A DNA stretch of 64,000 nucleotides from a virus (IMGVR_UViG_3300029305_003340:338-64337), one strand, 5' to 3'; counted from the first letter of the stretch, positions 1 to 64,000 are shown. The notes: generated from the letters alone by a model not told the origin. Program-made: numbers and translations.

Positions 1-4
1 ATTA

Positions 5-1195
5 ATGGAATTAACTCGTAAACAAGAAGAGGGATTAAAAATTGCGGTTGCTCGCTATAAAGCACATGAACCCTGGACTTGTATAGCGGGGTATGCGGGA
101 ACCGGTAAGTCAACTTTGATTAAGTTTATAATTTCAGCATTAGGTGTCTCCAATGATGAAGTATGCTATATAGCTTTTACGGGAAAAGCAGCAAATGTTC
201 TTCGTCAAAAAGGCTGTCCTAATGCGAGAACCGCACATAAATTACTATATACATTCAGACCCTTGGCTTCTGGTAAATTTATTAAAAAACCAAGAGATGT
301 TAAAGATGATGGTTATAAAGTAATTGTAGTAGATGAAGTATCTATGCTCCCAAAAGAAATGTGGGATTTACTTATTTCTCACGGCATATATGTTCTTGCT
401 ACTGGTGATCCAGGCCAACTTCCCCCTGTAGAATCAAGCACTGATAATCATGTCTTAGATCATCCGCATATTTTCTTGGACGAGATTATGCGACAAGCTT
501 ATGATAGTGAAATTATTCGATTGTCTATGTGGATACGAGAAGGCAAGCCTTTGGCTATGTTCCCTCAAGAAAAGAAGCAAGTCCAAATTGTTTCTAAAAA
601 TGAAGTTGTAAGTGGAATGTATGAATGGGCTGATCAAATACTTTGTTCCAGTAACAACAAAAGAATTGAGATTAATAATACCGTAAGACAATTACGAGGA
701 TATGGTCCGACCCCACAAATAGGAGATAAAATAATTGGGCTTAAAAATTATTGGGATTTTTTATCTAATTATGGAAATTAGCCTTTAACTAATGGCACTA
801 TTGGCATATTGGATAATTTTCATGTAGGTAGTTTTCGCCTACCCAAATACATATCTGATGAAAATTTAAATATTATGTTTGCAGGAATGACAATCGAAGA
901 TGAAGAAGATAGATTCGATGGTTTACAAATTGATTATAAAGGATTAATAACTGGGAAACAGACCTTAACTTTTGACCAAGAAAATAAATTATCCAGATGT
1001 AGTTATATTAAAATTGACCCTCCCTTCCCTTTTGCTTATGCTTATGCCATTACTTGCCATAAAGCTCAAGGTAGTGAATGGGATAAAGTATTAGTATTTG
1101 AGGAATGGCATCCCAATACAGAAGAAGAACATAAACGCTGGCTGTATACAGCAGCAACTCGAGCAAAAGAAAAATTAGTTATTGTGAGGAAATAA
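5..1195 (+). CDS. RecD/Dda-like SF1B DNA helicase (one in-frame TAG=Gln at 779-781)
   Basis: Walker A GYAGTGKS, Walker B VVDEVSM, GDPGQLPPV; C-terminal YAITCHKAQGSEW and WLYTAATRA. ORFs 5-781 and 809-1195 share a frame and join as YGN*PLTNGTIG. Confidence 0.9.
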
Positions 1196-1198
1196 AAT

Positions 1199-1384
1199 AT
1201 GGATTTTGATATGAATATGACACTTGATGTAGAAGAAATTGAAGAGTTTGTTTCAGAAGTTCTTCCTGCTCTTCTACTTGAAAATACAACAAATTTTGGA
1301 ATAGCAGCTTTTTGCCTTTAGGCGGTTTTAGATGCTCTTGAAGAGGCAAAAAATGCTCCTGACGACGATGAATTTGACAATTAA
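1199..1384 (+). CDS. small acidic hypothetical protein, 61 aa (TAG at 1319-1321)
   Basis: ATG 1199 to TAA 1384, open when TAG is read through; fills the gap between helicase and dnaE. Confidence 0.6.
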
Positions 1385-1402
1385 TAAATAATATGGTATA
1401 AT
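1374..1402 (+). promoter_or_regulatory. consensus sigma-A/sigma-70 promoter with extended -10, upstream of dnaE
   Basis: TTGACA (1374-1379), 17-bp spacer, TGgTATAAT (-10 at 1397-1402). Confidence 0.85.
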
Positions 1403-1436
1403 ATTAATATAAAATATTATGAATAGGAGTTTGTGA

Positions 1437-4400
1437 ATGAATACATATTTCAACACCCATTCGCATACAATGTATTCAAACATTCGCTTACTCGATTGTA
1501 TCAATCGTCCAAAAGATTTAATTGATAAAGCGATTGAGTTAGGCATGAGTGGTATCGCAATAACGGACCATGAGTGCCTTTCCGCACATATGGAAGTCAA
1601 TCAGTATGCGAAAAAGTTAAGAGAAAAAAATCCAGATTTTGTTGTTGCGTTAGGTAATGAGATTTATTTAACTAAAACAAGAGATAGCGGTCAAAAGTAT
1701 TATCACTTTATTTTAATCGCTAAAGATGAAATTGGACATAAAGCATTAAGAGAATTAAGCACAATAGCTTGGTATGGAGCTTATACTGATAGAAATATGG
1801 AACGAGTTCCAACTTTAAAAAGCGAATTGGAGCAAATTGTTCTAAAATATCCAGGTCATTTGATAGCAACTACAGCCTGCATTGGCGGAGAGCTTGGAAC
1901 TCTTTTGTTGAATCTCAATGATTGTGAAAGAGTAGAAGATTATAAAACCGCAAATACATATCATACAGCAATAAATAAATTTTTACTTGAATGTAAGGCA
2001 TGGTTTGGGGATGATTTCTATCTTGAATGTGCTCCATCAAATAAAAGTGATCAAATTATTGTTAATAAAAAGATAAAAGAGTTATCTGAACGCTATGATA
2101 TAAATGTTGTTGTAGGGACTGATGCTCATTATCTAACAGAAAAAGATAGAATGGTTCATAAAGCTTATCTTAATTCAAAAGATGGTGAACGTGAAGTCGA
2201 TGATTTCTATGAATTTTCTCGTTTAATGAGCCCCGATGAATGTAGAGATTTATTAAATTTATCTTTTGAGGATAGTTTTATTGATCAAATTTATTTTAAT
2301 TCGCTTGAACTAATGAATAAAATTAGTTTTTATTCATTGGAAAGAAAACAAATCATTCCAAAAGTAAAAGTTCCAAATCATATCCCAAGCGATGTTTACA
2401 ATTTAATACCAGAACAAATTTTAGATCAATGGGGAGCTAAATGGCAAACTCTTGATTATATTATGTGTGTTGGAAACGCGCAAGAACAATATTGGTTATA
2501 TGAATGTGTAAAAAGTATGCAAGATAAAAATCTTTTAGATAAAGAAGATTATTGGGATAGATTGGAAATTGAAGCTGATATTATTAAATATATTGGAGAA
2601 CAATTAGATGACTGTCTATTCGCCTACTTCAACACATTCAAACACTATATCGACCTTTTCTGGGAGTGTGGATCAATTGTTGGGCCAGGTCGAGGTTCTG
2701 CCACTGGATTCCTCTCCAATTATCTCTTAGGTATTACACAGCTTGACCCAATTAGATGGAATCTGCCATATTGGCGATTCCTTAACAAAGAGCGTGCAGA
2801 GCTCCCTGATATCGATATTGACCTGGCCCCAAGTAAGCGACCCGCAATATTTAAAGCAATCCGTGAAGAACGCGGAGAGCTCGGCTTAGTCCAGGTATCA
2901 ACCTTCGGCACCGAAGGAACGAAATCCGCAATACTGACTGCATGTAGAGGATATCGAAGCGAAGAATGTCCAGAAGGAATTGATGTAGATATTGCACAGT
3001 ATATGTCTTCATTGATTCCGCAAGAGCGTGGATTTTTATGGTCTATTGAAGATGTTATTTATGGTAATGAAGAGAAAGACCGTAAGCCCGTTCATGCCTT
3101 TGTCAAAGAAGTAAATAATTATCCTGGGCTTTTGGATATTATTGTTTCTATTTGTGGACTTGTTAATAAGCGTGGTATTCACGCATCAGGTGTTATTCTA
3201 TATGGCGAAGACCCATTTGAAACTGCCTCCTTTATGAGAGCACCGAATGGAGACTTAATCACTTGCTATGACCTTCATCACGCAGAAGCAGCCGGTGATA
3301 CTAAATATGATTTTCTGGTAACAGAAGTTTCAGATAAAATTATTAAATGTTTTGAATTCCTCGTTGAGGATAATCAAATAGAAGATGAAGGACTCCGAAA
3401 TATTTATAATAAATATCTCCATCCAGAAGTAATAGATACAACAGATATTCAAATCTGGAATCATTTATCTGCGGGCGATGTGCTCGACGTATTCCAGTTC
3501 AATGGCGGCGTTGGTTTAGCTATCGCGAAAAAGCTTAAACCGCAAAACCCTCTTGAAATGACTGCGGCAAACGCAATGATGCGTCTTATGAGTGAAAAAG
3601 GGGTTGAATCGCAACAAGATAGATACCTTCGATTCCAAACTCAAGGTATTGATGCTTTTGATAGAGAAATGAAAAAGCATCGGCTACCTGAAGATATGAT
3701 TGAAAAGATGCATAAGCATTGTGATAAATATTATGGATGTTGTCCTATTCAAGAGCAAATGATGGAATTGCTTATGGATGTGGCGGGATTCACGCTCGGT
3801 GAAGCTAATAATGCTCGTAAAATAGTAGCAAAAAAGCAAATGGCAAAAATTCCAGAATTAAAATCTCAAGTCTATGATAGATTTGATAGCGTATTAAACG
3901 CAGATTATTTCTGGGCTAATGCGATAGCTCCTCAGCTTGGATACGCATTTAGTTTGAACCATTCGCTTCCATATAGCTTCGTCGGCATCCAAACATTATT
4001 CCTCGCAATTCATTTTAATCCAGTCTATTGGAACACTTCTTGCCTCGTTGTAAATAGCGGTGCGACCGATGAAGAGAATGGTGGTAGCACTGATTATGGT
4101 AAGATAGCAAAGGCAATCGGAGATATTCGAGCAGCTGGCATTGATGTAAGTTTAGCAAATATAAATCACTCTGCTTTTGGGTTCGCTCCCGATGCAAAGA
4201 ACAATAGAATTCTTTTTGGATTAAAAGGACTTCTTAATGTTGGCGATGAACTCGTTTTAGATATAATTGAAAAGCGTCCTTATATTTCTCCCAGAGACTT
4301 TTTAAATAGAGTTAAACCTTCAAAACAAGCCATGATTTCATTAATCAAGAGCGGAGCTTTTGACGAAATGATGGAAAGAAAAAAAGTTATGGCTTGGTAT

Positions 4401-5312
4401 TTATGGGAAACTTGTGATAAAAAGAAGAGACTTACTCTTCAAAATATGGGCGGTTTAATTAAATATAATCTTCTTCCAGAAGAAACTGAAGAGCAGATTA
4501 TGGCGAGAAGAGTATATGAATTTAATCGTTATTTAAAGGCCGTATGTAAATATAATGCAACTGATTATAGATTAGATGAAAGAGCAATTAATTTCTTAAC
4601 TGAATTAGGAGCAGATGAATTAATTCAGTCAGAATATAATAATTTTTATCTTAAAGTAAAAACTTGGGATAAAGTTTATCAGAAATGGATGGATGTATTC
4701 CGTGCATGGATTGCTGAAAATAAAGACACCATTTTACAAGAATTAAATGAAAGAATTTTCCTTGATGATTGGAATAAATATGCTAAAGGCAATATTTCCT
4801 CTTGGGAGATGGAAGTTCTTTGTTTCTATTATCACGAGCATGAATTGGCAAATGTAAACAATAATAAGTATGGATTTGTAAATTTCTTTGAATTAAGCGA
4901 AGAGCCAGAAGTGGATAGAAGTTTTACAAGGGGCGGAAAAGAAGTTCATTTGTATAAACTTTATAAAATTTGCGGGACTTGTATTGCAAAGAATAAAACA
5001 AAATCAACTGTTACTCTTCTCACTCCTAATGGAGTTGTTGAAGTCAAATTTAGAAAAGAATATTTTACTTTATTTGATAAACAAATTTCTGAGAGAGGGG
5101 CCGATGGGGTTAAGCATGTAGTGGAGAAATCCTGGTTTAACCGTGGCAGCATGATTGTCGTTATGGGCATCCGCAATGGAGATAATTTTGTTTCTAAGAA
5201 ATACAACTCTGTTGGCGGACATCAGCTTTATAAAATTGATAGCATTGATAAGAATGGCGACTTAATTTTGAGAAATACAAGATATAAAGGTGAGATTGAA
5301 GAAGATGTATAA
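1437..5312 (+). CDS. dnaE: DNA polymerase III alpha subunit (DnaE family C), TAG-free
   Basis: PHP domain HSHTMYS/AITDH, GPGRGSA, catalytic PDIDIDL, RGIHASGV, KYDFL, C-terminal OB-like region. Confidence 0.95.
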   Translation: MNTYFNTHSHTMYSNIRLLDCINRPKDLIDKAIELGMSGIAITDHECLSAHMEVNQYAKKLREKNPDFVVALGNEIYLTKTRDSGQKYYHFILIAKDEIGHKALRELSTIAWYGAYTDRNMERVPTLKSELEQIVLKYPGHLIATTACIGGELGTLLLNLNDCERVEDYKTANTYHTAINKFLLECKAWFGDDFYLECAPSNKSDQIIVNKKIKELSERYDINVVVGTDAHYLTEKDRMVHKAYLNSKDGEREVDDFYEFSRLMSPDECRDLLNLSFEDSFIDQIYFNSLELMNKISFYSLERKQIIPKVKVPNHIPSDVYNLIPEQILDQWGAKWQTLDYIMCVGNAQEQYWLYECVKSMQDKNLLDKEDYWDRLEIEADIIKYIGEQLDDCLFAYFNTFKHYIDLFWECGSIVGPGRGSATGFLSNYLLGITQLDPIRWNLPYWRFLNKERAELPDIDIDLAPSKRPAIFKAIREERGELGLVQVSTFGTEGTKSAILTACRGYRSEECPEGIDVDIAQYMSSLIPQERGFLWSIEDVIYGNEEKDRKPVHAFVKEVNNYPGLLDIIVSICGLVNKRGIHASGVILYGEDPFETASFMRAPNGDLITCYDLHHAEAAGDTKYDFLVTEVSDKIIKCFEFLVEDNQIEDEGLRNIYNKYLHPEVIDTTDIQIWNHLSAGDVLDVFQFNGGVGLAIAKKLKPQNPLEMTAANAMMRLMSEKGVESQQDRYLRFQTQGIDAFDREMKKHRLPEDMIEKMHKHCDKYYGCCPIQEQMMELLMDVAGFTLGEANNARKIVAKKQMAKIPELKSQVYDRFDSVLNADYFWANAIAPQLGYAFSLNHSLPYSFVGIQTLFLAIHFNPVYWNTSCLVVNSGATDEENGGSTDYGKIAKAIGDIRAAGIDVSLANINHSAFGFAPDAKNNRILFGLKGLLNVGDELVLDIIEKRPYISPRDFLNRVKPSKQAMISLIKSGAFDEMMERKKVMAWYLWETCDKKKRLTLQNMGGLIKYNLLPEETEEQIMARRVYEFNRYLKAVCKYNATDYRLDERAINFLTELGADELIQSEYNNFYLKVKTWDKVYQKWMDVFRAWIAENKDTILQELNERIFLDDWNKYAKGNISSWEMEVLCFYYHEHELANVNNNKYGFVNFFELSEEPEVDRSFTRGGKEVHLYKLYKICGTCIAKNKTKSTVTLLTPNGVVEVKFRKEYFTLFDKQISERGADGVKHVVEKSWFNRGSMIVVMGIRNGDNFVSKKYNSVGGHQLYKIDSIDKNGDLILRNTRYKGEIEEDV

Positions 5313-5892
5313 AATCGTTGCTTTTATGGGTAAGGCAGGTGCAGGAAAAGATACTCTTTTGCAAGAGTGTCTCGCACTTGAGCCAGGAAGTTTTCACGAG
5401 ATAGTAAGTTGCACCACCCGCCCTCCAAGAGAAGGAGAAGTTGATGGCGTCAATTATCACTTTCTAACTTCTGAGGAATTTGCGGAACGCCTTGAGGACG
5501 GTCGCATGATCGAGGCGACCGTATTCAGGGACTGGTGCTATGGAACTTCTTTTGAAAACTTAGATGAAGATAAAATAAATATTGGAGTATTTAATCCTGC
5601 GGGAATAGATATTTTAAATTGTATTCCTGATGTTGCGGTATTGGCTATTTATATTACCGCAGAAGATAAAATCAGAATGTTAAGACAGCTTAATAGAGAG
5701 GAACATCCAGATGTTAAAGAAATTGTCAGACGCTACTTTGCGGATGAAGACGACTTTAATGGCGTCGAATCCCTTGTTGGTCCAGAGCTGGTGTCAAATA
5801 ATGGGGATGTTGGCATTGGTGCTGTGGCTACTGCTATTTTAAATGCAATTAAAAAATATAAGTGGCCGGAGCCTTTGGGCGACTTAAATTAA
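5305..5892 (+). CDS. gmk: guanylate kinase
   Basis: P-loop GKAGAGKD, SCTTRPPREGEVDGVNYHF, YGT; likely ATG at 5305 overlapping the dnaE end. Confidence 0.9.
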   Translation: MYKIVAFMGKAGAGKDTLLQECLALEPGSFHEIVSCTTRPPREGEVDGVNYHFLTSEEFAERLEDGRMIEATVFRDWCYGTSFENLDEDKINIGVFNPAGIDILNCIPDVAVLAIYITAEDKIRMLRQLNREEHPDVKEIVRRYFADEDDFNGVESLVGPELVSNNGDVGIGAVATAILNAIKKYKWPEPLGDLN

Positions 5893-5912
5893 TAAATTAA
5901 TTACAAAAACTA
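5877..5912 (+). promoter_or_regulatory. copy of recurrent GGNCRA-N7-TAAT motif upstream of nrdD
   Basis: GGGCGA-cttaaat-TAAT, with TA at +29/+30 after the hexamer as in the other copies. Confidence 0.5.
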
Positions 5913-5955
5913 AATATAGTGGAGAATCACCCTTTTTTCTCACTATATTTAGTTG
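5907..5955 (+). promoter_or_regulatory. tandem NrdR-box-like operators upstream of nrdD
   Basis: aaaCTAAATATAGtgg (5907-5922) and tcaCTATATTTAGttg (5940-5955) resemble the NrdR consensus acaCwAtATaTwGtgt; 33 bp apart; the second abuts the RBS. Confidence 0.7.
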
Positions 5956-5967
5956 GAGGAATATAAA

Positions 5968-8283
5968 ATGAATGTTATAAAACGAGATGGAACAATAGTT
6001 CCTTTTGATAAAGAAAAAATAATTAAAGCTATTAATAAAGCTTTTCTTGATGTTGACGGACAGTTATATGAAACCGATACCGCACAAGATATTGCTGACG
6101 ATATCGAATATTTATTAGAATATAGTAATAAAAATATTACTCTTCCATTAACTGCTGAAAAATTTGAAAAAGCAAATCAAATTGAAGTAGAACATATTCA
6201 AGACCTCGTAGAAGATTATCTGATGCGTTCTGAACGCCGCGATGTGGCTCGTGCTTATATTAGATATAGATATAAGAGAGAAGTAGCCAGAGAAAAGCGT
6301 GATGAATTTATTGGGGCTATTGGGGAAAAATTATCTGCTTCAAATGTTTAGAATCAAAACGCAAATGTAGATGAAGAGTCTTTTGGTGGTCGTGCCGGTG
6401 AAGCTCAAAGTCTTTTAACTAAGACTTATGCTCTTGATTATTTAGTTTCTGATATGGCTCGTAAGAACCATCTTGAGAATTATGTTTATATCCATGACCT
6501 TGATGCTTATGCAGTCGGCAGTCATAACTGCTTATCAATTCCATTCGACCATCTTCTTGCTAATGGTTTTAATACTCGCCAAACAGATGTGCGTCCCGCA
6601 GGGTCTGTAAATACTGCATTCCAGCTTGTTGCTGTTATATTTTAGCTTCAAAGTCTTCAGCAGTTTGGTGGGGTAAGTGCTACTCATTTGGACTGGACTA
6701 TGGTGCCATATGTGCGGAAGAGCTTCCGCAAGCACTGGAATGATGGTGTAAAATATATTGGAAAACCTTCTGGCAGATTCCCTAAGTTTTGGGAAAACAT
6801 AAAAGAAGATTTGCCAATTAATGAATATCCAGATTATGATGATTGTGCTGACACTTATTATTATGCTTTAGAGATGACCGAAAAAGAAGTCCATCAAGCT
6901 GTCGAAGGAATGTATCACAATCTAAATACTCTTCAAAGCCGCTCCGGCAATTAGCTTCCATTTACTTCTGTCAATTATGGCACTTGTACTTTACCAGAAG
7001 GTAGAATGGTTACTAAAGCTCTTTTGGAAGTATCTCTTGAAGGGTTAGGAAAACTTCATAAAACTTCTATTTTCCCTTGCGGAATTTTCCAATGCATGAA
7101 GGGTGTTAATCGCGAACCAGGAGATCCAAATTATGACTTATATAGACTGGCTTTAAAATCAACTGCAACCCGTCTCTATCCTAATTATGCTAATGTTGAT
7201 TGGTCTGGCAATGCAGGATATGACCGCAATGACCCAGCTACATATTTTTCTACAATGGGTTGTCGCACTGCAAACGGTTGGGATATTAATGGATTAGGTC
7301 AGCAAAAAGATGGTAGAGGAAATATTTGCCCAGTAACTATTATTCTTCCCACCTTGGCAATGGTGGCAAAAGAAGCTTATCATCGTTCTTATGAGCGACC
7401 AGAAGATTTCCCAAAAGATATTGCGGATAGTTCCGCTGTTGGTTCTCGTTCAGAAGTAGATGTTTTTATCCGTTTATTAGATAAAAAAATCCACGAAGCA
7501 AAAGATATGCTCCTTGAGCGTTTTGAGTGGATTTGTTCTCAATCTCCCGCTTCAGCTCGCTTTATGTATGAAAATGGATTAATGGCTGGCTATATTCCAG
7601 AAGAAGGAATTAGAAGTGCTCTTAAACATGGTACTATTGTCATTGGCCAGCTTGGACTTGCGGAAGCCCTTCAAATTCTTATTGGTTGCGACCATACGAC
7701 CGCAGAAGGCATGAGACTCGCAAAGAGAATTGAACAACTATTTAAAGATAGATGTGCAGAGTTTAAAGAACAATATAAATTAAATTTTGGTGTTTATTAT
7801 ACTCCCGCTGAGAATCTTTGTTACACCGCTTTAAAGAAGTTTAGAGAAAAATATGGTGTCATTGAAAATGTAAGTGATAAAGAATTCTTCACCAATTCAA
7901 TGCATGCCCCAGTATGGAAGAAAATGAGTCCATTCCAAAAAATTGATATTGAAAGTCAATTAACTGGTTATAGCTCTGCGGGATGTATTACCTATGTCGA
8001 ACTCGATACGGGAATTAAAAATAATCTTGACGCTTTAGAGCAAATTGTTAATTATGCAATGGATAAAGATATTCCTTATTTTGCGGTCAATGTGCCTAAT
8101 GATACTTGTTTAGAATGTGGATTTTGTGATGAGTTTAATAATGAATGCCCAATGTGCGGAAGCGATCATATCCAACAATTACGTCGTGTAACTGGGTATT
8201 TGACCGGTAACTATACAACTGCCTTTAATTTAGGTAAACAAGATGAAGTCCATCATAGGGTAAAACATACTGAGGATTTATAA
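5968..8283 (+). CDS. nrdD: anaerobic (class III) ribonucleoside-triphosphate reductase with N-terminal ATP cone; TAGs at 6349, 6643, 6952
   Basis: ATP cone VIKRDG, YIHDLD, MGCRT, YYTPAENLC, CxxC-CxxC, glycyl radical loop RRVTGYL. Four same-frame ORFs join at NV*NQNAN, AVIF*LQS, SGN*LPFTS. Confidence 0.95.
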
Positions 8284-8768
8284 TGAAATACGCAGGAATA
8301 ATTTATAATGATTTTTCTGCGGCACCTGGAGTAAGTTTAACTTTCTTTACTTAGGGATGCCCCCATCATTGTCCCGGGTGTCATAATCCAGAAACCTGGG
8401 ATTTTGATGGAGGGAAAACGGTCCCCGCAGACATTATTGAAAAAATTTATAATGGTTTAACCGATAGAGGAATTAAAAGAACTTTCTGTATTATGGGCGG
8501 AGAACCTTTATGTCCAGATAATATATTTTTAACTAATCTATTGGTTACTGAAATCAAAAATAGATTACCTGACCAAAAAATTTATATATGGACAGGATAT
8601 TTATATGAAGATTTATTAACTGACTCTAATCCTAAAATGAAACACATCCTTGGGACTATTGATTGCTTGATTGATGGCCCTTATATTGAGGAATTAAGAG
8701 ATATTACTCTTCCAATGAGAGGTAGCTCCAATCAAAGAGTAATCGAGTTAAAGGAGAAAAAAATATGA
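8283..8768 (+). CDS. nrdG: anaerobic RNR activating enzyme (radical SAM); TAG at 8352-8354
   Basis: FFT*GCPHHCPGCHNPETW (CxxxCxxC), MGGEPL, IWTGY, DGPYI, RGSSNQR. Confidence 0.93.
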
Positions 8769-9310
8769 AAATAATTGAAGAACATAAACTTTATGATTTA
8801 TCTGCGATAGAGGGAGATTTAGTTTATACTTCTGATACAAGAAGATTTTATATCTATACTGTCCCAAATGGGTGGGAGCTCTTTTCCGCAGATAGACTTA
8901 ATGAAATACAAGAAGATATAAAAGATACTACTGCACAGTTAAGCACTTTAAGTCTTTACGATTTAAATAAGCAGCTTATTGCTCAACTGCCCGATCTTAC
9001 TGACCAGGAGATAGAAGAAAAAAGAGCTATTCTTAAAGAATTTAAAGAAGTCCAAAAAGCTCAATTTTATATGCTTTTAAATAATGAGATTAGATATTAT
9101 ACGCTTTTTGAAATTAATACTTTTGAAGTTTTCTTAAACACTTATCCTTTTGAACAAGAAGTAATTAATTGCCTGTTAAGTCTTGGCTCTATTAAAGCTA
9201 TTGATTTAAATAGTGATGGAGTAATTGAAGCTTGGATAGATAATACTGATGCGGGCATTATTGTATTATATCTTTTCCCATATGACGAGGGGGTAATTAC
9301 TTGTCTGTAA
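8765..9310 (+). CDS. hypothetical protein
   Basis: Open 181-aa ORF with AAGGAG RBS, translationally coupled to nrdG. Confidence 0.7.
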   Translation: MKIIEEHKLYDLSAIEGDLVYTSDTRRFYIYTVPNGWELFSADRLNEIQEDIKDTTAQLSTLSLYDLNKQLIAQLPDLTDQEIEEKRAILKEFKEVQKAQFYMLLNNEIRYYTLFEINTFEVFLNTYPFEQEVINCLLSLGSIKAIDLNSDGVIEAWIDNTDAGIIVLYLFPYDEGVITCL

Positions 9311-9561
9311 TTGTTTGTGATATTAATTTAGGTGTTTTAAATCAAACCATTAGTCATGTAGGCGATGGTTTTAGCAAAATTGTTGCTACTGCCCCAATTG
9401 ATTTATTAGGAGAAGTTTTTCCTGCTTTATGTTATAATTTAAATACTTATGATATAAAGATAAAGGGAAACAAAGAATATCTTTCTGATTTAATTGGTGC
9501 AATAAAAGAAAATGAAATGTATACTTACAGTGCAAATAAAATTAATATAGAGGTAATTTAA
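9301..9561 (+). CDS. hypothetical protein
   Basis: 86-aa ORF, TTG start after GAGGGG, tightly packed in the operon. Confidence 0.6.
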   Translation: MSVIVCDINLGVLNQTISHVGDGFSKIVATAPIDLLGEVFPALCYNLNTYDIKIKGNKEYLSDLIGAIKENEMYTYSANKINIEVI

Positions 9562-9803
9562 TGAAATATTTAATTAATTCCGTTGATACTTATAGAGTAG
9601 ATACTGTCGCAGAAGTTGAACAACTTCATGAAGTCCTTAAAAATGATACTACTTTTGAGCTTGTATCTTTTAGTTATAAGACTAAACAGATTAAATCAAA
9701 AGGCGAAGTAATTGATGAATACCAGCTTGTTCAGGCTAAGAAGGTATTTACCAATGAAAAAGAACCAACAGAGCAAGTAGAAATTTTTTATGAGGTAGAC
9801 TAA
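9561..9803 (+). CDS. hypothetical protein
   Basis: 80-aa ORF with GAGGT RBS and TAATG overlap. Confidence 0.7.
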   Translation: MKYLINSVDTYRVDTVAEVEQLHEVLKNDTTFELVSFSYKTKQIKSKGEVIDEYQLVQAKKVFTNEKEPTEQVEIFYEVD

Positions 9804-9804
9804 T

Positions 9805-10374
9805 ATGGCAAAATTTGAAGTTGTAAGTAGATTTGCGGGAGAGGAAGATCTCCTGCTCCCGACTCGCGGAACGGCGAATTCCGCAGGCTATGATTTTATA
9901 GTCGCAGAAGATGTACTTATTCCATCTTGGGGCCAACTCTATAGTAAGCTTATGAATGAATGTATAGACGTAAGCGTTCCTCGCACACTCTCCGGAGTAG
10001 CTTCTGCCACTAAGCTTTGTGGGGCAAAGCCTACACTTGTTTCTTCTGGCGTAAAATGTAAGCTTGAACCTGATACATATCTTGAACTTTCAGTTCGTAG
10101 CTCTACTCCTCTTAAACACTGGCTTATTCTTGCCAATAGCGTAGGAGTAATTGATGCTGACTATTATAATAATCCTGATAACGAAGGAGAAATTTTCTTC
10201 CAAATGATTAATCTTTCTCCATTCCCAATCCAACTCCAAAAAGGAGACCGCATCGGTCAAGGAATCATTAAACCATTCCTTATCACCGAAGATGACGCGG
10301 CAAGTGGGGCCCGCATGGGTGGATTTGGTTCTACTGGAACCGCATACACTATTCCCACTTCTTCAACCTGCTAA
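9805..10374 (+). CDS. dut: trimeric dUTPase
   Basis: SAGYDF, RSS, GVIDADY, GDRIGQG, RMGGFGSTG motifs. Confidence 0.93.
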   Translation: MAKFEVVSRFAGEEDLLLPTRGTANSAGYDFIVAEDVLIPSWGQLYSKLMNECIDVSVPRTLSGVASATKLCGAKPTLVSSGVKCKLEPDTYLELSVRSSTPLKHWLILANSVGVIDADYYNNPDNEGEIFFQMINLSPFPIQLQKGDRIGQGIIKPFLITEDDAASGARMGGFGSTGTAYTIPTSSTC

Positions 10375-10853
10375 TGAAAATTTTAGCCCTAGACCAATCA
10401 TCAAGAGTATCAGGATATGCAATCTTTGATAACGGCAATTTAATTGATAGTGGAAAATTTACAGTTGATGATACAAATATGGGTATAAGATTATTTAAAA
10501 TTAAAAGAACAGTAGAAAAATTAATAGATGATAATAATATAGAACTTGTCGCTTTTGAAGATATACAATTGCAAGATAATAAAGGCCCAAATAATGTAGT
10601 AACTTATAAAAAGTTAGCTGAAGTATTTGGCGTATTAGAAGAATTATGCACTGAAAAGAAAATTCCTTATAAGATAATTCATTCTCAAACTTGGAAATCG
10701 GAACTTAATATTAAGGGATATGAACGCACCCAATAGAAGAAGAGTGCACAAGAATATATATTTAATACTTATGGGAAGAAAGTTTCCCAAGACGAGAGCG
10801 ATGCCATTTGTATCGGCATTTGTGCGTCTCGCGAAGAAGAGTCGGCTTTTTAA
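10374..10853 (+). CDS. RuvC-like Holliday junction resolvase; TAG at 10734-10736
   Basis: ILALDQSS..SGYA, VAFED, and after read-through *KKSAQ...QDESDAICIG (final acidic catalytic motif); TAA at 10851-10853. Confidence 0.8.
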
Positions 10854-10860
10854 TAACAAA

Positions 10861-10896
10861 GGCCGACTTTTTATAATTTCCCCATTCTATTTCTTA
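10861..10896 (+). promoter_or_regulatory. copy of recurrent GGNCRA-N7-TAAT motif
   Basis: GGCCGA-cttttta-TAAT in the intergenic gap before the holin-like gene. Confidence 0.5.
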
Positions 10897-10925
10897 ATTC
10901 CAATAGAAAGGTATTAGAAAGGGGT

Positions 10926-11360
10926 ATGAGTATGTTAGAGTTTTTCTCTATGTACTGGGCTAATATTTTATTAAGTTTAGTGACTGCGGGAGCCCTCGCT
11001 TTTTGCCGCTGGACCTGGAAACAAATGAAAAACTATAAGTCTCTTTTAGATTAGCAAGAAATAGATACTTATGATGATCATATTGAAGAAAAATTAGCAC
11101 CTGTAATTGAAGAAATTGAAAAACTGCGTGAGTATATACGTCAAGTGGATACTACCGAAAAACATAAAATTGATTTAATCGTTGATTCATATAAATTCAG
11201 ATTAACTCAAATGTGCCGTTTATATCTTAAACAAGGATATATGACACAAGACCAATATGACCAATTAACTGAGTTTTATAAACTTTATGAAGCTCTTGGC
11301 GGAAATGGTCAGGCAAAACAATATTTTGAAAAGACTATTGCTTTACCTATAAAACCATAA
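10926..11360 (+). CDS. membrane protein of the phage YxxLGGNG family (holin-like/lysis-associated); TAG at 11052-11054
   Basis: N-terminal TM YWANILLSLVTAGALAF, coiled coil, C-terminal YKLYEALGGNG...LP; joins ORF 11145-11360. Confidence 0.65.
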
Positions 11361-11408
11361 AAAAAAATAAGGGAGAATATATTAAAAAATATATTCTCCC
11401 TCTTTTTT
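11361..11408. terminator. bidirectional intrinsic terminator between the two convergent arms
   Basis: AGGGAGAATATAT / ATATATTCTCCCT inverted repeat flanked by A and T tracts. Confidence 0.85.
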
Positions 11409-11720
11409 ATTGTCTTTAAGACGCTTAAAAAGTAGATTAGTGATTCCTATAATTTCTTGCCCATAGGTAGCAATAATATCAGCTAAAAGCTCTTCTTGCT
11501 CATAAGTTAACTCTACATTATAGCTATACATAGCTGCATGAGTCAGTTCATGGCAAAGAACTTTTTTCATATAATAGCTATTTAATTCTTCATTAATAAC
11601 TATTGTCTTTAGTGGGTCATCACAGGCCCCAATGGCATAATTACCATTACTCATTAATAAGAGAGGATGGAAGGGAGATACCAGCAATATCTCCCAATCT
11701 TCTCCATTAATATTAATCAT
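11382..11720 (-). CDS. small HExxH zinc metallopeptidase-like protein (cassette gene 6)
   Basis: KVLCHELTHA followed by EQEELLAD; GACD...IVINEEL preceding strand motif. Confidence 0.7.
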   Translation of the reverse strand: MININGEDWEILLVSPFHPLLLMSNGNYAIGACDDPLKTIVINEELNSYYMKKVLCHELTHAAMYSYNVELTYEQEELLADIIATYGQEIIGITNLLFKRLKDNKKEGEYIF

Positions 11721-12411
11721 CTTCTAATTTAGCCACTTTCTGTGCTAATGAAGACATGCGATTGGCCAGATACTTCTTCTCTTCTGGAGAAGCATCTTCA
11801 ATCATTTCAACTACATCATTAGAAAGTTCTTTAATATACTTTTCTAATTCTTGTAATTGAACATTTTTGTCATGTTTCATTTCTTTAGCTTCCATATATC
11901 TGCGGCGGCTCATGGGGCTTTGGCCTTCGCGATGATCACGCATCATCATCTCATAGGGGATCTGGCGTTCATGATAGTTTCTTCGTCCCCCATTAGAGCC
12001 AGAAGACCCGCTATTAGAAGATCCAGAAGATCCACTTCCTCCACTTGAGGAAGATCCGTCGGTATACATTCTGCCGTCGTTGTACATGGTGCCATCATTA
12101 TACATTGGCTGATACATTCTACCATCATTGTACATAGGGTAATACATGCGGCCGTACATTTTGTCCATGTCTCTATTGTATCCTGGCTCAGAGTAATATA
12201 CTGTGGTGTTGTAGTGTCCTCCATTTCCACCCTCCTCTGCCTTTTTCATTGATTCAGTGATAGTGCAATAATACATTGCCTCTTCAAGGTCTTTAATCAT
12301 ATCTACAACTTCACCGAGTTCTTTAGCGTCAACACTTTCTAAATGACCCATTTGGCCCTAAGCACAACACATTAAAGTGTCTTTCATTGATTTTAGCATT
12401 TCCATACCCAT
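11713..12411 (-). CDS. helical protein with central Tyr/Met/Gly/Ser low-complexity region (cassette gene 5); TAG at 12358-12360
   Basis: ATG 12411 after AGGAGG; MGMEMLKSMKDTLMCCA*GQMGH..., MYNDG repeats, C-terminal helical LEKYIKEL...ASPEEK. Confidence 0.8.
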
Positions 12412-12425
12412 AATAAAAGACCTCC

Positions 12426-12845
12426 TTATGCTACTCTCTCAACAATTAAGTTCGCATTTTGAACATCAATTGCTTGAGTGCTGATATTGCGGACGCCAAC
12501 AGAAGCGCAGCAACCGCGTGGAACCTCGATGAAAATTGCACTGAATACATTCCAAAATTCTTCTACTGCGGCAGGTGTAACAGTCATAGTAGTTGTAGCA
12601 ATTGGCTCCCCATCTAAAGAGATAGCAAGAGAAATAGCTTCAACTGTTCCATCTGTTGGAATTGCAATATTACCACCAAAAGTTACCTTAAAACGGGCAC
12701 GGCATTGGTTGGTGACCCCTTTAAGAGTCACCAAACCGCTGCCATCTCTATGGGTAATGGAGCAACTTCCGCAAATCACTTCGTCGGTAAATAGTACATT
12801 TTGGTTTTCTGCTACAGTTTGTAAAGCATTAGCAGTTATTTCCAT
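12426..12845 (-). CDS. beta-rich protein, possibly BclA-C/TNF-like jelly roll (cassette gene 4)
   Basis: ATG 12845 after GGAGG; QTVAENQNVLF...GSGLVTL...FKVTFGGNI...ISLAISLDGEPI...NANLIVER beta pattern. Fold assignment is inference. Confidence 0.65.
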   Translation of the reverse strand: MEITANALQTVAENQNVLFTDEVICGSCSITHRDGSGLVTLKGVTNQCRARFKVTFGGNIAIPTDGTVEAISLAISLDGEPIATTTMTVTPAAVEEFWNVFSAIFIEVPRGCCASVGVRNISTQAIDVQNANLIVERVA

Positions 12846-12874
12846 AAATTCGTCCCTCCATTTAATTTTTTTAA

Positions 12875-13666
12875 TTAGCCGTTGCAGCCGCAACCGCTAT
12901 TAAAGAAGTTATATCCAAAAGCTGGGGTGTAGCAGCAATTGGGATTTGGAACCATATATGCGGGAACAGGGCATGGATCAGTTAACTTGCTAATTAAATA
13001 GCTATTTTGTGCTTGCTGAGAAGCAGCAAATTTAAGAGACTGATTTTCTGCCTGGAGACTTGCGATCTTATCCTGAGTTAAGAAATCAATGATGTCGCGA
13101 GTGCTATCCGCAATGGCTCTACGAGTATCGCAAGCCTGAGTTGCGAGGTTGTAGTTTAAATCGCAGAAGTTTCTGTCGATTAAACGCTGTGTTTCGCAGC
13201 AGCAAGCAGCGTCTGCGGCAGCCATGCCATTAAGTTGAGCAGTGAGTGCGGTATTACCTGCGGTAATAGCATTCTGTAAGCCAAATGTAGCTTGCATATC
13301 AGCGATAGAGTTTTGAGTAATAGCATCATTAATGCCAGCGAAGCCCTGACATAAAGTGCTTTGGACTCCAGAGAATCCGTTTAACATTCCAGTATTGACG
13401 GCATAGAAACCATCACATAATCCCTACTGGATACCACGAACGCCATTCTCAAGGCCATTAATATCAAATCCATAGGCAACTTCTTCTCTCACGCTTCCGC
13501 CACCTCCATTACCGAAACCATATCCGTTATTGCCCCAGCCGCAAATGAGGAATAAAAGAATTATCCACCATGCGCCGTCGCCCCACATGCCATCGCCGGA
13601 GCCATTGCGTCCGGTGACTGCTGCGATATCGGATAAAGAATAACCTGAATTGCCATAATTAAACAT
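12875..13666 (-). CDS. Gly-rich/TM/coiled-coil/Cys-rich protein, 263 aa (cassette gene 3); TAG at 13424-13426
   Basis: Same-frame ORFs join at GIQ*GLCDGFYA; WWIILLFLICGWG hydrophobic segment, ACCCET, C-terminal NPNCCY...GCGCNG. Confidence 0.85.
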
Positions 13667-13681
13667 AATGTTTACCTCCTG

Positions 13682-13930
13682 TTATTTTCTAACCCCCAGC
13701 ATCTAACAGAAGGCGGCGAATTCTTTATCAAAATCAATGCCACGCTATTTAGAGAGATTGCGAGCAATTTGTTCAATTTCATTTGTCTTTCCGTTCTTTG
13801 CTAAATTTAACAAATTTGCTCCCATTGGAGTGTTGGACATTTGGCCCTCTAAAATACTTAGCACTAATTGCTGAGGGTTCTATCCATTCTTAATCATTTG
13901 AATTAATTGGGCTGGATTTACTTGTAACAT
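13682..13930 (-). CDS. small Gln/Asn/Met-rich helical protein, 82 aa (cassette gene 2); 3 TAGs
   Basis: MLQVNPAQLIQMIKNG*NPQQLVLSIL...EQIARNLSK*RGIDFDKEF; absent from the ORF track, fills the gap exactly. Confidence 0.8.
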
Positions 13931-13949
13931 TTATCTTTCTGCCCCCTTC

Positions 13950-14369
13950 TTAGAAATTTAAATCAACTGTTTTCTTCCCCTACACTGTCACTGGTACTGA
14001 CTCTGTAAGAGGGAGTAACACTTGCTTTAATTGAGATATCACTTCATCGAATTCTTGTCTTGTTACAAAATCGGTAGATGTGGCAGCCATGGGGTCTGAG
14101 AAAGGTATTTCTTTTAGCTCATATAGCTGTAAAATTGCGGAGCCATCCATACCGACTTGTTTAGTATAGATTCGTTTGTTGGCGATATCTGGGAAAATGA
14201 AAATTGATCCATCAAAATCTATTGGGGTAGCTTTGACTTCCTCCACTGAAGATACTGGACGTCCTTTCAGCATCATCTGTTGCGTTGGCATCATCGCAGA
14301 CCTGGTATAATAGTTTTGAGGAGCTTGTTGTTGAGTATTAGTATAATACCCATAAGGATTTTGTGTCAT
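13950..14369 (-). CDS. protein with Q/N/Y/P-rich N-terminus and small beta domain (cassette gene 1); TAG at 13980-13982
   Basis: MTQNPYGYY..QQQAPQ, LKGRPVSSVEEVKATPIDFDGS, IYTKQ..MDG, FVTRQEFDE; TAA at 13950-13952. Confidence 0.8.
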
Positions 14370-14422
14370 ACGTATGTGCTTCCTTTCTGTAAAATTTTTT
14401 CCAACTTCTCTCCATACTCTTA

Positions 14423-14458
14423 TAAAAATTTATGTAAATTCATTGTAAAAGTTTGTCC
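14423..14458 (-). promoter_or_regulatory. copy of recurrent GGNCRA motif heading the six-gene cassette
   Basis: GGACAA-actttta-CAAT...ATAAATTTTTAT on the - strand, just downstream of a terminator. Confidence 0.5.
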
Positions 14459-14483
14459 AAACGATCGGCGAGCGCCTGCAAAC

Positions 14484-14528
14484 AAAAAAAAAGAGGGAGA
14501 CACCCATTTTAGGTGTCTCCCTCTTTTT
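14484..14528 (-). terminator. intrinsic terminator after the holin
   Basis: AAAAAGAGGGAGACACC / GGTGTCTCCCTCTTTTT inverted repeat with T tract on the - strand. Confidence 0.85.
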
Positions 14529-14532
14529 ACTT

Positions 14533-14937
14533 TTATTCAACAGGAGTAATCTTATTCTTATTGACTTCTGCTTCAATTTTCTTAGTGATGTAAGCAGTTA
14601 AATCACCATATACATTAGAAAGATAAATTTTTGCATCGTCAGTAATAATGTTCATAACTGCTTTATAAGTTAATTCAAAAGCAGCTTTTTGTGCTTCTAA
14701 ATCAAAAGCATTTTTATTTTTAAGTGCTTCAACATAAGTTTGATTAGTAGCGATAACACAATCAATAATGGTATCGTCTAACAAGTCAATATATTTTTGA
14801 ACAAGAGCGTCATCACTCTCTTTAGAAATTTGTTCACTTTTAGCACTAATAAACTTAATTAAATAAGTAGTTAATAATCCCAAAAGAGGAATTATACATA
14901 CTTGAAAAATTTCATTTAAAATAATAATCCAATCCAT
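14533..14937 (-). CDS. putative holin (LL-H-like)
   Basis: N-terminal TM VCIIPLLGLLTTYLIKFI, then V.ATNQTYVEALK...YITKKIEAEV; located at the end of the tail gene block. Confidence 0.65.
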   Translation of the reverse strand: MDWIIILNEIFQVCIIPLLGLLTTYLIKFISAKSEQISKESDDALVQKYIDLLDDTIIDCVIATNQTYVEALKNKNAFDLEAQKAAFELTYKAVMNIITDDAKIYLSNVYGDLTAYITKKIEAEVNKNKITPVE

Positions 14938-14951
14938 AATAAATCTCCTTT

Positions 14952-16067
14952 TTATCGAATACGAATCCAAATTCGTCCATCAACTGCAATATTATTTTGA
15001 CCCCAAGTATCATAAGTAGGAATTTCAGAAACAGTTCCTATAATACGATCTGGGTACATGCAAATTTCTTCACGAGTCATTTTACTAATAGTACCATCGG
15101 GGCCAGAACAAACAGAATCTCCAGCTTTAAATTTTTCTTTTGGCTCATAAGGATAGGCTAAAACTCTTCCTGCAACAGCAATAGGAGCTTTACATTTTTC
15201 AGTCTCGCCAATGGCAAAACCAAAAGTATCAGAAATAATTTCTGGGGCAGGCTCAAGACGCTTATAAGAAAGTCTTAAAGTTCCATCTCCATTTTCAACG
15301 ACGCATCTACCTGGATCCGCATATGCTTCACGGAATTCAGCATAGTCATTATAAACTGCCCCATAAAAAGCTACATGAGAATCTACTCGAGAACTTGTCA
15401 TAGTTAGAGTTTTTGTATAAGTCACTGCATCATTAGAACATCCTGTGTAAAATTCAATCTTTCCATCCGAAGTTAAATAAATTGCTTCATCATCTGCTAA
15501 AGCTGCTGCCGCAGGCATAGTTTTTCCACATTCTCCAGAAGTAATAATTGTAGTGCCCGAAGGTGATCCTAAACGAACACTTAAATTATATGTATTATCT
15601 GCATTTTCGGTTCCAACCATATCAATAACACTACCGTTATAATATGATCCAGCTCCATTTTGATAGGAAACATTTAAAGCTGGAATAATTTGTCCTTTTG
15701 TTGGAGTAGCAGTAGTATTTTTAAGAGTTATTTGGCCAGTAACAGTGCCACCGGTTAAAGGTAAATAATTATTTAAAGCCGAAGTAGTAGCTGCCCCAAT
15801 AGAAGCTGGAGTAATCGCACCTATAGATTCATCCACATAGTTTTCAGTTGCTAAATTATCAGGTAAATTAATATTGGTAATAGCAGTATTAACATATTCT
15901 TCTGTAGCTAAATTATCAGGAATTGTGATATTAGCAACTGCATTATCCACGTATTCTTCAGTAGCATATCCTTCAAGACTGGGTATAACTAAATCTTGAA
16001 TCCTAGTAACAGCTGCATCTATGGCAGCACCAGTATGTATAGAAGTATAAGTTGTTATATCAGCCAT
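14952..16067 (-). CDS. tail fibre/spike protein with C-terminal intramolecular-chaperone (Peptidase_G2-like) domain
   Basis: ATEEYVD repeats, YLPLTGGTVTG, NDYAEF...SDTFGFAIG...PIAVAGRV...GDSVCSGPDG...YPDRIIG. Confidence 0.75.
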   Translation of the reverse strand: MADITTYTSIHTGAAIDAAVTRIQDLVIPSLEGYATEEYVDNAVANITIPDNLATEEYVNTAITNINLPDNLATENYVDESIGAITPASIGAATTSALNNYLPLTGGTVTGQITLKNTTATPTKGQIIPALNVSYQNGAGSYYNGSVIDMVGTENADNTYNLSVRLGSPSGTTIITSGECGKTMPAAAALADDEAIYLTSDGKIEFYTGCSNDAVTYTKTLTMTSSRVDSHVAFYGAVYNDYAEFREAYADPGRCVVENGDGTLRLSYKRLEPAPEIISDTFGFAIGETEKCKAPIAVAGRVLAYPYEPKEKFKAGDSVCSGPDGTISKMTREEICMYPDRIIGTVSEIPTYDTWGQNNIAVDGRIWIRIR

Positions 16068-16070
16068 TTA

Positions 16071-17546
16071 TTACACCACCTTTATCCAAATGCGGCCGTT
16101 AACCGCGACATCATTCTGGCCCCAGGTCTCATAGGCGGGGACCGCGCTAACATATCCAATAATACGGTCTGGGTATTCTTTAATTTCTTCTCTTGTCATT
16201 TTACTTACAGTTCCTTCTGGTCCGGTACATACCGCATCGCCAGGCTCATAAGTGTTTCTATCTTCATAAGTATAAACTAAAGCTCTTCCACTAACAGCAA
16301 TAGGCATTTGAGCCTTATCGGTTTCACCAATAGCAAAACCAAAAGTATCAGAACAAACATTACCTCCGCCTTGAAGACGTTTAGTAGAAAGAGATAAAGT
16401 ATCATCACCATTTTCAATTACTATTCGGCCATATGGAATTTTAATGTCTTCTTTTAATTCACGATATTCAGCATAGTCGTTCCAAGCTGCTCCATATAAT
16501 ACAGAACCAGAAGTATAAACGCCTGTATTCATGGTAACAGAGGCAGAAGAAGATGCTGCCGCAGAGACTCCTACTACATAAGCCTTAGAAGTAGCGGAAG
16601 GAATATTATTATTTACGAGAGTACCGTTTCTAGTTGGAAGGTAATTAGTATAATTAGAAGTTGAACTAATAGCAGTTAAATAATTATATCCTGTGCTGTC
16701 TCCATAAATAGCTACTCCGCCATGTTTATTTCCTGCAGTCCCTGACGCGGTATTATTACCAAGCCACAACTAACATCTTCCTGCAGTATCAGCAGTACCA
16801 TTCTAAATACTTAAATAAGCATTAGCAGTTTTTGCAACTGTAGTAGTATTAGTGCTAGAAGATGTTCCTCCAAGTAAATAATAATTAGTTATTGTGCTTG
16901 GATTTACCGCAGTCTAAGTTACCTTAGTGTCAGTAACAGTAATCCATCCTGCATCTCCATCAGTTGCACTATTTTTTGCTAAAACCTGACCTGCACTACC
17001 ACCAGTAGGCAAAGCAACTATTTCTTGCCAAGTAGCATCACCTTCAGTTGAGCTATTTTTAACTAAAACTTGACCTGCGGAACCTCCTTCTGGAAGTCCT
17101 TGAACATCAGCCCAAACAGCATCGCCATTAGAAGAACTCTATTTAGTAAGAACCTAACCTGCATTGCCGCCATTAGGAAGAGCAACGTCTTCCCCAGACA
17201 AGAAAAATAATTGTCCATTTTCACCTTCTGCGGGTAAAGTATCGCCATAACTAACATCTTCGGTGAGTATCAATGGTTCAGATAGTCCTACTTTAAGATC
17301 AATAATGGTATCTTCACCATTAAATGTGCCAATAGTTTCTCCATCAGCCTAAAGAATTAAAGTTCCTTTTGTGTGATCTGCGGTTCCAGCGTTCAAAACA
17401 ATACGGCTATCCGTACCAGTCGCTGTCGCAGTATCAATATAGAATTTTCCATCATCTGTGGTTACATAGCAATAACCTTCAATAGTATTTGGTCTATTGA
17501 TTTTTAAAGCCTCAGCTAGACCTTTTTCAATTTTAAAGAGTGCCAA
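16071..17546 (-). CDS. tail fibre/spike protein with C-terminal intramolecular-chaperone domain; several TAGs
   Basis: TTG start after GAAAGGAGAG; ORFs 17349-17546 and 16071-16769 in the same frame; NDYAEY C-terminus paralogous to the downstream gene. Confidence 0.75.
16944..17183 (-). repeat. three 84-bp (28-aa) coding tandem repeats LPxGGxAGQVLxKxSxxxGDAxW
   Basis: The equivalent Gln codon is TAG (17154-56), CAA (17070-72) and CAG (16986-88). Confidence 0.9.
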
Positions 17547-17580
17547 TCTTCAGCCTCTCCTTTCAAAATCCATATATTCA

Positions 17581-17610
17581 AAAATGGAGTAAGTTTTCTT
17601 ACTCCATTTT
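17581..17610 (-). terminator. hairpin / probable terminator
   Basis: AAAATGGAGTAAG / CTTACTCCATTTT perfect inverted repeat over the stop codon. Confidence 0.6.
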
Positions 17611-18192
17611 TAACCAATAAATATCATTTTGTTTGCGAATAGTATCTATCTCTTGATAAATTTCAAGAATAGTATCCGCATCATAAATATAATTTTCAGA
17701 CTCACTTAAAGCATCCATGCCATGTAAAACAGCACTTTTACTTGTTAAAGTATTTAAATTATATAAATATTTTCCATTAGCTTCTAACTTATAAAATTTA
17801 ACAGAAAAAGTCACATTACCCGAAAAAGCAGTCGCTGCTCCCTCAATCATCCAAGGAAAAAGAATTTTTCCTTCACGAGATAAATCAAAATAAGGGACAT
17901 AGTAAACATAGCCTTTTTTCTTATTATCTGGATCAGCATTTTGGAACTAAACGACACAATGAAGATTATTTAAATCTACTGAGTCATAATACCTATCAAT
18001 TTCAAAATAAATAGTCTCTGCGCAATGATCATACTAAACACTTAAAACTTTTGGAGCTTCAATTGTTCGAGTATTTAAATCTATTTTATAAATAGGCTCG
18101 TCAGGTGGGAGTGTGAGAGCTTTTACCTGACGATTATTAGTATCTTGTATTAAATATAATAAACTTTCATAATCATAAGAAGTGGTTATCAT
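17599..18192 (-). CDS. baseplate upper protein (BppU-N-like); TAG-containing
   Basis: IDLNTRTIEAP..LSV*YDHCAETIYFEIDRYYD...FSVKFY; paralogous to the N-terminus of the upstream gene. Confidence 0.6.
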
Positions 18193-18214
18193 TTAGAACT
18201 CTCACTCCTCTTTA

Positions 18215-20002
18215 TTATTCAGCGTTAAAGGGAAGACTTGTCACAGACGCCTCATCCTCATTATATTTATTTGTAATTATGCACTTATAAATACCACTTT
18301 CTGAAACTTTATAAATAATATTAGTTTCTCCTATAATATTTTCATATTTTTTTGTTTCAGAATTTCTTTTTTGCCACTAATAAAGAATTTCATCAAAGTC
18401 AGTAGAATTGACTTTTGCATCGCAACTAATTTCAGCATTAACACTAACATAAATAGTGTTATCCTAAATAGATTGAATTATTCCATCGGCAAGATAATTA
18501 GAAATTGTAGGAGCTATTGCTCTATTGGTAACTCTAATCGCAGGAGAAACTGTTTCTAAAGAATTATTATTCTTAGTATTAGTAGCAATTAAATAATAAT
18601 GACCTTTTTCAGTAATCTCAATAGAATTAGAAGTCTAACCTTCAAGAATAACGGCTTTGCTATAGTCATCATCATTTTTACTATATCCAGAATAATATTT
18701 CCATTTATAGGTTAAAACCCCGTTATCTGGAGCAGTTACCTCATAAACAACAGGATCTATAGTTCCATCCTCGTTTAAAATATCTTCTAAAATAATAGAT
18801 CTGTCTTCTAAAACAAAAATGGCCTGTTGCGCAAATGGAACTAAACAATCATCTTCTATGCTAGAATAATTGCCACGTCCAGAAGTATTAGTAGCAGTAA
18901 CCACATATAAGCCAGCCGTTTTAGGAGCACAATAAGAATATCTTTCGTAAATTGTGACGCCTTCTTCAGCAGGCAAATCTCCATTATAAAGCTCATATTT
19001 TCCATCTCTTAAATAATAATAAACATCATTAGCTTTTCTTTCAGTGTCTAAAGTTTCTTCATACCCATATCCTTGAGTTAAAGTTTCTTCAACATTATTA
19101 CCTTCGGCATCTTTCTAAATCCAATTATAAGAGATTTCGCCAATACCAGTTAAAATATTCTCTGGAACATGAGCTTTAGTCTTTAAAATTTTAGTTTCAA
19201 TACCATTAATCAAAATAGTGGTTTTAATATCATCAAGATTAATAGATTCTGCTAAAATCCAGCCTTCTTCAAAAACAGGCTCCGCGGCCGGAGTAGTAAT
19301 ACCAGTAGCTGCACTATTTTTAATATTATCAAAAATCATTTTACTTTTATCAACTATAGTTGCTGTAATAGCATCTTCATCTGAAATGTCAAAATCAAGA
19401 GCAGGATTAACCTTTACAGTAGCAGTTAAAGTACTAAAGCTATAAGTTAAATAAGAACTATTATCATCTTCAAATCTATCATAAAAACGAACAGAAAATT
19501 GAACGGGGCCTGCTGCTTTAGTAATTTCAGAAGTGATTGGCCATCCGAAAGTAACATATCCTGGTTTATAACTAAGGCTTTTATTATAAGTTAAAGATAA
19601 GCCTTCATCGCCATCAGCATTTTTCCATTGAACTAAAATATCTTTATAATATAAATCAGTTACATCAAAATATCTGTCAATGGTAAAATAAAGAGTTTCC
19701 GCAATTTCATCGCCTTTAACAGCAATACCAGAAGTCATAAACTCTGTAGGAATTTCAATCTTACGAGTATTAGCATCTATATCAAAAGTTCCTTCATCGA
19801 CTGGCAAAATGGTAAAGATATGATCAGTTCCTTCTCTTTCCTCATATTCAGCCAGAGTTTTTATACAAGTAAAATAATCATCTATATTGGTGATAATGTC
19901 ATCAGGCTTTAAAACCTAACCTTCTTCATCTATATAATTTAAAGCCATGTTGGCTTTTTTAAATAAATCTTGATAAATACCAATATTATCTCTTGTAATC
20001 AT
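18215..20002 (-). CDS. BppU-N-like baseplate/fibre protein with C-terminal Ig-like domains, 595 aa; several TAGs
   Basis: IDANTRKIEIP..IAVKGDEIAETLYFTIDRYFD; Ig-like signatures LTYKW, GLYVVTATN, GIYKCIITN; fragments share a frame. Confidence 0.65.
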
Positions 20003-20036
20003 CTAAAGAACTCCTTTCTTATCATATTAAAATTTT

Positions 20037-20070
20037 ATTGAGAGAAGAGTTTTTTTTCTCTTCTCTCAAT
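20037..20070 (-). terminator. hairpin / probable terminator
   Basis: ATTGAGAGAAGAG / CTCTTCTCTCAAT inverted repeat in the intergenic gap. Confidence 0.55.
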
Positions 20071-20072
20071 AA

Positions 20073-20108
20073 TAAAAATTTATTAAATTTTATTTATTTA
20101 ATTCGTCC
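20073..20108 (-). promoter_or_regulatory. copy of recurrent GGNCRA motif
   Basis: GGACGA-attaaat-AAAT...ATAAATTTTTAT; the last element matches the 14458 copy at identical spacing. Confidence 0.45.
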
Positions 20109-20302
20109 GGAATTTCTTTCCATTCTTCTAATTCTTCTGGAAGAATCGTTACAGAATAAACTTTCCTATCCCCATTAGTTAATAAATTACCTACATCAGC
20201 CTATAAGGTTAACATTTTTACATGGTCAATCCCCTGTAATAAAACTGATGAAGTAATGCTTCCATTTATTCCAATGTATCTATATTGTTTAACAATTTTC
20301 AT
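20090..20302 (-). CDS. small tail-associated hypothetical protein, 70 aa; 1 TAG
   Basis: MKIVKQYRYIG...L*ADVGNLLTNGD...WKEI; start overlaps the stop of the upstream giant gene. Confidence 0.7.
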
Positions 20303-23300
20303 CAATTAGCCTCCTTATATTCATACGCCACATCCGTAGAGAAGCCCCAGTATTGGCAATAGGTCATTTCAGCTCCACCAAAAATTATATTTTCTGAAAA
20401 AGCATTATAAAGATCTTCATTATAGAAAATAACTTTTTTGATGCCCGTATTCATAAAAACGCTATAACCAAGAATACCTTCTGGCAAAATTCCATTAGTA
20501 GATATTTTAGATCCTATTGAGCTATGAATTTCAATAGTACCATTATTTATACTTCCTACTCCGCTATTCTGAAAAGCTCCAGACTCAAGTATTGATAAAT
20601 AATTTTTATCTTCATTATTAGAGCCAAAGATATATGGTTTAACTCCTTTACTATTGGCAAAAGCATTTGATCCAATTTCAATAAGAGATTCAGGCAGATA
20701 TGTGACTTTAACTCCTTCTCCGCACCCCATAAAAGCACTAGATCCAATAGACTAAATATTAGGAGGTAATTCATCAATAGTAAGCTTCATTTTATAAGTA
20801 TCTTGATAAAAGTTAATATCTGTTGTAAACGCAGAATCTCCAATAGATATAACATTACCAACATTTCCAATAGTAGTTAAATCTACCTAATACTAAAAAG
20901 CATTATTATCAATAGTAGTTATAGTTGAAGGCAAATAAACTGCTTTTAATACCTGTTTCCCAAGTCTTAATTCACTCGCGGTAGTTGCAAATGCCATTTT
21001 CCCAACTGTCGTATATTCTGCGTCGTCTAAGAAAAATACATGAGTGATTAAGCTTTCTCCGTCTCCAGGGTAAAAAGCTCTGTCTGCAATTTTCTTTAAA
21101 GGATATTTTCCATCAGCTGTTTTAGATGGTAAAGTAATTTTGCCTTTAAAAACATTTTTATATTCGTCTTTTAAAGAAATCTCATTCTAAGAAATATTAA
21201 AATACTTATAATCAGTCGCGGTTTGAGTATTATTAACTTCTTCACAATAAGCATAAATATTAGTATTACCTGTTACGACATAATTTTGAATAGAACTAAT
21301 TAATGCTGGATTGTTGTTAATAATTGGAGAGTCTGACCATCCTTTAAATTCATAACGATATTCGTCTTCAGGGTGTTCTTTGTAATAATAATCAATCATT
21401 GGGCCATCATAAGTTTGTCCATATTGGACTGACCAAGAATCTGATTCTCCTTGAGGAATTATATTAGTTCCATCAAAAAATCTAACACTATAAGTTCTTA
21501 ATTTTTCTTCAAAAACTGGAATAAACTCAATATCAGAATTAGGCACTAAAGCCATCAAAGATTCACTTCCATCAAGAGCACTTTCAGCTTCGATGGTACT
21601 ATCATAATATAATTGAGTTCCATTTTTCCAATAGTGTGTAAAGACATAATCATACTGCTCAGTAGATTCCATTGCGGGATCGGTCATAGCTTCTCCAAGG
21701 GGGCCTTCCGCAGTAATGAGTTTAGCTAAAGCAGTATTTCCGTCAGATAATACTCTATAATGATTTGCAGTTGAATTTTCACTTGCTTTAAAAGTAATTG
21801 TAATAGCTTTAGTTAGGTTATCTCCAAAATTAGTTCCATATTGGATAATTAAATTTGGATAAATCTTACAATATTTTTTATAAATTTCGAATTCATTAAC
21901 AGCATAAGTATATCCGTTTTCGGAAGTAGGCAAATTAATTTGTAAAGTTCCAATTAAAGAAGCTGCAGTAGAATTAGTTGCAGGCCTTGCTCCATTTATT
22001 AAATTCTCTAAAACGGTAATGCTCTGAATCTTTTTAATTTTATTCACATTATCAATATCATAAACAAAATCATTTCCAGAAACACTTTCCCAAGTAAAAG
22101 TATCAAAATTATAAATTAAAATTTTACCATTTAAAACTAAAGCATAAGAATGAGGATCCATAATAGGACAATTTGTTACATTAAGTTCTATCAAACTATT
22201 ATAAATTCCTTCATCTAATTTTAAATCTGTTAATTTAGACAGATTAGCCATTTTTAAAGTATTTACTGGATTGATATAAAGAGTTTCGGTAATTGCACCA
22301 TCGGCCATTGTTAACCCAGAAAAAGCACTACCATTTAACTGTAAATTTTCTAATTGATAAAGTTTTGACAAATCTAAAGCCCCTAATCCAGAATTAGTAC
22401 AATTTTGAATAAAAGCTTCTTGCAACATGGCGTTTTGACTAATATCAACACCACCCAAACTTTTATTTTCATAACCTTCTTCATTAGAGCCTACTGTTAA
22501 GCTTCTTAATTTAACGGCTTTGTCAATTCCAATATAAGTAGGATATAATTGAGGTAATCCACTTAATACCTAAATCATTCTGGCCCCATAAATATAACAG
22601 GTACTATCATTAACATTAGTTAATTTTTGTCCTACCGGGATATTGAATACAGTTCCTCTTTTAATTCTTTCGGGAGAGGAAAAGTTTACGCCACCAATAA
22701 GAGATTGAGAATAACAATCTATATAATACTAAATAGGAACTACATTATCAACTGACCAATGGTCAGAAGTCATATTTAATCGTAAATCTAATGCTGCACC
22801 TTGAGTATTATCATTACCAGCTATATATTTAGAATTTATATAAAAATCCTAATATCTTTCATACTGTTCTCTTTGGTGAGTTTTCTTTCCACCTTCAAGT
22901 CTTTCAAGATAGGTACCAGTATCCAATCCTAATCTTCTTGGTCTAATATATTTTCTAAAATAGTCATAAACCCAGCATCTTTCAGGAATGATTTCTTGGT
23001 GCTTTTTAAATTCTGCCAAATAAGCGTCAGGATCCCAAGCTCCCGCAACTGCGAGTTTTTGATATAAATCCTATTGTGCTTCAGGCAAACCAAAAATAAA
23101 ATTAATCCATACAGAGTCAGGAGCATTAAAAACTGACAATCCTGATTCTGTGCGGTCTAAGCACTCTAATCCATAAGTGTAAGTTAAAAATCCACTATTA
23201 TTATTACCATCAGAAGTATCGTTGTCATAGTTTTTAGTTAAATCCCAATGATCTAAATCTTCTGTGCTCCAGAAAGTGTTTTTAGCAACATTATCAACCA

Positions 23301-26300
23301 TTGTGTGGCGTTGGATAAATAGATAATGATATACAACAGAGTCCATAACTAAATGGTCTTCACATTCACTAAGCATTTTAGCCATACGGTATTCATAAGT
23401 ATCTTTTTCATAATCTCCCGCATACCGAGAAATGGTTAAACCTGCTAAACTAATTCCAGTAGGAGAAGGTTCGTCTTTATACTCAGGAGGAGAAAAACCT
23501 CTAAAGGTATAAGGCTCAAAATGAACTTTCTTCCCTAAATCGTTATTTGTGTATGCTTTTGGATTACTATCAGCCATCCAATTTACGAAATTAACAAAAG
23601 CTTCTTTCATTGCAGGAGTAGCTTCATCATTTCCATCAGGGTATCTAAATTCAAATGGCATATCATCATCATCAATCCATACAGTAGCGTTATCAACTCT
23701 TACTGTCATAAATTGTTCAGCAGTTTGGTTATCTGTAACCTCAACGCAACAAGCATTATGATTGGTTATATCATGGAAAACTTCGCTATTCTTTTTGTCA
23801 TTTCCCATATTACCAATAGCGTACTATTTATAATAAGGGCTATTAACATAATTATCAGTATCTAAAAAGGCATTAGCCGCGAGATAAGCTCCAGTATTTG
23901 GTTTTCCATCTTTATAATATTCGTCATTCGTATTTAAGTCTTTTATAAAGACAACTCCGGAATTAAATTCCATACAGTCACGATATAATTTTCCATCATC
24001 TCTGATTTTTCTTCTATGAGCATCGTGATATGGCTAAAACTTATTATACCATTCTTGATTTACTACATTATTAGCATTTTCAGAAGATGCTACATTAACC
24101 TTAGTACAAAAATAATCAATAGGAATGGAGGTATCTGAAACGCCCCATCCATCAATCTAATAGCCATTTTCATCTAAAATTATACCATCGCTAAAGTCAG
24201 AACGTAAATTAAAAGCAGCCACACCATAAGCTGCAGATGAAGTACCTTGAACTCTAGTGACAACATCAGTTGCTTTTCTAATAGGCTTATCAGTTGTCTA
24301 ATAATATTCAGTATAGGTGCATCCTTTTACTTTGTCATCTTTATTCTAGGTCACATGCGGGACCTCATATAAATAAGCCCTACAATTAGGATTCTATTGG
24401 ATTAATTTCTCATAAGAAATATCACCATTTGGACCTAAAATATTATTTCTATTATAACGTTCTAATAATTCAGTACCATTAGGAGCGTCCATAATAAAGT
24501 TTGTTATATGCTCATCTTCAGTTAAACGACGCTCATAAACTTTGGCAGTATAAACATATACATCACAAAGATCAGAACCAATGACAATTTTAGGATAGTT
24601 ATTAACATTTTTAAAATTAGTGCCAGAGGTATAAGCTTCTATTTTTACAGGAATTCCATCAATCCAGAACATCAAAAATCTATCGCCTTTAATATTTCCA
24701 TCAGCGCTATCTTTGACATCAGGCCAAATTTCAGCCTCTAACTCAATATAAGAATTTTCATAATACTAAGTATTAAAATTTTTATTAATATTAGTTGAAA
24801 ATATTGCTTTTTGAGCATCATATTTTAAACCTAAATTAGCAGCTTCCTCATAGCATTCTAAGACAGGAGCTTCATAGTCGTAGCAATTAGTTGCTTTAAA
24901 ACAGAACTTAAAAACTTTTCCAGCTCCACTTGGATTTCCTTTATTGAACAATTCATAATTAATAGTCATTCGAGTGCCTTGACGAACACAAATATACTTA
25001 TTAATTATACCATTTTTCTTTTCTTCAAATTTTAAACCACCATTAATCCAGTCAAAATTATCCGAAAATTCTAAAGTTACTCCATTAGAATTCCAATTGC
25101 GAAGGCCTTCATTTCCTGAAAAGTCTGTGGCTTTTAATTTAAAAGCGTATCCAGAAACTTCTGAAATGTCTAAATTTAATTTACTAACTGCTAATTCTAT
25201 ATCTTTTTTAGCTTCATTGTTTATAGTAGCAATTGTTAAAGTTACATTACCATAATTAGTAATACTATAAGGCCAAGACTGTAAGCTCCTATCGCACTCC
25301 ATAGTATCAATTAAAACTCCATCTGCATAAAAATTAACTTTTACTTTTTCTGCATCAGGGTCGTAAACTAAAAATGGAATATTTAAAGTCTCATATTGAT
25401 TTGCGGTATCCTTATAATAAGGTACTGTTAAGATAGAAGTTGTTCCATCTAATATAAAAGTAATTTCATTTTTAATGGAATTAGAGGTATGTAATGTTCC
25501 ATCAATTTCTGCTGTTAAATAGATTTCACAAGTATGAGCTCCATATGGGAAACTAGGAATAAGATCTGAATAAACCACTTTATTAGTTTCTGAAGCTTTA
25601 ATAAATCTAGTGAAATAACTTACCTCTGGTTCATAAGAGTTGTCAAATACAATATGAGCAGTACAATCAATACTTCCATAAGGGGTAAAAGATAAAGAAA
25701 AAGTTTCATCATTTATATATGATTTTTCGCTATATGTATAAGGCCATTCTAATTTAAAATTAATTACTTTAATCTACCAGGTCTTAGAAGTTTTACTAGG
25801 AATATTTCCGCCAGTATCAATTGTAATATTTAGCTTTATGCTATTATATTCAAGATTTGGATCAAAATATTTAGATGATATTGTATAAGTATGTCGTCCA
25901 ACAAGAATTTGTTGAGAAGCAACTTCCACTCCGTTAACAATCCAAGTACCTAATCCAGGAAGAACTATATCTTCTCCAGAAGCGTCTTTAGCATCAAACT
26001 AATAAGTAATACTATAGTCATTACCTGTTAAAATAGTAATTCCATTCTAAATTTGATTTAAAGTGGGGCTTACATAAGAAATTGCAGCACTACCTGAAGT
26101 AGTTCCGCCGCTAGAACTTCCGCCTCCACCAACAGGCAAATAATTAGCTAAAACTTCGGTTTCGGAGATAATATCAACTACACGATAAAAACCGTTATAA
26201 TCAACATTTAAGCCTAAATTGATAATTAAATCATCTACTGAAGGCATTTCATCACTTTCAATATCATCAGCTGAAAAAATAGGCTTTTCAATTGTAGTTT

Positions 26301-26499
26301 CATCAATAGTCTTTGTAGCATAAAAGACTCCAGAATTGCCTCCTCCCATAGGGAGATAAGAACCATTTGACCCTAAATAAATTCTACCAGTATCGGTCGC
26401 AAAATAAACAAAACCGTCTACAGGGACAGAAGTTTTCATAGCTGTTTCTGTACATTCAACAGGTCTAAAAACAGTTCCTTTGGTATTTAATTCTGACAT
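20302..26499 (-). CDS. giant 2065-aa tail-associated protein: LamG-like region, CotH-kinase-like region, leucine-rich repeats; many TAGs
   Basis: Six ORF fragments in one frame; VQGTSSAAY, KVNVASSENANN, MVDNVAKN, YDNDTSDG; BspA-type LRRs (LPSTITTIDNNAF, LPESLIEIGSNAF). Confidence 0.75.
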
Positions 26500-26523
26500 C
26501 TAAATTCTCCTTTCTATCATAAT

Positions 26524-26559
26524 AAAAAAATGGGGAGGATATGAAAATATCCTCCCCAT
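26524..26559 (-). terminator. intrinsic terminator
   Basis: ATGGGGAGGATAT / ATATCCTCCCCAT followed by a T tract on the - strand. Confidence 0.85.
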
Positions 26560-26586
26560 AATAAAATTTTCATCCTCGTAAGGATT

Positions 26587-26622
26587 TACAATTATAGGTT
26601 TATTTTTTAATCTAATTTGACC
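26587..26622 (-). promoter_or_regulatory. copy of recurrent GGNCRA motif
   Basis: GGTCAA-attagat-TAAA, TA at +29/+30. Confidence 0.5.
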
Positions 26623-26627
26623 TTAAA

Positions 26628-28394
26628 TTAGAAAGAGCCCCACTCAATACCAAGAGTAAGAGTATTATTATCGACGGTTGCAGTAAGAGCACTTCCTTCT
26701 TCAGCAACAACATTAATTGTACCAAGATCAACATTAGTATAACTGGTTAATTTAATTGCATTGCCAGCGCCAGTTAATTTAGCCTCTTGATTAGCCTGAT
26801 AACCAGTCTTAACATGAGTCCATCCACCAGCATAAGAATCAGCATTGCCCTGGTCAGCAGCGGCGACTAAAAGATCACCAGCATAATAAGATTCTCCACC
26901 ATATGCGAAATCACCAGTTACAACATAAGTGTCACCAGCTTCAACACCAGTGGTAGGAAGATCGGTATAAGCATCAATACCATCGATATAATGCATCGCA
27001 TCAGCAGCTTCCATCTGAGCGATAACAAAATCAACAACATTATCTTGAGTAGCATCAGCAGGTAAAGTACCAACTAAAGCCTCTAAATGGTCAATTGCAT
27101 CTTCAGCAGTACCCATTCTAGTGGTTAAACCACTAATAGCAGTAGCATTATTACCAATATTTGTAGCATTATCAGCTGCCTTCTTCTCAACTGCATCCAT
27201 TTCACTTTGAAGAGTGTCAATTTCTCCTTCAGCAGTACCAACGCGAGTAGTTAAATTCCCTAAATCAGTTTGAAGAGTATCAATTTCGCCTTCGGCAGTA
27301 CCAACACGAGTATTTAAATTACCTAAATCGGTTTGAAGATTTCCAATAGCGGTAGCATTTTTACCGATATTGTCAGCATTGGTTGCGATATCGGCATCGT
27401 TTTCTTGAATAGCAGCTTTATTATCTGCGATATCTTTTACCAGACCAGAATTAGCATCACCAATAGCAGCTTCTAAATCATCAATATCGCCTTCAATTTC
27501 AGCAACCTTTTCGTTATAGGCGGTTACATCAACTTTATTAGTTGTAAGATTATTAATAGAGGTAGTATGGCTATTAACGGTTTGAATTAAACCGGAATCA
27601 GCACCACCAAGTGCAGTTTGTAAAGCTTCAATAGCTTCAGCATTAGCTGCGATATCTCCATCATTTGCTTCAATAGCAGCTCTATTGTCAGCGATATCTT
27701 TTACTAAACCACTAGAAGCATCACCGATAGCTTTTTCAAGATTGTCAATATCAGTTTCAGCAGTGCCTATTCTAGTAGTTAATCCATTAATAGCACTAAG
27801 GTTATCGGCTACACCTTTTACTAAGCCAGAATTAGCATCACCAATGGCAGTAGTGTTGGTAGCAACATTTCTATTAGTTTCAGCAAGAGCATCCTGGAGA
27901 TTCTTAATATCGGTGTCGTTAGACTCAATAGCAGCCTTATTTTCAACAATTGCAGCAGCATTTTCGCCAATAGCAGTAGTATGCCCTGCAACAGTGCCAT
28001 TTAAAGTGGTAATAGAAGTCTCATTTGCGGCAACGCGTTGAGTAAGAGCTTCTAAATTAGCAGTTACATCAGAAACGCTATTAATCTGTTTCCAATGTGC
28101 GGCAACATCGCCAGCGGCAGGAATCCATTTTAAAAGAGCATTTTCTTCTACGAAGTAGTAAAAAGCATCTTCACTAAATGGAGGAACAGCATCTCTGGAA
28201 CTATTTTTTACAATAATTTGACTTACACGAATACGGTCTGCGGCGATGGTAGAACCATCAGTAGCAGTAACGGCAGGTAAGTCAACGTACATTGCCTTTT
28301 CATCGGCAGTGACATACACGGTACCTGGAACTTGAGTTTCAGGTAAGCGTGAAAAAATACCATATTTAAAATTTAACATAGTTTTATCAGCCAT
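26628..28394 (-). CDS. long coiled-coil tail fibre protein, TAG-free
   Basis: Heptad repeats, recurring IGDANSGLVKDIADN and TRVGTAEGEIDTLQ units, C-terminal GDTYVV...GDLLVA. Confidence 0.75.
   Translation of the reverse strand: MADKTMLNFKYGIFSRLPETQVPGTVYVTADEKAMYVDLPAVTATDGSTIAADRIRVSQIIVKNSSRDAVPPFSEDAFYYFVEENALLKWIPAAGDVAAHWKQINSVSDVTANLEALTQRVAANETSITTLNGTVAGHTTAIGENAAAIVENKAAIESNDTDIKNLQDALAETNRNVATNTTAIGDANSGLVKGVADNLSAINGLTTRIGTAETDIDNLEKAIGDASSGLVKDIADNRAAIEANDGDIAANAEAIEALQTALGGADSGLIQTVNSHTTSINNLTTNKVDVTAYNEKVAEIEGDIDDLEAAIGDANSGLVKDIADNKAAIQENDADIATNADNIGKNATAIGNLQTDLGNLNTRVGTAEGEIDTLQTDLGNLTTRVGTAEGEIDTLQSEMDAVEKKAADNATNIGNNATAISGLTTRMGTAEDAIDHLEALVGTLPADATQDNVVDFVIAQMEAADAMHYIDGIDAYTDLPTTGVEAGDTYVVTGDFAYGGESYYAGDLLVAAADQGNADSYAGGWTHVKTGYQANQEAKLTGAGNAIKLTSYTNVDLGTINVVAEEGSALTATVDNNTLTLGIEWGSF
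27207..27338 (-). repeat. 63-bp coding tandem repeat (LQTDLGNLxTRVGTAEGEIDT x2)
   Basis: ttgaag anchors at 27207, 27270 and 27333. Confidence 0.8.
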
Positions 28395-28422
28395 TATAGT
28401 ATATCTCCTTTATTAAATTAAA

Positions 28423-29928
28423 TTAGACAGTAGGCTCTTCCATTTCAGTCCATGTCATATAACCTTCGAGAGCAGTTACACGATCACCAAGGGCTTCAAC
28501 ATCAGCCTGGTTAGCTTTTGCGTTAAGAAGAGATTCTAAGTCAACAATTTTAGAAGCGACAATACCTTTAAGAGCTAGAGTACGATTTTCTCCAATTTCG
28601 AACTCTTCACTTACAGCGTTAATAACATTAACTTCTGCGCCTCCAGCAATACCAGCAAGTTTAGTACCTTCGGCTTCAGTCATTAAACGAGAGCCTTCAA
28701 CCTTATCAACCTTACCATTAAGAGCGGCTTCTACATCAACAATATTAGCTTTTACCTCTAAAAGTGCATCAGCTTCAGCCTTAGTGTAAGCATCGCCGAC
28801 ATTGGCTTTACCCTCTAAGAGAGCATCAGCTTCAGCCTTGGTATAAGAAGCTCCGATTTCAGCCTTATTTTTGATAGCTTCAGTAACATAAGTTTCAGTA
28901 GCATAACCATCAAGATTTACAGCAGTATCGCCAATCTTCTCCCAAGCACCATCAACGACCATATATTCGTCACGCACATCGGGATCAGCTCCGCCCTCTT
29001 TTGGAACCATATAAATAGTATGGACGTCAGCCTCTCCAACTGCAGGAAGGACATCAACAAGTTTTCTCTTTAAGTGCTCAGCATTAGCAATAGCATTAGT
29101 AATAAGAGTATCAACTTCGCCTTTAGCATAAACGTCAGCAGCATTAGCTTTCTTAGCTAACTCATCGTCAACATAAGTTTTATCTGCTTTTAAAGCAACT
29201 TTTTCAATTGTTTCAAACTTAGCATCTGCTTCAGTTTTAGTATATACATCAGCAGCATTTGCTTTAGTATCAACAACGCCTTCAAGAACTTCAAGTTCAG
29301 CATAAAGTCCAGAAGCAGGAGTCTCACCATCAGCGGGGTTGCCAACTTCAGCTTCAAGAGCTGCAAGATTTTGTTCAACCGCATCAGCACGCTCTTTAAG
29401 AGCGGTTACATCTTCAACAACTGCGTCAACTTCGCCATCAAGAGTTTCAACACTGCTCTGTAAACCAGCGACAGTAGTCTAAATACCTTCAACAGTCTCA
29501 GTGCTAGGTTTAACCCAAACGAGTTCACCAGCATCATTCTTCATTAACTGAGCGCCATTTTCGGCACCATCAAATCCAGCAATGCCGAGAGCACCTTCAG
29601 CATCATAGGCAAGAGTCTTATGTAATTTTAAAGTTTCAAGAACTTCTTTAGCTACATCTGCGGCAGTCTTAGGAACCCATTTACCAGCCTCATTTCTAAC
29701 AAGGAAGTCACCAGTTCCAGCGCCATCAACAATAACGTCAGCAAGGTCATTTAAATTAGCAAATTGAAGAACTACGTCTCCACCACTAATTAACTTATCA
29801 CCTAAATATAAGCGACCAACAGTACCTTCGCCATTCTCAGGAGTAACAAAATATAAAGTATTGTCATCGTAAGAGGTTAATGCTTGATAAGCAGCTAAAC
29901 TACCACGCTAAAATTTAATATAAGCCAT
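28423..29928 (-). CDS. tail fibre protein, 501 aa; TAG at codon 7 and at 29479-29481
   Basis: MAYIKF*RGS...; KANAADVY and YTKAEADALL repeats, DEYMVVDGAWEKIG, KVDKVEG; same frame as ORF 28423-29010. Confidence 0.75.
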
Positions 29929-29967
29929 AGAAATATTTCTCCTTTCAATTTTGTCTTCCAATATGAT

Positions 29968-30003
29968 TGAAATTTATATATAAAAAATTACCCTAACTTG
30001 GCC
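29968..30003 (-). promoter_or_regulatory. copy of recurrent GGNCRA motif, embedded in a terminator hairpin
   Basis: GGCCAA-gttaggg-TAAT, CA at +29/+30. Confidence 0.5.
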
Positions 30004-30023
30004 TATCAAGTTAGGGTAATTTT
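29982..30023 (-). terminator. intrinsic terminator
   Basis: AAAATTACCCTAACTTG / CAAGTTAGGGTAATTTT inverted repeat. Confidence 0.8.
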
Positions 30024-30028
30024 GTTAA

Positions 30029-33000
30029 TTAATCTGTGTAAATTTTATCTCCATTATCAGGACCAATAGCTCTTAAATCATTATGATAAGCTAAAATTTC
30101 ATTTAAAATATTTTGAATTGTTGTCTAATAAGGCTCATAACTAATTGTTACAAAATTCTTTACTTGCTCAACTTTTTCAAAGATTTGATTTCCTTCTTCA
30201 TCATAAGTAGGATTACCTTCTGCATCAAGAACTGGATCTCCATCTATGATTTCAGTTTCAGAGCCAGGAGTCTCAACTCTCTAATATCCCCAATTAAATA
30301 AAGTGTTTTCATCAAATTTATTAGGAAGAATATTATTAATAACAGAAATTGCTTCAGTATTGATTCTTATATCGGTAGTATGCTATTCATCGGCTTCTTT
30401 TCTATCTTCAATTTCTTGTTCAATTTTTCCATTAATTTCATTTTCAACATCTTTAGCTCTATCAGCTTCTTGCTTTATTGCATATGCGACAGAGCCTTCT
30501 GTAGCATCATTAGCGGTTAATGTAGTAATATTATCAATAATTTCATTAGCATTAGTTCCAAGCCATTCAGATATTTCTCCAATAGTGTCAAAAGCTTGCT
30601 AAATTTTACTATTATCCCCAATTAAAAGAGTAAGTCTATCTTCTTCTTTATTAATTCTGCTTTGAAGAATTCTAAATGCTTCATTAATAGAATTTGTAGA
30701 TGTAATATCTCCATCTTTTCCATTTGTATCAACGTACTTATAATCTGTCAACTTTAAAGTTCCTACATTGGCATGCTCCTAAGTAATTGCCAAAGTGCTA
30801 GGAACCAACTGGATTCCAGTTAAAACACTCGATTCAGTAGCAATTAAATTCTCATTAATGCTTGGGGGAGGGAACTTAACAGTATGAGTTTCTACCGCAG
30901 AAATATGTCCTGCTTCATCATATTTTACTTCTGGGATAGTAAATGTATCACCATAATTAGGAGTTTCATCATTATCAAAAGTGGTATTCCCAGAAGGTGC
31001 AACACCTGCGGGAGCATGATAAATAGTAACTTTATCTTCATCAGTATTCGCCTTTAACTGAATCCACCTATTGCCGGTATCTATCGTAGCAGTATCGACT
31101 AAAGTATCTGCTTCTAAAAGATAAGTAGTTTTATCTTCATTTTCTTTAAATTCATTAAAATTATTATTTTCAAACCCATTGTTTGTAATGGCAATAATTT
31201 TAAAATTGTCAGGCAAAGTAAAACTATGTTTATTACTTGCGGTTAAATGACCAGCTTCATCCCACTCAATTTCTTGAACTGAAAATGTTTTATTTTCACT
31301 ATTATTAAAATCTGTTAATTCATCATTTTCTTTAAATTTTTTAACATAGTGACTTAAAGTAATACTATCATAATCTTTTGGATCTTCTCCATCATCATGC
31401 CCTTGGAGTACCACCCATTTATTGCCCTGCTTAAAAGCTAAAGTGTCTGTCATAGTTTCAGCGGTAATTGTTGCCGCTGTACCTTTAATTATATCTTCCT
31501 CTTGAAACATTTCAGGAATTTCTACTTTTATTGTACTATAATTTTCAGGTAAAGTTACTATGTGAGTGCGCGCTTCAGTAATATGTCCAGCCTCATCAAA
31601 AGATAAGCAAGGAACTTCAAACTTATTATCTTCATTTAAATTAGAAGTAGGATCTTCGTCTTGGAGTAATCCATATAAAACATTCGCACTAGTGCCTTCC
31701 GCAAATTTTCCAAGTCTATGTCCCAATTTAACAGTATCTTCATCGCTATTATCTATTTTAATCCATCTATTAGAAGCCTTAAAAGTTAAATCATCTTGAG
31801 TACTATCTGCCACTTGTCCTTCTTCAATAATATCAATAGCAGGCTCTTCTACACTTTCAGTATTTTCTACTTTAATAGTTTTATACCCGTAAGGTAAAAC
31901 AACTTCTTCTTCATTATAGCCAATTATATGGCCCATATTATCAACTATTGGAGCATATAATTTTAAAGTATCACCAATACCAACATTTTTACCATTACCT
32001 TCAGAATTATTCTTATCAGATTTAGTCTCTGTGTTACTAATGGAATTATATCTATGAGTTAAATTAATTAAATTTTTATCTAAATTAAAACTTAAATTAA
32101 TAAATCTATTCTCTATCTCGGGACTATTTCCTTTAGTAGAGTTGCCGTAATTGATCCAACTAAGAGGCTATTCTGTAGTCCAATTTACAGAAATTAATTT
32201 TCCATCTTTATCAACAAAAACAAACTGTCCAGGGACAGCATCTTTAAATTTATCAATAATTGAATTCAAAGCATTAATTGCACCCTAAACAGTATCTCTA
32301 TCTGTAGTGGCGGGAGTATCAGTTCCTAAAAGATTGCGACAATCAATTAAAGAGCCTAAAATTGTTAAAAGATGATTTTCTAAACCTTGAATTTCTATAT
32401 ACTCATAAGTGTGAGAATCATCTGTATAAATTATTTTATCCAAATATTCTGGAAGAGCTTTAATATTAATGTATACATACTCTCCATCCTCATTTTGAAT
32501 ATAATAATTTTCCTCTTTAAAATTTTCAAATAATTTTTCATAAGCCTTATTCTTTTCTTGAGTTGAAGGAAAAGGTCGATTTAAAAAACTATTATAAGCA
32601 GACTAAAAATCACTGATATCAACAATACTATAAGTAGACTATTTTAAAATTCTTTGATAGACAACTGATCCATCTTCATTTGTCACCATATAAATATATT
32701 TTTTATTATACTCTTCTTCAGATAACTCTTTAGGCTTAGTTTCAGTAACAATCATTCCAATTAAATCATGGACTGTATTAATACAACCAGCTAAAGTTTC
32801 TAAATCACGAGTCATCCCGCCTATAGTATCATCTTGTGCATTATGATTTTTGTCATCATGCTCAATATCATAAGCATCTTTCCAAGCAATATCTCTATAT
32901 CTCTTATTTTCATTATTTGGATCATATCCATATACAATATCCCAAGCATCAGATACCATATTACCAATAGCAGGCAGAAGTATTTTTAGCTCTTGAATGT

Positions 33001-34006
33001 CTACCTGCTCAGATGTGCTATTAGTCCCGTCATGATTATTATATTTATTTCCACTCAAGCCAGTAGGAAGAATAGAAATTTCATCTTCATGTCCTTCATA
33101 ATAAGTACGGACTGCGGGTTCAAGACCAGCTTTATTATAATAAATCGCAGCAGGATACTCAATTTCGGTATTTGTTCCAACCCCAGTTTTAGGATCATAT
33201 TCAGACCATTTGTATCTGATATTATAATCAGAAGGGTAAGATTCTTTATCAATTGAACTATCTGTTTTTATATTTATAGTTTCTTCTGTAAGCTTGCCTT
33301 CAGATACTATATTAGCTATAGTATTTATATCAGTTCCTTTAACCCTAAACCCCCATTGAGGCTGATAATGAAGTTTATAATAAACATCAGTACTGCCTGC
33401 GTCAAAATGTGGGGTAATAGGATTCATTGTAGGAGCATCCGCAGAAACTTCAAAAGTAGGAACTACAGTGTTAAGCTCTGCGATCATAATATATTTTTCA
33501 ATATTATCAATATAAGTTTTTTGCCATACTGTCGAATCATAGCCACGGCCTTCACCATAATGCTTAGTATCTATATTATAGTTTATAGTATAATTAGAAC
33601 TTGATTCTATTGCGTGTTCAAATTTCGCAGCATCAGAATCCCTTTGTCCAACAACTTCTTTCCAAATATAAAAAACACATTCAGTAGGAACTAAACCATT
33701 AGAAGGATTTTTATTTGTATCAGCAGTATAGACATAAGGGTTTTCACGTTTCTTCATATCTCCTACTGTTACAACTGTATTCGCTTCAAAGCTTGAAGAA
33801 GTATAAGCTATATCTCCATTAAAATAAACTCTTAAAAATGTATCTAACTATAAATTAGTTGCTTGGTCATATTCAACAAGAACATATCTTCCAGCATAAA
33901 TTCCATCTTTAAATTTATTAGTATCCATTTCTACTCGACTTGAGTAAATTCGATCAAACTAGAATTGAGTTCTTGATGTATTAGTTATATTACCATAAAA
34001 TCCCAT
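30029..34006 (-). CDS. 1325-aa tail fibre/structural protein with DxAGH repeats; many TAGs
   Basis: MGFYGNIT start; fragments in one frame; VDNMGHI, FDEAGHI, WDEAGHL, YDEAGHI and GNRWI-type repeats. Confidence 0.7.
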
Positions 34007-34008
34007 AA

Positions 34009-34350
34009 TTAACCTTCACCGTCCTCATAAATAATATCCACTATTAAATAAGCATTAGCATTTTTACTAATCATATTTAAAGATTGAGCATCAATTTTTA
34101 AAGAAGTGATTTCAGATAGCCCATTTAAATCCAATTCATAAATTCCAGTATATCCTATTATTATAGGATTATTAGAATTATTTAAATAAAATTTAGTGCC
34201 CGGTAAAGACTAGATACCAAGCTAAATAGCAGGAACATATTTTTGAAATGCACTTCCTGAGGCTAAGGTCGCATGTGAAACTCCATTAGGATAATTTTTA
34301 TTTGATTCATTAGAACCGTAAAAGCGAACTTGTCTAACCTATTTCGCCAT
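34009..34350 (-). CDS. small structural/tail protein, 113 aa; 3 TAGs
   Basis: MAK*VRQVRFYG...I*LGI*SLPGTKFYLN...IGYTGIYELD; AAGGAG RBS; absent from the ORF track. Confidence 0.7.
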
Positions 34351-34364
34351 TCTCCTTTTCCTCC

Positions 34365-36443
34365 TTATATTATATTCGTTACTGCTTTAGTTGCAGTAAT
34401 TGACATCATCCCATTATAAGTTAATGGAATAGTTAATTTACTAATTATATATTCACCATTAATTCCACTGTTATTATCTCTAATTTTTATTCTTGTATTA
34501 GGTTCCAAGTAATAAACTGGGATTGTTTGAATATTTACACTTTCAATACAATAAGAATATTTATATAACATTTCTTCAATAGCCTCTTTTGCAGATTTAC
34601 GTTTTGAAGATATAATAAATAAATTTTCCATATAAGGCTGAATATTTACATAAGTATATCCAGTCTAAACCTCATAATCTTTATCATTTGGAGATTTAAA
34701 TAAAACAGTTGGAATTTCTCTATAATATATAGCATTTACATCATTATCATTAACCGCTTTAGTCCGCGCCCCCACAACAGGGATAGAATATTTACTTAAA
34801 TCACCGTCTTCAGAATCTAAAAAATCAAACCAAAAGAGAAGACTTTCTGGAGCATCAGTTACAGTCTTTGACCATCCATAAGTTTTTTCTGCGGGATCTC
34901 GCCAATAATTTTCTTCTTTAAAAACTTCTAAAACATTTCTTTGATTATCTTCGTCTCTCTCAAAACGATTATAAATGTCTCTCCAAAAGCCCTCCATATC
35001 AACATAATATTGTTCATAGCCGGTATGGCCGTCTGGATACTGCGGATTCGAAGATGCTATTCTATAAAGAAAATCATCATCATGGTAATGCTTACGATAA
35101 TCTTTTGCCATTTGATAAATCAGCTCTCGCCAATCATATTCATCAGAAGTATAAGTTTTATTATCTTCAAAACGAATAGTAGTATATTCAGTAGGTTTTT
35201 TATCAATAGCATATCTCATATGAATTGGTAATTCAACATCAGAATCTATTTTTCTTTTTCCCCAAACACTAAAATCATTTCTTAAATTTAATAAATTTGG
35301 AGTGTTCTAAAAAGAAGTAATTAACTAGCTATCAGTAAAACTATATTCAGCTGAAGCTCCATTAACCTGGGCTTCTGCAAACACTTCATCAGTTTCTCCA
35401 AGCGGATTCCAAGGAACATCTACATAATTCTTTTTCTTCTGGAAAATAAATCTTCCATCAATATCATAGAAATATTCAAACTCACCAAGCATATTTTTAA
35501 TCTTATCCAATACAGAAGTTAAAGTTTCTCCTACATTGGCAATTAAATCTCCCGCATAAGTCAAATCGGTTAATCTATATCCAGGAATATTTCCATACTC
35601 AATTTTTGCTATTGTGTATTTATTTCCTTTTTCAGATAATTTTATTTCTGTAGGTGGAATAATACCATCAATTAAATCTTCTTGAATTAAATTATCATAC
35701 TTAATATTAGCTTCATCACTAACCACTGTAGAAATTCCAGAAGACTCAATTATACAGTTCTATTTTGAATTTAAAGTCATATTTACAAAAACATCAGAAT
35801 TAACCTCTCTAAATAAATAAATAGGTTTATCTCCACGATATTCAAGGACTTCAACACCAGAATCTTCTATATCATTTATTACAATATTCTAAGCAAGCTC
35901 ATTACCATAATTCTAAACTGCTTCACGGATAATTGTAATAATAGGAATATCAGTATAATGAGTATATCCATCAGTATCATAATATTCTTCCACCCCAAAA
36001 TCAACAGAATGCGGAAGGGCTCCCGCAATATCTCCATTTAATAAACACATTTTGTCTTTACCGCTAATATTAATTGTATAATTATTAGTGGACTAATTGG
36101 TACTAAAAGATGTAATTACATAAAGCCCTTGCGGGAACCATATAATATCTGGGTAATTGGAATCTATTTTATTTGTTAATCCCACTTCAAGACGAAATTT
36201 ATTTTTTAACCCCCAATAGAAGTCATTAATATTAACATCTTGTGCTACCATAGATAACTGACAAGTTCTGCGGACGGCCGACTGGCCATCTACATTAATT
36301 GAACCTGATGTAACTTTACCCTCAATGAATTCAATAGGAAGCTCTTCATGGGTTAATGCAGTAATTCGTGCAAATATTTCTCTTTCTTTCTATTGGTCTA
36401 ACTCAAAGAGAAATTCTCTATCTAATAAAGGGTTCTTCATCAT
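34365..36443 (-). CDS. tail tip/hub protein (DUF5048-like), 692 aa; TAG-containing
   Basis: GSINVDGQSAVRRTC, GETLTSVLDKI..MLGEFEYFYDIDGRFIFQ, IPVYYLEPNTRI...GEYII. Confidence 0.65.
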
Positions 36444-39208
36444 AATTTACCTTCAGCCACCCTTTCTGCCTCTTGGTCATCAATTAAAGTACAAATATAA
36501 TTATTATAAGATTCTTTAATTGAATTACGATAAATCTTCTCTTGATTGTAAAGATTATTAACTTCTTCTTCATCGTCCCAATTGATTTTATTAAGATTTT
36601 CTTCAGATAAAAGATTATTTAGCTAATTACAATAATTAAGATAAATTTCTTTTTTCTTTTCAGTATTCCAATTATCGTTATATTCAATAGAATAATCAAT
36701 TGTTCGAATCTAATAAGCAATTTCTACCATAGTCCCATTGCCCACCAATAAAGAATTTAATTTTCCTGGACGCATCATATTAAAATCAATAGTTTCGCGT
36801 AAAGAATTTTGAGCTCCATTAATATAAATTGATGGATCATAATTAGAAACTTCAATTCGCTTATCATTAAACGAATCCATATAATAATCTATACGGTATC
36901 TTTGATTTTTATATCCTGGCCTAAAATAATCATTTGGTTCTAAGTTTTCATCCCAAGAATCTTCATTATCGGTATTAATCCATTCCCCAATAGCATATAA
37001 AGTAAATGGATCAACATCTAATTCCTAAGTTTCTTCTAAATTATAATATTTTCCATTTTTATATTTAGCTTTTTCAATTGAGCGTTTGCGGGCATTAATA
37101 GTATAAAATTCTAATATATCAACTTTTGGGTTATCTTTGTATAAACCAGTGTTCCAATATGGGATCTATTCTAATTCTCTAATTATATCAGTTTCGCCAA
37201 TAAACTAACGACCTGGCACTTCTGAAACAATTACATTATTAATCTTATCAAATTGATTTTGAGCAATACTATAAAAACTATAAGTCATAGAGGCATTTGG
37301 CCGAAGAGGCTAAACGGTATCTATATACCATAAATACTGACCATTTTCTAATGTTTCATAAAAAATACTATTGTCTTGCGGAGGAGCGCTCATCACTTTA
37401 GTAATAGTATTTATTTTAAATAATTCTGCTGGAACTTTTAAAGCTTTAATTTCAACGCCTAAATCAATATAATAACTTCCAGTTACTCCAATTTTAATTT
37501 CAATCATATCTTTTTCATAATCGGTTGGCCAAATTTGAATCATATCTCCAGGATAAAAATCATTCAAACGAACTGTTGTAATTGGATGAGTGTTTATCTA
37601 AACATAAGAATCACTATCTATTTTCTTTATTTTAGTTATGTTTTTAAATTCAACTGTTTCAAATCTTAATGTTGCTACTTCTGGGTCTTTAAGATGAATA
37701 AAATTATACTTATTTAAATTTTCATAAGTATAATCGGCGATTTCATAAGCAGTACAGTTAAAAGTATGCAACATTCTTCCTAAAGTGTCATTAGGAGACA
37801 AAGAAGAATTCATTAATCGGACTATATAATTGCCTTCACTTGGAGATCTAAACACTTTAGGCTCTCCATTTGTTAGCCATTCAAGCACCTTCATTTTGAA
37901 AGTACGTTCGGCTGCAATATTTGATCCAATTAAATTTGTCGTTTTTTCTTCAATCATGAACTCTTCTTCGTTCATAAATAAATGTTCTTCATCCATTAAA
38001 TAAGAAATTAGCCCTGAAATTGGAAACTCCTTATAATTTACTTGGCCATTCCTAAAAATAAAAGGATGTTTTGCTCCAATCGTATTTACTTTAGTTTCAA
38101 GTAAATTACTTTTAAATGAAGTCATTTTTGGATTATATTTTATTTTAAGCTATCTTTCTCCATCAAATAAAAAAGCATGTTCGAAATCCACATAGACCTC
38201 ATTAGATAAAATTTTATTTGAATAAAGTCCTCTATCATTATATTGCTATAAAGCATAAACATAAGTTTTACCCTATTCTGCGGTAAAATCTCTCCAAAGC
38301 TACCTTGAAGGAACTTGAGCAGCAAGTTTAAAACGAGAAATTTCTTCCCAAACCGAATACTCTGTATCTACACAAGCACGAGTAAGTAAAAAAGCTCCAG
38401 TCGCAGGAGTTTCCATTCCCCACTCGTCCTTATCACCTTTTAAATTTACATTTACATATCCATTTTCAAAATCTAAAGAGGCTGATAAAGTCGCTTTAAT
38501 TTCTGGCTCAATGGATATTTTTTGCATAATACGATACCGAGGAGAAGAGATTGTAAGTCCATTATTTGTATTAACAGTATATTTTATATAATATGATTTA
38601 TCTATTTCTAAATCTTGTGCTAAAATAAATTTATCATAAGATTGATTAATTTCAACATCATTTGAACTATTATGGAGTTGCTCTCCACTAGTTGCAATTA
38701 AATTATTATATGAGTCATAAGCATCAAACTGGTAAGAATAAACTCTTTCAGTTATATCCCCATTCTCTTGACTATATGTTCCCATATATTCATAATTATG
38801 CATATTAATTATACCGTGTTCTAAACCTTGAATTGCTACTTCTGGTTTAGTGGTATATTTAGCGACTCCAACAGTAGAATAATAGCCTATGATTCCATCA
38901 ATGTCTATATAAGCTAATTGAAATTTATAAAACTGTCCTTTTTTTAATTTATCTATATCTTCTGGAGATACTTCAAATTCGGCATAGCAAGAATCTTCCA
39001 TGTTAAATTTATTAGTATCTTCTTGTTTATAAGTGAATAAATAAGTAGTGCTTTGAACAGTTTTTGCTTTTAAAGCAAAACCTTTTACCTGAACTGCACC
39101 GACTGCTCGATTCATTGAAAACGGGACAATTATTTTAATTGTCCCGTTTTCTTCAGGATAAAAAGCTGGAATAGCTCCCTCTATTAAAGGGGGAAATAAT
39201 TTTTCCAT
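36440..39208 (-). CDS. 922-aa tail/baseplate protein (distal-tail-like); TAG-containing
   Basis: Fragments in one frame; TIGAKHPFIFRNG..YKEFPISG, WLTNGEPKVFRSPSEGNYIVRL. Confidence 0.6.
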
Positions 39209-39223
39209 TTGCTTTCACTCCTT

Positions 39224-39370
39224 TTATTCTTCAGTTTTTTCAACCTCATTATTTTGATTTTCTAAAATATATTGGCGAAGGGCGCGAAGACAGTCTGCCA
39301 TCGTAAGGGTGTCTTCACCTTTAGTTGAAATTGTAGTTAATGTATTATATATTTTTATTAATTGATTCAT
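39224..39370 (-). CDS. small hypothetical protein, 48 aa
   Basis: MNQLIKIYNTLTTISTKGEDTLTMADCLRAL; fills the intergenic gap, GAAAGGA upstream. Confidence 0.55.
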   Translation of the reverse strand: MNQLIKIYNTLTTISTKGEDTLTMADCLRALRQYILENQNNEVEKTEE

Positions 39371-39397
39371 ATTATTTAAAATTTTCCTTTCTCTTTA

Positions 39398-42300
39398 TTA
39401 GCTTTCTGAAGCCGGAGCTAAAACTTTATAATAAGCACCGCCTCCAGTTACATTGAAAACGACACCCGTAGGTAATGTAGCAAAACACTGTACTCGCTCC
39501 CCCTAAATTATAGCTGTAAAAGGTTTATATTCCTAACGTATGACAGCATATCCTGAATAGGTAGGCATATTTGTTATTTGATATCCAGCAAGACCATTGG
39601 CTATCCCTGCAAATCCAGCACTACCAACTCTTAAACCTGGAGCACTACCTCCACCGCTTGAATTAACAACAAAGTTATCTGCAATATTAATAACATAATT
39701 ACCAGAATTTGGTCTATTTCCTAAATATTTTATAGAATCACAAGTCAATTCTCCATCCCAGCTTACTTTAAAGTTAGGACCAATTTGGAATGGATAAGTA
39801 TTTGCGCCACTATCTAAAAGTATAAATTTAGATTCATCGCCTTTTGATTTCATTCCTTTTAAATAAAGATCATATCCGTGAATAATCCCTGAATTTAAAT
39901 CTATTTTTAACCCTTGTTTTTGTGACAAAATTGTAGAAGGATACATTGTAGATTTAATTTTCGCAATCATTTGTGCATCAGTATAAGTTTTTTCTTCTGT
40001 TTTTCCTGTTGAGTTACCATCACTATCGTATTCTGGCACAGTATATTTTTTTTCATCTTCTGAGAATGTAGTTTTTATTGAAACTGTGGTATTATCAATA
40101 TTACTTATTTCTCCATCGCTTTCTTGTTTAGGGGAGTCCGGCATTTTGAAATCATACAACTAATTGTCAAATAAAGCATATAAAGTCTTATTGGAACCTT
40201 TTTTATATTCATATATATAATATTTATTATTATCTTTTATAAAATATTTCTATATGGGCTTTCCTAAATAATTTGCAGACTATAAAAAATAATTGTTAGT
40301 TCCCATATACATAATATTTCTATTTTCAATTTCATTTCCATTCCGTATCGGGATCGTTACCTAAAGAAAAGGATCATTTGGCTAAATAGTAATAGACCCT
40401 GTAGTATTAAAAGAGTTAATACTACCATTATTTAAATTAATTTTCATTCCTTTATCGTCAAACCCATAATTATCAGATTGTAAAAAGTAATCATCAGTTC
40501 CTATATTAATTAAAGATTTTCCTTCTGCGCTCTTTATCTAAAAATAAGGTTTTTTTTCATTATTTGGTTCTAATCGAATATTAGCCTATGAAATTGTTAA
40601 ATCTTGTTCATAATACTAAATTGATTCTTTGTATTCTGTCGGGATTGAATATGTTCCATCATCATTTTTAACATAATAATTATTATAATTATTTTCATTA
40701 ACATTTTTATTAGAAACTTTTTTATGATATGTATCTTTATTCCTAATATCCAATACACCATCGTCAAGGTCAATTAATAAACCAGTATTTCCTTTTAAAT
40801 AATTAGCACTAGTAATCTAACTTGTTAATTTATCGTCTTGTATTGTATTGATCAAAATTTGTCCTCTATTGGCTTCGCCAAATGTGGCAGTTCCATCTTC
40901 TTTCAAAGCATATGAAATGACACCTTTATGGAGTCCATAAACTCCAGTCATTTCATCAGCACCTTCTTGTTCAGTGCCATCTCTTACATCGCCAATTAAT
41001 ACGCCAGAAAATGTATTATCATCATTTTTACGACCCGCGCCCAACATCGTTGATAATATTGTACCTTTTTCTTTGTTAATTGTCAAGTCGCCATTCCACT
41101 CATTCAACATTGAAAAATCATATTGATTTTGTATAATTAAAACAGGTTGACTCCAAAGAATTTCTCCATTTTTTTCGCAATAAACACAAACCTAATCATT
41201 ATATCCTTTTAAATAAAATGTACTAGCTGATAAGCCATATCCATTTTCAGTGGGCTTTAAAGATGGTAAATAAGATTTTACATCAACACTTGCAGAATCG
41301 CTCAAACCACTTTTAATTCCCCAAGTTAATCCTATTTCTTTTTCAGCATTATCTTTATATAAGTTGTACACTCCATTATAATAAGATGGTTTTCCCTAAT
41401 GGTCATAAATAACCTCTTTGGCTCCACTAATATAATTATATTCATTTTTTGTCTTTATGGGAATTGGTAAATAAGATATTAAATCATAACCATAGTCTCC
41501 ATAACCACTTAATGTAGCTTTAAGAATATTATAATTATTATTAATATTCTTTTCAATATCGCCTTTTAAAGAGATTTTTCTTTTTGAAACATCTCCATCA
41601 TCAGACTCATTAATAATCATTTGGTTAGAAACTCTCTCTGCTCCAGAAGTATCATCTCCAGAGGTTTTCCAACTCCATTTTATTTGTAATTTAGAATTTT
41701 CCTCTTTTAATAATTGATCTAAATTTAAATCAACTCCAGCAGCATCGTATAAATGGGCGGATACCTAAACCTCAGCATCATTAAGCTAACCAAAAGCAAT
41801 AGGAATACCAATTTCATCATTTTCATTAATTCGTACATGTACATATTCATCATCAGCAACATCAACTGTATTGCCGCCAACTTGAAGCCCATAAGAAATA
41901 TTCTATCCTAAAAAATCTTCAAGGCTCAAACTATTTCTGCCATAATCAAAGTTCAATAAAAAAGTTACATTAGAACCATTTGTTCCAGCTTTTCCAAATT
42001 TAACATCTGTATAAGTTTCATAAACTACATTATTAATTTTAACATAACAAGCTATTGTATTATTAGCATATGATGGAGACCACTAATCATAAATATAATA
42101 AGTCTAACGAGGATTAACCTCTTCATCTCTAGCTATCTCATAATAACTTTTATATTTATAATCATATATAGGTCTAACATCTTCGCCATCAACTATTGTA
42201 GTTTTAGAATTAACATAATAACTCGAATCAAGTTTTATCATCGAATTGCGGTAAGGAATATACCAAACAATTTCTTGCACTCCCATTCCCGCAGTTAACT

Positions 42301-43702
42301 CAGCTCCTTTAAAAAGAACCTTCATTGTTCTCTTTTTCCCAGAGCCCTAGCTGCTATCAGTTAATTTACCATTCTAATTATAAATAAAATAGTTTCCATC
42401 ACTTTCATCTTCAAAAAGGATAGATAAGGCCTATGTTCTATCAACAGTCGGCTAATTAGCGACTTCATACTCATTTTCAAAAATTAAAAGATCACTATAA
42501 TAAACATTTTGAACAACACCATCATCGCTATAAACATATCCAATTGCCTTAATTTCTTCAGTCGCTTTAGTTATATCTGGATCAAAACTAATTGAAATCT
42601 AATTATCTTTTTCCATACTAGTCCAATAGACACCAGAATAACTGTCGGCGGATGGGGCCCCGATCTTGTAACGATACCATTTTATTTTTAAATTAGAATT
42701 TAAATCTTTATCCGTAACTAGTTTAAATGTTCCATCTTCTTTTTTATGAATCCATCTTAAACTAATATTTTTAATTTGCTCAGTTGCTAATGTATTATCA
42801 TAAGTCAAAGGATCTTTGGTATATAAAACTAAAGCATCTTCAGTGAATGCATTTTGATCGTACCCAAGATAAAATTTTATATTATCAACAAATAAATTAT
42901 ATGGTAATTTAACATTCTCTAAACCTGGGATGTCAGATTCTTCCATATATGGAACTAAATTTCCATTACCATCTAAAAAGTTCTAATTCTAATAAAACCA
43001 AACTTCAACTTTTTCAATATTGTTAATATTAGAAATATCAAAAACTTTTTCTTGATTAAAGTATGTTTCAAAATTGTATGGATTACCATACATATCATCA
43101 TTACTTAAAGTTAATTCATAAATTCGAGTAGAATTTTCATTCTAATTTGTAATATTGGTTTCTTTTGTGGTAAGATAAATCTTTAAACCATATTGACCAG
43201 ACAAAACCTCATATCCAGAAAACCAAGACTGGAAATCCGCGGAAATGCCTAATCTTGTAAAACCAATAAAATTATCATTGCCCTCGATAGTTAATAGCTT
43301 CTTGGCCTATTCGCCTTCATCCGGATCATTCGCACGAAGCTAATTGCCATTTTCTTCCATTTCACTGGTAATATCACTTTCAACCGCAATCATGGTTTCA
43401 AGCGGAGCAGTATAAATAAAAGGTTGAGTATTTGTAGCAGTTTGTTTTCCTATAATAGTTTTCTACATATTAAAATCCCCATTAGGGATATTTACTAAAA
43501 CACTATTACCTTCTCTTAAATTATTGTCACTTGAATAAGCATCAAATTTAGTAGCTCCATCAGTAACAATATATTTGCCATTATTCTTTTCACGATCATC
43601 AACAATAGTGCATAATTTAGTTATATCATAAGATAATCCTTCTAATCGAGAAGTCACAATCTAATCAATTGCTACGCATATATTTTCAGCATAATTACTC
43701 AT
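39398..43702 (-). CDS. 1434-aa tail tip/baseplate structural protein; many TAGs
   Basis: ATG 43702 after GAAAGGAGG; six ORF fragments in the same frame; immediately follows the tape measure. Confidence 0.65.
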
Positions 43703-43742
43703 TAAGGGCCTCCTTTCTCTCACAATTTTATCTATATATTTA

Positions 43743-43778
43743 TAAAATTTTTCTGTCTCAAATTAATCTATATCGACC
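43743..43778 (-). promoter_or_regulatory. copy of recurrent GGNCRA motif
   Basis: GGTCGA-tatagat-TAAT, TTTTA ending at +30; directly after a terminator. Confidence 0.55.
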
Positions 43779-43784
43779 AAATAG

Positions 43785-43814
43785 AAAAACGGGAGCCGTA
43801 TTAAACGACTCCCT
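43785..43814 (-). terminator. intrinsic terminator after the tape measure gene
   Basis: GGGAGTCGT-loop-ACGGCTCCC-GTTTTT on the - strand. Confidence 0.7.
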
Positions 43815-43821
43815 ATTTTTA

Positions 43822-46800
43822 TTATTTTCTATTCGCATATTGTGAAGATGTATTAATAAGATTATTAAGAGCTTCTTCAACTTCATAATGGTCAGTAACA
43901 TTGGGGAATTCCGCAGTAATATGAACCTACTACTCAAAAACAGTTTCAGTTGTCTCTTTTATACTTCCCGCAGTTAAAGATCCAAAAGCAATGCTAGCCT
44001 ATTGGGCATTTATGTCAATAGTATTTAACATTTCACGAGTTAATTTAATTGCCTATAATACATTTTGTGTATCTTCTGGCTTCAGAATTAATTCTTTCTC
44101 GTGGGCTAATAAGAATTTTCCTTCAGGTCCCCAAGTCCCAGTATATCCACCAGTATCCGCAGAAGCTACATCTTTTTCTTCACTTTCAGTAACAATATCT
44201 TCCAAATCACTTTCAGCTACCTTGTTACCAGAAGTTGAACTTAAAGCATTTACCATTAAATTATATGCCTAAACGATATTTAAATAATCTTTAATAACTG
44301 CGTCAGCTGCATCTCCAACTTGACTTTGCCATCTTTCAACAGCACTAGAAATAGTATCAAAACCAGCAACCATTTGATTTGACATATTATTAACAGCCTC
44401 GGTAGCTGCAGTTGAGCTATCTACGATTCCACCTTCACCATGAACTGCGGTATCCATATCTTCGGCAAAATCTTCACTTGAAGTGCCGGCCGCATTCATC
44501 GCATCATCAGTATTCTAAGACCACTATAGATAAGCATCTAAAAGCTCACCAATTAATCCGCTATCGCTTGTGCCAAGAGCTTCATTAACTCTTTCTTGGA
44601 AATCAACAAGATCACTTTCACTGCCAAATAAAGTTCCAAGAACTGTATCCTTATAAGACATGGCAAACTTTTCATCATCGCTAATCTTATATCCAGTAGC
44701 TGCAGAATAATTCTACCAATCTTGCTCATAAAGAGCTTTATTATTATCTAAAGCTTTTTGCATCTCACCCTGCATATATCCCATGCGGTTAAGATAATAC
44801 TATTGAATTTCATCAAGCTTTTTATAATACTCTTCAATAGATGCATAATCTTCTACGCGTACTGCTGCAAGAGCTTCTTCCATTTCCTAAGAAGTAGAAA
44901 TTAATTGTTCGCTCATTTCATCTATATATTCAGAACTTAATTCCTGCATAGCATAAAGAGCATCTTCATATTTCTAAGCAGCATCATCAGCCGCATCAGT
45001 ATTAGTGGTATAAGCGTAAGACCAATTACCTTCATTGTCTCTGGTAAGACGAACGGTGTCTTTGGCCTTCTAAGCTTCCTCAAGAGCAATTTCCGCCATT
45101 CGTAAATCATATGTCTTTTGGAGATATTCTAAATCATATTCACTTAACTAAGTTCCTTCCTCTTGGAGCTTATTAATATCATCCATCAAGCCTTTTAATT
45201 TCTGTTTGCCCGCAATAGATTTAGTATCATCCATTGAATTAGCAATATCTCTATTTAATTTACTTAATTCATAAATTTGTTGATAATCATCTAAATATTG
45301 TTCTGCAACTTCCTATTGTTTTTCATAAGCATCAGAAAACTCCTCTAAAGTACCAAAAGGCAATAAAGCTTTTTCAAAGTTTTCAATCGCAGATTCTACT
45401 GCCGCCTCAAAAGCATCAGCCGCAGCTTGGAGAGCATCCTCCCAAACCTACATCATTTCTTCTTCGGCAGATTCAACTTCGTCTCCAATAGTCTCAAGAG
45501 TTTCTTTCCAATACTGGATATCGTTTTCATTGCCGCGAGCTACCGCATCTTCGTATGCCTAGCGGGCACGAATTTCTGTATCAGTGAGTGCGTCTAAAGC
45601 ATCTTTAGTTGCTTTTACTCGATTAATATTATTTTCAACCATAGCTTGATCTAAATCGCCGAGGGCCTTATTATCAATCTTGAGATATTCTTTACCAACA
45701 ATTTCAATCATATTCTTATAATTTTCCATTATGGAATTATAATGATCGAATTTCTCAATACCTTCATCAAGTTCTTCATTCCATTCATCAAAAGCATCTA
45801 AAAGCCTTTCTTGAACTTCTTCACGAACTTCTTGAAGTTCCTCTGATAAATCAAGTAAATTATCTCTATATTCTCTGATAGCTTCAATTTGAGCTTCAGT
45901 AAATGTATGATCATTTAAAACAGAAAGGTCTCCTGCAAGTAATTGTTCAATTTCATTAACACTCATATCACTTGTTGCGAGAATGTCTCGAAGGCCCTAT
46001 TCATTAGCCTACATCTTATCATAAAGATTTTCAGCTTGTTTAGTTTGGTATTCAATGGCTTCTGCAGCCTTAAAAGCATTATCTTCAAGCATATTAAGCT
46101 AAAATTCAATTAACTATAAGCTATCATCAGATACATTAAGTTTTAATTCAACTTCATATTGGACTTCTTCTAAAAGTAAATCTAAACGCTGATTAATTAA
46201 ATCCTATAAAGCCTACTCTTCTTCTCTAGCTAAATCATAACTCTCTTCATATTGTTCAATATATTTTTCTAACTATTCATATTGCTTTTCAAATACCTAC
46301 CACTCTTCACTGTCACTAGAATATTTTTCAGCTGCCGCATTATAAATATCATACATAGCATCTTGTAATTCATCATAATTTAAAATATTACCTTTTTCAT
46401 CAAATTCTATTGCGGGCATCGTGATCTTATCATCTAGCTCTTTATTTAATTCCTCAACAAGATCTTCAAAATATGAAACTTCGTCTCCTTCAGAATCAAT
46501 ACCATTCCAAAAATCAATCATAACTGCTTTGTCAATACCAACATACTCATTAATTGCATCGACATATTCTTTTTGCTTTTCGATTAATTCATCTGTCTTA
46601 GCAATTTCTTTATCCATATTGGCGAGTTTATCAGCGCCAAAAGCTCTATCAGAAGCTTCCGCTATTTTTTCATACTCGGATTTTAGATCTTCTAATTGAT
46701 TTGTGATAGTGTGATAACGCTCTTTGTCGGAATCATTTTTCTTTTCAGGCTTTTTAGCTTTTCCGCCTCCGCCTCCGCCGCCTTTATTATTAGAACCTCC

Positions 46801-49800
46801 TCCAGAAGTTACTCCTTTACCATTGTATTTAGCACCCTTAAGAGTGTACCAAGTATAAGTTGTACCACTGCTAGATTCGACATGGCTAGCTGATATTGGA
46901 ATATTAACAGGAGTTGAGTTAGGAGGAGTGTAAATATAATTACCACTTTGTTCAGTGAGTTCTGCTGTTGGAGGGACCGTTACAGTATGCTCTTCAATTT
47001 CAGCATCTACACCCATACTGCTTAAATTATCTGACATCGCTTGAGCAGCTTCTGCTGTGCTAAATATCATAGAATTTAATTTAGCATTAAAATCTGCATC
47101 GTCGATAGAGGCTCCTGGAGTTAATCCACTAAAATCTAAGCTTGCAGCGTGAGCAACAAGGTCATTCATTTGAGAAATCATATCATCAGATAAACCTTTA
47201 AAAGCCCTATCTGTTTTATTTAAAGATTGAAAAACAGCAGTTTCCCATTGATTCATAGCTTCTTCATTACCATTAATTCCTTCTTGTAACAAATCCCAAT
47301 TATCTACAAGAACTTTAGGATCTAAAGCTTCAAAAGTATCATCGTCCATATTAGCAATATCCTAAATTGCTTTGCGAAATGCTGCTAAAGCTTTTGACTA
47401 TTTTTCAAGGTCTCCACTATGAATCTATTCATTCCATTCTTCTTGGTTATCAATCATTTCTTTGACGCCTCGATTATATCGTTTATGCGCTAAAGCTATT
47501 TTATTCAATAATTTTGGCTATTCTTTTAATTCTTCATTCTATTCTGCTAATAAATCTCTATAAGCCTTAAATTCTTCAACATCCAAGTCTAAAGCTTCAG
47601 CTTCAGCCTCTCCTGCAGCATTAGCAGCATTTTTATAAACATCAAAATCATAGTCTTCTAATCCAGCTGCGAAATTATTTAAGAATTCTTCTGCATTTAT
47701 ATTTAATTCATCCATTTCATTTGATGTTAAACCAAATAACTCCTAAATTAAACTTTCGCCTTCTCCATTTTGAATTCGCTATTTAATCTCTTCCACTTCA
47801 CTAGGAGATAATTCTGGGAAAATTGAACTAAAATCAAAATCTTGATCAGGATTCGCAACAGCATTAATAAAAGCACTTGACCAATCAGCCCCATATTTTT
47901 CTGGAGAGCCTAGAACCTATCCGAATAATTCAGTCGCTCTATCTTCTGTTAAAGTTTCAGAAGATAATTGATCAATCGTCTAAGAAACAATATAATCAGC
48001 TATCTAATTAGCCCACATCTCTTGGCCAGCTTCATTTGTAATTTCTTCATTCGTAACTCTTTGACCATCAGCAGTAGTATAACTAACAGTATTTCCACCC
48101 TTTTTATTGTCTACTACTACAATATTAGAAGCTCCTTGTGCCAATAGAGCATGTTTAATCATTTCTTGAGAATTGATATTTCCGCCATAAGAAACCTCTG
48201 CCCCATTAAACATTTGTGAATATACATCTTCAAAATTCTAATCTTTAAGATAAGCATTAAACTATGTTTTCATACTACTTTCTATGAAATTACCAGCATC
48301 ATTATTAGTTGTATTAGAAGAAATTATTCTCTATATTTTTTCTGTCGCATTTATTGTCTAATCTATATTATCCTAATTAGCAACTACAGTTCCAATAGCA
48401 GCTTCTAAATTTGAAGCAAGAGTTGAATCATAACCTTTTTCTCCTGTAGCTAAAGCGGTAATTTCTTCAGAATACTATTCTCCAACATTGCTCCTAATAA
48501 AACTTTCTGCATAATAATTATTTTTATCTGCTGCTGCCTAAGCACTTTCTCCTAATTTATAAAGACCAGGAATAGCAGCATCTGTAATAACAGAACTCAT
48601 ATTATCTATAATAATTTGAGAAAGTCCTAAAGCCTCTCCTTGTTCACTTAATTTTTCTATTAATTCATAAGCTGCAAGTTTAATACCATCGGAAACTTCC
48701 TAAATTGCTAAGCTTAAATCTAACAATTCTTCATCGTAAAGCCCTCTTTGGGCTGTCTATTCATCGCCGTACTCATCTTTATAAGTATAATTAACAGATC
48801 CAAGCGGTATATCTTTTCTCTCTTGTGAAATCCATTTATTTAAAGACAACTATTCAGCATAAATTTTTGCAGAATTCATTTGTCTATAAGCAGACTCTTC
48901 TCTAGCTTCCATAAGTTTCTATGCCTCAGCTAAAGCATCTTCATCAATTACAATTAAACCATTTTCATATCTATAATTATTAAATAACCCATAAGTTTCA
49001 ATTAAATTTCTAGCTTTTTCATTTGCTTCTTCTAAAGCGTCAGCATATTCTTTTGTAGATTTATCCAATCCATCTAAAGCATTAACCGCACTATCATAAT
49101 CTGAAATTGCCTGTTTAAAAGAGTCAGCAGCATTTTTAAGTTCTTCATATTTTGTTGTTAATTTAGTAACATTTTCATTAGCTTTGTTAATTGCATTTTC
49201 TTCAGCATTAATAGCATTTACTATGGCTTTAACGGCTCCCACCACAAGAATGGCTGCAGCTGCTAATGCAGCATAAATAGCGATTTTCTTTAAATGCAAT
49301 CCATTTAAAATCGTTTCTAAAGCAATTTGAAGAGTCAAAGTCCCATTCCGCTTATGGTCAGCTAATGTCTGAATTGTTGTAGCAAAAGCAGCTTTAATTT
49401 TAGTCATTACACTAATTTTTTCAATATTAGCGCCTTCTTTTTTTAATCTATTAGATAAAGCAATAATATAAGCTTCTTTTTCCTCTTCAGCGATTAAACC
49501 TTCCTAAATTGCTAAATTCGCCATTTTCTATAAAAACAACTCTTTATCAGCAGCTCTATTCGCCAATTTAATTACAGCTTCCATTTTATACTGTCCAAGC
49601 TATTGGTCTAAAACTCCTTTATAAAGCTAATTAGCAGCAATTAATCTAAAAATAGAAACTAAATTTCCATTAAAAGCAGTGTTCAAACTGGAGAAAGATC
49701 CAATTAAACTTGGAATTAACATACTTAATCCAGTAAAACTAGTTAAAAGTTTCTCCCCAAAAGACAAATCTTCATTATTCCAAGCATTAAAAATAGATTT

Positions 49801-52395
49801 TACAGAATTCGCAGCCATAGCCACTTGACCCAGTCCGCCCGCCAAAGCAGAGACTCTTTCAATAGAAGAAGTTATATGTTTAGGCTAAAAATCATTTAAA
49901 GCTTGATTCAAACTTTTAGTTAATTTTTCTGCCTTGTTGACTCCTTCGCTATATTTATTCATCTTAGAAATTAAAGACTCTATTTTATCATTCCCATAAA
50001 TTTCGCTTAAAATTCTTTTTAAATCATTTGCTGGAATTTTACAATTAGTTAAAGTTTTTATTAAATTATCTAACGCCCGATTCATATCATTTTCAGAACC
50101 AGCTTTATTAATTTCTGATAAAACTTGTCTTAACTACGAAGACTGTTTAACTGAATTTGGTAATAATGAAGTTAAATCTGAAATACGATTTCTAACTTCT
50201 TCAATGCCAACATCATCAATATTTTTAAAATCATTTTTGATTTTTTCTACCTAAGTTGATAAATGAGATAAATTTAATGTAACTTCTTGAAACTTTCCAG
50301 TTGATAATCCTTTACTAAAAGCTTGCATCAAAGGCTATCCAATTTTAGTTTGGATATCTCCTTCTAAACTATCTAAAAGCACCGAATAATTTCTATGGAA
50401 TTCATCTAAAGAATCTAATTCAGCAACACTTTCAGTATCTTGTCTTCTTTTTATCATCGAATCTTCTGCCTTAAAAGCTTTATCCCTAATCTTTTCAGCA
50501 TTTAAAGCTTCTCCAGATTCAATCGCTTTTTGAGTTAAATTAATTTCTTCCATTAAAGCTTCATTTTTCTATTTTATAGAAATTATTTCTTGCTGTTGAG
50601 ATTGAGCTAAACTTAATTCCATCTATGCCAATTGCTTTTCAGCATCTGTCATTTTAGAAGAAGCCATTGATAATTTTAATCGAGCAGCAGCTAATTGATT
50701 AGCAGAATCAATTGAAAATCCCATAGCTGAATCTTTTGAAATAGTAGATCCCAATTGCCCAGAAAAAGCTTTTTCAGTAGAAGCCACCATATCAGTTTGA
50801 ATTTTTTTATAAGCCTAAGCAGATCCTCTTGTTAATAAAGTAAGATTATACTATAAATTCTAAATTGCTTCTGGTATTTTATGAGCAAAATTGCTAAGCA
50901 TTACTGAAGCAAACATAGTAATAACGCCTTTTGCCCCACCAATACCTTTTACAAATTCACCGATACCAGTAAGTAAATCTGCGAAACCATTATTTATTGT
51001 AATAAAAAATTTATCATCTAATAAATTCTGATAAATACTTTCAGCCGCTGCCGCTACTCTATCTCTAGCAGCTTCCCAGCTTTCAGCATAAATTTCAGCT
51101 TGCTTATTAAGCTCTCCTTCAGCCCCATAAGCGACACCAAGATTTTCTTTAAAATAATCCCAGTTATCCATCAATGCTATTAATTGAGTATATTGACGAA
51201 CTCCCGCAACAGTCTGCGCTAAAGCCGTCTATTGAGCCTTATCTAAAGTATCCCATTTAGCTCCCATTTCATCAAGGATATCATCCATCTCTTTCATTTG
51301 ACCGTTTTGTTCAAAGATAGAAATACCAACTTTTTCAAGAGCCTATGAATATTTATTTAAAGTTGTTCCATCATCAAGGGTCTCACCTAAATTTAAACCT
51401 TGAATACGAGCAAATAAAGTTTTAAATGCATTACCAACAACGTCAGCACTTTGTCTTGTAGTTGCAGTAACAGTAGCAAGAGCAGCAGTAGCATATTCAT
51501 AACTCAAACCAACAGTCTCAGAAACAGCAGCAAACTTTTCAAGTCCATCAGCGATTTCATCTGTGCTAGACGCAGTAGCCGCACCAAGAGCAGTCATAAC
51601 GTCAGCATAATATTCAAGCGACTTGCTACCATCATCAAAGTTGTTCCAAACAGCGGTCATCTGATCAGAAACAGTCTAAGCATTAACTCCAGCTACATTA
51701 GCCATCTTAATAGTGACATCAGTACGCTCTTTTACTTCTGCGTCACTTAAACCCTGTTGATAGTAAATCAAAGATGCATTAGTATATTCGGTAGTAGTGG
51801 CACTTAAAGCTTTTGCGGACTTGTTTGCCTATTCCGCAAACTTTGCCATCTAATCTACGCTCTATCCAGTAACAATACGAATATTGTTTAAAGATTCATT
51901 TAAATCTTGGGCATACCCATATGCGTGCTAAATTGTGCCCATAAAACCATGAAGAATACTAGAAGAAATTTGCCAACGAGCTGTATTCTTCAAAGTTGTT
52001 AACATTTCAGTTAATTTCGCATTAACTCTAAACATTGGCTAATCGGCCATAGATATACTCTATGCCAATTGTGCAAATGCCTACTACCCTGCTGAACCAG
52101 CACTTAATAATTTAGTCGATAAATCTGCAATATTCGCCCCAGAAGCCTTTAAACTTCTATCTAATTTACTTAAATCAAAATTTCCAGTAGTGGCATTATA
52201 AGCATTATTTAAATGGTACTATAATTGCTTAGCTGCCTCAGAAGCTTCTTTTATCTATTGTGCAGAATTGCCTACAATATTACCAGTTCCTGCATAAGCA
52301 ATTTTACTTAAACTTGCCTATAAATCTTGAATCGCGGTTTTAGCCTGGCCGGTCTCCGCAGTAAAATTAAGTGCAACATTAAGTTGTTTAGCCAT
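43822..52395 (-). CDS. tape measure protein, 2857 aa; very TAG-rich
   Basis: Eleven ORF fragments all in the frame of ATG 52395; ASLIYYQQG, RQSADVVGNAFKTLFARI, C-terminal TGGYTG.WG.EG..HEKELIL; helical Ala/Glu-rich. Confidence 0.85.
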
Positions 52396-52442
52396 TTATA
52401 TACTACTCCTTTCTCTCCTTATAATTAATTATAAAAACAAAG

Positions 52443-52482
52443 AAAAACCCTCTTATTAGAATAATCTAATAAGAGGGTTTTT
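52443..52482 (-). terminator. intrinsic terminator / hairpin upstream of the tape measure gene
   Basis: AAAAACCCTCTTATTAGA / TCTAATAAGAGGGTTTTT perfect 18-bp inverted repeat. Confidence 0.85.
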
Positions 52483-52583
52483 CCTTATGACACTATATGC
52501 TTAAAATACTATAAAAGTATTTATAACAGAATTGTGATTATTCCTATATTAATCTAAAAAATAGATTAATTCAAATAATCAAA

Positions 52584-53108
52584 TTAGCCCATCTTGGCGA
52601 GAACAGTTTTAAGAAACTCCATATTTGCGGGATCCGCAAGCTTCTGCTGAATTTCAGTAGCATTTAAATTAAGATTACTATAATCCTGAGAAATAGTTTC
52701 CATAATACCAAGGGCAGAATTTTTATAATTATAAATAGACTTAATAGTCTCTTCAGTTGCTTCCTGAATAAAATTCATTTCTTCATCAGGGATAGCGAGA
52801 ATAATTTTCTTCGCAAGTCCAGAACCTACAAGAAAATCAAAGAGCTTATAAACATCTTCTTTTTGTTTATCAGTGAAGTTAATATTTGTATAAGCCTGAA
52901 TAATACCAATAATCTTATAAATATAAACTCGAGCAGGATTATAAAAATTATTAGTGTCAACTGAATTATTAATAATATCAGATATTAAATTTAATTTTTC
53001 TTCAACAGGAAGATACTCTTTAATTTCAATAGGCTGTTCATTGTGATAAATAGTAATCACATTTGCGTTTTTAGCTATGCTGAGCTTGGTAAAAGAAATT
53101 TTTGCCAT
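52584..53108 (-). CDS. hypothetical protein preceding the tape measure (possible tail chaperone), TAG-free
   Basis: 174-aa ORF, AAGGAGG RBS, IEIKEYLPVEEKL. Confidence 0.7.
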   Translation of the reverse strand: MAKISFTKLSIAKNANVITIYHNEQPIEIKEYLPVEEKLNLISDIINNSVDTNNFYNPARVYIYKIIGIIQAYTNINFTDKQKEDVYKLFDFLVGSGLAKKIILAIPDEEMNFIQEATEETIKSIYNYKNSALGIMETISQDYSNLNLNATEIQQKLADPANMEFLKTVLAKMG

Positions 53109-53173
53109 AATTAATTGGCCTCCTTTATCGCATTAAAAATTTTTTAAGAAAAATAATTTTTCTTTATGTATAT

Positions 53174-53281
53174 ATTATATCAAAAAATTTTTGAAAAGTC
53201 AAATTTTTTCTTGGAGAATTTTTTGATAGTTTCGAACCGATTCTATGTTTATATTATACCAAAAATTTTTTAAAATGTCAA
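53174..53281 (-). promoter_or_regulatory. two tandem consensus sigma-A promoters with extended -10
   Basis: TTGACA(53281-76)-17-TGgTATAAT(-10 at 53258-53) and TTGACT(53202-197)-17-TGaTATAAT(-10 at 53179-74). Confidence 0.85.
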
Positions 53282-54274
53282 ATTTATATTTATTTCTTTT
53301 TCTAATTCTTTTTGATGATATCTTAAAAAAGCAGATAAACTTCTCTATGTCATTTCTTTAATTTGAGGCTTATATCCCTTATCCAATTCTTCTTTGGTAA
53401 ATTTATTTATAAAACTCCAAATAGCATCATCAGAAAAATTTTCACTTTGAATTTTTTTGAATTCTTTTATAATTTCTTTCGTCCCTTGAGGCGAACCAAA
53501 AGCTCCTTTAACAGCGTACTACACTCCATCCTTATACACGTCTCCAATTAAATAACCTCTTGTGGCATCAGCTTTAATTGCTCCATTATCACTGGTCATA
53601 AATTTATCAATATTTTCTTCCATTCCTGACTCTAATTTTATTTTATGGATATAAAAATTCATAAAAGCCTCATTAATAGGACCTCTATTTGTTAATCTAT
53701 ATCCTTTCCATTGGCCAACATACCATAATACTCTTTTTTTGTAAGTAGAATATCTTCGTTCTACCTCCATTGCAGTGGCCTAAAGTCCTTCATTATCATC
53801 GTCAGGCAATCCATTTTTTAATGTTTCATAATGAGATGAAAAGTCATATCCTAATTTATAGAAAGGATTTCCATTCCAAGCAACTCCTCGAACAATACCT
53901 AAATGATCAACAGTATTATCAGAAATTCTAACTTCTCTCCGACCCTATTCATCAACATGAATATATGACATAACAATTTTTTGTCCTAAAAAAGCATTTA
54001 TTAAATTTTGAATCTTAAAAAAATCAGCATAAATAAATTCTTTCTGTGACTCTAATTTACTTAAAGCCTACCCTATCGTTGCAGGTTTTTCAGAGGTAAT
54101 CTTTTCATATTGTTCAACTTTTTTTAAAAAAATCTTTATACTTTTTTTTATTTCTTCCAACAAAGAACTTGAACCAATCAATTCTGTTGCAATGGAATTA
54201 GTTAAATCCTCATGAGTAATAACACTTACTTCTTCAGCAATTTCACTTGCTACTCCAGCTATTTCTTGATCCAT
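53270..54274 (-). CDS. hypothetical protein, 334 aa; several TAGs
   Basis: ORFs 54068-54274 and 53519-53770 are in the same frame; TAA at 53270-53272. Confidence 0.7.
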
Positions 54275-54304
54275 CTATTTCTAATCTCCTTTCCCTCAAA
54301 ATAT

Positions 54305-54341
54305 AAAAAAGGGAAGAGGACGATATCCTCTTCCCTTTTTT
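54305..54341 (-). terminator. intrinsic terminator after the tail tube operon
   Basis: AAAAAAGGGAAGAGGA / TCCTCTTCCCTTTTTT. Confidence 0.85.
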
Positions 54342-54342
54342 A

Positions 54343-54522
54343 TTAAATTTTTTCGTTGTTTAAAAATTCCTCAATAGAGGGTTCCGCAATAATTGGAACT
54401 TCTTTTACTATTGGCTTTTCCTTTACAACTTTCTTTTCTGGCTTTTTAGGAGCAACTTTTTCCTTTTTTACAGGAGCAGTTTTCTTTCTCTTTTCAGGCC
54501 AAGTAGTATGAATTACTGCCAT
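54343..54522 (-). CDS. small Lys-rich protein, 59 aa
   Basis: MAVIHTTWPEKRKKTAPVKKEKVAPKKPEKK...; starts 2 nt after the tail tube stop. Confidence 0.55.
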   Translation of the reverse strand: MAVIHTTWPEKRKKTAPVKKEKVAPKKPEKKVVKEKPIVKEVPIIAEPSIEEFLNNEKI

Positions 54523-54524
54523 AA

Positions 54525-55571
54525 TTACATAATGAACTTGTCATCATGTCCAGGCTCATGAGCAGTGCTGTGACGATGTAAGTCAAGAGCAGCGGCATCT
54601 TTAATGATCTGGATAGCGGCAAGAACTTTCTTAGATTTGTCAAAACGAGTATAATCAGGGAAAGCGTCCATTGTAAAGGTGAAGGTAGAAGGATCACCAG
54701 AAGAAGCCATAGTAAATGTAAAGTTAGACTGAATCTTGCAGTTAGGAATAATAAATTCAGCTGGCATATCAACACCATTTTGATCACGGAATAAAGTAGA
54801 AGCTTCAAGATAATAGTTTCCACCAAACTTATCAGCAGTAATCTCAATTTGCTGAGCTTCGCCATGACGTTCAACATAGTAATCAACAAGAACAGCGTCA
54901 TAAGCAATACCCTTACCAGTTAAAACGCCATCAATTGTATACTCAGCGACATGAGGGGGATCCTCACCCTCAATACCTTGAATGTAATTAGGATGTCCAG
55001 CAACAGTAATTAAATAACCACCAGCTTCATCTTTCTCAATGTCATAATTAGGATCTGTATCAGTACCAGCATTTTTGGTATGAACAGGAATATATGGCTC
55101 AGAAATAATCTCGCCATTCTTCATGAACATTACATATGCAAAATTTTCGCCTTTATCTTCAGGCATATAAGGCATATTCTTTAAACGAATAGTATAGGTT
55201 TTTCCACCGTCTTCGCCACCAGTGCCTTCAGTAATACCAGATGCATCAACAGTTTCGGTCATATGCTGATAAATGGGTTGCTCTTTACCAGAAATGAGTC
55301 CAGCACCAGAAAGAATCATAAATCCTTCAGGAGAGATAAGAGCATCTTCCATAGTGAAGGTAACAGTTCTTTCACCTTCCCAAGCAACGAGACGAGCATT
55401 ACCACGACCACCCTGTGCATAAACAGTGGTAGCAGCACCTTCCATGCTAGAAGTCTTTAAAGTATCAAAATAAATAACTGGCTCACCAGCATAGAAAATT
55501 TTATCACCAATTTTTTGAGCAGCCTTAGCTTTTAAGACTACATCGCAAATCTCGCGAACACCAAATTTCAT
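54525..55571 (-). CDS. major tail (tube) protein, TAG-free
   Basis: MKFGVREICDV, VYAQGGRGNARLVAWEGER, FTFTMASSGDPSTFTFTMDA; located between neck genes and the TMP. Confidence 0.75.
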   Translation of the reverse strand: MKFGVREICDVVLKAKAAQKIGDKIFYAGEPVIYFDTLKTSSMEGAATTVYAQGGRGNARLVAWEGERTVTFTMEDALISPEGFMILSGAGLISGKEQPIYQHMTETVDASGITEGTGGEDGGKTYTIRLKNMPYMPEDKGENFAYVMFMKNGEIISEPYIPVHTKNAGTDTDPNYDIEKDEAGGYLITVAGHPNYIQGIEGEDPPHVAEYTIDGVLTGKGIAYDAVLVDYYVERHGEAQQIEITADKFGGNYYLEASTLFRDQNGVDMPAEFIIPNCKIQSNFTFTMASSGDPSTFTFTMDAFPDYTRFDKSKKVLAAIQIIKDAAALDLHRHSTAHEPGHDDKFIM

Positions 55572-55592
55572 GGTATATTTTCCTCCTTATTT

Positions 55593-56318
55593 TTAATGAA
55601 TATTTTTCATCCAATTGTCAGGCCTTGAATCAGGTTTACCACCCGCAAGACGAGATCTAATATCTAAATCCCAATTAATATAAAGATTATACCTTTCAAT
55701 TAAATCATACAATTGGAACATAGTAAGATCTGCCAAATCCTATAAACCCATTGAATTTAATCCAACAGTAAGAATAGACAGATACTAACTAAATACACTT
55801 GCATTTGAGCTACCATTTTGTGCGGCAACTCTTTGCCTACCTCGCATTAACTTTTCAGCAATTTCTCTTGCTTTATCATTTGCGGGATTGAAGGCCTATT
55901 GATCCATTGGTCCATTTTTGGAACAAAAGATCATTCTCAAAATATTTTGTAGATATTCAAAATTATTCTCGTCGATTGTGACATTACCATTCTCTGTCTA
56001 TACGACTAGAGACTGCGGAGTAACCAATATCTTATATTGTGGGAATAATATTGTAAATACCTATTTTACAGCATCGCGTTTATCACGAGCTTCTTTCTGT
56101 GACATTATCGTCATAAATATCTAAAAATTATTTGTATTTGCTAAAACATCTTTGCCCTCTACAAACATAGATTTATTAAGACAAAGACATTGGGCTCCTA
56201 CAAAAAATTCTTGTTCCCCTATTAATGCAATTTCTTTTATCCTCGGCTAATGAACTACAATCTAACACTCAGGCACCGGAATGTCGGTCCCGCACATCAT
56301 CGCCAAACGATAATCCAT
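55593..56318 (-). CDS. tail assembly-associated protein, 241 aa; about 8 TAGs
   Basis: MDYRLAMMCGTDIPVPEC*IVVH*PRIKEIA...LTMFQLYDLIERY...RLAGGKPD; missing from the ORF track, coupled to its neighbour. Confidence 0.7.
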
Positions 56319-56899
56319 TATTCAACAGTTAAATCCTTAAAATCTTGTAAGAATCTTTCTTCAGTAGCCGGGTTAGGCATACCCTTCTTATCTTCTTCCC
56401 CATGAACGGCCCTATACATTAAACAGAGGCCCGCAAACTCGTCGGTAAGAATCATTTGATTAGCCCCAAGGAACTCAACCTCGCCAATTCCGGTTAAATG
56501 TTTTCCATTAAACATAGAATCAATTTCTGCCGCAATTTTATAAGGTCTTAATGCAAAATCTTGAAGTTGCCATTGATCAAAATGGCAAATAATATCAAAC
56601 TCAATTATATTATCTCTAAACTCTGGATTGCTACTGGGAGTAAAATTATCAAAGCTAATAATAATATAATTTAAAACTGACCCATCAACATAAAGTTTAG
56701 GAACAGTTTTAATATTCTTACCAAACATTTCAATCATCTGATCATCAGTAATATTTGGTTTGCTTAAAGCATCTTTAGTTGTATAATAAAGTAATCTCTT
56801 TAATCGTTCATTTTTAAACATTTTATCTACAATTAAATTCATATCTTTTTCAGTAGATAAAAAACTTGATTTGGGGATTTGATAACCGTCAATTCTCAA
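56318..56899 (-). CDS. neck/tail-completion protein (putative)
   Basis: 193-aa ORF, FDIICHFDQW..RPYKIAAEIDSMFNG; position in the head-tail module. Confidence 0.6.
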   Translation of the reverse strand: MRIDGYQIPKSSFLSTEKDMNLIVDKMFKNERLKRLLYYTTKDALSKPNITDDQMIEMFGKNIKTVPKLYVDGSVLNYIIISFDNFTPSSNPEFRDNIIEFDIICHFDQWQLQDFALRPYKIAAEIDSMFNGKHLTGIGEVEFLGANQMILTDEFAGLCLMYRAVHGEEDKKGMPNPATEERFLQDFKDLTVE

Positions 56900-56919
56900 T
56901 TAAATCTCTCCTTTAGCTC

Positions 56920-58062
56920 TTAGAACAAAGACTCCACAACTATGGTCTTTTTATAATCGAGTAAAGGACCATCACTATCTCCATACCAAAGATCGAATTG
57001 ACCACTGTAAGTAGCCATCCATTTAATCTTAATTGCGGTTCGTCCTTGTTCATCTTCAAAAATCTCTTTTTGTATTGGTAATTTATTATCAGAAACATAC
57101 CACTAACCATAAAGAGCACTTTCAATATAATAAACATACTCTTTCTTTGGCTTAATAAATGTTTCACCAACAATAACAAATTCAGATTCAGTTCCTTCAT
57201 TTGGATCAATGGGCTTAGTAATTAAAGCTCCAACTAATCCAGCTTCAATATCATCTTCATGTTCATTGGCATAATATTCAACCGCTGAAATTTCAATAAT
57301 ACCAGGAGTACTCATAGTGTCTACCGCCTCAACTCGCCAGCAAACCTAATCTTCTCCTTCAACTAAATCTTGTAAATAAAACTTTTTATATCTTTTAAAC
57401 TATTTTAATGTATCCTTATTTTTAGGAATTAAAATATTTAAAGAATAATTTGGATTGTCAACACTGATACCATGTTTTTGAATATAATCTATTTTAGTTT
57501 CGACCGGGCCTCGCATTGCAATATAAGTTTTCTTCTCCTGGCCTTCATCATCCAGCCAAGAAATCTCATAAGAGCATTTCCTAATATCGCCTCTAAAATA
57601 AGCAAGTTCAGTTAAATCCTATAAATAAATTAACCAATAGGTCCCAGTATTGCACCATTCAAAAACATCCCCAGTAGAAAAGCCATGTTCAAATCCAATT
57701 GAAATAATTTTATCATCATAATCTTGTTTCAATTTATTTGGATTAATTAAAGCTCTTACTGGCGGCTATTCACGAACGCCTTCCATAGTAGGCTCATAGT
57801 CTGGAATAAATTTCTTAACCAAAGCAGCCTAATATGAATATAAAGTTGCTTTATCTAATGAGCGTCGTTTATCTCGAATCATACGATTCTATTGCGGGAA
57901 TCCTCCCTTGGCTTCTAATCTCTTAGCCATATCATTGGCACCTTCAACAGTATCAGGTTTGTATTTAGGCAAATCAGTTCCACCCATACGCTAATTCATA
58001 AGCTTTAACGCAATATTGGCCCCAATAAAATTGGGATATAATCTTTCAAACTATTGTTGCAT
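56920..58062 (-). CDS. head closure/neck protein (putative), 380 aa; many TAGs
   Basis: RALINPNKLKQDYDDKIIS, GDVFEW..TYWLIYL*DLTELAYFRG; includes ORF 57103-57315. Confidence 0.65.
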
Positions 58063-58354
58063 ATTTAAATTCCTACAACAGATTTATAATTTCAAACACT
58101 GTTTTTCTATAAATCTGAAATTCTAAATCAGCCTAAACCTTTAAACCTTCTAACTTTGATAATATCTATAAAAATTGCGGTTCCTGAACAAAAATTTCAT
58201 TCAAGCCCGCAATTTCAATAAGCACAGTATCAAGTTGTTTTTGCCAATCTTCTTCATGCTCTTTCATTGGAATTAATTTCCAAATTTGATTGGTTAAGCG
58301 AATTACATCTTTTTGAATTACTTCCGCAGGAAAGTTAAAACCATATTTAGTCAT
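58046..58354 (-). CDS. hypothetical protein, 102 aa; 3 TAGs
   Basis: Read-through of ORF 58166-58354 to TGA at 58046-58048. Confidence 0.65.
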
Positions 58355-58935
58355 CTAATAGCACTCTTTTCTCGCAATACTGACCAATTAGAGCGATATT
58401 CTCCATTATCAATAATTTTTCTGCGCTTATAGAGTCTCTACATGTGGTGAGATTGTCTTTGAGTCTCACTTAACAGAGCTAATAATTTAGATAAATGATT
58501 AGCCTACGAAGTCATTTTGAAATCAGCTCCGCTGTATTTCATTCTGGTATTCTCAATAGATGTAACCTAACGCTGAACCCATGCAACCATCATGAGTATG
58601 GCTAAAATATTAATTTCTTCAGAGGTCAGTTCTGCTGCAAAAGCAGAAGTCTCAACAAGAACTAAAGGGACACGCCCTATTTCTGTTTGAATATCTTCCC
58701 AGACTAAACCAATAATAAAATCAGTTGTTAAAACTTCATTTTCCGGTTTAGTTACTTGACTAATTTCATAATCATATAAATTATGTCTTGGAAATTCAAA
58801 ATTAGGGATTGCGTCAATAAGCATTGTCCGCAAGTCTCTAATAGTATCCTCTGGGGTTAATTCAACATACATATCATCTGTAATTTTTCCGAGAAAACGA
58901 TTATACACATCTGTGAATGGGGTTCCCATCTGCAT
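58351..58935 (-). CDS. head-tail adaptor/connector (putative), 194 aa; 3 TAGs
   Basis: GTPFTDVYNRFL..ITD, LTSEEINILA, DFKMTS*ANHL. Confidence 0.65.
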
Positions 58936-58959
58936 ATTCTCCTTTCTCAAAAGAGTTAA

Positions 58960-59541
58960 TTATTTTCCAGTGCTTACTACATTATATTTAGGAGCAGTTC
59001 TGCGTTCTGGGGTCGCGGGTTCCGCACTTTCAATAGGAACTCTACGCCCTGGTGCCACAGGAGTGATCTTTCCGGATTCTTCGTCCTCTTTCTTCTCAGC
59101 ACGTAAATTCTCTCTTGCTTTAATAACATCAAAGCCAGTCTTCTCTTTAAGAGCCTCAATCTTTTGAGTATTTTCAAGAGGAACTTCAATTGCATACTTT
59201 TTAACTAAATCAACAACTCCACGAGGAGCAAAATCAAGGCAATCAAGGAAACTATCAACAGATCCAGTCTTAATTAAATTAATAATCTCTTGCTCGCTCA
59301 TGTTGTATTCAGGTTCAGTATGAATACCTAATTCATCAGTTGCCTGCTGAGATTTAATTTGTAAGAACTGACTCATCATTGCACGGCCACCAGGCTGGAA
59401 TGAGAGTTTCTCGAGCTCCGCAAATGAAATCTTTTTACTCTCACCGGGCTGGAATTCTCTACGGATTCCCTCTTCTGGAATTACATAACATACTCTGCTA
59501 GAACTTCTATTTCTAACAATATAAATATTTTTTTCATCCAT
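58960..59541 (-). CDS. hypothetical protein after the major capsid gene, TAG-free
   Basis: ATG 59541 after AAAGGAG; 193 aa. Confidence 0.7.
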   Translation of the reverse strand: MDEKNIYIVRNRSSSRVCYVIPEEGIRREFQPGESKKISFAELEKLSFQPGGRAMMSQFLQIKSQQATDELGIHTEPEYNMSEQEIINLIKTGSVDSFLDCLDFAPRGVVDLVKKYAIEVPLENTQKIEALKEKTGFDVIKARENLRAEKKEDEESGKITPVAPGRRVPIESAEPATPERRTAPKYNVVSTGK

Positions 59542-59563
59542 ATTATATTTTCTCCTTTTACAC

Positions 59564-59609
59564 AAAAAAATTAAGGGGAGCAGGGAATACTCCCTTTCTC
59601 CCCTTAATT
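59564..59609 (-). terminator. intrinsic terminator after the major capsid gene
   Basis: AATTAAGGGGAG...CTCCCCTTAATT stem with inner AGGGA/TCCCT and a T tract. Confidence 0.8.
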
Positions 59610-59635
59610 ATAACATATATTTAAAAAATTGTCAA
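59607..59635 (-). promoter_or_regulatory. consensus sigma-A promoter with extended -10
   Basis: TTGACA(59635-30)-17-TGtTATAAT(-10 at 59612-07). Confidence 0.85.
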
Positions 59636-60721
59636 TTATTCTCCGACAACGACCTTGTTCTGAACAGTATCCTGTAAGAACCAAGTATCCATCTGACCCA
59701 TAAGAGAAGTGTCGCAATAAGCACAAATGTTATTAGCGAGCATTGCAACAACGCCGACCTTCTTATAGACCTGGATTTCACGGCTGCGGTCTTTGTTAAC
59801 ATATTCGTCAACAATAGTAGCACCCTCGAAAGCAATTTTAACAGGCTTGCTATCAGCACCAGTAGGAATAATCCATGCGTAACCAGGATCGATTACCTTA
59901 CGCTCATTGGTTTCATCCTCGAAGCCCTGCTCAAGAATAACAACTCTGCGTCCCTTATAGGACTGAAGACGACCATTCTGCCAAAGCTCTTCCTTCATAC
60001 GCTCGGTGTATCTCCAAGCTTCCTGAGGAATCATCTTAACAGCAAACTCGTAAGTGCAGTAGATAGTAGGATCACCATAAGCAGCTGCGATAGTTAAGAG
60101 ACGATCAAATTCTTTCTCGTCGAAGCCATTAACAGCAACATAGTTTGCGGGAGGAAGCTGATATACAGATGCCTTAAGAGCAGCTGCAACCTCTTTATAA
60201 ATGAGGTCGTCCATACCTTCCATAACAATAGCAGTAACTTCTGCGAAGTCAACGCGACCATCAAGGAACTCTTCGAAGCCGATCTGAGCAGCTCCGCCGA
60301 TAGCGCTGGTGCGGACTTCGAAGCTCTCTTCTTGCTTACCAAGTTTGAAGACTTCATAAATACCAGCAAGGCCAACGCGAGTGATGAACTGCTTTGCACG
60401 AGTGCGAGAGTTGAGATTTCTGCGGAAGATGGGCTTATCACCCTGTGCGAAAGTCCTAACTTCAGCAAACTGGTCATACTGCTCAATGACTCTCTTAGGA
60501 AGAATATCATCAAGAGTCTCTTCAATAACAGCAAAAATTAAATTCTTATTATCACGGTAGTCAGCATAAGTGCCGGCATACTCATTGAACTCATTACGTA
60601 GGGTTTCATTTAACTGATCGTAGCTATAATTTTCTCCGTTCCAGCTATAAGCAACAGGAGAAGAAGGGTTGGCCTTTGCAACAACCTTAGCTAATGCGAC
60701 TAAATCTTTCTTATTTAACAT
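59636..60721 (-). CDS. major capsid protein, TAG-free
   Basis: 361 aa, follows protease/scaffold and decoration genes, followed by a terminator; strongly biased codons; QFAEVRTFAQGDKP, QIGFEEFLDGRVDF. Confidence 0.8.
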   Translation of the reverse strand: MLNKKDLVALAKVVAKANPSSPVAYSWNGENYSYDQLNETLRNEFNEYAGTYADYRDNKNLIFAVIEETLDDILPKRVIEQYDQFAEVRTFAQGDKPIFRRNLNSRTRAKQFITRVGLAGIYEVFKLGKQEESFEVRTSAIGGAAQIGFEEFLDGRVDFAEVTAIVMEGMDDLIYKEVAAALKASVYQLPPANYVAVNGFDEKEFDRLLTIAAAYGDPTIYCTYEFAVKMIPQEAWRYTERMKEELWQNGRLQSYKGRRVVILEQGFEDETNERKVIDPGYAWIIPTGADSKPVKIAFEGATIVDEYVNKDRSREIQVYKKVGVVAMLANNICAYCDTSLMGQMDTWFLQDTVQNKVVVGE

Positions 60722-60742
60722 TATACTTCTCTCCTTTCCTTA

Positions 60743-61480
60743 TTATGAAATACGCATAATCTTAACTGCCTTCTGGCGGTCAGGAAGATTATAAACTTTA
60801 ACAACTTGCCAGCCCATAGAGCCGTCACCCTGCTTAGAAAGAATACCATCTTCTGCACGTGGGCTAAGAACATCTTCAAGAGCAAGCTCAGTTTCCATAA
60901 CCATATTAGTGGTGAAAATATCGCCAACATTGGTCTTAAATACACGAGGAACCATAGTGGTGCCTTCTGGCATCATCTTTTCCTTGGTGCGTCCTTCAAA
61001 GTGGAAAGGATCTTCGTTATAGTGAAGTTCATACATATCAGGACCAGCAGTGAGCTTCTCAAAAGTGACCTCTTCTGCATCTTCACCCTGACCAGGAGCT
61101 TTTCCGCCATAGTAGCGAGACTGCTTATCCCAGTTAAGAGTGTCATGATCCAGAGGACTATAAACGCGAGCGTTATAATTGTCCTTAATCATTGCGAACT
61201 CAGCATCGATCTGGTGTTCACGATAAAGTTTAATTTCGTTGTAAACTAACATCCACTCGCCAGCGCCAGTGAAATTAACAAGGCCCTTTGCATAGTCATA
61301 CTTTACAAACTGGCCATTCTCAAGAACGTTGATTGCTGCATCGGCAGGAAGCTGTGCATAAATCTGAGCAGTTCTTTGAGCTGATAAATGATTGGGCTCA
61401 ACCTGACCATAGCCATACTCGACATATCCGCCTTTTTCAGCAGCAGCCTGGCTAAAGCCGACTAATCTATCTTTAAGCAT
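60743..61480 (-). CDS. capsid-associated/decoration protein (putative), TAG-free
   Basis: YGQVEPNHLSAQRTAQIYAQLP, LENGQFVKYD, GDIFTTN; directly upstream of the MCP. Confidence 0.6.
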   Translation of the reverse strand: MLKDRLVGFSQAAAEKGGYVEYGYGQVEPNHLSAQRTAQIYAQLPADAAINVLENGQFVKYDYAKGLVNFTGAGEWMLVYNEIKLYREHQIDAEFAMIKDNYNARVYSPLDHDTLNWDKQSRYYGGKAPGQGEDAEEVTFEKLTAGPDMYELHYNEDPFHFEGRTKEKMMPEGTTMVPRVFKTNVGDIFTTNMVMETELALEDVLSPRAEDGILSKQGDGSMGWQVVKVYNLPDRQKAVKIMRIS

Positions 61481-61497
61481 TTTATTTCCTCCTTAAA

Positions 61498-63048
61498 TTA
61501 TTTCTTATTCGCAACGTTTTGGATTGCCTTTACCCAAGCGGGAGTAGCATCATCGAGGCCACTATCGCCAAGGTTGTAAACAACAGGGGGAGCATCTTCG
61601 CCCTCACTGCCAGATTTATTATCAGTATCAAGGTCAAAGCTAACCTTGTTGCGAACACAAATCACAGATAGTTTTGCTTCAATATCATCAAGAGAATAAG
61701 TATCAATATTCTCAATGACTTCTTTTTTATCGTCGTTAGAAAGCATATAGAAGCTCTTAATCATCTCTTCTTTTTCTTTTCTTTCGACTTCAGTCTTGAA
61801 TTTAACGAGATTAGCATATTCAGTAGTCATAGTTTCATGGTCACTAACAAGCTCATTATATTTCTTTTCGAGCTCAGCATAAGAATTTTGAAGTTCGATA
61901 TATTCAACAACCTCTTCAAGATTGTATTTATCTTTCTTCTTCTTTTTCTTTTCATCCTCGTCTTCTTCTTCCTCACCTTCAGCTGGCTTTTTCTCACCAT
62001 CTTCGGCAGGTTTCTTTTCGCCTTCGGCGGGCTTTTCTTCTTTATCTTCCTCTTTTTTCTCTTCTTCTTTTTCTTCGTCTTTCTTCTTCTTAACATAGAA
62101 AGCTTCAATATCTTCAAGAGAGAACTGAGCTTCGCAATTGTAAGTTTCAGTGATATCAGTTAATTCCTCTGACATACTAAATTCTTCTTCGCTCATAGAG
62201 AAATTCACGCGATAGAACTTTTCATCGCTTAGATTTTGAAGAACAGCAAATTTCTGGTCTTCTTCCTCATAGACTCCATGTAAGCTATATTGAGCAGTAT
62301 CAACTTTCTCATATAAAGAAGTCCAGAGGGAATCACCAATTTCAACAGCATACTTTGAAAACACTGGTGTTCCTCCTTCGATTAGAATTTCTTTCATTTG
62401 CTCCATCATAGAGAACAATTCTTCTTTAAAGCTATCCTCTAATGTGAATTCAACATATTTATCAGCAATTCCGCCGCCTTCAAAACAAGGCTCATAAGCT
62501 TCACCTAAAATGCAAAGCTTTGACATTATTGCTTCATTAATAATGAAAAACTCCGGCTTTCCCTTACCATCTTTTGTCCAAAAGGCATTAATTAAATTTT
62601 TATCCAATTCCATAGAATGATTATTGCCCTTATCCACAACTCGTTTACATTCTGGATATTGGCCAGTCCAAAGATAACCCTCAGTCATCAGATACTCATG
62701 CTCATTAATGCCATCGTCTAAAAACTTCTAAAACCAAACCTTCGCTCCAAGATCAACAAAACCATAAGGTCTTGTTCCATCTTCAAAAATAAGTTTTCCA
62801 TTATCAAGTTTAATTATTCTATTGTGCTATTCAAAATCTTGAGTTTCTTGATTATAATAGCCAACAATAGGACTACCAGGAATACTATTAGCCAACTATC
62901 TTGCGACATCTTTAGTAATAATACTTCTGTTTCTATTAGGCTCATCACCTACATAACAAACTTTAATCTAACATTTAGAAATTAAAGGATTTATGGGGGT
63001 GATATTAATGAACTCAATAGGTGTATTCATCTTTACACTCGAATGCAT
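61498..63048 (-). CDS. prohead protease-scaffold fusion, 516 aa; 4 TAGs all in the N-terminal domain
   Basis: ATG 63048 after GAGGT; C*IKVCYVG..NRNRS, PIVGYY, DFE*H, PYGFV, HSMEL, LCILG...EPCFEG; acidic coiled-coil C-terminus. Confidence 0.75.
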
Positions 63049-63061
63049 ATATTATACCTCC

Positions 63062-64000
63062 TTACCCCATAGATTCTCTATTCTTAATTGTTTTATCGCT
63101 CTTCTCTGCATCTGGCTTTTCCGGACGGCCCGCACCTTTTTCAGTAGTGCCAGAAGAAGAACTTCCTGATGTTTTTTGAATATTGTTATTAGCAGATTGC
63201 TTTTTTGTGCCCAAAATATCTTCGCCATTTAAAGTAGAAGACATAAGAGGCGGAATCATAATTTCACTTAATTTAAGAATTTCATTCTCAAAGTAAGCAG
63301 TATTAATAATAGAACTTTGTGAATGTCCAAGAGCAATTTGAGGTAACATTTTAGAATAACCAATTTGAACTTGCTCTTTATACATCTTAGACAGCTCTTT
63401 ATAATTATATTGAGTAGTCTCTAACATATACAATCTAAAATTCCATTTTTTACGATTCGTATTTTTCGCTAATGTTATTTTATCAAAAAATATCGCAAAT
63501 TGCAACAGGAGATTTCGAACAGTCGATTCGTCGTCTAATATAGACTGGGTTAAAGAAAGATTACCGTCCGCATTAAAGATATTTCGAGAAACACCAAATG
63601 CATTATAAACAGTTCTTTCAACCTTTTCTAAATCATCTTGAGAAGCAGTAGTATTTTTATCAGATAAGTCAATAGATTGAACATCAGTAAATGTTGTTAA
63701 TACATCGACTCCAATAGCACGAGATAACATCTCAACGGCATTATTATGAATATCTCTTGCTTCATCAACATCAAATATTAAATCGCCATTCTTATCCATG
63801 GGAAGTTGCTGAACTAAAATCTTTAATAGCTTCTGCATTTGCTTGCGGCGATCAAGATCTTGAGCAGCATCAAGGTCAATTAATGCGGGAATAGCATTAA
63901 TAAAAATAGGAACATCGCTATTTCTAAAGTTAAATTTAACTGTGCTGGCGGGAGACAATAGATACCATCCATTGCTATCGCCTTGATAGTCAAGCTTTAA
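63062..64000 (-). CDS. portal protein (5' part outside the window)
   Basis: Frame open to the window edge; C-terminal PPLMSSTL...GAGRPEKPD; located upstream of protease and capsid. Confidence 0.7.
   Translation of the reverse strand, partial: LKLDYQGDSNGWYLLSPASTVKFNFRNSDVPIFINAIPALIDLDAAQDLDRRKQMQKLLKILVQQLPMDKNGDLIFDVDEARDIHNNAVEMLSRAIGVDVLTTFTDVQSIDLSDKNTTASQDDLEKVERTVYNAFGVSRNIFNADGNLSLTQSILDDESTVRNLLLQFAIFFDKITLAKNTNRKKWNFRLYMLETTQYNYKELSKMYKEQVQIGYSKMLPQIALGHSQSSIINTAYFENEILKLSEIMIPPLMSSTLNGEDILGTKKQSANNNIQKTSGSSSSGTTEKGAGRPEKPDAEKSDKTIKNRESMG

What the first reader, a model, noticed from the sequence alone, without database searches (positions are those of the whole stretch)
11382..14458. 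Self-contained six-gene cassette of unknown function: best candidate for an undescribed system
Seen: bounded by two terminators, headed by its own motif copy, six tightly packed co-oriented genes with strong RBSs. They encode (1) a Q/N/Y/P low-complexity protein with a small beta domain, (2) an 82-aa Q/N/M helical protein, (3) a Gly-rich/TM/coiled-coil protein with CCC and a Cys-rich tail, (4) a beta-sandwich resembling BclA-C/TNF folds, (5) a helical protein with MYNDG repeats and a Ser/Gly linker, and (6) an HExxH metallopeptidase. Four of the six need TAG read-through, which suggests late expression. None is a standard virion, replication or lysis gene. From memory, similar proteins recur as hypotheticals in gut Clostridia phages and prophages (not verified here). 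Inference: a self-assembling, possibly disulfide-crosslinked and protease-matured structure, such as a spore coat/exosporium modifier or a protective matrix for virions.
Basis: partly seen in the sequence, partly recalled or inferred. Interest (0 to 1): 0.85.

Follow-up and report, generated by a model that had tools for sequence, protein, structure and literature searches.

The report
Portable phage rod-and-knob gene cassette
Six small genes at the end of this gut phage's late genes are one copy of a very common, movable and still unexplained phage gene set that seems to build a membrane-seeking rod capped by a knob shaped like a spore-surface protein.

Summary
Six co-oriented minus-strand genes (11382-14369) lie between two strong terminators. 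Four carry in-frame TAG, which this phage reads as Gln. Five or six of them recur in the same order in other phages: the core P1+P3+P4+P5 is present in 62 of 66 loci with full flanks. P4 folds (pLDDT 92.5) as a stand-alone TNF/C1q jelly roll, closest to the F-BclA, BclA and ExsF/BxpB exosporium proteins. P3 is a Gly-flanked hydrophobic segment, then a long helical rod with an invariant CCC, then a Pro/Cys-rich tail. P6 is a ~110-aa HExxH peptidase; other lineages carry an unrelated Cys-His protein instead, and never both. The spore-coat reading is not supported. P3-like genes, with similar partners, occur in Bacteroides and crAss-like phages. P3 alone occurs in viruses of Methanomassiliicoccales. 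The cassette also sits at varied genome positions. Best reading (about 0.35): a self-contained, protease-associated rod-and-knob assembly that is tethered to the infected cell's membrane and exposed at lysis. Its biological role is unknown. No library or paper searched names it. This scan had already met the same cassette on other genomes, with the same open verdict.

The parts
14488..14528 (-). Intrinsic terminator after the holin gene. It insulates the cassette from the tail-fibre/holin operon.
   Evidence: 19-bp stem with 8 G-C pairs, then a T run (sequence).
14419..14449 (-). Promoter-like element TTTACA-N17-TTTATA(AG), about 50 nt upstream of the P1 start codon.
   Evidence: Read from the sequence. 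The consensus scan did not list it, so this is an inference.
13950..14369 (-). P1, 139 aa: a Q/N/Y/P-rich N-terminus, a conserved ~50-aa domain (KGRPVSS..IDFDGS..FPD..IYTKQ) and an amphipathic helix. The TAG at 13982-13980 lies in the variable tail.
   Evidence: The family is present in 65 of 66 full-flank loci. Weak match to phrog_21718, E 1.3e-4. No Pfam or PDB relative.
13682..13930 (-). P2, 82 aa: a small conserved helical protein (NPQQL..NP..NLL.LA..IE.IARNL..G.DFDKEF) with three in-frame TAG codons.
   Evidence: Present in 30 of 66 full-flank loci, about as many as carry P6 (29). No convincing Pfam or PDB relative.
12875..13666 (-). P3, 263 aa, the 'rod'. It has an N-terminal peptide and a Gly-flanked hydrophobic segment (13535-13576). 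Predicted helices cover residues 69-110 and 120-228. The CCC (13196-13204) is nearly invariant, with its third Cys invariant. The tail (12878-12979) is Pro/Cys-rich: P.PVPAY.VPNPNCC...GCGC.
   Evidence: phrog_16490 E 2.6e-29. Present in 64 of 66 full-flank loci. The AF2 monomer model is poor (pLDDT 46), so only secondary structure was used.
12426..12845 (-). P4, 139 aa, the 'knob': a stand-alone TNF/C1q-type jelly roll with invariant C112-C113 and nearly invariant C48.
   Evidence: AF2 pLDDT 92.5, pTM 0.86. Foldseek: F-BclA C-terminal domain E 1e-7, ExsFA/BxpB 2e-6, BclA C-terminal domain 3e-6. VIA Z 17.3 / 15.3 / 15.8. phrog_20016 E 3e-59. 981 clusters at 50% identity.
11713..12411 (-). P5, 232 aa: a conserved N-terminal helical part, a G/Y/R/S/D-rich low-complexity centre (MYNDG repeats and a Ser/Gly run here) and a conserved C-terminal helical part. 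One TAG.
   Evidence: Present in 64 of 66 full-flank loci when the divergent cluster 17 is counted. Only chance-level Pfam/PHROG matches.
11382..11720 (-). P6, 112 aa: a minimal HExxH metallopeptidase. HELTH lies at 11538-11552 and the invariant Glu-Glu at 11490-11495.
   Evidence: Invariant H57, E58, H61, E76, E77 in 16 sequences. Pfam Peptidase_M78 scores 22.6 bits against a cut-off of 22. phrog_1233 E 1e-14. Best PDB relative is the 110-aa MJ1213, E 0.014.
11369..11402 (.). Bidirectional terminator between the cassette and the convergent plus-strand replication block.
   Evidence: 15-bp and 14-bp stems found on both strands.
14533..14970 (-). Context only: the holin gene directly upstream of the cassette.
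   Evidence: phrog_13712 'holin' E 7.6e-30. The same family sits directly upstream of the cassette in 9 of 66 full-flank loci.

Best explanation
The six genes are the 'type A' form of a portable accessory operon carried by tailed viruses of gut and rumen microbes. The operon builds a rod-and-knob complex.

Proposed parts:
- P3 forms an oligomeric, probably trimeric, alpha-helical rod. A ring of Cys residues (the CCC) may staple it.
- P3's Gly-flanked hydrophobic N-terminal segment inserts into, or lies on, the infected cell's cytoplasmic membrane.
- P3's conserved Pro/Cys-rich tail docks the P4 trimer. P4 is a TNF/C1q jelly roll of the ExsF/BclA kind. ExsF docks the Pro-rich exosporium leader of BclA and F-Anchor in a comparable way.
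- P1, P2 and P5 are low-complexity and helical proteins that act as assembly partners or matrix.
- P6, a minimal Zn peptidase, matures one of the components. In the other cassette type an unrelated Cys-His protein sits at the other end and would fill the same role.

None of the proteins except P3 has an export signal. The complex would therefore be made in the cytoplasm and become exposed when the phage lyses the cell. This matches how exosporium and endospore-appendage parts are made in the mother cell and exposed by its lysis (recalled knowledge). The operon is its own transcription unit.

Shown: the gene set, its order and its portability; the P4 fold; the catalytic residues of P6; the hydrophobic/helical/Cys layout of P3; and the mutual exclusion of the two putative peptidases.

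Inferred: oligomer state, P3-P4 docking, proteolytic maturation, membrane insertion, timing and purpose. My guess at the purpose is a role at or after host lysis (release, dispersal or protection of progeny) rather than in building the virion or in spores.
For: Conserved order P1-(P2)-P3-P4-P5-(P6):
- Of 100 loci, P1 was found in 80, P2 in 37, P3 in 91, P4 in 99, P5 in 87 and P6 in 41. Many of these loci are cut by contig ends.
- Among the 66 loci with at least 3.2 kb upstream and 2.5 kb downstream, the core P1+P3+P4+P5 is in 62 and all six genes are in 28.

Portability. The cassette lies:
- after the lysin in Ceridwen;
- between a PGRP amidase and the integrase in Dulem virus 33;
- after an integrase in Dulem virus 39;
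- between the minor and major capsid genes in Dulem virus 35;
- after the holin in the window;
- among recombination genes in Bacteroides phage C3_41T2LP.

Putative peptidases. P0 (Cys-His) is in 32 of the 66 loci, P6 (HExxH) in 29, both in 0 and neither in 5. The Bacteroides and crAss-like versions also carry small HExxH proteins.

P4. The fold is secure, and ExsF is among the best matches. It always stands alone: only 1 longer form, probably an artefact, came out of 370 candidates, and the top 150 representatives are 83-196 aa.

Docking precedent. The ExsF trimer binds a Pro-rich leader in its inter-subunit cleft, and BclA residues 1-19 are cleaved off (PMC12357932, passages read).

P3. The tail and the CCC are the best-kept parts between the window and the Bacteroides phage: 35% identity over 157 aa, E 5e-18, with P.P(V/I)PAY.VPNPNCCY and GCGC matching.

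Separate unit. Terminators flank the set. In one metatranscriptome library a whole 2,975-nt contig, 97% identical, spans 11402-14378. It runs from the terminator stem to 9 nt before the P1 ATG.
Against: - No complex was modelled or observed.
- The hydrophobic stretch is only about 12-14 residues and the flanking charges do not fix a topology, so membrane insertion is not shown.
- P3 does not match the exosporium-leader family, and P4 matches no Pfam family at all, BclA_C included.
- Peptidase activity and substrate are unknown. P0 has no detectable relative, so 'two alternative peptidases' rests on invariant Asp-Cys...His...Asp/Ser columns only.
- The type A versus type B split follows phage lineage, so the mutual exclusion may be a single historical event.
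- The loci were gathered by similarity to P4 and many are close relatives. About 30 share the window's downstream genes, so the counts overstate independent support.
- The RNA contig comes from one study, and DNA can be present in RNA libraries. A contig of a mobile cassette can also end at its borders simply because the assembly graph branches there.
- In the archaeal viruses only P3 is recognisable.
Confidence: 0.35

Rival explanations
1. Accessory virion fibre. P3 is a coiled-coil shaft and P4 its receptor- or glycan-binding tip. The complex is added to finished virions as an optional adhesin, for example for gut mucus or host-surface glycans.
For: - TNF/C1q-type knobs cap phage and giant-virus fibres. 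Examples are the cyanophage A-1(L) short tail fibre binding domain (8ke9, Z 12.4), the A4 portal-tail complex (Z 12.7) and collagen-like proteins in BFVD.
- In the window the cassette follows two tail-fibre-like genes and the holin. In Dulem virus 35 it lies inside the head module.
- P3 and P4 have the N/T/A/Q-rich, charge-poor make-up usual for fibre proteins (sequences; the comparison is my own knowledge).
- Depositors labelled P3-like genes 'outer capsid protein/viral fiber'.
Against: - The same cassette moves between phages with very different genome sizes and gene layouts, including crAss-like phages, and no shared attachment site is evident.
- P4 is unusually conserved for a receptor binder: 64% mean column identity.
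- P3 carries a membrane-like hydrophobic segment, and the set is terminator-insulated.
- The depositors' labels probably stem from chance-level coiled-coil matches: E 0.04-1 to myosin, HA2 and spike.
Confidence: 0.2
2. Membrane-active release helper. P3 works like a spanin or a viral fusion protein and helps to break or fuse the host membrane at the end of infection. P4 and the others act as regulators.
For: - The cassette lies directly after the holin in the window and in 9 of 66 full-flank loci. It is near lysis genes in Ceridwen, Dulem virus 33 and cr116_1.
- The layout is a hydrophobic segment, two long helices, conserved Cys and a Pro-rich tail. This recalls i-/o-spanins and class I fusion proteins (recalled knowledge).
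- It occurs in hosts that share only a cytoplasmic membrane.
- No endolysin was found among the 38 window proteins tested.
- A preprint reports that lysis genes of recoded phages are rich in recoded stops (10.1101/2021.08.26.457843, passages read).
Against: - No PHROG or Pfam spanin or holin match for any of the six.
- Most hosts implied by the MAG labels are Clostridia, which I recall as lacking an outer membrane.
- The cassette is optional and has its own promoter and terminator.
- It lies far from lysis genes in C3_41T2LP and Dulem virus 35.
- A TNF-like knob and three low-complexity partners are not needed to break a membrane.
Confidence: 0.15
3. Superinfection exclusion or another defence or counter-defence cargo, expressed from its own promoter.
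For: - In temperate relatives it sits in the classic cargo slot next to the integrase: 13 of 66 full-flank loci have an integrase downstream on the other strand.
- It is terminator-insulated.
- A sigma-70 region 4-type HTH gene lies upstream in 27 of 66 loci.
- An RNA-library contig covers the cassette alone.
- It includes a membrane-seeking protein.
Against: - No PADLOC match at E up to 1 for any of the six.
- Six or seven structural-looking, low-complexity and Cys-rich proteins are unlike known exclusion genes (my knowledge).
- In this phage four of the six genes need TAG suppression.
- Order and sequence are strongly conserved across very different hosts.
Confidence: 0.12
4. One reading: a spore coat or exosporium modifier that decorates the host's spores.
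For: - P4's best structural matches are exosporium and endospore-appendage proteins.
- The partners are Cys-, Tyr-, Gly- and Gln-rich, like coat proteins (recalled knowledge).
- Most MAG labels are Clostridia.
Against: - Related cassettes occur in Bacteroides and crAss-like phages, and P3 occurs in viruses of Methanomassiliicoccales.
- The full cassette is in a phage isolated on Butyrivibrio fibrisolvens, which I recall as not forming spores.
- There is no exosporium leader, no BclA_C Pfam match and no collagen stalk.
- Metazoan TNF and C1q domains score within about 2 Z units of the spore proteins.
Confidence: 0.03

Closest known systems
ExsF/BxpB (ExsFA) with the BclA / F-Anchor exosporium leader, and the BclA / F-BclA C-terminal domains (Bacillus cereus group)
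   Same: P4 has the same stand-alone ~140-aa TNF/C1q jelly roll: VIA Z 15.3 to BxpB/ExsF and 17.3 to F-BclA, with rmsd about 2.0 A over 122-129 residues. Its partner P3 has a conserved Pro-rich peptide, and there are a protease and Cys-rich proteins. None of the proteins has a classical signal peptide, so assembly would be cytoplasmic and exposure would come through lysis.
   Different: Sequence identity is only 12-18%. There is no Pfam BclA_C match and no TIGR03720 leader match. A coiled-coil rod with a hydrophobic head replaces the collagen stalk. The genes are carried by phages, including phages of hosts that I recall as not forming spores. Docking has not been shown.
TNF-superfamily ligands and C1q-family proteins of animals
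   Same: The same fold at nearly the same scores: EDA-A1 Z 15.3, Caprin-2 C1q Z 14.4. As I recall it, TNF ligands are type II membrane proteins with a stalk and a trimeric head. P3 plus P4 would mimic that layout as two chains.
   Different: No sequence relationship. Head and stalk are separate genes. The context is prokaryotic and viral.
Spanins (Rz/Rz1) and class I viral fusion proteins
   Same: A hydrophobic segment, two long helical stretches, conserved Cys and a Pro-rich partner region; a neighbouring holin; and a protease in the set. These features of spanins and fusion proteins are recalled, not tested. Depositors labelled P3-like genes 'spike protein/glycoprotein'.
   Different: Only chance-level matches: E 0.04-1. 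There is no lipoprotein partner, no C-terminal membrane anchor and no PHROG spanin hit. Most implied hosts have no outer membrane (recalled).
Minimal metallopeptidases of the MJ1213 type (which I recall as 'selecase' or 'minigluzincin') and Pfam Peptidase_M78 (ImmA/IrrE)
   Same: P6 is ~110 aa with HExxH plus downstream Glu. It scores 22.6 bits against a cut-off of 22 for M78 and E 0.014 to the 110-aa MJ1213.
   Different: The scores are borderline. No XRE-type repressor partner lies beside it, as ImmA/IrrE usually has (recalled). The substrate is unknown.

Membership tests
BclA C-terminal domain / ExsF-BxpB (TNF/C1q superfamily, exosporium) | Ten-stranded TNF/C1q-type jelly-roll fold | tested here: met
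   AF2 pLDDT 92.5. Foldseek E 1e-7 to 5e-6, TM 0.64-0.76. VIA Z 14.4-17.3.
BclA C-terminal domain / ExsF-BxpB (TNF/C1q superfamily, exosporium) | Sequence membership (Pfam BclA_C, PF18573, or PDB sequence relatives) | tested here: not met
   P4 matched 0 Pfam families at E up to 1. The A1 profile matched 0 PDB sequences at E up to 10.
BclA C-terminal domain / ExsF-BxpB (TNF/C1q superfamily, exosporium) | Partner carrying the exosporium leader peptide (NCBIfam TIGR03720), or a collagen-like stalk | tested here: not met
   No NCBIfam hit of that kind in any of the six proteins. P4 stands alone. P3 is helical, not collagen-like.
BclA C-terminal domain / ExsF-BxpB (TNF/C1q superfamily, exosporium) | Tied to spore-forming hosts and sporulation | tested here: not met
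   The cassette or its core occurs in phages of Butyrivibrio fibrisolvens and Bacteroides uniformis, in crAss-like phages and in Methanomassiliicoccales viruses. That these hosts do not form spores is my own knowledge.
Peptidase M78 (ImmA/IrrE) / minimal gluzincins | HExxH plus a downstream Glu ligand, conserved across the family | tested here: met
   H57, E58, H61, E76 and E77 are invariant in 16 sequences.
Peptidase M78 (ImmA/IrrE) / minimal gluzincins | Profile score above the curated cut-off | tested here: inconclusive
   22.6 bits against a cut-off of 22. PDB profile search: MJ1213 E 0.014, IrrE E 0.75.
Peptidase M78 (ImmA/IrrE) / minimal gluzincins | Adjacent XRE-type repressor substrate (ImmR-like) | tested here: not met
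   No HTH protein within the window cassette. The HTH genes upstream in type B loci are of the sigma-70 region 4 type, and those loci lack P6.
Spanins | Match to spanin families, a lipoprotein o-spanin partner, and a host with an outer membrane | tested here: not met
   No spanin PHROG or Pfam match for the six proteins. No lipobox protein in the cassette (sequences). MAG labels are mostly Clostridia.
Class I viral fusion proteins | Significant similarity and a C-terminal membrane anchor | tested here: not met
   Best E-values are 0.13-1 to spike and HA2. The only hydrophobic segment is N-terminal.
Known anti-phage defence systems (PADLOC) | Any component matching a PADLOC model | tested here: not met
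   0 families for all six proteins at E up to 1.

The most novel reading that the evidence does not exclude
P3, P4 and the peptidase form a fusion machine of prokaryotic viruses, analogous to class I viral fusion proteins. The peptidase would remove P3's N-terminal peptide and expose the Gly-rich hydrophobic 'fusion peptide'. The heptad-rich rod would refold. The knob would be held on through the conserved CCC/CC cysteines and would choose the target. The complex would fuse or rupture lipid membranes, whether cell, vesicle or neighbouring cell, in bacteria and archaea alike. That would explain why only the membrane-seeking rod is shared by phages of Firmicutes and Bacteroidota and by viruses of wall-less methanogens.
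Probability: 0.06. Interest if true: 0.95.

Novelty: categorically new. Interest (0 to 1): 0.7.

Why it matters
The knob protein alone forms at least 7,994 clusters at 90% identity and 981 clusters at 50% identity in public data. The set travels as a unit between unrelated gut and rumen phages, and a related set occurs in Bacteroides phages. Yet no library or paper that I searched gives it a name or a function. A conserved multi-protein assembly that is this common and this portable points to a step in the phage life cycle, or in phage ecology in the gut, that has not been described. Two isolated phage-host pairs carry it: Butyrivibrio virus Ceridwen and Bacteroides phage C3_41T2LP. The question is therefore directly testable by deletion, fractionation and microscopy. 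It would also show what a spore-surface-type TNF/C1q knob does outside spores.

Tried and rejected
Family libraries. Pfam, PHROGs, NCBIfam and PADLOC on the six proteins gave only unnamed PHROGs and a borderline M78 match.

PDB sequence or profile searches:
- P4: none.
- P3: chance-level coiled-coil matches.
- P0: none.
- P1: none.
- P2: one spurious repeat hit, a cytochrome c555 trimer with 0 stretches.
- P6: MJ1213 at E 0.014.

Pfam on whole alignments of P0, P1 and P2 gave nothing consistent.

Structure. The P3 fold failed (pLDDT 46) and I did not search with that model. Both fold jobs were then used, so P0, P1, P2 and P5 could not be folded.

Ideas dropped:
- P3's N-terminus 'SLSDIAAVTG' as a double-glycine leader with P0 as a C39-type peptidase. 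The motif is confined to type A, which lacks P0, and P0 has no C39 match.
- hhalign of the P4 profile against the 136-aa protein next to P3 in cr116_1 gave probability 0.8%. Its P4-likeness rests only on size, beta-rich make-up and a Cys pair.
- Rfam at gathering scores found no intron model in L009.

Motif.

Endolysin. I looked for one among 38 window proteins and found none. The 1441-aa, 2857-aa and a few small proteins were not scanned, and the contig is probably partial, so this is no evidence of absence.

RNA libraries. Apart from the single 2,975-nt contig, the lack of cover on the flanks in X1 and X2 proves nothing. Shares were 0.17 and 0.07, from one study.

Papers. Searches found no description of the cassette. 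Only PMC12357932 and 10.1101/2021.08.26.457843 were read, as passages; the others were seen as search listings only.

Full report
WHAT IS THERE

The window is almost the whole of a 64,337-bp contig, and the contig is a phage.
- The plus strand up to 11360 carries a Dda-like helicase, a DNA polymerase, a guanylate kinase, NrdD/NrdG, a dUTPase and a RuvC-like resolvase.
- The minus strand from 64000 down to 14533 carries a portal, virion proteins, giant proteins, tail-fibre-like proteins and a holin.

TAG is a sense codon in this phage. Three GxAGQVL repeats use TAG, CAA and CAG at the same place, and long frames open only when TAG is read as Gln. No tRNA gene lies in the window. A protein identical to P4 occurs on contigs of up to 180,857 bp, so this contig is probably a fragment.

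THE OBSERVATION

Between a 19-bp-stem terminator (14528-14488) and a bidirectional terminator (11402-11369) lie six minus-strand genes:
- P1, 13950-14369
- P2, 13682-13930
- P3, 12875-13666
- P4, 12426-12845
- P5, 11713-12411
- P6, 11382-11720

All start with ATG and end with TAA. The gaps are 14-29 nt, P5 and P6 overlap by 8 nt, and P1 to P5 have GGAGG-type ribosome-binding sites.

Four genes hold in-frame TAG codons. In homologues that have no TAG, the P2, P3 and P5 positions are sense residues. For example, at P3 residue 81, Gln is the commonest residue, in 15 of 71 homologues. P1's TAG lies in a variable tail and could be a stop.

A promoter-like TTTACA-N17-TTTATA(AG) lies at 14449-14419.

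TAG density is 2.6 per 1000 codons in the replication block (6 of 9 genes have at least one). It is 6.2 in the cassette and 12.7 in the structural block. TAG therefore does not mark 'late' genes sharply here. A preprint proposes that meaning for recoded phages in general and notes variable use in replication genes (10.1101/2021.08.26.457843, passages read).

THE PROTEINS

P4. Its model is confident (pLDDT 92.5, pTM 0.86). It is a TNF/C1q jelly roll.
- Foldseek's best hits are the F-BclA C-terminal domain (E 1e-7), ExsFA/BxpB (2e-6) and the BclA C-terminal domain (3e-6), followed by animal TNF and C1q domains and cyanophage fibre domains.
- VIA-align gives Z 17.3 (F-BclA), 15.4-15.8 (BclA), 15.3 (BxpB/ExsF), 15.3 (EDA-A1) and 13-14.4 (C1q family).
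- By sequence it matches nothing named, only phrog_20016 (3e-59).
- It is well conserved: 64% mean column identity over 23 sequences, with C112-C113 invariant and C48 nearly so.

P3. It matches phrog_16490 (2.6e-29). Its layout is:
- a short N-terminal peptide;
- a 12-14-residue hydrophobic stretch flanked by Gly/aromatic runs;
- predicted helices at residues 69-110 and 120-228;
- a nearly invariant CCC, its third Cys invariant;
- a conserved tail, P.PVPAY.VPNPNCC...GCGC.

The monomer model was poor (pLDDT 46), as one would expect if P3 is an oligomeric rod. Profile matches to myosin, coronavirus spike and influenza HA2 are at chance level (E 0.04-1). They probably explain the depositors' labels 'spike protein/glycoprotein' and 'outer capsid protein/viral fiber'.

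P6. It has invariant H57, E58, H61, E76 and E77 and a borderline Peptidase_M78 score (22.6 against 22 bits). It matches phrog_1233. Its best solved relative is the 110-aa MJ1213 protein (E 0.014).

P1, P2 and P5. They have no relatives in Pfam or PDB.
- P1 is a Q/N/Y/P-rich region, a conserved ~50-aa domain and a helix.
- P2 is a conserved 80-aa helical protein.
- P5 is two conserved helical ends around a G/Y/R/S/D-rich centre.

No PADLOC model matches any of the six.

RECURRENCE

- tblastn against GenBank phages found P4 in 16 records and P3 in 36, adjacent wherever both occur.
- A scan of IMG/VR with P4 gave 37 loci.
- A scan of one genome per species with the P4 profile gave 57 loci. Nearly all are gut or rumen MAGs labelled Clostridia. 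The closest (88% identity) is labelled 'Bacilli bacterium', and a few are labelled Bacteroidales, Akkermansia, Chlamydiaceae or proteobacterium. These may be binning errors.

Iterated local profiles on all 100 loci found P1 in 80, P2 in 37, P3 in 91, P4 in 99, P5 in 87 and P6 in 41, always in the same order. Many loci are cut by contig ends.

I then kept the 66 of 99 P4-bearing loci with at least 3.2 kb upstream and 2.5 kb downstream, dropping 33. In these 66, P1 is present in 65, P3 in 64, P5 in 64, all four core genes in 62 and all six genes in 28.

The knob family has at least 7,994 clusters at 90% identity (8,000 candidates were scored). It has 981 clusters at 50% identity with E up to 0.001. 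The top 150 representatives are 83-196 aa. Only one longer form, probably an artefact, was found.

Caveat: the loci were chosen by similarity to P4 and are not independent. About 30 share the window's convergent downstream genes.

TWO CASSETTE TYPES

Clustering the neighbouring ORFs showed a ~130-aa protein, P0 (phrog_3754), directly upstream of P1 in 39 loci. It has invariant Asp-Cys, His and Asp/Ser columns and no known relative.

In the 66 full-flank loci, P0 occurs in 32 and P6 in 29. They never occur together, and 5 loci have neither.

P0-type loci often also have:
- a ~70-aa sigma-70 region 4 HTH gene upstream (27 of 66; Pfam PF04545, E 7e-7);
- a ~110-aa helical gene after P5 (12 of 66);
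- an integrase on the other strand downstream (13 of 66, 12 of them P0-type).

The window carries the P6 type (P1-P2-P3-P4-P5-P6). This type is found mostly on large contigs, several of them TAG-recoded. In 9 of the 66 loci it lies directly after the same holin family.

I read the replacement of one putative peptidase by an unrelated one as a sign that proteolysis belongs to the mechanism. The split follows lineage, though, so it may be a single event.

POSITION AND HOST RANGE

The cassette lies:
- after the lysin in Butyrivibrio virus Ceridwen;
- between an amidase and the integrase in Dulem virus 33;
- after an integrase in Dulem virus 39;
- between the minor and major capsid genes in Dulem virus 35.

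A P3 relative from the crAss-like phage cr116_1 was used as a tblastn query and found 33 phage records. They include:
- at least 14 crAss-like phages;
- the isolated Bacteroides phage C3_41T2LP;
- two viruses assigned to Methanomassiliicoccales, four records in all.

In C3_41T2LP the P3-like gene lies among recombination genes. It is followed by a 180-aa beta-rich protein with a CC pair, a 177-aa beta-plus-coiled-coil protein, a 77-aa helix-plus-R/D/Y-rich protein and a 164-aa HExxH protein. cr116_1 has a similar make-up, with two small HExxH proteins. By profile, however, only P3 is clearly homologous.

The window's P3 aligns to the Bacteroides one at 35% identity over 157 aa (E 5e-18). The CCC and the tail are almost identical. 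In the archaeal virus only P3 is recognisable.

This host range argues against any spore-specific role. The only envelope layer that all these hosts share is the cytoplasmic membrane.

EXPRESSION HINT

Two metatranscriptome libraries from one study hold parts of the region, with shares of 0.17 and 0.07. I laid them on 8000-26000. One whole contig of X1 (2,975 nt, depth 18.1, 89 differences) spans 11402-14378. It runs from the terminator stem to 9 nt before the P1 start codon. This fits a separate ~3-kb transcript.

The evidence is weak, for three reasons. It comes from one study. RNA libraries can hold DNA. And a contig of a mobile cassette may end at its borders because the assembly graph branches there.

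HOW IT MOST LIKELY WORKS

The parts look like a rod (P3) with a membrane-seeking head, capped by a trimeric knob (P4).

The closest worked-out precedent is the exosporium. There the ExsF trimer holds the Pro-rich leader of BclA or F-Anchor in its inter-subunit cleft, and the first 19 residues of BclA are cut off (PMC12357932, passages read).

By analogy I propose the following.
- P3's conserved Pro/Cys-rich tail docks P4.
- P6, or P0 in the other type, trims a component.
- P1, P2 and P5 help assembly or form a matrix.
- The complex is made in the cytoplasm, because only P3 has a hydrophobic segment, and it is exposed when the cell lyses.

All of these steps are inferences. I put about 0.35 on this reading as a whole.

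The rivals and my confidence in each:
- optional virion fibre, 0.2;
- spanin- or fusion-like release helper, 0.15;
- exclusion or defence cargo, 0.12;
- spore-surface modifier, 0.03.

COMPARISON AND NOVELTY

Membership of the BclA/ExsF family is met at the level of fold only. Sequence, leader peptide or stalk, and host criteria were tested and not met. P6 is a borderline member of M78 or the minimal gluzincins. Criteria for spanins, class I fusion proteins and PADLOC systems are not met.

Five literature searches found no description of the cassette. Supplements were closed.

Earlier notes of this scan describe the same cassette on other genomes and reach the same verdict: rod and knob, not spore-specific, function unknown. 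I checked several of their claims here and they hold.

As a multi-gene system the cassette lies far from any described kind. It is extremely common and can be tested in two isolated phage-host pairs.

Noticed in passing
L009:3995-5972 (also L010; P3 is likewise broken in L034): In a relative, the P3 gene is split exactly at the CCC codons: exon 1 ends ...AECC. The split is a ~1.2-kb insert carrying a 266-aa ORF with a GIY-YIG-like start (YVYEW..YVGKG). Rfam at gathering scores found no intron model there. Endonuclease genes also lie beside P3 in Dulem virus 33 (L002:4413-4964) and in Bacteroides phage C3_41T2LP (L101:3270-3890). The rod gene seems to be a homing target.
   Followed up: partly
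window 20302-26559 (-): The 2085-aa protein has a BspA-type leucine-rich repeat region (PF13306, E 1.5e-12) but no CotH match at E up to 0.001. Another first-stage note proposed a CotH kinase domain here, and this scan does not support it.
   Followed up: partly
window 16986-17156 (-): Three 28-aa repeats in the 491-aa tail-fibre-like protein use TAG, CAA and CAG for the same Gln of GxAGQVL. This is internal proof of TAG=Gln.
   Followed up: yes
whole window: No tRNA gene, so no suppressor tRNA, and no endolysin among the 38 proteins scanned. A protein identical to P4 occurs on contigs of up to 180,857 bp. The 64-kb contig is therefore probably a fragment of a much larger phage.
   Followed up: partly
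window 10926-11360 (+): A 144-aa protein with an N-terminal membrane helix (phrog_4105/4257, function unknown) ends 22 nt from the cassette's last gene, on the other strand. Two ~150-170-aa ORF families occupy the same place (31-47 nt downstream, opposite strand) in 30 and 14 related loci. I did not check that they match this protein.
   Followed up: no
L102:2152-3186: In the Methanomassiliicoccales virus vir215, a reverse transcriptase gene follows a tail protein gene about 0.7 kb upstream of the P3-like gene. It may be a diversity-generating retroelement.
   Followed up: no
L037:3994-4060 (-): Rfam int-alpA RNA (38.4 bits against a gathering score of 35.8) just upstream of the P3 gene (4147-4917) of a cassette interrupted further on, between P3 and P4.
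   Followed up: no
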